From Phaeosaccion multiseriatum (taxonomy: Eukaryota; Protista; Ochrophyta, other classes), in the NCBI GenBank assembly GCA_965112735.1, contig OZ218954.1, positions 2,232,001 through 2,296,000 on the forward strand: a DNA stretch of 64,000 nt, written 5' to 3'. Of this stretch, positions 1 through 64,000 are shown in pieces. The first letter of the stretch is position 1. Every line of letters begins with the position of its first letter. The notes beneath the pieces are model-generated. The model was not told the DNA's origin, searched no databases, and saw nothing but the letters and a program-made list of their open reading frames with translations. A program made the translations under genes and the position numbers.

Positions 1-141
1 ATTATCTCTCTCTTGTCTCCTTGCCTCTCTTTTGTCTCTCTCTCAACCATCTATAACCGGCACATTACCAAATCCTCTTTGTCGATGTTCTCTGCCTCTC
101 CACTGCGTCATCATCTTCATCCTCCTCCTTCGGTCCCGTAG

Positions 142-1722
142 CCACGTGTCAGTCACGCACGGCAAGAGCCTTTACGTCTTCGGGGGCTCCACCGGCAGGT
201 TTGTTACTGTCTGACCTTGTGTGTTAGGGCACGGAGTTGTTGAGTGGCGTTACAATACTTCTATATTTCGTTGGAGAAGTAGGCATCACATCACTTACTC
301 ACTCACTCTCTCACGCACTCTCTCTCTAACTCCCTCCCTCCCTCACTCACTCACTCACTCACCAACTCACTCACTTACTCCTTCCCTGCCTCCCTCTCCC
401 TCCCCATCTCTCCGTCCCTCCCCTCACTAGCGCGATGAACGACTTCCACGAGCTGGCTCTAGACACGTGCAAATGGGCCACCGTGCCCCCCAACCAGAAC
501 CATAACAGCCCCGTGCCCAACCACCGCTTCTGTCACGTGGCCTGTGTAGTGCGCAACTCTCTCTTCGTCATGGGCGGATACGACGGCACCAATCGACTCA
601 ACGACCTCCTGGAGTTTCGCTTCAGCGTCGACATTACCGCCTGCGACATTCCCAAGAGTACACTGGTGGAGGACCTGGGGCACTTCGTCAACAGCGACGT
701 GCTCAGCGACATTACCTTTATCGTAGAGGGGCAGCCTGTGTACGCACACAAGGTCCTGTGCATGCGCTGTACGTACTTTCGGGCCATGCTGACTGGAGAG
801 ATGATGGAGTCTCGGGCTAAGGAGATTACGCTGCCGGATGTTCGCCGGCCCATATTCCTGGCCTTGCTGGAGTACCTCTACACCGATCATGTGCGTGTGT
901 GTGCGTGTGCGTGTGCGTGCGCGTGTGCGTGTGTGTCTGCGTGTGAGTGTGTGTCCACCCTCCCAAGCTACCCACCCACTCACGCGCCCACCCCACCAAC
1001 CCACGCCCCCACTCGCGCGCCCCACCTCCAACCCTCACCACCTTCCCACTCGCGTACCCACACACGCACCCACACACGCACCCACCCACGCACCCACACG
1101 CAGGTGGAGATACCTCTGGACATAGCAATGGAATTGTTCCAGGCTGCGGATCAGTTTGGGGTGGACCGGTTGAAGCGAATGTGCGAGGGGAAGATGCTGA
1201 GCTCCATCAACGTCGAGAATGCCGCCACCATCTTCCACGCTGCTGATCTACATGACGCCAAGAGCCTGCGCGAGAAGGTGGGTGAGAAGGATGGGGAGGG
1301 GAGGGGAGGAGAGGCGGAGGAGGAGGAGGAGGAGGAGGAGGAAGAGGCAACTCTTGGCCACAACCCTTCAGAAGCCTGTCCTTCTGTCCGCTGCGCTTGG
1401 TAGCCCCCCGCCCGTTCCTCGTCTCCCTCTCCCCTTCCCTCTCCCTGTCTCCCTCTCCCTCCTTCCCTCCCTTTCCTCTCTCTCTGCCCATATGCCTCTC
1501 CTGTCTCCCTCTCCATCAACCCCTCCCTCCCTTCCTCCCTTCTTCCTCCCCCCTCTCTCTCTACTACATCGTCTCGCTCTTAACTCTCCCCCCCCCCCTG
1601 TACAGACGCTGAGTTACGTGCTGCAGAACTTCGACAGTGTGTCCAAGACCCCTGCCTTTCAAGACATGGGGGCGGCCCCGGGGGGCATGCAGCTCATCTT
1701 CGAGGTTTTGAAGAACCGATAA
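142..1722 (+). CDS. Kelch-repeat + BTB/POZ protein (LZTR1-like), 3' part; 5' exons lie upstream of the window
   Basis: Exons ~142-198, 431-890, 1104-1277, 1606-1722 with GT-AG borders. Kelch motifs HVSVTHGKSLYVFGG and HVACVVRNSLFVMGGYDG; BTB SDITFIVEGQPVYAHKVLC..YFRAML..FLALLEYLYTD; BACK-like helices AADQFGVDRLKRMCE. Confidence 0.9.
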
Positions 1723-2499
1723 AAGGGATCCCTGTTGTTCTTTTTGTTGCTGGGGCGTAGGACGTGGGAGCTCCCTCTTTTGAGGTTTTGAAGATCCGGT
1801 AAAAGATAGAAGGATCAAAGGAGCTCTGCGCTTTGTTGCTGGGAAGAAGTAGGGAAGAAGAAGAGGAAAATGAGGAAGAAAGGAAGGCAGCCGAGGGGAA
1901 GGGAGGTGCGAATGGCTGAAACGTACACAACACGCGGATGTGTGTACAGGCACACGGAGAAGAGCTGGTCTGGTGGTCTGTCCGCGTTTCACTGTCTTTT
2001 GCCTGGCGTTTCTTGGGCGCAAGCTGAAGCTGCGGAAGGTGCTGACAGAAGGAGGGAGGGAGGGAGGGAGGGCGGGCACAAATAGATGGAGGTACAATGC
2101 AAAGAGGTGGGGGGGGGGTGAGGGGAGAGTGGAGGAGGTCTGGGAGCAGATATGGGGGTGAGACGGTGAGAGCGGCAGAACTTAGCTTCCTCGAAGCACA
2201 CGAGCTTAAGTGTGAGTGTGTGGCCAAAGGGGGGGTTTATTCAACAAGTAATGTCTCACCATTATCGTTTGCTGCCATCCTCATGTGTTGGTGCTCCAAT
2301 CACAGAAAGTGCGGTCGAGAGGAGAGAGTCCTTTCTTTTTTCCCTTTACACCCCTTCTCATTAGTTAGCCTGCCTGTTATGGTATTTATCCAGTCCAAAT
2401 GATGGCGCCGAAGTGTTAGGTTCAGCAACCAAGGAGGAAGGACGGCGGTAGCAGAAACGGGAGAGCAAGGGGGGAAGAAAGGCAGAGAGGAAAGGGAAA

Positions 2500-4180
2500 A
2501 TGCACGCGTCAATGATGCTGAGCGTGGTGGGTCAGCTGGTGGGGCTCCCCGCTGTGCTCTTCGTCTTCCCCAGCTCTTTGAAACCTATCCAACATATCCT
2601 GCGCCCCAGCGACCAAGGAGGGAGTGGTGGTTTCTCCACAGCCGTCCTCCCTCCTCTCGCCTCTCCCGCTGCTAGTGCCGTGTTGGAGGAGCCTCTCCCC
2701 CCGCAAGTGGAGGAGCGGGACAGGGACGCTATTCAGCACATCCTGGGCGTGTTCCAACAGACTGTCAGGAAGGGGCAGGCCAACGTGGACCAGCTGCTAC
2801 AGCCGTTGCTGACGGCCGTAGACGACCATGTGAAGAAGTTCGGCCATAATCTCAACGCGCTCTTCGGCCGAGAGCGTAAGGACGGGCTCGATCTGGAGTC
2901 AAGTGCTGAGACTGAGCGTACACAGAGGTACTTACAAGCGGTGCAAGAAGCCCTCGTGGAAGCGGACGCAATGATGGCCAGCACCGGCTGGAAAGAGGTG
3001 CGTGGTATTGTCGCTGTTGTTTTGGTCACGCAGGCACAAGAAGGGCCAGTATTCGTACATTGATTTCTTCATGACGCCAGTCTCTCTTATGCTCCTCCTC
3101 GTTCCACGCGACCCCGGCAAACACACACGCACATGAACACACACCATACACACACCACCATTCACACACACACACACACACCACCATTCACACACCTGCA
3201 ATCCTCTCATCAGCTCGGGGCCAAAGACAACATCTCAACCTTCAAGAAGTACAAGGCCAAGAGCGCCTACGGCTCGCAGTTCCCCTGCATCAAGGCCGTT
3301 GGTGTCCTCTCTGCCCCCCCCGGTGTTGTGCTGGACATGCTCGTGGACTCGAGCCGTATCAAAGAGTACAATCAGTACAGCGTGGGTAGGGATGACTTGG
3401 AGGTGATCGATGATAAAACCAAGGTGGTTTGGAACAAGACGCAGCCTCCCGTCACCAAGAAAGTGAGTGTGCTGTGCATATTTTTTCTTAGCCACCAATA
3501 GTGTGTGTGTGTGTGTGTGTCTGTGTGTCTGTGTGCGTGCGTGTGTGTGCTCGTTCGTTCATACCTACCCTAACCTCACTGCTACCTCCTACTACCTCCT
3601 GCAACCTACCCTGCCCTATCCTCACCACTACCTGGTGTCAGCTCCACGACTTCTGCACCATCATGCACTGTCGCGTCATGGCAGACGGCGGGCACATGCT
3701 GCTCACCACTGCCACGGATCACCCCAAGGCGCCCCTGCTGCCCAACCACGTACGTGTGTATGTATGTGTGTTTATATGCGTGTGCATTTGTGTGCGTGAG
3801 TCGTGCATGGTGATGAGAGGCATTGGTTGATCCCTTTTGATCCCTTTCTCTGTCTCTACCTCACTATCTCTGTCTCTCTCTCTGTGTGTATGTGTGTGTG
3901 TGAATGTGTGGAGCATGCATTCACCCTGTCGCCGCACGTATCTGCCGCCCACCGACACCTATCTACCTACCACCAACAGGTTCGGTCGGAGATCCTGCTG
4001 GGACTGACCCTTCTCAGGCCCCACACACACAAGCCGGACGCCACCCACGTGACCACCATCAACCATATCTACAGCAACGGGGCGCCTCTCTTCCTCGTGG
4101 ATAAGATGTCATCGAAGAACGCCAGAGACTTCATCCTCAGCGTGGAGCAGGCATTGCTTGGGTCAAGGGCGGCGGCATAG
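2500..4180 (+). CDS. START (lipid-binding) domain protein
   Basis: Exons ~2500-2997, 3214-3462, 3641-3749, 3980-4180. Peptides CIKAVGVLSAPPGVVLDMLVDSSRIKEYNQY, HDFCTIMH, TDHPKAPLLPNHVRSEILLG, THVTTINH fit the START/SRPBCC pattern. Start codon uncertain. Confidence 0.8.
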
Positions 4181-4214
4181 CAGGAGTAGGAGGGGGGTGA
4201 GGCAGGCTGCGGTG

Positions 4215-4245
<31 letters not shown>

Positions 4246-4840
4246 GGGGCAGTAGGAGCAATAGTAGCCCAAATGGTCACCAGTATTCGTAGGTGAGGAA
4301 CAGCAGCTCTGTAAGTAGGCAGCAGTGGTAGCAGCAACCGCGAGCAGCAGTGGTTTTGGTGGTCACATTCTTCGTAAGAGGCGCGTTCAGGAGAGTATCC
4401 GAGGTGTCCCGAGAGTGAGTCTTGCAACTGTATGGTCAGTGAGGTGGTTGTTTGTATATATGCCTATGTACGACCGCATTGTTTCTACATCTGTGAATAC
4501 TGTATCTTGCCACTGAAGTGAAGACTCTGCAGCCTTCGAGGGCCAAAGCGTTGGGCAGCTAGCTACAAAGGAACAACCTCTATTGCCACAGCAAGAAGCG
4601 CGATGACTAATGCCTTGACTCCCAAGTACTCTACAGGCGAGGGAGTGCAGAGGAGCCATTCGCTCGGTCTCAGAGAGCTTTTGCAGTTGCAAAGGCGGGT
4701 GGGTCGCGCTTCCGTCCCCTCAGCTCCCGTCCCTTCTCCCACAAGGGTCGCCTCAGGCCGCTCAGAGGCCGCTCAGCCAAGGGACGCTACCAGTGCCAGA
4801 GGTAATAGCTAGCTGTGCAGCAGTCAAGCAACGCCCCTGA

Positions 4841-5048
4841 TCAACGCTTGCCCGAGCCTGTAGAAGTGCCCGTGCACCGAGCGACGAGGTTGGCTTGGTT
4901 CGCCGCGTGTCGCTTCAAGCACGCGTCCTTGATGCGAGCCCTCTTCTGGGCATTCTTCTGCAGCACCTGCGCCCGCCATGCAAAGGGGAGTAAGGAGTAG
5001 TCACCGGAGAGGATCGAGTAGGCAAGCGCAGCAGGAGGCCCGTCCGAC

Positions 5049-5079
<31 letters not shown>

Positions 5080-6465
5080 GAGAGGGTTGATTTAGTCATA
5101 ACGTCAACGAAGGAACCATCAAAGCAAAACAATCAAAGCAACGAGGGCAGAAGAAGGGGGTGCTGCTGCTTCGAGCACACTCTCTCGAAAGTGAGCGAGC
5201 GGCAGAGGATTCGTGTAGGGAGGCGGGCCCGAGGACGAAGCCTGCTGGGCAGCGAGAAATACGAAGCCATACAGCAGCGACCGAGAGCCGTCAGAGTCCC
5301 CTTGGCCTGGCCTGGGGCTTCTTGACTCAACGGCACCCTATGTCGCTCACGCGCTTCCGCGTTCCCTCCGGCTCCGTCGCTGCCTGCGTCTCTCCCTCCT
5401 CCCCTCCCGACCAGTCTCAGCCCCCAAGCCCCCAAGCCCTCCCTCCTCCCTGACAGTGTGTGTACTTACCTCAAAGATGCTCTGCTGGAAGGCATCGGCG
5501 GCACGTAAGCTGGCCTGCGCCTTGGCGAGCGCTTCGGTACACTCCCTCCTCGGATTGTCCACAAATATACGCTGCGCCTCCTGCTGGGACACCACTTTGT
5601 CGAGCTCAGTCATCTTGGCCTGGACCTTGCCCACAGCGGTGGCGACTGCGAGTAGAGCGAGGCGACGCAGGCGAGGGAGGCGAGGGGGGCGAGGGAGGCA
5701 GGACGCAGGCAGGGAGGCAACATAACAAGGCCAAGAGTGGCGCGCGGGAGCGAGGGCAAGCAACATCACAGGCCCAAGCGTAGTGCGGGGGAATCGAGTC
5801 AGGACAGAGATTGATGCGGTCGCCACTACCGACGAGCGGACAAATGACTGCGCATAACAGGAAGGACGGACGTGTTTGCACCAAAGAGACCAAGACTTAC
5901 TGATCCGGCTGTGTTCTTGGTGGAGAGCGCCCTCGTGGCTCTGCACCATTCCGTCCATGGCGGCCTTCATCTGTGCCACCACGCGGTGAGTGACTGCCAC
6001 TACCGGCGCCTGCTGCTGCTGCTGCTTTTCAGTGCTCTTCTTCGGAGTCGAAGTCTTCCTTCTCTTGTTCGTGCCAGCGGAGTCTTCGCCGCTCTTTCTG
6101 CTGCTGCCCCCGCTGCTGTCCGCGATGCTTCTCTTGACCGTGCGCGGGGTGGTCGTTTCTGCTCCGCGGCTAGATGGGGTAGGGGGGGCAGTAGCAGCGG
6201 TACCAGGAGTGCGCCCCGCCCGCGTCTTGCCGTTGGTGGCCGTCTTGGACGGCGTTTTCGGGCTCTTTCCCGCCGTGGTTCTTCCCCCCCTTTCTTCCTT
6301 GTCCTTGGGCCGGGGCGCGGAAGCAGCAGCAGCCATGGGCATGCTCTTTTTGCCCACCCTCGGCCTGCTCCCGGATGTCCAGGGGCTCTTCTGCCCGCCT
6401 GCTCGTGGGGTGGCTGCGGCTACCGTTCCCGCGGCCTTTCCTCGCGATGTACTGATCTTCTTCAT
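4841..6465 (-). CDS. Hypothetical protein: K/S/T-rich disordered N-terminus plus coiled-coil region, multi-exon
   Basis: ORF 5347..6486(-) with internal donors (~5900, ~5470). Helical exons VATAVGKVQAKMTELDKVVSQQEAQ and AWRAQVLQKNAQKRARIKDACLKR. No recognisable domain; exon model approximate. Confidence 0.5.
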
Positions 6466-6719
6466 GACAGTCGTCGCACGCAGCAAGGCTGAAGAGCAAG
6501 CAGCACGACAAGATGGGCTCTGCTCTTCTCTTTGGGGGCTTGTCCTTTTGTCGGTTGTGTGCTCTTTTCATTAATAATTGGGGGGAACCCTTTCTTGTTT
6601 CAAATCCTTTCTTGTTTCAGATTTGTCCCCAAGGGGGTGGGGGCTGATGATCTCTCACAGTCGTAAAGCTATTGGAAGAGATTACCATTGGAAATGGTTT
6701 GACTGCTGCGCAACTCCTC

Positions 6720-8270
6720 TCAGGTACGCTTCCTCTGGGGGGAGATGGCGGTGTTGTTCTCTGTCTTCTGCTCCACGTGGGGCAGGAACTTTCCGTTGAA
6801 GGTAAGCACCACTCGGTCCTCGTCAGCCACACCCTTGACCTTGTCAAGCGTCACTTGGGGGGGGGGGCAGGACAGGAGTATGATTGAACCAGCACCACAC
6901 ATGGCAGATGGATGGATGGATCGATGGCAATGGATCGATGGACGGGTCAGTTGATGGATAGAAATGATGGAAACCGACCAAGGTCTCATGGTGTCAGGCA
7001 CCCCTCCAGCACACACTTTCAGTTTCTTAGGTGATTCCAATAAGTCCATAAAGTCTCCCTCCAGCACGCACCCATCCCTTGCCCCCCTCGTCTTTCCTCT
7101 TGCCATGCTCACCATACATGTCGATTGCGCTCATGATCCCGTCTCCAAACTGCTCGTTCACAATCTGCTTCAACCCTTCACCGTAGTGGTCAACCGCCTG
7201 CGATCCAGCCACGCCAGGGATGGGTAGCGACAGGGGCGGGGGCAGGCATATGGGCAGGGGCACGGGCAGGCATATGGGTAGGGGCACGGGCGGGGACGGA
7301 CAACTCAGATACACAAGACTTGAAACGAAGACCACATTCTGCTTGACAGTATTTCTCCAGTGTGGGGCGCAAGTAGAATAAAATAATACTACGACGTAGT
7401 ATGAAGGCATCCCTCGCGTGCCCTCACCCACCTCATGGAGGCGGTAGATAAGGGGTTCATTGTTGGCGTCGGGGTCGACTGTGCGAAAGGGGCAGCGCTG
7501 CATGAGCTCGACGTCCTCGCGGGTCAGGGCAGGGACCACTCGGCGGAGTGCGTCAGCGGCAGAGGGCTTGAGCTGGGCCTGATTCATAAACAGTTGCGCG
7601 GTGTATACGTTGGTATAGCCCTGAATGGGTGGGGAGTGCGAGGAGTAGAACGGGGTGGGAGGGAGGGATGGAGAGGGGGGGGGGGGGGGCAGAGAGAGGG
7701 AGAGAGGGAGAGGGGGGCAGAGAGAGTGACAGAGAGGGAGAGGGAGTAGAGAGAGACAGAGAGGGGGGCGGGGAGAGACGCAGAGAGAGCGAGAGAGAGA
7801 AAGGGGGGGGGGGGGGCGAAAAAAAGACGGGAGGTGTGAGAACGGCGGCTGAGGAGGAGAGGGAGACACACGATATGAGAAATGATCCGTTTACGCACCA
7901 GCTCATTGGCTATCTCGTCAAATGTGAGCCCTGTCATTTCCTTAGCCTGCAAGAGACGACTGATAAGGTCCGCCTTCTGTTCCAGAGGGGCGTGTGGCAC
8001 ACGCGAGCTCGAAACATGGAGCTGTCGGTGCTGCTGCTGTGAATGCTGCACTGTGAATCCCCTACTGTCCCTGCTGCATGATCGGTGGTACTGGTGTCGA
8101 TGCTGCACCATGTAGCCCCTTGTAGCTTCGCGCTTGACGTGGTAGCCCCCTCCTCCTCCTCCTCCTCCTCCTCCTCCTCCTCCGGGCCTCATGCTTGCTA
8201 CCCTTGACAAGGACCCCTGCTGCTGCAGAACCATGAGCCGACTGCCTCGCACCACTCCAGCCATAGCCAT
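6720..8270 (-). CDS. cynS: Cyanate hydratase (cyanase) with long N-terminal extension
   Basis: Exons 8270-7899, 7620-7432, 7197-7113, 6853-6720 splice in frame to [87 protein letters not shown], the canonical cyanase signature. Confidence 0.96.
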
Positions 8271-8622
8271 GGATATTGCCGGACGAAAGAGGGGGGGTAA
8301 GAGGGAAGATGGAAAAAAAAAAAAAAGGAAAATGCCGCAGTTGGTGACTCAGCGCCAGTTGTGTAACCCATTTCGGGACGTCCTGGCTTTAAATGCTCCC
8401 AGCAGTAGCAAGAGCGGTAACAATGCTAATAGAGAAGGAGACTACCTCATTCGAGTACGGAAGGCAGTCCCGCCAGACTCTGCACCGAGAGAGGCAAGTT
8501 CGGTAATTTGACCTCCCGGGTCACTATGGAGGTTGTTAAAGCACCGGAGAAAGAGGGTGAGGTGTCCACGTTGGACACCTGGGTCAGGAAGCTTAAGGAT
8601 TCCGCCGCCCCCCCGACAAAGG

Positions 8623-14378
<5,756 letters not shown>

Positions 14379-14793
14379 ACAACCGAGTGGGTGAGTGACC
14401 GACGAGTGACCGAGTGACCGAGTGAGTGAGTGAGTGAGTGAGTGAGTGAGTGAGTGAGTGAGTGAGTGAGTGAGTGAGTGAGTGAGTGAGTGACTCCTTC
14501 ACGAGTCCACCGCAGGCATGTGTGTATGTATGTAAGTATGTATGTATGAACGTGATGCTTGTTATTGTTATGTGCACTCAACGAAGGGTTACGGAGTGAC
14601 TTCGACTTTAGGGGACAGACGGCCCTCCTTGTTTGGTTCCGTTCCGTGGTTATTGAGAGGGTGAAGCAGGCCGCCAGAGTCGTACCTTTGCTCTTGTGTG
14701 TGTGTGTACATAACGTTACGTATGATAATTGTAAGTGGATGTGGTACGTGAGTTCTGTGCAACACCCCCTTCTTCTCTGTCTCTACTGACTTA

Positions 14794-17700
14794 CTACATC
14801 TTCATAAAGGCCGGAGTCTGAATCATCTCCGACCGGCACCTGCCCGTGACGTAGTTTCCCCTCAAGTCGAGCACTTGCATCTGAAAGCCATTCTCCACCA
14901 CCAGCGCCGACGCAAAGGCCTTCGCAGAAGGGGGTGACGAGGGAGGAGGCAGCATCAGCAGCGCCTCGTCCCCCTCTCGCCCCCCCTCCCCGCCCTGTTG
15001 CTGCTGTTGCTGCATCACCAACAGCTCCTGCTGTCTCTGCTCTACCTTGAGCGCCCAAGCGGCCGCAGCCTTTGCCTTCTCCTCGTCCTGTGTCTGCTTG
15101 AGGACACTCCGAGTGCGAAATGATTTGTAGAGAGCAGAGAGACCGCGATCGTAAATGGTATTGTAGGAGAGGTTGAAGTGTGTGAGACCGTCCCAGACAC
15201 CCTGCGCACACATGTGGGCAGCGAGACAGCCGGATGCTGCAAGGGGGGCAGGGGAAGGGAGGGGAGCGGGGGGGGGGGGGGAGTAAGAGGGAGAGCGCAA
15301 CAAGAGAGAGAAGGAAGAACAATTCCTCCCTCGTTCCGCACACACACACTCTCAGTGGGCTTCCTCGCTCTTCACCCCCAATCCCAACCTTCCCCCCCTT
15401 GTATTCGTTTCCGTCTGCTTCCCCCCCACTGCCGCTGCCGCTGCTGCTCGAGTGCCTCCCCACCGTACCATTATCAAGAACGTTCCGCGAGAGGTCGAGG
15501 TGTGTGAGCCCTTTTAAAGCCCCGTGGGCGAGAGTCTCCCCGACGGCCCGAAGCCCACTCAGGCCCACACCATTACCACGCAGACCCAGCGACTCGAGCT
15601 GCTTGCACTGACCGCGACGGAAGGCCTTGCACAGAGCCCTCACTCCTCTGAGGTGTGGAGAGACGTGATGGCGGCAATTGATGCATGTAGGGCGAATAAG
15701 TAATGCAGTATTAGTAACGTTTCGGGAGGTTGGTGGGGTCTCGTTGCGTTGGAGTGGTAGCGCACACACGCACACACGCACATAGGCACACACGCACACG
15801 CGCGCGCAACACTACACACACATACACACACACGCACACACCCACACACACACACGCACACGCACATACACACACGCACACCCATCCCCACACGTAATGT
15901 TACTTGCCTATTGTCTATGCTGCACCAAGGCAGCTGCAAGACAAGCAGACGTGAGCAGCAAGATCCCGACAAGTCTTTGCCCAGGGCATCGGCGCCGAGG
16001 CAGCCAATCTTCTCACACGTCATGTCCGTAACGTTCCTGGCCCAGGGGGGGCGGGGAGGGGAGCGGGGAAGGGCGCGCGGAAGGAGGGAGGAGCAGAGCA
16101 TGTGAGGAGAGAGGAGAGAGGGGGATATTTATTGACTTAATAGGAATCACCTAAGAACGAAAGTGTGTGTGAGGGGAGGGATGAACGCAAGGGGAAGCAG
16201 TGGCAACGGCAGTGGGGGGCTGATGTAGATAGGTCTTCGACACACACAGGTGAGCGTGAGAGAGAGAAAGGCGAGAAAGAACAAGAACAAGAGGCGTCGC
16301 CGGACATCGATATATCATGTCGATGCCCGAGATACCATGTCGAGGTGTCCTACTCGACCCCGTTCACGTTTTGCGTGCGTGCGTGCGTGCACGATCTCGC
16401 CCGTACCCACCTGTACCGCGTCAGATCCACTTCGAAGGCCCCCGAGCTCAGGTACTTGCCTCTCCTCCGCTTCCCACTCGCCCCCCTGCCCTTGCCCTTG
16501 CCCCCTCGGCCAGCGCCAGAGTCAGCGCCAGAGTCAGCGCCTTCTCCTCTTCCCCCACCGACTGCTCCTGCTGTCCCCATTCTCGACTCCTCCCCCCCCC
16601 GTGAGCCTGGCCGGACAGGCGGCCGTCCTCCTCCTCCTCCTCCTCCTCCTCCTCCTCCTCCTCCTCCTCCTCCTCCTCCTCCTCCTCCTCCTCCTCCTCC
16701 TCCTCCTCCTCCTCCTCCTCCTCCTTCTCCTCCGTCTCCTCCTTCTCCTCCTCCTCGTCCCCCTCCTCCCCCTACCGAGACTGACGAGGGTTGCCGCGAC
16801 CGCTTTTTGGACAATGCCCCAGCGCCATTGAGGCCGGCAAGGAGGCCATCGTTCACGAGGACATCGTTAACGACGACATCGTTGCTGCCCGGTGGTGGTG
16901 ATCCGGACGAAGGCGCTGCGACCTCCGCCCCGCCCCTCCCTCGTGGATCCACGTCCTTGTTGACTGTGGGTGTGGGTGGGGCTGTAGTGGTGCCTGGCGG
17001 TGGCGGCTGCTGCTGCTGCTGCTGCTTGCTCTTCAGGCGCAGCACCAGGCTTGTGACCGTCTCCAATTGCTCTCCCTGATAGGGGGGCTCAGGAGCATTC
17101 ACAGCGTCGACAAGACCGGTTTGGCGCATGAGGGCCAGAGTGGACTTTACTCACATCACGGTAGGAAGCGAGGGAGGGAAGGAGGGAGGGAGAGGGAGGG
17201 AGGGGGGGAGGGAGGAAGGGATGGATGGATGGATGGATGGATGGATGGAGGGAGGGAGGGAGGGGGGGAGGTAACGTAAGGCCTCAGCTTTGAAAGGTTC
17301 CCCAGTGCTACGCGATCGGCTGACACTCGCGCCCCTCACCCCCCCCCCCCGGGCTCTCTTCTCTCTGCCACCACCCACCCCCACACACACACCCAAGAAG
17401 ATGTCTCTGCACACTCACAGATGCGCTACTAAACAGAAACATACAACCAACACACATACCTGTGTGAGGGCAAGTGTCTCCCGATAGTCCTCCTCTTCCT
17501 TGGTCTTGGCAGCTTGGCGACTGTCCTCCACGCCCCGGAGCACCAACTTGTCCGCGTCCTGCTTGGCCTTGACGACGGCCTCCTCCTCAGCAAGTAGCCT
17601 TCGAGCGGCGTCCTCCATACCCCACACATCGTTTTGAGTTAAGAAGAACGCCCTGCTCTCCTCCTTTCTCTTCATATACTCAAGTTCCTCAGCCTTCCTC

Positions 17701-19376
17701 TGTGTTGGTAGGGGTGTAGGGAGGGGAGGAAGGGGGGAGGGGAAAGTGTGAGGGATGGGGGAAGGGAGGGGAGAGGCGAGTGAGGCAGCTCTCGTGAGAA
17801 CCCACACAGCCCACGCCCACGCCTACGCCCACATCTCACGGCCCACGACGCACCTTCTCATCGTCTCCATGTATGGTCTGCAGCTGCATGAAAGTAGAGG
17901 CGTCTACCCGAGCGGCCTTGAGCTTGGCCTTCCACTTGCCCCTCCTAAGGGCCTGCTCCTCCATGGCCTTGCGGTCGGCCTCCTGCTGCATCCTCGAGAG
18001 CCGCTCTTCAAGCCACTCCACGCCCTTGTTGCGCCGCGCATCTCTGTTCGCCCGTTTGAATTCCTGCCGTGGATGGGGTGGGTGGGGTGGGTGCGTGTGC
18101 GACACCGAGGCGAGAGATACACGCAAGAGTGTGAATCATTACTTTCAGAGCAATGTGCCGCTTGCGCTCGCTCGCGTGCGTGCATGCATACATGCGTACA
18201 TGCATATAAGCACACACACATACACATACATACACAAGTAAGTACCCACGTACGTACGTACGTACGTACCCGTAACCGTCGCATCTTCCTATTGTACTTC
18301 TTCTTGGCAGGCTTCACAAAGCCCTTCTCCAATATAAGAGCGCCCATCTTGGCCGTGATGACAGTGAAGGACTTTGCCGACCTCCCTGCACGCTTCGTGG
18401 TGGTGCCGAGACTTTGCACCGTGCCAAGAACACGCTGCGTGGCAAGGCTTGCTCTGGGCAGGAAGGGGTCGGCGTTAGCGCTAGCGTTGGGCCTGCCTGC
18501 CCCTCCTGCTGATTTGATGGGGGAAGGAATCCACGGAAGCCCCATTTGTCTACGCCTTAGTATGCTCATACCCACCCCCTTAGATTCCGTGTGAGAAGGA
18601 CCAACCATTGTGGAACCCTCGGCGGCGGCCTTTGGACTTGGGGGGAGAGCGACAACGCCCTGGTGTGTGGCCTTTAGTTTGACGTTTTTCACGAGCCGGG
18701 GCGTGTGGTGGAACATTTGCTTGCCCGTCCTCTTGTCTCTTACATTTTCCCACCGCAGATCTCCAAAATCTCCACTGTACTCGGTGCTACTGTCGCTGCT
18801 GTCGCTGCTGTCACTGCTGTCACTGTCGTCGTCACTGTCGCTGCTGCTGCTGCTGTTGTCACTGCCACTCGAATCGTCGGAAAATTCAAGAGCAAAGCCG
18901 AATTCATTCATCAAGCTTCCCCCTGTCCCGCTCTTCACCGTGCCGCCTCCATGCTCTTCTCCTCCCCCACCCGTTGCTATGCTTCCCCCTCCCGCACCAC
19001 CGGCGTTACTCTTGCCACCCTCCTCCGCCACGGACCCCCACCCATAGGCCACAGGCCCATCGCCCTTACCCTCCGTCACACTCGCCTCTCCTCGACTCCC
19101 TTTTCCTTCGCTCGCCGAGCCTCCTCCTGTAGCCTCCTCTATCGCACTCCCGCTCCTCGCCCCGGGCTTTAGCCCCCGGCTTCCCCCCTTACTAGACGAT
19201 GTCCTGCTGCGGTGGCGAGCGTCATCCTCGTCAGATGATGACGAGGAGGAGCTATCCCAGGATGAGTCCGAGGAGTAGCCGCTGCTGCTGCTGCCGCCCC
19301 CGCCTCCCCCCCGCGGTAGCTTCCGCTTGAAAGACTTGGGTGCGGTCTTGAAGAACGGCACCGGTGTTGACATCAT
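14794..19376 (-). CDS. Large protein with low-complexity N-terminus, coiled coil and C-terminal RNI-like leucine-rich repeats
   Basis: LRR units LLVLQLPWCSIDNRG, LESLGLRGNGVGLSG, LTHLDLSRNVL, LTHFNLSYNTIYDRG, MQVLDLRGNYVT. Upstream exons lie in ORFs 16350-17129, 17415-17807, 17836-18126 and 17904-19454. Confidence 0.75.
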
Positions 19377-19830
19377 CTTGACTCGCCCCTCCCCTTTTCG
19401 GTTGTGAGACCGTCTCCTTGTGCTCGCTGCTGCCACTACTGCTGCTGCTGCCACCTACTTCTTAACCTCATCGAATGAATCTGTTCCGCACCAGGCATGT
19501 GAGCATCTTTGGACACGTCTCTCTGCCCCCCAGCCCCTGTATTACACCCTGCATCAAAGAGTCTGTCTAAAAGTAACGTCTGAGGACCAGCCCGCCGTCG
19601 GACTTCCAACCGTCTGCCGCCGCGATCGCGAGTATCTCGGCCCCCTCTCTTCTTCCTCGCTGCTTGTGGGCTCGTGGAACGGGGGAGGTGTGCTGCGTGT
19701 GCCGTTCTACCAGAAGCCTCCACAAATCAGGAGGAAATGGCCAATGGCCGAGCTCAACACGCCTTTGCTTTTCGATCTTCATAGTTCACCAGGGTCGCCG
19801 CCCTCTTCCGGCTGTCCCTAGCCGGCTGCC

Positions 19831-26152
<6,322 letters not shown>

Positions 26153-26362
26153 AAGAGACAAGCGTGGGTGTGTCTTGTCGTGTTGTGTCGTGGTCGGGGC
26201 CAAGTATTATTATTCTCTTCACTTTCAATTCGTTACATAATAATTATGTAATAAAAGGGTCTTTCCATGTCCCCCCCCTCCCGGAGCGCCTCAGCCTTCC
26301 CTCTACACACTTTCTCACAGACTCACTGACTCACTCACTCACCCCCTCACCCATTCACTGAC

Positions 26363-29300
26363 TTACGCGAACATGAAGGTCTGCTTCGAGGCCGCCCCCA
26401 GCATATGCCTCGCACGCTTCAGCCCCACAAGGCGAGTGAGCCGCAGCTTATCAAACGCAGAGAACATCACCAGGCTCGAAGCAGAGGCGTCTTCGTCCTG
26501 CTGCAGAGACCCCTCTTCTTCTCCTCCTCCTCCTCGTTCTCCTCCGCCTCCTGCTGCTGCTGCTGCGGCCCCTGCTCCTGCTTCGAGGAGGTTGAGAAGC
26601 TCCGGGTAGAAGTGCGTGTTCACGGGAAGGGCTGTGTGTGTGTGCGCGCGTTGCGTTTCCGGTTGCGTTCATTGTTCAAACACAAGCAAAGTCGGGAGGG
26701 GAGGGGGAGGGGAGGGGTTGAGATGTCACTGCAGGGACTAGAAAGCGTGTGTGTGCCCAAGGAAAGTAGGAAGCGGCAGTAGCAGCAGTAAGCAGCAGTG
26801 AGCCGCAGTGAGCAGCAGCAATTGGTGGTCTAGCAGGAGACAAGAGAAGAGTCTGTGTGGGGAAGGTAGCATCGGGCCGGGCATAATGCCGGCACCTATG
26901 CTCGGGGGGTGAGTGACAAGCGACAGTAGAGCGACAGCAGAGCGACAGCAGATAGAAAAGAGAAGGGAGAGCATCTCCTTTTCTCCGTCTCTCTCCCTCT
27001 CCCTCTGTGTCGGCCAGACTCCTTCCCCCCCCCCCGCCTCTCCCTGTGTCTCTCTTCGCTTTGCTCTTTCTCTCTCCACTCTGTCATCATTCGCTTTGCA
27101 CTTTCTCTCTCCACCTTTTTTTGCTCTTGTTGCTCTTACCATAAAAGACAAGGTGCTTCATCCCCGAGATGCGAAACCGATTGTAAAAGTGGCACCTCTC
27201 CGTGTAGAGCATGATGCGCTTCTGCCCATGGAAGAATCGTGCCCTCCCCCTCGTCACCTCTGTGGGCCTGCTGTACTCGCTTACAGCCACCATGGACACC
27301 TCCTCCCGGATCAGGTGGTTGCGCTGATTGGGGGGGGGGGTGGTTGGGTTGATTGGGGGGTGTTGTTGGGGGTGATTAGAGTGTGGTGGGGACATTTTAT
27401 TGACTTTTAGGAATCAACCTAAGAATTTCGTGTAGTGGACGGTGGTGTAGAGAGGGCGGGGGCGGTGTATTGCAGGACGAGCCAGCGAGAGAGAAATGAC
27501 GAGAGAAGCAGAGGCATATGGGTGGAACAGGTGAGGGTGAGGCAGGTCCACCGCGGCTCCATGTGGGACTCTTTCGTCTGTTGGTTGTTAAAGGGCCACT
27601 TTCAGGCTAGCAAACGGTATCGGCGGGAATCCCCACCCCTGTGTGCATGTTGGTGATACGTAGTTACAACTTCAACTTCAACTTACCACACGGACGAAGT
27701 CGAAGTAGGAGGGGATGAAGATGGCCGTGTGAGACTGGTTAAGGGCCAGGACTTGCGGTAGGAGCACCTGTACAGAGGAAAGAGGAGAGCGTAGCAGTTG
27801 GTTATACAGACGCGGAGGAGGGAGAGAGAGCCCCAGTTGTATACACACACGCACACACCTGCGTAAAGTACTCAAAGCGCGAGTCTTCATGCTCAGCCAG
27901 AGAGGCGTGGGGCAAGCGGTGAAACACCTGTCTGACCGGCACGATGACGTCATGAATAGAGCCTTCACTGTGCCGCTTGGTGACCTTGATTACCCCCGCG
28001 TGGTTCCGGCTGAAGGAGCTCACCAACGAGTTCACGGCAGGGTCCGAGAGAGATCCGAGAACGATCGTCTGTCTGAAGAGCTGAGAAGGCGTCCAAGATC
28101 AACGGAAGGAATGGCATTATGTACCGGCGACGACGTGGGAGGGGCGGGTTCGGAGGCAAGGGGGGAGCTTTAAAAGCAAAGCACACGCACGCACACAAGC
28201 ACACACACGCACCGCCACCAAGCAAACAGAGGGTCAAGCGACAGAGGGGCGAGGGACTCCTCTCTCTGCCTTGCCCCTCTTCCTTGCCCCTTGACACACA
28301 CACACACACACACACACACGACCACGCACACACGCACACGCACACACACAAACAAATACGTAATTCGCAGGCTGATTCCTGTAAGTCAATCTATTGCCCC
28401 TTGACTCTCTCACCTGTGCCTGTTCATTGAGGAAGCAGTCCCTGACCCTGGAGAAGTCCGTGTTGTGATCCGCCTTGGGGCTCTGGTTCAGCAGCTCCAT
28501 CACGTCGACCACGTGTCCCCAGTTCTGCATCAGCATCTGGCGACGACGGTGGAGGGCAGGGCATCACCAACACGACAAGTAGGGAGGGGGAAGGGTATCA
28601 CCAACACGGCAAGTAGGGAGGGGGACAGGTAACAAGTAGAGAGAGGGGAGATGGGAGGGGGAGAGGGGCACACACACGTGTGAATGAGCACATCACACCG
28701 AGGCGGCGAAGGCCTCGACTAAAGTGAGCAAAGCGAGTTCCTTGCAGCAAAGGGACAAGTCTTTGTCTTCAAGGAAAGAGAGCACATGAATATTACGATA
28801 ACAACCCACACAAAACTCACCACATCAGTGCGGTCGAGCACCACAACCTCGATGCTGCTAAGGAAGTCCGCTCCCCCGTCGCCCCCCCCTCCTCCTCCTC
28901 CTCCTCCTCCTCCTCCTCCTCCTCCTCCTCCTCCTCCCTCCTCGTCGTCCGCTGCGGCATCAATCTGCAGCTTGAGGCCCAGGGGAGAAGCGAGGATAAT
29001 ATCGCTCTGATAGAACTCCGCATAGAGCCTCAGCTGCACCAACCCCCCTCCCGCATTGCCCCCCTTCGTCTTCCCTTCCCCTCCTTCTCCTCCTCCCGCT
29101 CCTCGTCCTGAGGCCCTGGCCTTTGGCAGCAGTGAAACGCCAATCTTGAAGTCATCGTCCGTGTTCTTACCGGGGCCAAAGAGGGCCTGCCAGTCGCTAG
29201 GCTTGGAAGCGATGACCATCTTTTCTCTGTCACCAGGAGCAACGACGACAAAGAGAGGGAGAGGGGGTGGGGGGGGGGTATAGACAGAGGGAGAGAGAGA

Positions 29301-31748
29301 GGGAGGATAAGGAGGAAGGCAAGACGACGAACAAAGGTGGAGGTGGAAGGAGAGCGAAACAGAGAGGGAGGGAGAAACCCGAGAGCCCGAGAGACAGAAC
29401 GGCGAGCCCCCTTCCTGTCCCTTTCCGTACCTTTCCTTCCTGGCCCTCTCCTTGGCGGATAGCGTCTTCTTGTCAACCATCTCCCCCCCCCCCTTCCTCG
29501 CCCCCTCCTCCTCCTCCTCCTCCTCCTCATCGTCATCGTCGTCGTCCGAGGAATCCGGCGCGCCTCGATATTCATTCTCGAACCTCTCCCAGTGAGCCAC
29601 ATTCCGTGCTCCACCTTTCCCTCCCCTCCCTTCTCCCCCTCCTCCTCCGGCCACCTCCACCATTGCCTCCACCATGTCGAGGGCCTGTGAGCGGCATGGG
29701 CAGAGCACCAACACCTTCGGCCGAGTGAAGCCCTGATCCTTCATCCAAGTCTCCTCCTCCTGCCCCCCATCAGCGCCGCCGCCACCACCGGTGATTAATC
29801 TGGACGTGACCAAGCTTGAGCCTGCCGGAGGAGAAGTAAGGACAGCCGCCGCAGAAGCCGCCGCCGCAGCATCCTCCTGCTTCTTCTTCTTGCCGCTCTT
29901 CCGCCTCTCCTTCTCCTCCTCGGCCGCGAGTGCTCGCTCCAACCTTGCCTTGTCGCTCGCCTTTCTCAGCTTGGCGTTGTGCTTGATGACACGCTTGCGA
30001 CTCCGTAAGACATGGTTCAGTACGTGCGCCGCATACGCCTTTCGCACCTCACGCGACCCGGCTTCGAATCCTCTCTCCTCTTCTTCTTCATCCTCTTCCC
30101 CACTACTCCGAGCGTCGCTCCTGCTGGCGGCCTGGCTGCTGCTTCCACTGCTGCCAAATGCGTCGAAGACAACGTCCGCATAGGAGAGGAGGCAAGGAAG
30201 CAGCGCCTCCTGCAGAGGGGTGGCGTCTGAAAACCCTTTCGCCAGCTCCGGGGACACCCTCCACTCCTCCCGCAAAGTAAGGTCCGGCTTGGCGCCACAG
30301 GGAGGCGAGAGCACAAGAGCATTGCCTATGCCCTTGCCCTTACTTGACTTGCTCCCTGCACCCTTCCTACTGTTCCTACTGGTACCACCTCCTTCTCCTG
30401 CATGCCCCAGGGGCCGAGGTAGTCCTACTACGCGATTGGAGGGCACACACTCCAGCCCAAGCTTCTCGAAAGCCTGGAGCATCGGCGCCGCCCCTGCTGC
30501 TGCATCAGCTGCTGCTTCATCATCTGCTGACGCTGGTCCAGAGTGCCCATTCGCTGTGCCATTCGCCTTGCCATTGGCCTCACCCTGACCGTCTTTGTTC
30601 CCATTCCTACTTCGACTCTTACCACTACCACTGCGTGCTTTGCTCTTCTTGCTAGCGAACTGGGGTCTGGCGCTCAGCATCTGTTCGCTCTCCGTCGGCT
30701 CAAAGACGCTTCTGGAGAGGAAGTGTTCGTGATATGCATCGCTACCGCCGCCGCTCGCAGAAGAGGCAGTGGCCGGGCCTGCGGTACTTCTGCCTGTCCC
30801 TTCGACGTCGCGCCCACTGTCAGAGTCGCTGTCGATTTCTTCCTCCTCTTCTTCTTCCTCCTCGTCCGCGTCGTCCTCTTCCTTCTTCTCTTCTTCCTCC
30901 TCGTCCTCTTCTTCTTCTTCTTCTTCTTCTTCTCCGTCTTCTTCTTCCTCCTCGTCCTCTTCTGCCTCCTCCTCGTCGTCCTTCTCTCGCACTTCTTCTA
31001 TTACTTGCTCAAAATCAGGATCGTCTTCATCGTCCTCGTCGCTACTCTGATAGGCCATGTCCCTTCCCTCCTCCTCCATCCTCCTCATTCTCATCAGTGT
31101 CCGCAGCTGAGGGTCCATCTTCTTCCGGGCTCCTCCCCTTCCACTCCTAAAGCTCTGGAGGAGCCGCATATAGTCCGTCGATGGACTACCATCTCCTCCT
31201 CCCATGCTTTCCCCATCTCTCCCCTCCTCCTCGTCCTCATCACTTGACTGCTGATACTCATTTCTCTGCACTGATGCGACCTCAGACGTCCTCCTCCGCT
31301 TCAGCCCTGGCCCGCCGGCGGTCCCCGCTACAGAGCCTCCCATCCGCTTACTTCGCTGTCTGTTGAGCTTCTTTGCGCCCTTCTGGACGACCGGAGCAGC
31401 GGCCGACAAGACCCGGGACCCCACAGTGACACCCACTGGCTGGTTGGGTACCGCCATCTTATCGCCAAAGTCCCACTCACTCTTCCGTATCGCCTTTCTC
31501 TTCTTCTGCCTGTTCGCCTGCTCCTGATTCTCTTGCGTCGGCCTTTGCTCGCGCCTCCGCCTCGGCTCCTCCTCTCCACTCCTCCCCTCATTTCCGCCCC
31601 CGAAACCTGCCGCTTTGTTGTCCTCATCGCTGGCGTAGTCTCCCTCATCACCCCATTCTTGCTTCTTGCCCTTCTTCTTTTTCCCTCCGCCCTTGGCCTT
31701 CTTTCCCTTCTTGGCCGAGGCAGCAGCTGGCCCACGGCCTCTCGCCAT
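26363..31748 (-). CDS. UTP25: U3 snoRNA-associated protein 25 (Def/DIEXF)
   Basis: DQGFTRPKVLVLCP, NTDDDFKIGV, LYAEFYQSDIILASPLGL, DFLSSIEVVVLD, MQNWGHV..TDFSRVR, IFIPSYFDFVRV, SEYS..RARFFHG..LYTERCHFYNRFRISG, FDKLRLTRLVG. Confidence 0.95.
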
Positions 31749-31976
31749 GTTTGCTCTACGACCGCCTCCTCAGTTCGCTCCTCTTCTCTTGTTGCCTCCT
31801 CGACTCCTCACCTCTACTTCCGCCTAACCCCCTTGTTTTCTCCCCTACGCATTTCTCTCCTTGCCGTACTTCCCACAGCTGTGTGTGCGCGTGCGGCCGC
31901 AAATGAGATTGCCAAGTGCACCTGTTGTAATACAAGGAGAATTTCAGGGTCAGCTCTCCTCTTCTCTCTCGGGTTC

Positions 31977-32801
31977 ATGGAGGCCTTGGCGGCGATCATC
32001 GGCAAAGATGGGAGATCAGGAAGCCCGGCAGAGATCCTGAAAGGTACGGCAACTGTAGGAGAGTCGGATGCGAAATTGGAGAGAAAATTAAGACTTCCTT
32101 CTTTCCTCTGCTTGCTCTCTGCCCTCTACAGCACCGGTGACGGCGCTGTACTTCTCAGCGAGATGGTGTCCAGACTGCCGCAATGGTGGAGATGGGGTAG
32201 TCACGGCCGCTGTGGCTGCCTTAGGCGAGTCAATCGACGTGGTGCTCGTGTCCAGCGAAGCCTCCAAGGAGGCCTTCGACGCTCAGCGGGAGGCGCTCCC
32301 AGGGTGAGTGGATTGCTCCATTTCGATTGATAGCGTCCCTTCCTTATAGGGCCGTTCCTCTCGCTGCTCCGGCGTCCGCTCCCTTCGCTCACTGCCTCTC
32401 TCGGCACCGGACCCACAGGTTGGCGGCGCTCCCCTTTGAAGGCGACGAGAGAAGCCAGTCCAAAGTTCGCTACGGCGTCTGTGCTGGCAAGGAGGCGGCC
32501 GGGCTGGGTATAACGGTACGTGTTGATTTTTTATGATAGGCAAGGAGGTTGTGGGCCGCCTCCTTGTGCCATACACTATATCGCTCACCTTCTCCTCCCC
32601 CTCTCTTCTTCTCTTGTCCACTTTCTCCAACTACCCGGAGAGCAGGATCGCAAGGGCGGGATTCCCACCCTCCTGATTCTAGAGAGCGCTGCGAGCGGCA
32701 AAGTACTGTCCTTGGACGGTATGGGGGACATTTCTACAAAGGGGGTGGAGGCGGCGTGTGAGGGCTGGAAGACTGCCATCCAGGCATCAAGAGAAATCTA
32801 G
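31977..32801 (+). CDS. Nucleoredoxin/tryparedoxin-like thioredoxin-fold protein (WCPDC), not represented intact in the ORF track
   Basis: Exons 31977-32043, 32132-~32303, ~32419-32514, ~32646-32801 give APVTALYFSARWCPDCRN..IDVVLVSSE..LAALPF..GIPTLLIL. WCPDC at 32164-32178. Confidence 0.85.
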
Positions 32802-33081
32802 TCTATGATTGGATTATACTGCTAGTTGGTGGAGAAACGCCACCAAATACCCAGCATCTTAAGTTTTCTTCAAGTGCCGCTTTCAGCTCTCTCTCTCTCT
32901 CTCTCTCATGTGGCATGAGGAAAGCGGTCGCTTGGAGCCCCGTCCCCTGAAAACCCTTCGCCGCTTCGCCCCGCCATTCTGCACGCTTACATAGCTATCC
33001 AGGCGTAGCCATACACAAGCTGTAAACAGCAAAAGAGACCATAAATGCAGTCTGTCCCTTCTGTTGGAGTAGAGTGCTCTC

Positions 33082-34183
33082 TTACTGCACGTGCACTGCG
33101 CACATGCTGCTCTTGAAACGGCTCTTGTTTGAGTCGCTGGTCTTGTCCAGTTTGTCCGCGTACGACACATAGACCAGGGTGTCTGCGTCTTTGTCATATA
33201 AGCGACGCACCTGAAGGAGGGGGAGAAGAGCAAAAGGAAAGAGAACAGAACAGCGCTTGCATCAGTTATGGAGCTTCACACTCCCCCCACCCCCTTCCCT
33301 CGATTCCGTCTGTCTTCCTTCCTTCCCCCTTCCTTGCCGTGCTGTACGCCAATTGGTCCTCCGCCCCTCACCTTAATGCTCTTGAAGAACACGCTCCTGC
33401 TCTCGCTGAAGACCTCCTCCCCGTCCTTACTCGTGTTGATATCACCAACCTACGAAACAAATATGCACGAGGCGTAACCGTAAGGTAGGTAGGTAGGCCT
33501 CAAAAAAAATAGATGGGGGGGCCAAGTGAGGCAGCAACGCCCCCTCTCTTACCTTCATGGGCCCCGTTCTGGCGCAGGTCATTGAGGCGCTGGAGGGGTC
33601 GGAGAAGAAGTTCTTGGCACTGCTCAGCTTCTCGGTGATGGGCTTGGTGAAATCGCTGACGTAGATAGACACACCTTCGACCTGAGGCGCGTGGGAGGAG
33701 GAGCGACACATGAGTGCGTGGAACATGAACATGCCATCGCATCTCTCTCTCTTTGGAGCATTCCCTACCTCTTTGCCTGCCTCCCTTCATCCCTCCCTCC
33801 CTTCCTCCCTCCCTCCCTAAGCCCTCCCACCGTCTCTCATCTACCTTTGGGTCGTTGAAAGCTTCCACCGTCAGAGTGTCTTTGAACACGAATCCCGATG
33901 CCGCGATTTCTCCTACGGTTCGCTTGTCCTCTGATGCTACTGCCACTGGTGGGCTTGGGAGGGGCAAATAGGGCACGACGGGTTGACCCAAAGTGACTGC
34001 AACAATTCCTACCATGACCGCCTTCTGTACAGCCTTCTGGGATGCTTGGTGGAGCCACTCCACAGGACTGGAGGTCGTCCCCCTACTGCTGCTGCTGGTG
34101 CTTTTCAGCGACATCGATAGCTGAGGGACGAAAGCATGGCTTGCGCTTATAGCCAGGACCAGGAGCAGTGGCAACAGGCGCAT
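33082..34183 (-). CDS. creA: CreA-family protein with bipartite plastid leader (probably thylakoid lumen)
   Basis: MRLLPLLLVLAISASHA-FVP leader and a second hydrophobic stretch ending VAVA. Core VGEIAASGFVFKDTLTVEAFNDPKVEGVSIYVS..SDPSSASMTCARTGP..GEEVFSESRSVFFKSIKVRRLYDKDADTLVYVSY matches the CreA pattern. Confidence 0.85.
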
Positions 34184-34309
34184 GATGGTGGTGAGAAGTC
34201 GAAAGGAAGGGGGGAAAATAAGCGGGAGGAACGAGAGAGAAACGTGTTTCCGAGATGACATCCTCACCAAGGGGGATGATGGGTTGTGTCAGAAGTCAAA
34301 ATAGAAAAG

Positions 34310-37149
34310 ATGGGGAGGGGATACGGGGTTGCAGCCTTCGTGGTGGGCTGCACCCTTGCTACTGACACAGCCGCCTTCACATGCACTGCTCCTTCTGCGG
34401 CGAGGCGGGCACCCTCGCGAGCGGCGCCTGTCTCTCAGACCCAAACGAGCTTACGTAGCACAAGCAGTAGCAGCGAGAGCAGGGCCTTTCCCTCGTACTT
34501 GCCCAAGGAGATTAGCGAGATTGTGGAGGAGGCAGCGCTGGATATTTGCCGTGACATGAAGCGGGTTGATCTCGATTTAGGTGACTTCTCTTCGTCGCCT
34601 GTGGCGACCAACTATGTCCAAATCGGGGCAGGAGGAGGAGAGATAAAGAGCGGAGGAGAGGGGGCAGGGACGGGGTCGCTTGGTGACTTTATGAGCTCGA
34701 TGCAGCAGGCATTGTCGTCCTTGTCGGGCTCGACTGGAGGGGGCGCGGAGGCTTCAGCGGCGCCCGAGCAAGGCAAGCAGCAGAGCCCCATCCTCTTGCT
34801 GCATGGCTTTGACTCCTCCATCATGGAGTTTAGGAGGGTCTTGCCGAAGCTGGAGGAGCAGGGCGCAGAGGCTTACGCTCTGGACGTGTTGGGATGGTAA
34901 GCGTGATTGATATTCTTGAGGCTCGAGAGGCAGTACGTGTCGTTCCTTCCTCCCAACCACTCCTCCCCCCCCCTCTCCCTCCCTCCCCCCCGCGCTGGGT
35001 ATGTATGCATGCAGGGGCTTCACGGGGCTCGGAAGCACCAACGATTACAGCGCGGAGGCCAAACGCAGCCACCTCTACGCCTTCTGGCAGACCGTGCTGG
35101 GCGGGCGGCCCATGACCCTCGCAGGGGCCAGTTTGGGCGGTGCCATGGCCATTGACTTTGCTCATCGCTACCCCGAAGCCGTGGACAAGCTCGTCCTCAT
35201 AGATGGGCAGGTGCGTGTGTATCAGGCCCGCGGGGCCGGGCGGCAGAAAGCAGCCGGAGACGATGAACAGCCCGAGGGGCCCACGCATTGACACCCACAT
35301 CATATGCTCCGATCCCTCTCTTCGCGAGCCCCTCCCCTCTTGTTGCGAAGTACAGCTCTTACACCGCCGTTTTGAGTGTACGGCATTCCAACCCCCGGCT
35401 CCTCCTGCTCTTCTCTGCTCACTTCTTTCTTCTTGTGCAGGGCTTCATTGATGGAGCTGGCCCGGGAGGAGCTCTGCCTAAGCCCCTCGCTCGCTGGGGC
35501 ATCCGCTTCCTGGGCTCCAAGTACCTGCGCAGCCTGGCCAACAAGCTCGCCTACTTCGACAAGACATACGCCACGGAAGACGCCATGAATGTGTGTAGGT
35601 GGTGGGCCCATTGGCTTATGAGATGTTGAGAGAAGGGAGGTCCGAAGGTCCTCGAGTCGGTTCTGCCCGGGGCGTTTGCGTGCGTCACCTGCCTGCTCCT
35701 TCCCTCTCTTTCTCTCTCCATCCCAAGTCCCTCCCTCATTGCAGAGCGGTGCTCTCGGCGCCACCTGATTGCACGCTACGATGCATGATGTGCGGAAGTC
35801 AGTCACGCGTTTTCCCTCATTTTCTGTAACGTGTTTTCTGCCCCCCCCCCCTCAGGTGGGCCGCTTGCACGTGCTGCAGGAGGGGTGGGAAGAGGCATCG
35901 ATGGACTACATGGCCAGCGGGGGTTACACCGTGTCCACCAAGGTACTTGGCAACCCTAGGAGTAGTAAGCACCACATACAGAGAGAGCGAGGGAGAGAGT
36001 GGGAGCGAGAGACAGACAGAGAGAGAGAGAGGGAGGGGTAGAGGGAAGACGGAGGCTCTGTCTGTGCGTGCGCGTCTGCTTGTTTGAGAGGGTGAGCACA
36101 GAGACTGATAAGAAAGAAGCCGGGAGCGGGAGGGGGCAGGAAACACAGAATGATGTCACCGTTACAAAGGCACAATCCCTTTCCTCTCCCTTCCTTCTTT
36201 CTTCCCTCTTACCACCACCACCCTTTCCTGTCCCCTTCCGTGGTAGGTTTCTTCGGTCAAGTGCCCAACCCTTGTGCTGTGGGGGCGACAAGACGAGATT
36301 CTTGACCCCAAAAAGTACGCTCTGCGGTTCATAGACGAGATGGAAGATGCCGCCCTGGAGTGGGTGGAGGACTGCGGGCATGTACCTCACTTGGAGCAGC
36401 CCGACAAAGCCGCACAGGCCATTATGGCCTTTGTGAGGGGGCAGGAGGTGGGGAGCAAGGTAAGGCGAGCGGCCGGTGACGTCCTTCTTCCTCTGTCCCA
36501 TCCCTTATCCTTTACACCTTTACACCTTGACACCTTTACACACTCCGCACGCCCTCTCTCTCTCTCTCTCTCTCTCCATCTCTCTCCGACACCCACCTCC
36601 CCTTTCCCCTTCTCCCCCTTTCCTCGCCCCCCTCCCTGCTCTGATGCCGTGCCTTGCGTCCGTTTTAAGGTGCCCTCAGACACCCCTCCTGCTCGAGCAG
36701 ACGGGACAGCAGCAACCGTGGTGGGAACAGCAGCTGCAACGACTGCAGAGTAGTAACAATGGTGGAGCCACTAGTCAAACAGCACGTGTAGAGCTCTGTT
36801 CCACTTGTGGAGGCTCGGAGCTACAGACTTGCTTCAATTGTGACGGGAAGGGCTATTACGTCTCCAGCCCAGGGGATATGACGGTGCAGTGTAAGGGCTG
36901 CCGCGCCTCTGGAGACATTATTTGTCGAACATGTTTTACGGGGGATCCGTATGATATTGAAGGCATACGGGTCAAGACACAGCAGCTCCGGATCAAGAAG
37001 CAGGAGGAGAGGGCCGTGGCGCTTCGGCGAGAGCTGGCGGCCTCTGCAGCAGCAGGAGCAGCAGCAGCAGCAGTTGGTGATACAGCAGCGGTTGAAAGCA
37101 GTGGCGACCACGCTACCTCATCGAGCCACGAGCTTCAGGGTGTAGGCGG

Positions 37150-37181
<32 letters not shown>

Positions 37182-37192
37182 ATGCTGGGTGA
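34310..37192 (+). CDS. Plastid-targeted alpha/beta-hydrolase, probably fused to a C-terminal DnaJ-type Zn finger
   Basis: Leader ..TDTAA-FTC; LLLHGFDSS, DVLGWGFT, GASLGG nucleophile motif, LWGRQDEIL, CGHVPHLEQP. Downstream in-frame exon CSTCGG..CFNCDGKG..CKGCRASG..CRTC. Confidence 0.85.
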
Positions 37193-38419
37193 AGCTGGTG
37201 CGGGCACCAAGCGTCAACTTTTGATTTACAAACGGATGCTGGTGGACATCCTTCCGGTTAAGTCGCAGCCAGTCAGCCAGTTAGCACCCACTGAGAAGAC
37301 TGGACTTACCAACTGTACAGACAAAAAGCATTCACATCTCTCTTCATTCACATTCTTTCATGAAAGCCCCTACTGACCGACTCATGGTCACTAATCATAT
37401 CGTAAGGATGGGGCGAGGCTGCATCAGTAGGCAACAGCTGTTCCACCACATGCCTCCAACCAGCACCGCAGCCACGCGTGGCGTCTACCGCCTACCGTCT
37501 ACCCCATTGTCGGTGCTTCCAGAGAGAGACACACACACATGGTACCATGAGCTGCAGCACTAACCCAGGCTGGCTCAATGACTAGATGACCGGTCAGCGT
37601 ACTACTCTGCAGCCACTGGCAGCCGAGGGTTTGGAGGGGTAGGGGGCTGTCCGCCACGAGACACTTGCACCTTCGCTCGCCCGGCTAAGGGTATCCTCAC
37701 GCCCGTGGTGGTTCCCTCTTCCTTTGGACATTCACTTGGCTCACTCGCGGCAGTGGCTACTGCTGCTTCAAAAACCCGAGGACCCAAGCAATGCTTTCTT
37801 TCTTGTAAACGCCATTGCTTCTCCGGTGTGAGAACAATGGATCCATTAAGAGCTCTGGTCCCTCCTCCTGGATGCTGCTGCTCCTCGCCTTCCTTCATCC
37901 TCATTCTTCTCTCAGCCGAAACCGCCGCTTTATGCGCCGCGTCGGCGAAAACCGCCACACCATGGCGTGGCCGTGCTGTGACATGAGAGCTGAAGACATA
38001 GAGCTTGCGCTGAGCGCCGAATCACCACACCCCCAAGAGGAAGAACCAAACGTCCCACAGGGGAGTCGGCCACACACAGAGACATGCCACGGATGGCAGC
38101 CGAATGGCAGTCGTCTCTCTTTCCAGGGGGAGAGGTATATCGCTGTGTCGAGCTCGAAATCCAAAGTCGATAATTGCCGCCAAGCACCAGCACCAGTAGA
38201 CCTCAGCTCCACAAGACCGGGCAGCTTCGTCACTCACCACTCGTTGCGCTTTGAGATTTGCTCTTGTGTCGCGCCCTACGTTGAGGGGAGTTGGTGTCTG
38301 ACGGACGCGTCCTTCCCTCCCCCGGTCCAGGGTCGAAATGCGGTGGTGGGGGGCGACCTCCATGGCGCGCAATGCCACGGTATCACCAACTGCTACTGCT
38401 GCCTGCTCATTTGTTGCTC

Positions 38420-40393
38420 TCACCAGAAGTACAAGTGAGCCATCACCCTACTCATGTTGAAGCCCAACCCGACGATGTGCAGGAGCGAAGTGGCAGCCAC
38501 TACCCCGATGATTGGGATGACAGGGAACAGGAACACCTAAAAGGTTCGTTCAGAGGAAGAGGAGGGGAGGGGAGGGTGGCAGAGGGTAAGGGACTGCTTT
38601 CGTATCGTCCGCGTTCCGTCTAGCGAGGGAACATACGCGCACACACACACTCGGAGCTTGAGGCCTCTGGAGGACTAATTGGAGAGTAAAGAAGTCCCCC
38701 TTCTTGAGGACCGCAGATTGTATACATTGTGTACTATAATCGGCCAAGCAAACAAGCAAGCAATCTGGTGTGTGTGTGTGTGTGTGTGTGTGAGTGAGTG
38801 ATTCTCCGTGGGTGCGTGTGCTGTTCTTCAGACGAGTGGCGATATCGTGCTCACTCCCCACAAACCCCAACCTTCACCCCCTTCTCCTCCTCCCCCAGTG
38901 AGTTGTTGTGACGGTGGTGCTACCGTTGGGTGTGGAGCTCAGTTCTCAAAGATTAAAATGACTCTCATCCTTTGTAGAAAGTAGAGCATTGGTTTGCTCA
39001 TCATCGCTCCTGTCAACGCCAACTGCCCGCTCTCGCGAATCACCAACGCCAACACCACACGTCCTATCTCTCTCCTGTCCTCTCCTCTCCAGCACTTCCT
39101 ACTCACTCACCTCAGTCTTATTGAGAAATGGCAGTGCTCTGTAGCCGAGGTGCGAAATGTAGAAGTAGTAGCTGAAGGCCACGCCATAGAGCACATTGGC
39201 CAGCACAAGAGACAGGAACGAGTGTCCCAAAAGAAGAGGAAGGAACAAATACTGCGGAGATGGAGAGAGAGAGAGATAGATAGAGAGAGATAGATAGAGA
39301 GAGAGATTAGAGAGAGAGAGAGAGAGAGAGAAGAGAAGGCGAGACGACACAGTCAGGGGCAGAAAAAGAAGAGCAGGGGGAGACAGAGCAAGCCAAGGGA
39401 CAGACGAGGAGGTACAGAAAGGAAAGAGAGCGAACCGCCAAAACGCCTTGAGGGGCGCTGCTGCACAGCCCTAGCCACAGCAAAATGGCAAAAGAATGCA
39501 CAGCCTTCTGATCCACTGACCTGCACCACGTACAGCATCACGAACAGTGGGAAGAAGGCGTTACAATGAATGTCGAAGGCGTAGAGCCACTCCACTGTCT
39601 GCTCCACGGAATGTGATCGGTGCTGCAGGAGGTAGGTGTTGCTTATCCATCTGCCCACCGTTGCGGCCACCACTCCTGGGGGGGAGGGGGGGAGTTCACG
39701 TGTAGACAAAAGACGGAGAGAGACAGAGAGAGAGAGATCAGGCAAGGGGGACCAGGAGATGCCAAACAGAGACGAGACGGGAGCTTCTTTTGACCTCCAA
39801 GAGCCCAACGCAACGTTGAACAGCAGCACATATGGTTCGGTAAAGGCTGGACCCACCCCAGAAGAGCCAGTGCAGCAGAACCGCGTGGGCGATGAGCCAC
39901 AGGTGGTGCCAGAAGCCGTGAACATGGAAGGCCAGGCCGTAGGCCATGGCGCCGACCACCAGGAAGGCTATCTGGACCAGGGCAAAGCCCGGATCGTCGC
40001 GAGCCCAGTGGTTCTTGGTCTGCTTGCGGTAGTAGGCTGTTTTGTACACTTGCTGGGGATTGACGCTGAGCAGGGTCATCAACTGGTCAGACGTGGCTTC
40101 CACGTCCATCTGCCACAGAAGGGGAGAATGGGACCGGGCGAGCGATAGAGGGAAGGAATCCAGATGGAAAGGTGAGGAGCATCGCGGCGAGGGAAGAGAG
40201 CATTGATATCCTCTCTCAGCCCGCTTTCCCGTCCGTTCCTCGCAAGCTCCCCACATTTCAAGAGGACCAAGTCACCCACCTGGTTGACGTCCAGCATCCT
40301 GCGGAAGTACTCTGGCAAGGACGACGACACAGTATACGAATCCCTGCTGGATCCATAGTGGCCGCTTGATGAGCGTCCGTCTAATGGGAGCAT
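38420..40393 (-). CDS. UNC50: UNC-50/Gmh1 family Golgi membrane protein
   Basis: YFRRMLDVNQMDVE, VYKTAYYRKQTKNHWARDDPGF, VEWLYAFDIHCNAFFP, HLGYRALPFLNKTE; last exon VFLFPVIPII..AHLYFW* ending at 38420. Confidence 0.95.
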
Positions 40394-40649
40394 TGTCTCC
40401 ACTTCCCTCCCCCCTCTCCTCCTTCTCTTCCTCTTCTTCCTCTTCCTTTTCCGTGTCTCTAACTTCTTCGCATCATGACAACTCAGGGAAACATGTGTTT
40501 ATGCACTCGTCAGTGTGGGACTGAGTGGGCTGGGGAGGGGACTCTCTCTCTCTCTCGGGAGGGGAAGTGGGATATCGAAGTGGGGAGATTGGAGGAACGG
40601 AACCACCGGGGTTGCTGACATAAACCCTGATGTGAGCGAGCAAAAGTAG

Positions 40650-42726
40650 AGAAAAGTTGTCCTCACTCACGGACGAGGCCGGCCCTCGAAGGGTATAAGC
40701 GAGAAGAAGCGGTTGATTGGTGCAGCTATAAAAGGAATTGATGAGGATTTCCTGCTCCCAGCGGAGCAGGAAGAGAAGCGAAAGAAGGAGATGGAGGAGA
40801 GGAAGAAGAAGGGCTGTGACATGTCTTCGAGCGCAGACAGGGTAGATGGTGCAAGTGGTGACCACTTCGTAGGGTTTTCTTCGCCGCCCCTTGGTCGCAC
40901 GTCTAAGCGGTACGTTCTCAATTATCGCCTCTTCGCCGCCCTTTCTGTACATACCTTGACACACTTTCTTGCCCCTGTTGCTCTCGCCCCCTTTCTACAT
41001 CTTTTCTTTGTGCTAACAGGGGTGAGAACGACGAGGATGAGGACGAGGAGGATGGTAATACGGGCGAGGAGGGGGGCGGTTGTGGTGGGGGAGGGTTTGG
41101 GACGAAGAATAGACCACCAGCGCAGACTGAGTTCATCAAGGTAGCACTCCAGGCGGCAAAGGATCCAGAGAAAGGGTTGTCTACTTGGGGATCTCCCTAC
41201 TTCAGGGCCCCGACGGTAAGCCGCCAGTCTCAAGTGGGAGGGTACGCCCAACGTGACGTGTTTGTCTGGCCCCCCCACATCTTCCACAACCTTGGAGAGG
41301 ACCATCGGCAGCCTCTTTGCGCATGGCATGCCTCGTCAAAGTGTGTACAAGCTAATGGATGGACGGCGCCGCAGCGGGCTGTGCATGTCACCAGCCTGGA
41401 GGACAACTTTGTCATGGTGGGGACAAGGCATCTGTGTGCAGTGCGATGGGAGGAGAAGAAACGGATGAAAGCTGCGTACAAGGAGGCGGAGAAGAAGAAA
41501 GAAAACGTCACAAGAGCAGGTTCGTGTGCTTCGGTTGTGTCTCATTTGCGCTACTCTCTGCGGCTTTGGATGAAGACGCCTCGCCTCTCTTCTTCGCCCT
41601 CCTTCCTTGTCCCCACCCCTGTTCAGATTGCCGCTCAGAAGAAAGCCATTAGCGAGTACTCGACCTCCTTCTACTCCTACGACCCACGCGTGACCACAGC
41701 GTACAAGGAGAACTTACGCTTCCAGTGGGTGACTGCAGAGCTGCCCGTTGAGGTAGGACCAGGCAACACGGCCCTTACAACCTCAGCGGCCCTGCTTCTC
41801 GTGCGAAACGGTACATCAACTGGCGGCATCGGTGACACAGAGAAGCTGTTTAAGGAACTGGAGTCGCATTCCCTGAGCCGAAAGCAGCTACAGTTTCTAG
41901 GGGAGGTGAGTTTCTGGCAGCTCGCCTTGGGAGACATGGGGGGCGGCTTCGAGGAACTCAGAAGCTTACGAAAGAGGAATTGGCGACCTTGATACGCGCA
42001 TCGATTTAGATGTGGGCGGCTCTTTGGCCGCCCTTGCCGCTCTTTCTTATGCCATCCACTGCAGAAGCTTACTTACAGTCTGTCTTCCACTCAGAACTCG
42101 CCTACAACGAGCTCAGGAGCAGCCACTTCTTCGAGGCTGTTCAGCGGCCCCTTCGGAGGGAAGTGGGACCATCTGCAGCCGCTGCGGGACCTGTGGACAA
42201 GGCGTGGGTGCGGCAGTTTTTGCCCAGGGCACAGACTCTCGCGGCACCACAAGAGGACCACGACGCCATCGAGGGGCAAGAGCGAGCAGAGAACCCTGCT
42301 CCAGTTGCGGGGGAGGAGGGTGGAGACCACTTTAGCGAGGAGCATGTTGGCGGAGATACTGCGGAGGGTACAGCAGCGAGTGGCAGCATGGGCTACACCC
42401 CCTCCCGCTTTCCGGGATGGAGTCTGCCACTGCTGGAGGAGCTGCTGCTGCAGCAGCAGCAGGACCTCCCAGCGCCGGCAGCAGGAGCCGCAGCACCGTG
42501 GCCGGCAGCGGGAGGATCGGGGGCAGGAGCAGTTGTAGCACCTGCAGAGGGTGGTGTCGCTCTCGGGAGGGGTGAGAGTACCCGCGAGACGGAGCTACGG
42601 AAGAAGGGGGAGGCCTGGAAAAGGAGGAGAACAGAGGCAGGCGCAGAGGGGAGGGAGGCGGCAAAGCTCCAGAAAAGGGCGACCCTTCATGGTGACTCGT
42701 ACCTTTCTGTGTACATGGTAATGTAA
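40650..42726 (+). pseudogene. DUF6729-like transposon-associated protein, N-terminal half, apparently frameshifted or truncated
   Basis: YAQRDVFVWPPH..C..H..CVQANGW..VTSLEDNFVMVGTRHLC..SFYSYDPRV..ELP..KLFKELESH..LQFL resembles by eye the DUF6729-type N-terminus. AT-hook-like GRGRP at ~40671. The frame breaks near 41990-42050 and no DDE core is visible. Confidence 0.55.
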
Positions 42727-42862
42727 ATGCAACACATTGGTCTTGTTCAGTTGCCTCTGCTGTCGCGCACGCTTCGTGGGAGCATGTCTGTCTTTCTTCT
42801 TCCTCCCTTTTGGAAAGTGCGTCGAGAGGAAAGGAGGAGAAGCAGCTAGGCCCACGCACAGC

Positions 42863-42906
42863 ACTGAAACTCAAATCCAGACCGCGGTTTGGATCTGAGT
42901 TTCAGT
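42863..42906. repeat. 44-bp near-perfect palindrome/hairpin
   Basis: ACTGAAACTCAAATCCAGACC-GC-GGTTTGGATCTGAGTTTCAGT; arms differ at 2 positions. Confidence 0.9.
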
Positions 42907-43145
42907 TTGCTCCACCTCTGTCCGGTCACCCAGTAACAAGACGCACACGTCATCACTCTGAAGAACACGAGTCTTATTATTATGAACATGAAATCTCCAA
43001 CCAGCGGACAGGCCTTTTGTTATCCCTCTTCGCCCTGCCTCCTCCTTGCTTGTCCTCCTCCATCCCCAAGGCCCCTTGTTCTATTGGTCGCGTGCACCCG
43101 TCGTTCTTGACCCAGCTTCCATCCTCCCTCTTCCCCTGCTCAGAA

Positions 43146-46100
43146 TGACACCACTCCTCGTCGGGCGGTCCTCGCTCGTCGGGCTGTTGAGGAAGGTCGG
43201 AGGTGTTTGGCGAGGAGGGGAGGGAGGGAGGGAGAGAGAGAGAGAGAGCCATTCAGAAGCAGCCAATGGAAGAGAGAGGAGGAGGAGCCGGCGCTGGGGA
43301 ATTTCTCCTTTCCCCGTCCCTTCCCTCATCCCCGTCACTGCCTGAAGGCCTTCCCTCACGGCCGGCGCTCGGGCTCGGGTGCTTCTTAGACCAAGTCAAG
43401 GCCAAGGAGAGGAAGGACATGTGGGAGTGGCAGCCAGCTCAACGAGACAAGAGTGCCACGGAAGGCATTCCCTACCCTTGGCGAGCCCGCGGGCAGCAGT
43501 CCTCGCCCCAATCCATGGCAGCAGCGGCACGTTCGCTCCGTGGCTCCATGACGGGGTCGCCGAGCGAGACCCGGCCGCCCCTCCGGCTGCCAGTCGTGTC
43601 ACGCGTCTCGGCTGGCATGATGACAAAGCAAAGCAAAGGGAGCGCCGAGCGGTAAGGACGGGTGAGAAGGCCGCGACGGCGGAGAGACAAAGGTATTGGC
43701 AGCCCTGAGAAGGGCTCCCGAAGTGCACTAAGCAAACCATCAAAAAGATCATGACCAATCAAAATCATGGGGTCCGGCCGCCCACCCGGCTGCTGGCTGC
43801 TGTGCAAGTCAACGAGGAGCCACCTCCATAACTCCGGAGCCGGAGCAGTCGGCCTACTTGGTCACCGGCGCCTTTGTGCCCCTCCCCTCTCTCTGTGCCC
43901 GGGCATGGGGGCAGAGCAGAGTGGACCTTAACATCTAACTACTATTGAAGGTCGGCAAGAAGTCTTGTCCCGGAGACAGACACAGCGGGTGTGTACGTCC
44001 CCGGGCCGAGACTACACTCCTTCTGCGTGCTATCTGCTACCAGCCGGCTTCAGGCGACGTGCTACCTGCTACCAGCCGGCGGCCAGTGGCGTGTTACTGG
44101 GCCCTGCGGGGCCGGTAGATATGCTACTGGAAATGCGTCGGGCCCACGTCAGGGGTTTGACAAGCCGCCTCTTGTGGCCGGGAGGTGTCGCTTCTCCGCG
44201 CACTCTCCTACTCCCTTTCTCTCCACTCTATGCTGCTGGTCCTTGCCCCCCCCTGCCCTTCTCTCTCCGCTCTCGCTCCCCAACCATCCCTCTGTACGTC
44301 CATCATTCACCATGCCTATGCCATACTTCTCCCCAAACAACCCTCCCGCCCGTGCACCCTCTTTCATCGCAGGCCCTCTTCCTTTCGCACTCCCTCTCAT
44401 TTCTCCCTCCTCTTGTCCCTAATTTTGGGCCTCGCGCTCCCTCTTCGCCCAGCCTGCTCACCTCTTGCTCTGGGACGGGAAAGGTCGATGACGGCCATCA
44501 GCGGCTGGTCTGCGGTTTCAGCGTGGGAAGCAAGGGAGGGAGGGTGTGGGGGTGGGCGAGGAGGAGGTCAGTTTTGGACACTAGCGCGCCTCCTGCATAA
44601 ATATGACGGCAGGCAGACAACGCGTCTCCACACACTGTCAATGCTGCTCATCGTCTTCGCCCTTCTCTCTCTCCACTCTCACTCTCCAACCATCCCTTCC
44701 CCTCTCCGTCACCCACCACACCTGGCCCCTGCTTCTCTCCAATCCGCCCCTGACCATCCACTTTCTTCCTCTTCACCTTTCTCTCCATGACACTCTCGCC
44801 TCTCCCCCATCACCCTTCCTCCTCTTATCCCTCTGCTTTCCGATCCGTACCGATCCGCCCCTACCCACCATGTCATGTCGCCGCGCCCCCGCTCTCCAAA
44901 CCCATCGCCTCTCCTCCGTATAATACACCGGCTTTCTCATGCGCGTGTCCGTCATGCGCCCCTCCCCCGCAGCATCGGCTGCTGCCTACTCGGCTCGGCT
45001 CCCCGCATCAAACATGCCTCTTCCCATCACCTGGCCCTCCCTCTTCGCCCTCTATCCCGCCTCTCTATCGGTAGTGCTTACATCCAGTCCCTGTAGTGCT
45101 TTCACCGTTGATGATTAGTACGGGCATTGAAAAAAAACGAGTAACGGGATTTCTAAGTGAGTTTGAGGGATGAGACCATAATTTCCCCGCCCCTTATGTC
45201 GCTTCCATGAACGCCACCTCCGCACCTACCTGGCCACCTGCGTCTTGCTCAAGGGAGCTCCACCCTTTCCTCCCCCTTTCCTCGCGCGAACGCCACAGTT
45301 TTGGCAAGAGCTACATCAGAATCGGTACCGAGTCGGCCAGCAATCAAGCAAATCAGATGGGTGCCCAGTCGCGATGCTTGGATGTGCTCGCATGTCAGCC
45401 CGAGCGAATCAGTGGATGTAAGTAGGCCAGGGGAAGGGAAGGGCATGTGAGACAGGGAGCGAGGGAGCGTGGTTAGACCGAAACAGGAGACGAACGAGCG
45501 GAACATGCATGACGTACCCACCCAACTCCAACCCCCCTCCTCCCGCCCCCGCGCATCCTCACCCCTTACCACGTGTACTTCCTTCTGGGCTGGCGCACCC
45601 CTTGGACGCAAAGAAACATTTTTCAACGTCGAGTGAGCGCAGTGATGTAACGCGTACACTGGAGACATGTTCGTCCTGCCGTTCGGCAACGTGTGCACCA
45701 TAAGGAACCACCTGACGGTATACGGGCATATGGCAGTGTGTGGTGGGAGAAGTCGCTCATCAGGTCCGACGGAGCAAGTGTCGAAGAAGCCATCCCCCCC
45801 AAGCCCACTCGCCCTCGCGACAGAGCCCCCCCCCCCCCCCTCGCGACACCTTCTTCTCCGACGAAAGGCGAAGGAGAGTGGACTGAGGGCGGGGAGAGCG
45901 AAGACCTGGGACGCCCGCGTTGGACAGGGAGAGCGACAGGGGGTGGAGACGGAGCCCGGCCATCCGGCGGGACGCAGGAGGGGCAACGCAGGCCTCCACC
46001 TACCACCTTCAGAGTTGATGTCGGAAAGGAGATGACGCCGGTGAAGGAACGAGGGAGCGGAAAGGACAAGTCGGTGAAGGAAGTGGGGGAAAGGGAAGGA

Positions 46101-46265
46101 GAAGTGGTGCGCAACAAGGAGGAGCGGCGCAAGCTTCCCAGGTGGGACAGCGAGGTCTGCCGCCCGTGGTATTACTGGCTCGAGACGGAAGGTCCGGCAA
46201 GCGTTGCGCGCGGCCGATCTGAACAAGTGCAGCAGGCACCGCCGCCTGCTGCAGCAGCTGCAGCA

Positions 46266-46298
<33 letters not shown>

Positions 46299-46660
46299 GG
46301 AGGAGGAGGAGGAGGAGGAGCTGCTGTAGCAGCAGCAGCAGGACCAGCGCCGGCAGCAGCAGCAGCAGAGGGACGATCAGGGGCACGCGGGGGGAAATGT
46401 CTAGTTTTCTTTCTTTTCCCCCCATATGGGCCTCCTTTCCGAACCCTTCCTGCCCGAAATGGAGTTTAGCTCCCTCTTAGCTACACACAGAAAGCGATCG
46501 AGGATCGAAGAGAAGGAAGGACAAAGACAAAAAAGGGGTTGGACGAGGATTGCCGCCACGGTGGGGATGATGCCTATTCAGGTCGAGCAGCGGAATCCGG
46601 TGCAGCAAGATGTGTGCTGTTTGTGGCAGCTGTGCGTGGGTCCCAATGTTTACTAATATA
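43146..46660 (+). pseudogene. Degenerate coding-like fragments of unknown family
   Basis: Protein-like stretches (GCFLDQVKAKERKDMWEWQ, RVHWRHVRPAVRQRVHHKEPPDGIRAYGSVWWEK, PRWDSEVCRPWYYWLE) are separated by stops, frame changes and pyrimidine-rich intron-like tracts. Confidence 0.35.
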
Positions 46661-47301
46661 TTTTAAAACCCATACAGAATGATCACACACAGAATGGGCG
46701 ACAGAAGGGCTGGGCTAATGAACTGAAACTGGAAATGAAGAGCCTCCGCCCCCCCCCGCTTTTCTCCTTTTTATATATCTTTCATCCTTGCCTCCGCACT
46801 GAATAGCATAGCCACCAAGCCAGGAGAGATATAGAGAAAGGAAGGGGAAGGCTCAAGCGCGACACGGGGACAGCTGGCTTGGGGAAAGGACAAGCTTTAG
46901 TTTCGTTTTGCTTGTTCCCCCGACCAGCCAAGACAAGAAGCAACCACGGCGGCGGTACCCAACGGCGCAGTACTAGAGCAGCAGCAGCAGGCACCGGGCA
47001 CCAAAGGCGCCTCTGAGCAGGCTGTGGATCCGTTTTGGTGGTCTTCCGCCACCGGCTCCTCCTCTGGTGGTGCCCTGCCTGGTCGAGGAGCCCAGCGCCG
47101 CCCGACAGGCAGCCCCAGCGGAGGCTGTGCGAGGAGCACGATCGGGTGCGTGCGTGTAGCTTCCTTTCGGCTGGGCTGCTCTCGCCCACCGTTCCTGTCA
47201 CTGGCTGCGTGTCTGCCTCGCTCGCTCATGTCTTCTTGTTGCTCATCCCCCCAGCCATACGCCACCGACCTTGCTTGCTTGGCCTTCTCGCTCGCTCACA
47301 C

Positions 47302-50300
47302 ATGTCACCACCAGCCACAGGCCCAGCCTGCCGATTCTTTCCGCCATTGTTCTGCGCGGCGGCAGCAAGCATGTGTCTCCTCCTTCATGTCCTCAAGCCC
47401 TCATTGTTGGGGGTGTCAGCACAGACCCTCCTGCTCGTTGGGCTGCTGGTACTCGGGCTCCGCCTGCTGCTGCTGCTGCTGCTGCCTCCTCCTCGGTAAG
47501 CAAGTCCAGGAAGCTAGCTAGGCTAGTAAGAAGGGAGGGACGGAAGGGTGTCTTTCTTGACTTCTCAAGGCACGCTCGGAGTCGACTTCCAACCCAGCAA
47601 ACCCATCCTAAATGTTTCTCTCTCTCTCTCTCTCTCTCCCTTTGCTTATACTACTAGCGAGGCAACGGAGCGTACTTCTAGGAGGAAGAAGAAGAACAGA
47701 CGAGCAAGAAGGAGGAGGAGGAGACAGAGGACAGAAGAGGAGGAGGCGGAGAGGCTGGAGGAGGAACAGCAATTTCAAAGGAAGAAGAGGCAAGCCAGGG
47801 AAAATGACCTGGCAGAAAAGAGGAGAAAGGAGGTCAAGGAGGTCAAAGCATCCTCCCGGCGGCGTGAGCTACTCCGTGCTGTCGTGGGCAGTTGTGCGTA
47901 CAGAGACGCCCGGCGTGTGGACAATCACGCCAAGAGCACCACTCGTCGTCTCCTCAACGAGGAGATCAAGCGCCTCCAGCAGAACGACCCACACCTGTTT
48001 AGAAGCCTCTGGGTGGGACGACAGCCCCCCCAGAGGCTCGTTGACGTTATTCTCCGGCGCCTCGACCTGGCCATCGCCCGCAGTACTAGAGAAGAGCAGC
48101 AGCAGCAGCAGCAGCAGCAGGAAGCGGAGCAGGAGCGGCGCGGTTCGCCGGGTGGTGGCGGCAGCAGTAGCAGCAGTAGCAGCACCAGCACCAGCACCAG
48201 CAGCAGCGACAGCAGCAGCGACAGCAGCAGCGGCTTTGAGACAGAAGCTCCTCCTCCGCACAAGAGAAGGCGCTGGACGTGGCGACGTCAGCAGCGATGC
48301 CTGCCGAGGAGGATGGAGAAGAAGGAGCCGGAGCAGCAGCAAGAGCGGTGTTGGTGGGCGGGCGTGACGGGTTTCTTAGAAACCGTTCTCCTGTGGTGGC
48401 TGTGGGCCACACCAGACTTTTCACTGTTAGTCTCTTGCCCTTCTTGGTGGGGCTGCGGAGGGTTGGCCGTCTGGCTGCTCCACTCCATGATTGGACGGCA
48501 GCAACAACAACCAACAGGGGCCAGCAGCTCGTCTGGCCATCAGCCGCCGGGTGAGGGCCAGGGCCAGTGCCGGGACGCCAATGAGAGCCGGCGACGGCCC
48601 CGGGGTGTGAAGAGGCGGAGGCGGGATGGCCGGGAGAGAAGGAGGCGACGGGAAGAGCGAGAGAACAAGAAACGGGCACAACGGGTCTCCTCCTTTCCCA
48701 ACTTACTGGCACTGCTTACCACAATCCCACCATTGTTCCGGCGCACTCCACTCTACATACTAGCAGCTGGAGGTGGATGGTGTTCCTGGTACACCGCGCT
48801 TGCTAACCTCTGCCTACGGCTCTTGGCGGTGGTGAGTACGAAAGTGTGTGTGTGCGTGCGTGGGGGGGGAGGGGGGGGGGGGTGTGAAAGTGGGTTGTTG
48901 AAAGTCACTGCGAAAACCAGCCAGTGAGGGCTCATTAAATACCCATCTCATTGTATCCGGAAGCTGAACCCTACTGTATACCCCTCCACTCCACTGCCGC
49001 CCGCTGCTTCGCTGCCTCCAGCCGCCTTTTCTGAGTGGGGGCGTTTCCACGACACGGGAGCAAGGGGTCACGGCCACGACCAGCGGCCAGTGCCAGGACG
49101 ACCCTTGTGACGATGAGGGAGAGGGGGATGGGGGACGGAGGAGGAAGAGGAAGAGGAGGAGGGGGAGGGGGGGGAAGGGAAGGAAGGGGAGGAGGAGGAA
49201 GGGGAGGAGGAGGAGGACGAGGAGGAGGAGGAGGAGGAGGAGGAGGAAGGGGAAGGGGAAGAAGGAGAGCCAGGCGTGTGTCATGGCCGCTGTGCTGGGC
49301 CCAGAGCGCTGCCGAGGGCTATCGGCGAGGGAGGTGAGGGCCGAGGCCTGTCGGCAACTGCGGGCCAGTCTGCCCCAGAGGCGCCGTGAGATGGAGACCG
49401 TCGTCGGTGCTGGCTGTGTGGAGGCCTTCATCTGCGAGGTGGAGAAGCCCAACCGAAAGGGTGGGCGTCTCTTCCTTCGCCTTTGGGAAGCAGCGACGGG
49501 TGTGAGGTGCGTGGTCCTTTATCCCGGTGGGGATACAGGATCATACATGCCCACCGATTACTTCTCTCTGGAGAGGGCGAGAGAGGAGACCAGCTCCGAG
49601 GAGGACATTTTGTGGCTGGCCTTCGATGGCAACCATTACACCAGCATTCGGCGCCCAAACAGCATCATCAGCGCGGCCACCAGAGTCTTCCAGGGCCCCA
49701 TGCTGGGGGGTGGGAAGGCGCGCAGGAGAAGGAGGGCAGAGCAGGAGACACAGGAGGAGGCTTCTCTCGCGGTGAGTCAGTCTTTTTAAATTTGATTTCT
49801 TTTCTCTTAATTTTCTCTCCTCTCTCCACATCTCTCTCTTCTCACACCACCTCTCCCCCCCCCCTTTCTGCCTGCCTGTCTTTTTTTTTTTCCTTTTTTT
49901 TTTTTTTTTTTTCTTTCTCCCTCCCCAGGACAAGCAAGAACTGAATGCTGTGGATGCTGTCCACTGGGCGAGGATCTTCCCATCCCACCGATATGTGGCC
50001 ACTGCCAAGGAGGGAAATTGCTTCTTGTGGGCCCTTTGGCAGCAGTGCCTTCAGCATCTTCCGGACAGCGATAGACCTTCTAGGCCTATCCCGCTCGATG
50101 ACAAGGGCAAGCCAGTCATGTCTGTGTGGCGCCAGCAGCTGGCTCATGCGTATCTCAGCAGCGCTGGGGATCAGCGCGATCACAAGCCGGGTGAGCCACA
50201 GCCTGACCCTGTCACCCTCGGCACTTACGGAGAGTACCTTGGGGAGAATGAAATTCGTTGGCTTTGCGAATACTTTGCCATCAAGGTCACCTTGGTCACC

Positions 50301-52855
50301 GTCTATGAGAGTCTGGAAAAAGCACGCCCACGCATCCCCGAAGACGAACTTGTTTATGACGGACGACCAGAAGGCGAGCTGGACGAGGCAAGATCCTGCT
50401 GTATCGGCTTTTACTCGCATCATTTTATCGGCCTACAGCCGGTGGCAGAACAAGAGGGAGCTTTGGGTCCGCTACCTATGGAGGTCGATAGTGATGGCGG
50501 TGATGGTGGTGGTGGTGGTGGTGGTGGTGGTGGTGGTGGTGGTGGTGGTGGTGGTGGTGGTGGTGGTGGTGGTGGTGATGGTGATGGCGGTGATGGTGAA
50601 CGACGAGTGTATGGGATGAGGTCAGCGACAACCAAGAGACCCCGAAGAGGAGGGGGAGGAGGAGGGGGGGGATTCAATGGATACCGTCCTCCTCCTCCTC
50701 CTCCTCAGCTGAGGGAGTGGATCCTCCCAGCGGAGGCTTCGATGCGTAGTGGAGGAGCAGCAGCAGCAGCAGCAGCAGGAGGGGCAGCAGCAGCAGCAGC
50801 AGGGGGAGGGGGGGGAGCAGGAGGGGGAGCAGGAGGGGGGGGAGGAGGAGGAAGAGGAAGAGGAAGGGGAAGAGGAGGAGGAAGAGGAGGAGGGGGAGCA
50901 GGAGGAGGAGGAGGAGGAAGAGGAGGAGGGGGAGGAGGAGGAGGAGGAGCAGGAGGGGGAGCAGGAGGAGGAGGAGGAGGAGGAGGAGGAGGAGGAGGAG
51001 GAGGAGGAGGAAGAGGAGGAGGGGGAGGAGGAGGGGGAGCAGGAGGGGGAGCAGGAGGGGGAGCAGGAGGGGGAGCAGGAGGAGGAGGAGGAGGAGGAGG
51101 AGCAGGAGGAGACGATGACGAGGACAGGATAGCGGCGTGGAAGGTAAGGAGGATCGGAGAGGCTGGGCAGGAGTGGAGGCATGCGCACTTTTTTTTTTTG
51201 ATCCTAACGAGGCGCTCTCTCTCGCTCTCCCTCTCTCTCCATCTCTTTCTCCCTCCCTCCCTCCCTCCATCCATCCCTCCATCCCTCCATCCCTCCATCC
51301 CTCCATCCCTCCCTCCATCTGCCTCTCTCCCCTTTCTTTCTCTCCTTCTTCCTCCCCTCTCTCTGTCTCCTCTCTCTCTCTGAGGAGGAGGATGAGGAGG
51401 AGGATGAGGAGGAGGAGGAGGAGGAGGAGGAGGAGGAGGATGAGGATGAGGAGGGGGTGAGGACAGCGACGACATTTGCCGGAGGAGGAGGAGGAGGACG
51501 GGGTGGTGGTGGTGGTGGTGGTGGTGGTGGTGGGGAGAAGGACGAGGAGGAGGAGGAGGAGGAGGAGGAGGAGGAGGAGGAGGAGGGGGAGGAGGAGGAG
51601 GAGGAGGGGGCGGGGGGGGGAGGAGGAAGAGGTGGGCGAGCTTCTGGGAGGAGGTCAGTGACCCCACCCCCACGCCCCAGGAAGAGAGCCCGAGGAGGAG
51701 GAGGAGGAGGAGGAGGAGGAGGAGGAGGAGGAGCAGGAGGAGGAGGAGGCGGAGGCGGAGGCGGAGGAAGAGGTGGGCCTGACGAGGACTCTGACATTGG
51801 GGAGGAGGAGGAGGGGGGTACTACGGCGACGTGGAGTCCGAAGGTGAGGAGGAGTAAAGACGAGGCACGCAAGCTTGCTTCTGTTTCTTTCCCCCCGTCC
51901 CTGCCACGCCCATTGCTTGGTTATTTTTTTTTTGTTCTTACTTTGACCGCCCTTCTCGCTCTCCCCAACAACAGGGGCCCGCCAGCCGATCCACGAGGGC
52001 AAGGAAGCGCAAGGCTTCGTCCAGCGGCATTGGTAGCTCCTCTGAGCAGTATGGGGCAGCCCCTTGCGACGAAGAGTGCAAGAAAGGCAGGGGTCAGCAG
52101 GGCAGCAAGAAGGTGAGAGCTTCAAATGTCGCATGTTCAAGAACATTTTTCAAAGCGGAACGCGACGACCTGTGATTTTTGTGTATCACCAAACGCCCCT
52201 AACTCAGTCCTAACTCAGGATAACTCAGTCCTAACTCAGTTTTGCCACCTTCGGATGAGGCCATGACAAAAGCGGAGGCTAACTCAGTTTTGCCCCCCCA
52301 CTTACATCAGATTTGCCTCCCAACTAACTCAGATTGGACCCTTTTCCCAGCTTTGTAACTGCTTTACTTCTTCTAACCCCTTCCTCTCTCTCTCTCTCTC
52401 TATCTCTCCCCTCATTCTATCCTCTCTCCTCTGTTCTTCTTCTCTTTCCTCTCTCTCCCTCGTGCGTCTCTCTCAGGATGCGGCTGCTGCTCCTGCTGCG
52501 GCTGCTGCTGGTGCTGGTGCTGGTGCTGTTCGTGAAGGCAAATGCTCGCGCGGAAGGGTAAGTCCGACTTCGTCTCTTTCTCTCTCTGCCTCGCCTCGCT
52601 CTTCTCTCCACCCCTCTCTATTGCTCCATCACCTACCCTCTCTGCCTCTCTCTTTCCCCCCTGTGCTAATGGCTTAGGGGGCTCAACTAGCACTAGATCT
52701 GGAGTATTGGTCCCAGGCAATCCCTTCCCCTCTCCTCTCACCCCCGCGTGCCCTCGTCCCCTCTCCTGCCTCTCATGCCCTCTGCCTATATCCTCTCGCC
52801 TGTGGCACCTGCCTCATGGACGGCACCATCCTCATCATCATCATCATCACCATCC

Positions 52856-52915
<60 letters not shown>

Positions 52916-54075
52916 CCCAAACCAGGGTGTCGGCCGTACTGGTTCTCCTATGAGGAGCGATGTGCCACCCGGGACGCGCCAAGTGATCGTAAGTGGAAAC
53001 TTGAGCAATGAGCGATAAGAGTTGGGTGGGTGTGGAGTGATATTGTTGCTGGCTGGTGGAGTATCGACGTGCTATCGACCACATTCTCGATAGCATATAC
53101 TATCGGGCTCGTGCTATCAGTAGGTGCAGGTAGCAGATAGCATGTCAGGGAGCGCATCATGCACAGATGGCGCCGATATTCCCTTTTGTGCTTGCCTTGC
53201 TTCTTACAACCTCATTTACACCTTCCAACCTCACACAATGTGGCTGCGCAGAGTGAGGCAAAACAGCACGAACTTCAGCAGGGCGGAACGGAGGCGGACG
53301 AAGTCATTCTCGACCAGGGAGTGCGATGGCTTCGCGACGAGTTCCGCAACACCGACGGGGACAACACCCGCCAAATACTATTCCTCAACAACACCTTCAG
53401 TCTTGGCGCGAAGATGCAAGATGGCATGCAGCTGATGGAGAGTGCTGTTTGCGACGCCTCCTATGGGACCTTTTCGGCGATGTGGCCCTTCCAGGCCCAC
53501 AACGGCCATGCTCTCTCCCTCTTGGTGGTTTCGCGCGATGCGCACTTTTTTCTCGGCGTCATTGACCAACAAGGTCGCCGCATCATACTGCTTGAGACCC
53601 TCCGACCCACCCACGCCGAGCCAGTGGATAAAGCCGCCATTGAAAGCCAATATGATGAGGTGGGACGAGGATTGCGCGCTCAGGCTGAACGCGCCGGCGG
53701 AGGAAAGTGGACTCTGCAAATCCGCCATTCAGCTGTGGAGGACCCATCTCCACGTTGGGTGGAGCAGATCTTCCTCTCCCAAGACTGTCATGTCATGGTG
53801 TTGGAGGCAATGAGGCGTATAGCGGTGGCTTGGCGGGCCGGGCCAAGCCCCCCTGACATGGACGGGATGCTCGAAGAAGTGCGGGAAGCCATGGCTGGAG
53901 AGCTCAAGGGGTGTGACACCTGCTGGGCTGGTGGCCGGGAGACCTGGGCTGGTCGACTGCGCTGCCCGCCCAATGCCGAGGAGCAGCAAGGGGGGGGGGG
54001 GGGAGGCAAACGGCCTGCCGGGGGGGGAAAGGGCAGAATGGCGTCCACCAAGGCGAAAGGCAACAAGGTGAGCCC

Positions 54076-54123
<48 letters not shown>

Positions 54124-57100
54124 AGGAGATGACGAGTATCTGCCATCGAGTAGTGAGGAGGAGGGTGAGGAGGCGGACGCGGAGGAGAAGGAAGTGGGGC
54201 AGGGAGGAAAGAGAAGGAGCAGCAGGCTTGGGCTAAGGGCAGGTGGGCGGCAGCTGGCGGAACGGGTCAACCCCGCGGAGAGGGTGGAAGCAGCGTCTCC
54301 AGAAGATACCGACCCTCATGAGGGAGGAGGAAGAGGAGGAGAGGAGGAGGAGTGGATACCGGCGGGAGGCAGGAAGAAGAAGAAGACGAAGAAGAAGAAT
54401 AAGAAGAAGAGCAGGAACAGCAGCGCCGAGGCAGAGACGCAGCAACCGGCTTCTCAGGGAGGAGGAGGGGGGGGATTCAATGGATACCGTCCTCCTCCTC
54501 CTCCTCCTCAGCTGAGGGAGTGGATCCTCCCAGCGGAGGCTCCGACGCGTAGTGGAGGAGCAGCAGCAGCAGCAGCAGCAGGAGGGGCAGCAGCAGCAGC
54601 AGCAGGGGGAGGGGGGGGAGCAGGAGGGGGAGCAGGAGGGGGGGGAGGAGGAGGAAGAGGAAGAGGAAGGGGAAGAGGAGGAGGAAGAGGGGGAGCAGGA
54701 GGAGGAGGAGGAGGAAGAGGAGGAGGGGGAGGAGGAGGAGGAGGAGGAGGAGGAGGAGGAGGAGGAGGAGGAGGAGCAGGAGGAGACGATGACGAGGACA
54801 GGATAGCGGCGTGGAAGGTAAGGAGGATCGGAGAGGCTGGGCAGGAGTGGAGGCATGCGCACCTTTTTTTTTTTATCCTAACGAGGCGCTCTCTCTCGCT
54901 CTCCCTCTCTCTCCATCTCTTTCTCCCTCCCTCCCTCCATCCATCCCTCCATCCCTCCATCTCTCCATCCCTCCATCCCTCCCTCCATCTGCCTCTCTCC
55001 CCTTTCTTTCTCTCCTTCTTCCTCCCCTCTCTCTGTCTCCTCTCTCTCTCTGAGGAGGAGGATTATGAGGAGGAGGAGGAGGAGGAGGAGGAGGAGGAGG
55101 AGGATGAGGATGAGGATGAGGATGAGGAGGGGGTGAGGACAGCGACGACATTTGCCGGAGGAGGAGGTGGTGATGGAGCTTGTGTGAGGACAAGGTCAGC
55201 GACCGCCGCCCTACGTACACGCGTATCATCAGGGCGGGCGGGGACGAAAGAAGGCCCGGCAAGAGAGAGTGGTACGAGGACTGCCACAAAGGCCAAGGCA
55301 GGGACGGGGCCTGCGGGGCGAGGGAAAGGAAAGGTGAGCAATGCCGTTGATGCTACTCCCACGGTTGCACGGAAATTTTCCTACTGACACAGTAGTTATC
55401 CTATACCATCTCTCTGTTGCAGGCCAAGGACGGTGGGGGCAAGCCGCTTTACCAGCTCTTCACCCAATCGTGTGAGGGGAAGGCCATGTTGAAGGAGGCC
55501 GAGGCAGAGAACAAGGGGAGCTCCAGATACTGGAGGAAGAACTGCTTCCGCAAATGGTTGCAGAGAGAGGGGGGGGCAGAAGGGGCAGAATCGGACACCG
55601 TGAAGGCCAAGCACAAGGAATGGCAACGAGCGGTGGACCAGAAGGCGCGGCAGAAGGAGGAGGTGAGAAATCGAATGTGTACTTCGAAGTACGTTCTTTC
55701 CCCCCCACAACTGACAAATGACGATCCGGATTCCAACACGCCAAGCACCCCCTCGCTCACCCTTTGGCCGCCTCCCTCTCCGCTCCTATTGTCTTCTTGT
55801 CGTATCTTCTTGTCATAGAGGGCCGCAGAGAAGGCTGAGGGGCAAAAGGCTGGCGTTCGGTCAGCTATAAAGGCGCTTAGTCCTTTCTTCCCCGGCGCGT
55901 TCTCGACAAGGCCGAGGAAGCGCAGTCGAGCCAAGGCGAGAACGCGAGCGACGACGACACGGCCACATGATGTGCGTCAGACCTATGCCCGGCTGGAGGT
56001 AGACCAGCGTTGCCTGTCTGTGCTCTTGACCCCTCTGTACCACAAGGTCAAGAAGTTTGCTCACCAACACTCTGAGTTTCTGGGCCAGGGGAGCGGCATG
56101 CTCCTTATTCCGGAGTGCCGATCGACCAAGGCGGCAGAAGTGAGGCTACGAATTGTCCTGGTCGGCGAGATGAAGACTGGAGACGACGGAAAGTGTGTGA
56201 CTCTCTCTGATTTTGAGGCACCTGGGGGCAACGATCGAGTCGAGTCGTTCACCATGCTCGGTGAGGAGGAGGGCAAGGAGATGGCCGACGCCCTCTGGGA
56301 GGGCCTGGGCGGGGGGGTGGATACAGACAAGCGCAAGTGCATTGCCCTTATGAGAGGCAGGCACAACAATCTGCTGTTCGAGGTGCTCGTGGTGCCCAAC
56401 AGCGCTGTGGATGCCTGGTGTGCGGCCGACCTACCCCCGCCTCAGGAGCAGCAGCCGCAGCAGCAGCAGCAGCAGGAGCCGCCGCAGCAGCAGCAGCAGC
56501 AGCAGCAGAGAGAGAAGAACAAGAGCAAGAAGCGCGGGGGGCCGACGCTGCTTTCGAGGCCTGACGTGTCCGCGCCTGAGCAGCAGCAGGAGCAGCAGCA
56601 GGAGCAGGAGCAGGAGCAGCAGCAGCAGCAGCAGCAGGAGCAGCAGCAGGAGGAGGGCGGGGGGCGGGAACTGCGTCCGACGGTGCTGGATGAGAAGGTT
56701 CCGTGGAAGGACGGTGTGGTGGATCTGTCCAGGCGTGTGTATTCTGAGGCTGTGAAGGCGAAGGAACCGGGGCAGAACCACAGTGCCATAGCAGCGGGGG
56801 CCTACAACGTCACCAGAGAGGAGTGGCTTGTGGCAAGACGGAGTGGACCGGCCAGAGCTGATGTGTCCAGCTGTTTGCACGGAGTCACTGTAGGTGCTCA
56901 TGCCGAGCCGGAGCTACTCGAGTGCATTGAGAAGCGGCACGGGTGGACTGGTGAGGATGAGCTCATACTGGTCATCTCGACCCTCCCCTGCATCGGTTGT
57001 GCCCGGCTACTGGCAGAGCGGAAGAGACAAGGACGCCTGAACTGCAGCGTCATCTTCGTTGGCGACTCCCGCCCTGTCCTGGGGGAGGGGAGGAGCATCC

Positions 57101-58504
57101 TCACGGACGCTGGCCTTGAGGTGAGCATTTGATTTGAGCGAAGGGCACGGCTGGAACAGGGGCATATGGGCAGGCAGGCAGGCAGGCAGGCATATGGGCA
57201 GGCATATGGGCAGGCAGGCAGAGAGGCATATGGGCAGGCAGAGAGGGAGGCAGGCAGGCAGGCAGGCAGGCAGGCATATGGGCAGGCATATGGGCAGGCA
57301 GGCAGGCATATGGGCAGGCAGGCAGACACGACGGAGCCGATGCAGAATCCACACCTTACCTTTTCTTCAACCTTCTTCTCGCTTGGCATGGTCAGGTCAA
57401 AGAGGATAGCCTCTTCTGCTCCAACCTGCTTCCGCGCTTGAGGAGGGTCAAGGTGGTGCTCGAGAACAAGCACGTGTTAGCCACTTTCGCGGGGGGTCAA
57501 GGTCACTGGCGAACGTGGCATAACACCACTCTTATTGTCCTGGTGGAGCCGACGGCGGAGGGAGACAAGCAAGACCTGCTGCTTCGGTGCCTCCTCCTCA
57601 AGCTTGCCGCCGACCCATGGCGTTATTTGCGCCAGACTAGGAGACCTATGCAGCTCGCGGCGCATCGTCGGGCTTGCGCGGCTCGCGAGGACTGCAAGGA
57701 GGGCAAAGGGAAGGTGTCCATGTTGGCTGTTGGGAAAGACGTGTTGGCTCTTCGGGAGGGGATGCACATTCCAGACGTGTGTGCCCGTGCCTGGGCGAAG
57801 GAGTCGATGCCCCTGTGTCGCGATGGTGCCGAAGTCTCGGGCTTCAAGCCGGTCGTCCTGACGGCGGAGAAGCCCGAGAAATGGAAGCACTACGGCCAGC
57901 GCCTCAAGTTGAATGTGCCCTTCCCTAGCGACCGTGTCTCGGGGGCTGGTGTGGAGCGGAATGATGCCATTATGGCATCAACGCAAGTGAGGGAGGACAG
58001 GCAGAAGAACAAGCTACGAAGGCGCGAGAGGGCGGCGCAGCAGAATCGGCGGGTGATGCAGCAATTCCGCTCCAACATGTATAGTTTCCTCCCGACAGGG
58101 GATGATGATGGTGAGGCCGGCGCCACAGTGTTGCGAAACGCTCGGCTTGCCCCTATGCGGATGGCCGAGGAGAACAAGAGGAAGGAGGAAGCGGCAGCTG
58201 CTGCAGCAGCAAAGAGGAAGAAGGAAGCGGCAGCAAAGAGGAAGACAGGTGGAAAGGCGAAGGAGAAGAAGAGCAGAAGTACAATATCTGTGATTGTCCA
58301 GCAGCAGCCAGCGCTGTTGAGTGTGCTGAGGGGAGGAGCTGCGAGTCGAGGGGTGGCACAGAGTGCCTTCAACGACATGGCTTTGCTGAAGGATCTGGTC
58401 GCGTGCGTTCCTCGCTTCCTCCTGGACAATGGGATGCTACAACACCGAGAGGACACCACCATCCAGGGGGAGGTTTTTGATGCTCAAGGGAGGGCCAAGG
58501 AGCC

Positions 58505-58583
<79 letters not shown>

Positions 58584-61500
58584 GGCGGCAGCTGCTGGTC
58601 GGAGCTGTGCAAACTCTGGGGGCACTTTAGTGCTAAGCTCGAGCCGTGGTGGGGCGTGGGGAATGAAATCTCATTCACGGCTGAGGACTCGGCTGAGGAG
58701 GCGCAGCAAGTCTTCACGTTGATCAAGCAGTTGATGCGGATGGATCCCTACCTCATTGTGTCAATGGTCAAATCGGGGGGCAGCTCCAACCGTGCCTCCT
58801 TTCTGGCCGGGGCTAAGAGACTTGAAGCACTCTTGGGGCTCTGGCGCGATGACGAGTTGGAGGGTCTGCGCCTGCCCCGCAAGTTTAGCCTGGAGTCACC
58901 ACAGACCTACGGGGGCGCGAAGAAGCGATTCAACGCGTGCTTGGGGGTGTTGGTGAAGCTTGGCGCGACAAGTGAGGCATGCCAAGGCGTGCTTGGCGTT
59001 TGGGCGGCGCAGGGGGTGACTGGCCATGAGAAGGAGCGGTTGCCCAGGCCTCCGTCCAAGACGGAGAAGAAGAAAAACCGCCAGGCCAAGAAGAAGCGGG
59101 AGGAGGAAGAGGGGTGGCAGGAGAGGAAGGAGGACACGGCGAGGATGCGCGGGGGAAGCTCGCAAGCAAGCGCTGATGTCAGTGCCAAGAGGACGCGGGT
59201 GTCGAAGCAGCTAGGGGGAAAGGGGGGGGGGGGGTGGACGGCCTCTCTTTCGTGGCATACCGACGATAGCCTTGACACGCAGCTGAGGAGCCTCATGGCG
59301 CCGCTCCTGTTACAGGAGAGGTATCGAGGGCATGAGGAGGCGGCGGTGGAGGAGGCCAAGTTGCTGCTGCAGTCTGCAAAGGCGGAGAAGATTCCCTGGA
59401 TGACCGTCTACGGGAGCGGGGGGTCGGAGACAAGGGGACGACCGCCCCCTATCCGCGAGCAGGCTCATGTAGCTTTTGCGGCCAATCTTTACTCCTTCAT
59501 CACGCAAGGGAGACGAGGACGCTGCGTGCTGGTGAGTGGCTGAGTGGGAGGGGAGGGGAAAGGGAGGAGAGAGGGAGCCCACGCTCTGGTATATCACCAG
59601 GGACAGATGAGGCCTAAAATGGAATACCCCCCTCCAAATGTCGACGATGGTCCGAATTCCAACATGTGTGCCACGGCTCTTCTTGTACCTGCTGCATCTG
59701 ACGCTGCCAACTCACACGCCTTTGCCTGCCCCTCTTCTCAGATGCAAAAGGGCTTTCTAGATGAGTTGGCCCTCTACATGTCGAGAGCCGAGTTTGTGCC
59801 CTCCCTCACGTACAAATACGCCGGCTCCAAGGAAGGGCCCACCACGGCAGAGGAGTTCCGAGGACGGCAGGCTGGACGGCAGCTCCCAAGTCCTTTGACT
59901 CTTCTCGGGGATGTCAAGGCACAGGTCAAGAAGCTCAGCGTCGTCCGACGACGACCTGTCGCGGAAGAGATTGCCATTCTCGCTGTGGAGGCTCACAAGG
60001 CAGTCCACGGCCCGGAGGGCCAAGATAACTACCGTGAGACCTACCAGCACATGGCGGCCTCTGGGGCCCTAACATACGCCCAATCAGCGGAGTATGAGAC
60101 AGACGATCAGCGGAAGCTTGTGCTGGACGCTGCAACAACTGCTGGTTTTATGGCAGCGAGAGGAGGGGAGGAAGCAAAGCAGGTGCTGGAAGCTGCGCGC
60201 GGGCTCGTGAAGTGGTGCGTCGATCTGGGGAGGGGGTCGGGAGGGGAGCCACTGAGGAAGAGCCGGGGCCTCCAGAGCATTCTGTTGAGCAGAAGGCTCA
60301 GGAGCAGCAGGAGAGAGTTCAGAGCGCATACTCCACTCTTGCCAGGCAGGACAGTTGGCAGGGGCTGACGAGCGGCCCGGTGTTTGAGGCCCGCCTTGCC
60401 GCTCTTGTCGTCACACAACATGTCGGAGAGACTACACTCGCCAACACAGAGACTACACTCAGCTACGTGTATGGCGGCGACAAGTGCAGGGCAAAGGCTG
60501 CGGCGGAGATCCTTACCATGGCTCTACAGCATGCCGAGCTTGGCACTGAGCAAGCGTCTGTGGACACAATCAAAGAGCGTTGTCTCCAGCCTCCGTCGAG
60601 GCGCTTTCTCACCCCATCCGTTAACAGGCAGATCGACGCGATGCAGACACACGTTGGGGTTGGGCGATTCCGTGGGGAGCGCGGCGCAGTGGAGCGTGGG
60701 GAGAGGCAGGTGCATAGCACCGAATACTTCAAGGCAGGGTGTTGTGGGCACCTCAACCCGGGCGAGTTTGGGCTGCAGTACCGGAACTTTGGGGTGACCG
60801 TTGGAGGGGGTGAAGCCATCCTCGTCAATAACGGAGCCCGATGGATCGAGAGGGTGACCGTGTGCGTCACGGCGGGGCACACTCTGACCCTGTTCGACCA
60901 GACAGGGAAGCCCTCGCGGCGCCTTTGGCGGGAGCCAGCCCACCAGGCGGATGGGGGGACGTCGGTGCAGCCAGCGTGGCTTTGTGTGACGGGGCCCGTT
61001 CTAGGGGACTGCGCCCATGGTACATCGCTCCATCTCCAGTTTGAGGAACCCCAACGAGCTGTTCCGCACATGGAAGTGCATGGGGGGGAGAGGGGGGAGA
61101 AGGAGGAGTTGGAGCAGTACTGCAAGCTCCGCCGTGAGAGGCCTGGGGGAGCGGGTGGGGGTGGGAGAGGGGGGGAGGGAGGGGTGGGGGAGGGGGGGAG
61201 CGAGGGAGGGAGCGAGGGAGGGAGCGAGGGAGCGAGGGAGGGAGAGAGAGAGGGAGAGAGAGAGGGAGAGAGGGAGGGAGGGAGGGAGGGAGGGAGGGAG
61301 AGAGGGAGGAAGAGAGGGAGGGAGGGAGGGAGGGAGGGAGGGAGGGAGAGAGGGAGGAAGAGAGGGAGGGAGCGAGGGAGGGAGGGAGCGAGGGAGCGAG
61401 GGAGCGAGGGAGGGAGGGGGCGAGGGAGCGAGGGAGGGAGGGAGGGAGGGAGCGAGGGAGGGAGGGGGCGAGGGAGCGAGGGAGGGAGGGAGGAAGGGGC

Positions 61501-61912
61501 TGACGACGCGGGCCGGATGGAGGAGTTGGTAGAGTTGCGTTATAGAGCCAAGCTAGGTGGGAGAGGGGGGGAGGGAGGGGTGGGGGAGGGGGGGAGCGAG
61601 GGAGGGAGCGAGGGAGGGAGCGAGGGAGCGAGGGAGGGAGAGAGAGAGGGAGAGAGAGAGGGAGAGAGGGAGGGAGGGAGGGAGGGAGGGAGAGAGGGAG
61701 GAAGAGAGGGAGGGAGGGAGGGAGGGAGGGAGGGAGGGAGGGAGAGAGGGAGGAAGAGAGGGAGGGAGCGAGGGAGGGAGGGAGCGAGGGAGCGAGGGAG
61801 CGAGGGAGCGAGGGAGCGAGGGAGCGAGGGAGGATGTTGTGATATGATCATTATTGGGGTCTGTGGGATGCCCAATATTGATAACGTCCACACTTGGGAT
61901 CTTCAACTCTGA
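47302..61912 (+). CDS. Giant multidomain protein (~3,700-3,900 aa): hydrophobic N-terminal segments, OTU-like x2, Ulp1/C48-like protease, possible HMG-like segment, Zn-dependent deaminase, long unknown C-terminus
   Basis: Hand-spliced GT-AG exons 47302-47495, 47658-48831, 49022-49771, 49929-51143, 51385-51843, 51975-52112, 52477-52557, 52926-52988, 53252-54817, 55055-55333, 55423-55662, 55819-57120, 57396-59531, 59601-60214, 60346-61912 keep one open frame (11,778 nt). Start and 3' end uncertain. Confidence 0.7.
49064..49650 (+). other. OTU-like cysteine protease domain 1 (divergent)
   Basis: Candidate Cys box VTATTSGQCQ (Cys 49091) and His box LWLAFDGNHYTSI (His 49634), with a basic low-complexity insert between them. 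Confidence 0.55.
49985..50440 (+). other. OTU-like cysteine protease domain 2
   Basis: VATAKEGNCFLWAL (Cys 50019), GEYLGENEIRWLCEYFAIKVTLV, CIGFYSHHFIGL (His ~50421). Confidence 0.75.
52200..52332 (+). repeat. Six direct copies of TAACTCAG in a less GC-rich intronic patch
   Basis: Copies at 52200, 52211, 52221, 52232, 52280, 52325. Confidence 0.9.
53252..53830 (+). other. Ulp1/SENP-like (C48, clan CE) peptidase domain
   Basis: HFFLGVID..IILLETL (His 53543, Glu 53594) ... EQIFLSQDCHVMVL (Gln 53765, Cys 53786): His-acid-Cys order and spacing of clan CE. Confidence 0.7.
56720..57120 (+). other. Zn-dependent cytidine/dCMP-deaminase-fold domain
   Basis: GAHAEPELL (His 56899, Glu 56905) ... LVISTLPCIGCARLL (Cys 56989, 56998) ... 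VIFVGD..GRSILTDAGLEV. Confidence 0.85.
57160..57325. repeat. GGCA/GGCATATG compound repeat in an intron; the same unit occurs in the cyanase intron at ~7240-7290
   Basis: Directly visible. Confidence 0.85.
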
Positions 61913-62600
61913 GGCTCTGGGCCTCGTACTACGTTTATGGTTCTGTTAAAGGGCAATATATATTAGTTGACACACACAACAGCTTACGTATCATAGTGCG
62001 GGAGGGACATCGCAACACGACAATTGTCGCGAACATCTTCACAGCTAGCTGGTTCCGCAATTTAATTGTTCAGCGGCAGAAAACGAAGTGAGTGTAAATC
62101 AACAGGAGACGTAGTGCTGTCTTGCGGTACCCATGCCTGGGGGGCATGCTAGCGGGACAGAGCAGGACGGGGATGGGGACGATGCGTTCCCTGATATCTC
62201 TAGTCCAGGAGTAGGTGGAGGGGATCCACCTTCTCAACAAGACATGTTTATGCTAATGCAGCAGCAGCAGCAGCAGATAGCAAACCTGACCAACTTATTG
62301 GCCAAATTAGACACAGGATCAGCAGCGGGAAGCTCTGTTGTGTCAGGGGCAGGAGGCCCCGGAGGTGCGTCAAGCAGTGGCGGCACCATAGCGGGAGGGG
62401 GAGGCAGCACGGGGGGCAGCAGCGGTAGCAGCAGCTCTCTGATTTGTTTGAGCTACAAGTCAAAGGTGCAAACCTTCTCTTCCGAGCTGAAAGAAGGAAC
62501 AGTTGTAGAGACAGCCGTTCCTGACAGGACAGCCGTTCCTGACAATGAAAGCGAATCGGAGCGGCAGTTAGCTGCTTACGCGAAAGAACTATTGATGACC
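61835..62600 (+). mobile_element. Putative LTR retroelement 5' end: 147-bp LTR-like segment plus gag-like ORF start
   Basis: Abrupt switch from GGGA repeats to AT-richer DNA. TGTTGTG(61835)...CACAACA(61981) inverted termini. ORF from 62133 with MQQQQQQIANLTNLL, a gag-like N-terminus. No clear PBS or pol seen. Confidence 0.45.
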
Positions 62601-63216
62601 GGTTTTGGTGGGGCGAGATGCCCCACTCGGTGAAAGTGGGTATTTTTAGTACCCAATTTTTTTAAAAGTGGGTATTTTTAGTACAGTACCCAATATGGAC
62701 CAGTAGCGCCCCTCCCCCCCCCCCTCCTTTTTGGTGTATCTCTCCCCTCCTCCTCCAAAATATACTACGCTATGATATGACGATTTAATGGTATTACCAC
62801 GATAACAATGGTATTCATATTTACAGACACACTTAGTGTCCGTCCTCAATCATGCATGGCATACAGTAGTAGTCAAAATCGCCTTCCGCAAAACCCTTGC
62901 TGTCGCAAAACTCGACGGTGCACATGTGGTGCACGAGGTTTCCACACGCTCTTTCGGATGGGCAGAGGAACAGCTTGACTTGCGAGGGCTTAGTACAGCC
63001 ATACGAGCATGTGAAGGCCATGTCTCCCTCTCTCAAGCCGCCCAACGACGGCGCTGCTGACGCGGCAGCAGCGGCAGTAGCGGCCGCAGCGGCCGCATCA
63101 GAGGCAGCAGCAGAAGCAGCATCAGAAGCAGTACCAGTACCAGTACGCTGTTTTTTTGGGCCCCCCTTCCCCCACCCCTTCCTCCTCGTCCTCCTCCGGC
63201 TCCGCCTCCTCCTGTT

Positions 63217-63250
<34 letters not shown>

Positions 63251-64000
63251 TGCTGCTGCCACCTCCCTCCTCGTCGTCCTCTGCACCGCTATCACCTCCA
63301 TCCCCCTCCTTCGACTCGTCTGCACCAGTGCCACTTTCCTTCGCCCTCGCCCGCTTCGCCCGTTTTTTCGCGTCCGCCTGCTGCGCGCTCCATAAATTAT
63401 ACACGGTGGTCCACACCAGCTGATTGAAGCGGCGCTTGTGAGAATCAGAACGAGACTTGATGTCAAAGGCGTCTTTGACTGCGTCAAACATGCTTCGCGC
63501 TTCTTCAAGCGTCGGCTTGTCCTTCCAGAGCCCCTTTTCTTTCGCCGCGGATTCAATCGCACCCATCAAACAGCAAAATTTTGACATCCTTCGCTTCTCC
63601 GCCCTCCCCTGCACGTCTGCTGTCGTGAATTCTCGAAGGCGAGGAGTGCCTGTCATCCAAGCATCCCAAGCAGCGCGCACAGTGAAGCTAGGGACCTCAA
63701 AGTGCTCGGGAAGGGTATGCCACCGGCCGTTGTAGAGATACAGAGGTGGCTGATCTGCACCTGCACAAGAAGAAGAAGAGGGCGGGGCGCTGCTCGAACC
63801 CTCACCAAGGCCCAGAGTGCCTGCCTGGTGAGCCGCGAGAAGGTCGCTGAGCCCACTCTTAGAAAAGGCTGCGTCGAGGGTCGTCTGCAGGGCCCTGCTC
63901 ACACCCAGACTGGTGACAGTGCCAGAGGCCTGTGCATTCTCCTCCAGAACGTCACGGATCAGCGTCTCCAAGTCGACCTTGATCGTCTGGCCCAACACCT
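62595..64000 (-). mobile_element. 3' end of a Crypton-like (tyrosine-recombinase) DNA transposon
   Basis: Intronless ORF 63998-63033 with YNGRWHTLPEHFEVPSFTVRAAWDAWMTGTPRLR..KRRMSKF..LM..RRFNQLVWTTVYN, resembling by eye the GCR1_C-like C-terminus of stramenopile Crypton proteins. Subterminal hairpins and repeats at 62607-62700. The YR core would lie beyond the window. Confidence 0.6.

What the first reader, a model, noticed from the sequence alone, without database searches (positions are those of the whole stretch)
47302..61912. Giant spliced gene combining two OTU-like deubiquitinases, a Ulp1-like deSUMOylase and a Zn deaminase inside a transposon-rich island
Seen: 15 GT-AG exons splice into one open frame of ~3,900 codons, which the ORF track shows only as unrelated pieces. 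Catalytic-looking residues are present for OTU2 (GNC..HF), OTU1 (GQC..HY), a clan-CE protease (H..E..Q..C) and a deaminase (HAE..PCxxC), plus NLS-like basic runs and hydrophobic N-terminal segments. Established: OTU and Ulp1 domains are recurrent cargo of eukaryotic DNA transposons (Helitron, MULE, Zisupton) and of viruses, where they counter Ub/SUMO-based control. Inference: I know no host protein with this architecture. It may be the anti-silencing or effector polyprotein of a large mobile element, or a conflict protein coupling Ub/SUMO removal to nucleic-acid or nucleotide deamination. This is the best candidate for an undescribed system here.
Basis: partly seen in the sequence, partly recalled or inferred. 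Interest (0 to 1): 0.92.

Follow-up and report, generated by a model that had tools for sequence, protein, structure and literature searches.

The report
Giant algal protease-deaminase gene, largely unverified
A real, intron-rich gene (or gene pair) in an alga related to brown algae encodes a huge orphan protein; it probably carries a zinc deaminase and has motifs resembling three ubiquitin/SUMO-type proteases, but only the deaminase got any profile support and nothing suggests a transposon.

Summary
I rebuilt a 13-exon, 12-intron GT-AG chain (47302-61912, + strand) that reads as one open frame of 3,877 codons. The exons show coding periodicity. The splice signals and intron sizes match a homology-validated neighbour gene (UNC-50). 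All cited motifs are present at the stated places.

The domain calls are only partly supported.
- Deaminase block (56722-57120): sub-threshold hits to five cytidine-deaminase (CDA) superfamily Pfam models (best E=6.5e-4, 20 bits against a 25-bit cutoff), plus HAE...PCxxC.
- The two OTU-like blocks and the Ulp1-like block: no Pfam, NCBIfam, PHROGs, PADLOC or PDB hit and no homologue in any search. Single-sequence AlphaFold models were unusable (pLDDT 38-40). They rest on motifs alone.

The transposon or mobile-element reading is not supported. Neighbours are ordinary host genes. I found no transposase, reverse transcriptase or integrase, no terminal repeats, no paralogues in the window and no viral relatives.

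About 38% of the protein is low complexity, and the last ~260 codons are microsatellite. Intron 6 (1,139 bp) is weak, so two genes (OTU-like; Ulp1-like plus deaminase) remain possible.

The host is an ochrophyte alga near the brown/yellow-green algal clade, and its proteome is not in the databases. Verdict: a real orphan gene with a possibly new architecture; moderate interest.

The parts
47302..47495 (+). Exon 1 (tentative start ATG; hydrophobic, partly poly-Leu N-terminus)
   Evidence: ATG at 47302 and donor TCG|GTAAGC at 47496. Hydropathy peak at residues 10-65. The start codon is an inference.
47658..48831 (+). Exon 2: basic, low-complexity and hydrophobic stretches, no recognisable domain
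   Evidence: Acceptor ...TACTACTAG| and donor GTG|GTGAGT at 48832, at a codon boundary. Periodicity is clear only for 47.7-48.3 kb. Pfam gives only low-complexity hits.
49022..49771 (+). Exon 3: GGA-rich low-complexity tract, then the OTU1-like block (SQACVMAAVL 49268-49297 ... DGNHYTSI 49625-49648)
   Evidence: Acceptor CTGCCTCCAG| and donor GCG|GTGAGT. Motif coordinates. No Pfam, NCBIfam or PDB hit. Not significantly similar to OTU2.
49929..51143 (+). Exon 4: OTU2-like block (EGNCFLWAL 50010-50036, LGENEIRWL 50238-50264, SHHFIGL 50415-50435), then a Gly/Ala-rich tract
   Evidence: 157-bp intron with 100% pyrimidine tract before CAG. Composite Cys+His pattern has 0 matches in about 115 kb of control DNA in six frames and in 2,000 shuffles. 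No profile, PDB or homologue hit. AlphaFold pLDDT 37.9.
50654..51494 (+). Copy 1 of an internal ~0.8 kb direct repeat (end of exon 4, intron 4, start of exon 5)
   Evidence: blastn 91-95% identity to 54457-55170.
51385..51843 (+). Exon 5: Glu/Gly-rich low complexity
   Evidence: Acceptor with 95% pyrimidine tract, in frame; donor AAG|GTGAGG.
51975..52112 (+). Exon 6: small basic exon (possibly the last coding exon of a separate upstream gene)
   Evidence: Acceptor ...CCCCAACAACAG| and donor AAG|GTGAGA. Read-through reaches a stop at 52173.
53252..54817 (+). Exon 7: Ulp1/clan-CE-like block (VRWLRDEF 53321-53344; NGHALSLLVV 53501-53530; AHFFLGVIDQ 53540-53569; IILLETL 53582-53602; EQIFLSQDCHVMVLE 53762-53806), then low complexity
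   Evidence: Strong periodicity at 53.1-53.7 kb. H..D/E..Q..C pattern unique in the controls. No Pfam, PDB or NCBIfam hit. 0 hits in 1.84 billion proteins. AlphaFold pLDDT 39.6. Clan-CE-like chains (SdeA DUB, RavZ, SENP5) appear only at probability <=0.14. Alternative start ATG at 53159.
54457..55170 (+). Copy 2 of the internal ~0.8 kb direct repeat (end of exon 7, intron 7, start of exon 8)
   Evidence: blastn 91-95% identity to 50654-51494.
55055..55333 (+). Exon 8: acidic, then Gly/Arg/Thr-rich
   Evidence: Acceptor identical to that of exon 5 (95% pyrimidine); donor AAG|GTGAGC at a codon boundary.
55423..55662 (+). Exon 9: charged, helical-looking segment
   Evidence: 89-bp intron ending CTCTCTGTTGCAG|; donor GAG|GTGAGA. 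Periodicity.
55819..57120 (+). Exon 10: orphan N-terminal part, poly-Gln linker, then the CDA-fold deaminase domain (56722-57120; HAE 56893-56913, PCxxC 56983-57003)
   Evidence: Pfam: dCMP_cyt_deam_1 E=6.5e-4 (20.0 bits, cutoff 25; profile positions 6-92 of 102), SNAD4 3.4e-3, APOBEC2, APOBEC_N and MafB19-deam at 0.09-0.21. HAE...PCxxC pattern unique in the controls. No PDB phmmer hit.
57396..59531 (+). Exon 11: 712-aa orphan region with a poly-Gln tract
   Evidence: Strongest coding periodicity in the locus. 276-bp intron GAG|GTGAGC ... GGTCAG| in phase 0. No homologue, Pfam, PDB, viral or metagenome hit.
59601..60214 (+). Exon 12: orphan
   Evidence: The in-frame stop at 59541-59543 lies inside CTG|GTGAGTGGCTGAGT. 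Proposed 69-bp intron, which is short for this genome.
60346..61134 (+). Exon 13, credible part: orphan, beta-strand-looking block (about 60725-61051)
   Evidence: Frame-1 periodicity at 60.3-60.9 kb. Best intron is 60215 GTGCGT ... CTCTTGCCAG 60345, among about 100 frame-keeping GT-AG pairs. No Pfam or PDB hit.
61135..61912 (+). Exon 13, doubtful tail: (GGGA)n-type microsatellite that happens to stay open up to TGA at 61910-61912
   Evidence: Tandem 8/12-nt repeats. No periodicity. A strong donor GCC|GTGAGA sits at 61134.

Best explanation
This is a host nuclear, intron-containing gene of an ochrophyte alga. It is most likely one transcription unit of 13 exons (about 11.6 kb of coding sequence), or at most two adjacent units. 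It encodes a lineage-specific giant protein that is about 38% low complexity.

The one enzymatic module I consider established as likely is a zinc-dependent CDA-fold deaminase of the dCMP/TadA-like (nucleotide or tRNA) type at 56722-57120. Three further blocks carry the Cys/His signatures of papain-like ubiquitin/Ubl proteases. OTU2-like is the most convincing, Ulp1/clan-CE-like is next, and OTU1-like is the weakest.

Inferred mechanism, not shown: a large scaffold that removes ubiquitin or SUMO-type modifiers through its thiol-protease modules and deaminates a cytosine or adenine base in a nucleotide or nucleic acid through the HAE/PCxxC site. The roughly 1,400 orphan residues downstream would give targeting. 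An internal 0.8 kb duplication shows that the gene has been remodelled recently. It is not detectably part of a transposon or a virus.
For: - Gene reality: coding periodicity in the correct frame and strand for every non-repetitive exon.
- A 12-intron chain gives one 3,877-codon frame.
- Donors are GTRAGN or GTGCGT. Nine of 12 acceptors have at least 70% pyrimidine, against 2.5% of all AGs in the locus.
- The signal types, and most intron lengths, match the homology-validated UNC-50 introns in the same window.
- Deaminase: five CDA-superfamily Pfam models hit the same block, the best at E=6.5e-4 and covering profile positions 6-92 of 102. The HAE and PCxxC motifs lie 27 residues apart.
- Protease-like blocks: the composite motifs occur once each in the locus, 0 times in about 115 kb of control DNA in six frames, and in <=0.05% of residue shuffles.
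- Host, not mobile: flanking Kelch-BTB, cyanate lyase, PI3/PI4K, B9, UTP25 and UNC-50 genes. GC content resembles the flanks. No TIR or LTR, no dispersed repeats, no paralogues, no viral relatives.
- Host taxon from UNC-50: 65-68% identity to Phaeothamnion, Discosporangium, Ectocarpus, Chrysoparadoxa and Tribonema.
Against: - No OTU or C48 profile hit at any threshold.
- No PDB sequence hit for any block, including the deaminase.
- No homologue anywhere, so no alignment, no conservation evidence and no usable structure model.
- All deaminase hits are below Pfam's gathering score.
- The motif patterns were written from memory of family consensus after I had seen the sequence, so their rarity overstates significance.
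- OTU1 and OTU2 are not detectably similar to each other.
- The Trp that normally follows the catalytic His in Ulp1/SENP enzymes is absent (HA or HF here).
- No transcript evidence. Intron 6 is about four times longer than the next longest, and intron 11 is only 69 bp.
Confidence: 0.5

Rival explanations
1. There are two adjacent host genes rather than one giant gene. Gene A (about 47.3-52.2 kb) would carry the OTU1-like and OTU2-like blocks and end at the stop at 52173. Gene B would start at ATG 53159 and carry the Ulp1-like block, the deaminase and the orphan C-terminal region. The shared 0.8 kb module would reflect a partial tandem duplication or gene conversion between neighbours.
For: Intron 6 would be 1,139 bp, against 69-276 bp for the other eleven, and its acceptor tract is only 50% pyrimidine. 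GC and periodicity collapse at 52.05-52.35 kb, as in intergenic DNA. Read-through of exon 6 stops after 20 codons. ATG 53159 opens the 742-aa ORF just after an in-frame stop. The same 0.8 kb module follows both OTU2 and the Ulp1-like block.
Against: Exon 6 ends in a strong consensus donor (AAG|GTGAGA) at a codon boundary, and an in-phase CAG acceptor exists at 53251. An intron of about 570 bp occurs in UNC-50, so long introns exist in this genome.
Confidence: 0.35
2. One reading: the protein is the anti-silencing or effector polyprotein of a large mobile element (DNA transposon or integrated giant virus), with OTU, Ulp1 and deaminase as cargo.
For: OTU and Ulp1 domains are documented in Ginger1, Mutator-like and Helitron transposon proteins (PMC2836005). 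OTU-like protease, Ulp1 protease and cytidine/dCMP deaminase occur as separate genes in giant-virus insertions of brown algae, relatives of this host (PMC11890097). The gene is an orphan, which fits fast-evolving conflict genes.
Against: No transposase, integrase, reverse transcriptase, helicase or capsid-type Pfam hit in the locus or in any of the 30-odd ORFs scanned across the window. No TIR or LTR; the inverted repeats are complementary microsatellites. No dispersed repeat or second copy in 64 kb. Nothing in 2.9 million viral contigs. The locus has 12 host-type spliceosomal introns and host-like GC. It is flanked by housekeeping genes.
Confidence: 0.1
3. Only the deaminase is real. The OTU-like and Ulp1-like motifs are chance resemblances inside an orphan, largely disordered protein, or are inactive relics.
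For: Zero profile, PDB or homologue support for the three protease-like blocks. OTU1 and OTU2 show no similarity to each other. The acidic residue two positions after the catalytic His, seen in many OTUs (established knowledge, recalled and not tested), and the Trp after the Ulp1 His are both missing (read). The patterns were chosen post hoc.
Against: Each composite pattern is rare. In my reading of the translations against recalled family consensus, the OTU2-like and Ulp1-like blocks match several spaced motifs in the right order and spacing. For OTU2 these are the Cys helix, the G.NEI..L motif and the His strand. For the Ulp1-like block they are WL.DE, F.NN.F, P....H..L..V, D/E, and Q..DC. 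Clan-CE chains appear among the top 50 Foldseek hits of a poor model (a hint only).
Confidence: 0.25
4. The locus is a decaying pseudogene or an assembly-compromised region. The in-frame stop at 59541 and the frame change at about 60.2 kb would be lesions, not introns.
For: Introns 11 (69 bp) and 12 (131 bp) have the weakest acceptors (59% pyrimidine), and the 69-bp intron is shorter than any validated intron in the window. The frame change lies in a G-rich stretch. Microsatellites are abundant.
Against: The stop sits exactly inside a consensus donor (CTG|GTGAGT) at a codon boundary, with an in-phase CAG 69 bp downstream. Periodicity continues on both sides. More than 11 kb remains open otherwise.
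Confidence: 0.1

Closest known systems
CDA-superfamily zinc deaminases (Pfam dCMP_cyt_deam_1; dCMP deaminase / TadA-like 'helix-4' group in the classification of Iyer et al. 2011, PMC3239186)
   Same: HAE and PCxxC zinc and catalytic motifs lie 27 residues apart. The profile match runs from helix 1 to just past PCxxC. After PCxxC comes a helix, then a hydrophobic strand, then a '...L.DAGLEV' ending, which is typical of dCMP/TadA-type enzymes (my reading; established knowledge).
   Different: Scores are below every family's cutoff and there is no PDB or NCBIfam hit. The domain sits inside a ~3,900-aa protein instead of a ~150-190-aa enzyme. It matches none of the stramenopile-specific deaminase clades that have Pfam models, such as LmjF36.5940-like.
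OTU deubiquitinases (Pfam PF02338)
   Same: OTU2-like block: acid-G-N-C-aromatic/aliphatic-x-A-L at a predicted helix start, a central G.NEI..L motif, and a C-terminal hydrophobic strand with H-F. The Cys-His spacing of about 130 residues is like that of OTU domains (consensus from established knowledge).
   Different: No PF02338 hit even at E<=10. Glu replaces the usual Asp before the Cys. There is no acidic or amide residue two positions after the His. OTU1 is weaker still, with either a non-canonical 'SQAC' or a 'GQC' followed by low complexity.
Ulp1/SENP (MEROPS C48, clan CE) deSUMOylases
   Same: The order His ... Asp/Glu ... Gln ... Cys is present, with His-Asp 19 residues apart and Gln-Cys 2 or 7 apart. 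The Cys lies in a 'DC' dipeptide at a helix start. Upstream 'WL.DE' and 'F.NN.F' motifs are present (consensus recalled, not tested).
   Different: No PF02902 hit, and zero hits in 1.84 billion proteins. The substrate-clamping Trp after the His is absent. The identities of the catalytic His and acid are ambiguous (H at 53507 or 53543; D at 53564 or E at 53594).
Transposon-borne OTU/Ulp1 proteins (Ginger1, Mutator-like KI-MULEs, some Helitrons; PMC2836005)
   Same: They carry the same kinds of protease domain, as accessory modules of large proteins that evolve fast.
   Different: In those elements the protease is fused to or adjacent to a transposase, within TIR-bounded multicopy units. Here there is no transposase, no TIRs and no second copy, and there are 12 host-type introns.
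Bacterial multi-domain effectors and polymorphic toxins that combine deubiquitinases with other enzymatic heads (for example CifB-type proteins with Ulp1/OTU modules, PMC11342252; deaminase 'polytoxins' with papain-like peptidases, PMC3239186)
   Same: One very long polypeptide strings several conflict-type enzyme domains together (DUB, Ulp1-like, deaminase).
   Different: Those are prokaryotic, intron-less, secreted and linked to immunity genes or mobile islands. This one is a spliced eukaryotic nuclear gene, and no sequence similarity to them was detected.

Membership tests
CDA-superfamily deaminase | [H/C]AE in helix 2 and PCxxC in helix 3, about 25-35 residues apart (zinc ligands plus catalytic Glu) | tested here: met
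   GAHAEPE at 56893-56913 and LPCIGCA at 56983-57003, with 27 residues between HAE and PC. The pattern is unique in the locus and absent from the controls.
CDA-superfamily deaminase | Profile match at or above the family gathering score | tested here: inconclusive
   dCMP_cyt_deam_1 gives 20.0 bits against a 25-bit cutoff (E=6.5e-4). SNAD4, APOBEC2, APOBEC_N and MafB19-deam are also sub-threshold. NCBIfam, PADLOC and PDB phmmer give nothing.
CDA-superfamily deaminase | Three-layer alpha/beta/alpha deaminase fold | not tested
OTU deubiquitinase (PF02338) | Catalytic Cys in a D/E-G-N-C-hydrophobic motif at a helix N-terminus, plus a C-terminal His in an H-[YF] strand about 100-170 residues later | tested here: met
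   OTU2: EGNCFLWAL (50010-50036) and SHHFIGL (50415-50435). OTU1: SQACVMAAVL or SGQC, and DGNHYTSI. This is motif level only, the consensus is recalled from established knowledge, and OTU1 is non-canonical.
OTU deubiquitinase (PF02338) | Profile match to the OTU family | tested here: not met
   No hit at E<=10 for 49929-50510, 49950-50510, 49250-49771 or 49283-49700. No PDB OTU hit.
OTU deubiquitinase (PF02338) | Papain-like alpha+beta fold superposable on OTU structures | tested here: inconclusive
   The AlphaFold single-sequence model has pLDDT 37.9. The Foldseek result is meaningless.
Ulp1/SENP peptidase C48 (clan CE) | His-Asp-Cys triad with an oxyanion Gln, in the order H..D..Q..C | tested here: met
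   H (53507 or 53543), D (53564) or E (53594), Q (53765 or 53780), C (53786). The pattern is unique in the controls. Motif level only.
Ulp1/SENP peptidase C48 (clan CE) | Conserved Trp after the catalytic His (H-W) that forms the Gly-Gly tunnel | tested here: not met
   The sequence reads H-A (NGHALS) or H-F (AHFFLG).
Ulp1/SENP peptidase C48 (clan CE) | Profile or homologue match to C48 proteins | tested here: not met
   No PF02902 hit. 0 of 1.84 billion representatives at E<=1e-3. No PDB hit.
Ulp1/SENP peptidase C48 (clan CE) | Clan-CE fold | tested here: inconclusive
   The model has pLDDT 39.6. SdeA DUB, RavZ and SENP5 chains appear in the top 50 Foldseek hits, but at probability <=0.14 and E>1.
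Cargo of a DNA transposon (Ginger1 / MULE / Helitron / Zisupton type) | Transposase, Rep-helicase or integrase in the same unit | tested here: not met
   No such Pfam family in any exon block or neighbouring ORF.
Cargo of a DNA transposon (Ginger1 / MULE / Helitron / Zisupton type) | Terminal inverted or direct repeats bounding the unit | tested here: not met
   The only long inverted pairs are (CCCT)n against (AGGG)n microsatellites. The only direct repeat is internal.
Cargo of a DNA transposon (Ginger1 / MULE / Helitron / Zisupton type) | Multiple copies in the genome | not testable with these tools
   Only 64 kb of the genome is available. There is no second copy within it, and the source genome is not in the searchable collections.
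Integrated giant-virus (Nucleocytoviricota) element | Viral hallmark genes nearby, viral relatives of the ORFs, and a compositional break | tested here: not met
   No hallmark Pfam hits. Four scans of viral contigs were negative. GC is 0.58-0.64, against 0.55-0.62 in the flanks. Spliceosomal introns are present.

The most novel reading that the evidence does not exclude
One ~3,900-residue algal nuclear protein really does unite two active OTU deubiquitinases, a clan-CE Ulp1-like protease and an active nucleotide or nucleic-acid deaminase. That would make it a eukaryotic, host-encoded counterpart of bacterial polyvalent effectors. It would couple removal of ubiquitin/SUMO marks to base deamination, for example in antiviral or anti-transposon genome defence, in a lineage that is heavily colonised by integrating giant viruses.
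Probability: 0.2. Interest if true: 0.75.

Novelty: new variant of a known kind. Interest (0 to 1): 0.42.

Why it matters
If the four enzymatic modules are real and sit on one polypeptide, this would be an undescribed eukaryotic architecture linking ubiquitin/SUMO deconjugation with base deamination. Both activities recur in host-parasite conflict.

The host belongs to a group of algae (relatives of brown algae) whose genomes are known to take up giant-virus DNA. That virus DNA carries OTU, Ulp1 and deaminase genes as separate genes. The locus could therefore be a case of host capture and fusion of conflict enzymes, or an independent invention.

As it stands, it mainly shows how far a motif-only call can be taken. 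The gene is real and the deaminase is likely. The protease calls and every functional statement still need transcript, profile-profile or biochemical evidence.

Tried and rejected
**Searches that returned nothing**
- Homologue searches: the 701-aa ORF and the OTU2 block at E<=10 found nothing. An exhaustive phmmer of the Ulp1-like block against 1.84 billion representatives gave 0 hits. So no alignment could be built for any block.
- Related loci: four viral-contig scans and one metagenome scan found nothing.
- Profile libraries: NCBIfam, PHROGs and PADLOC gave nothing relevant.
- PDB phmmer on seven blocks gave nothing relevant.
- Rfam and tRNA scans of the window were empty.

**Tests that gave unusable or non-significant results**
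- Single-sequence AlphaFold of the OTU2-like and Ulp1-like blocks gave pLDDT 37.9 and 39.6, which is unusable. Foldseek against the PDB on those models gave no match at E<0.001.
- Internal paralogy: OTU1 against OTU2 by Smith-Waterman with shuffles gave z=0.9, not significant. MAFFT of the two does not align the motifs, so I did not use it as a profile.
- Synteny walk from UNC-50 into Tribonema, Chrysoparadoxa and Ectocarpus contigs: the neighbours differ, and tblastn of all blocks is at noise level.

**Ideas rejected**
- A transposon-type structure. There are no TIR/LTR, no dispersed repeats and no window-wide copies of the CTAACTCAG motif found in intron 6.
No GT-AG intron joins GQC to the downstream helix-like VMAAVL.

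**Not attempted**
- Building OTU/C48 profiles from remembered sequences, which would be unreliable.

Full report
**What the window is**

The 64 kb window is eukaryotic, about 58% GC and extremely rich in tri- and tetranucleotide microsatellites. ORFs outside the finding carry ordinary host domains:
- Kelch/BTB (435-1403)
- cyanate lyase (7030-7890, minus strand)
- PI3/PI4-kinase (12466-13386)
- ciliary B9 (23396-26152)
- UTP25 (28719-31748, minus strand)
- UNC-50 (39741-40271, minus strand)

The UNC-50 exon is 65-68% identical to proteins of Phaeothamnion, Discosporangium, Ectocarpus, Chrysoparadoxa and Tribonema, and nothing is closer. The source is therefore an ochrophyte alga near the brown/yellow-green algal clade, and its own proteome is not in the searchable databases. 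This matters for reading the blanks below. No search could find the gene's own annotated product or close orthologues.

Yes, in substance. Stop-to-stop ORFs on the + strand between 47.5 and 61.1 kb all show the coding-type GC pattern (second codon position lowest, third highest) in their own frame. The order of phases fits the + strand.

I chained the ORFs using consensus splice sites. The resulting model has 13 exons: 47302-47495, 47658-48831, 49022-49771, 49929-51143, 51385-51843, 51975-52112, 53252-54817, 55055-55333, 55423-55662, 55819-57120, 57396-59531, 59601-60214 and 60346-61912. It totals 11,634 nt, or 3,877 codons, with one stop at the very end.

A bare GT-AG path means little. At one junction alone about 100 GT-AG pairs keep the frame open. 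What counts is signal quality:
- All 12 donors are GT[AG]AGN or GTGCGT.
- Six of the donors lie within 60 nt of the read-through stop.
- Nine of 12 acceptors have at least 70% pyrimidine in positions -25 to -4, which is true of only 2.5% of the 1,649 AG dinucleotides in the locus.
- The four UNC-50 introns, located by homology, have donors of the same kind (GTGGGT, GTCAGT, GTGAGT), polypyrimidine-CAG/TAG acceptors, and gaps of 166-573 bp between aligned blocks. My introns are 69-276 bp, plus one of 1,139 bp.

I conclude that a multi-exon + strand gene is well supported.

Whether it is one transcript is not settled:
- Intron 6 (52113-53251) is four times longer than any other, has a mediocre acceptor, and spans a stretch whose GC and periodicity look intergenic.
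- Exon 6 read through reaches a stop after 20 codons, and ATG 53159 could start a second gene.
- Introns 11 (69 bp) and 12 (131 bp) are also weak.
- The last ~775 nt (61135-61909) are (GGGA)n-type microsatellite without periodicity. The true C-terminus probably lies near 61.1 kb, where a strong donor sits at 61134.
- About 38% of the conceptual protein is low complexity.

**The motifs**

- OTU2-like: EGNCFLWAL, then LGENEIRWL, then SHHFIGL.
- OTU1-like: SGQC, then DGNHYTSI. The GQC runs straight into an acidic/basic GGA-repeat tract, and no GT-AG intron joins it to a helix-like continuation. SQACVMAAVL at 49268-49297 is the more plausible Cys helix.
- Ulp1-like: VRWLRDEF, ILFLNNTF, NGHALSLLVV, AHFFLGVIDQ, IILLETL and EQIFLSQDCHVMVLE.
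- Deaminase: GAHAEPE, then LPCIGCA after 27 residues, then a C-terminal '...LTDAGLE'.

I wrote relaxed patterns for each family from recalled consensus. Each composite pattern matches once in the locus. None matches about 115 kb of control DNA translated in six frames. Each matches at most 0.05% of 2,000 residue shuffles of the protein. The patterns were written after I had seen the sequence, so this shows rarity, not membership.

**Family tests**

The deaminase block hits five CDA-superfamily Pfam models at the same place:
- dCMP_cyt_deam_1: E=6.5e-4, 20.0 bits against a 25-bit cutoff, profile positions 6-92 of 102
- SNAD4: E=3.4e-3
- APOBEC2, APOBEC_N and MafB19-deam: E=0.09-0.21

All are sub-threshold but coherent. 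Together with the motif geometry, I take the deaminase as likely (about 0.8). It looks like the dCMP/TadA type in the classification of PMC3239186.

The three protease-like blocks have no support beyond the motifs:
- No Pfam hit at E<=10, nothing in NCBIfam, PHROGs or PADLOC, and nothing in PDB phmmer.
- No homologue for OTU2 at E<=10.
- Zero hits for the Ulp1-like block in an exhaustive scan of 1.84 billion representatives. At that database size E<=1e-3 needs a high bit score (roughly 45 bits by my estimate), so remote kin would be missed.
- Without homologues there was no alignment. AlphaFold ran on single sequences and gave pLDDT 37.9 and 39.6, and Foldseek found nothing at E<0.001.
- Clan-CE-like chains (SdeA DUB, RavZ, SENP5) appear among the top 50 hits for the Ulp1-like model. 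This is only a hint.
- OTU1 and OTU2 are not significantly similar to each other.
- The Trp after the Ulp1 catalytic His is missing.

My estimates that each block is a true member of the fold are OTU2 about 0.6, Ulp1-like about 0.5 and OTU1 about 0.35.

**Mobile element or virus?**

It is established that OTU and Ulp1 domains ride on Ginger1, Mutator-like and Helitron elements (PMC2836005). Brown-algal giant-virus insertions carry OTU-like protease, Ulp1 protease and cytidine/dCMP deaminase as separate genes (PMC11890097). Here, however:
- There is no transposase, integrase, reverse transcriptase, helicase or capsid domain in the locus or in any of the 30-odd ORFs scanned.
- The only long inverted repeats are complementary microsatellites.
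- There are no dispersed repeats and no second copy in the window.
- Four scans of viral contigs and one metagenome scan were empty.
- GC content matches the flanks.
- The gene has a dozen host-type introns.
- Synteny walks from UNC-50 in three related genomes found neither conserved neighbours nor any relative of the blocks.

The 'transposon-rich island' and 'polyprotein of a mobile element' readings are therefore unsupported. An old capture of viral or transposon genes by the host cannot be excluded.

**Internal duplication**

A ~0.8 kb segment at 50654-51494 recurs at 54457-55170 with 91-95% identity. Each copy comprises three parts:
- the end of a coding exon (...GGFNGYRPPPPPPQLREWILPAEA..., a Gly/Ala tract, ...DDDEDRIAAWK)
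- a 237-241 bp CT-rich intron with identical splice sites
- the start of the next, acidic exon, up to ...GVRTATTFAGGGGG

One copy follows OTU2 and the other follows the Ulp1-like block. This indicates recent unequal recombination or gene conversion within the gene, or between two adjacent genes.

**Best explanation**

This is a host nuclear gene, most likely one unit and possibly two. It encodes a lineage-specific giant protein that is largely low complexity. It has a probable dCMP/TadA-type zinc deaminase and up to three papain-like ubiquitin/Ubl-protease-like modules, followed by about 1,400 orphan residues.

The mechanism (Ub/SUMO deconjugation coupled to base deamination on a common scaffold) is inference from motifs. 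Nothing about activity, substrate or expression is shown.

The architecture resembles bacterial multi-domain effectors that string DUBs and deaminases together (PMC11342252, PMC3239186). There is no detectable sequence relationship to them.

**Verdict**

The deaminase is likely, the proteases are unconfirmed, and the mobile-element context is not supported.
- Interest is moderate (0.42).
- If real, the architecture would be a new variant of known kinds of domain combination.
- Transcript data, and alignments from the source genome and its relatives, would settle most of the open points.

Noticed in passing
window 50654-51494 and 54457-55170: A ~0.8 kb direct repeat (91-95% identical) lies inside the locus. 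Each copy spans the end of an exon, a whole 237-241 bp intron and the start of the next exon. One copy follows the OTU2-like block and the other follows the Ulp1-like block, which points to recent internal duplication or gene conversion.
   Followed up: partly
window 52170-52300 (intron 6): There is a cluster of CTAACTCAG units, including two exact copies of CTAACTCAGTTTTGCC 48 bp apart. The motif occurs nowhere else in the window (0.01 expected by chance). Its function is unknown.
   Followed up: partly
window about 52830-52930 (intron 6): A long (CAC/CAT)n tract would encode more than 30 consecutive His in one frame. It lies outside any exon of my model.
   Followed up: no
window 57140-57330 and 61135-61850: A (GGCA)n/(GGCATATG)n microsatellite fills intron 10. 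An ~0.7 kb (GGGA)n-type array stays open in frame and inflates the predicted C-terminus.
   Followed up: partly
window 20000-24000: GC skew is extreme here (-0.41 to -0.47), with overlapping long ORFs on both strands caused by C-rich low complexity. The stretch lies just upstream of the B9-domain gene.
   Followed up: no
window 38426-40393 (- strand): A complete-looking five-exon UNC-50 gene, with gaps of about 166, 180, 265 and 573 bp between the aligned exon blocks. I used it as the internal reference for this genome's splice signals.
   Followed up: yes
window 62133-62633 (+) and 62833-63998 (-): Just downstream of the locus are a Gln/Gly/Ser-rich + strand ORF starting at ATG 62133 and, on the minus strand, a Cys/His-rich ORF (zinc-finger-like spacing) followed by a 321-aa ORF that runs off the window. 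None has a significant Pfam hit.
   Followed up: partly
window 7030-7890 (- strand): An exon with a cyanate lyase C-terminal domain (E=5e-15). It helped place the source among algae.
   Followed up: no
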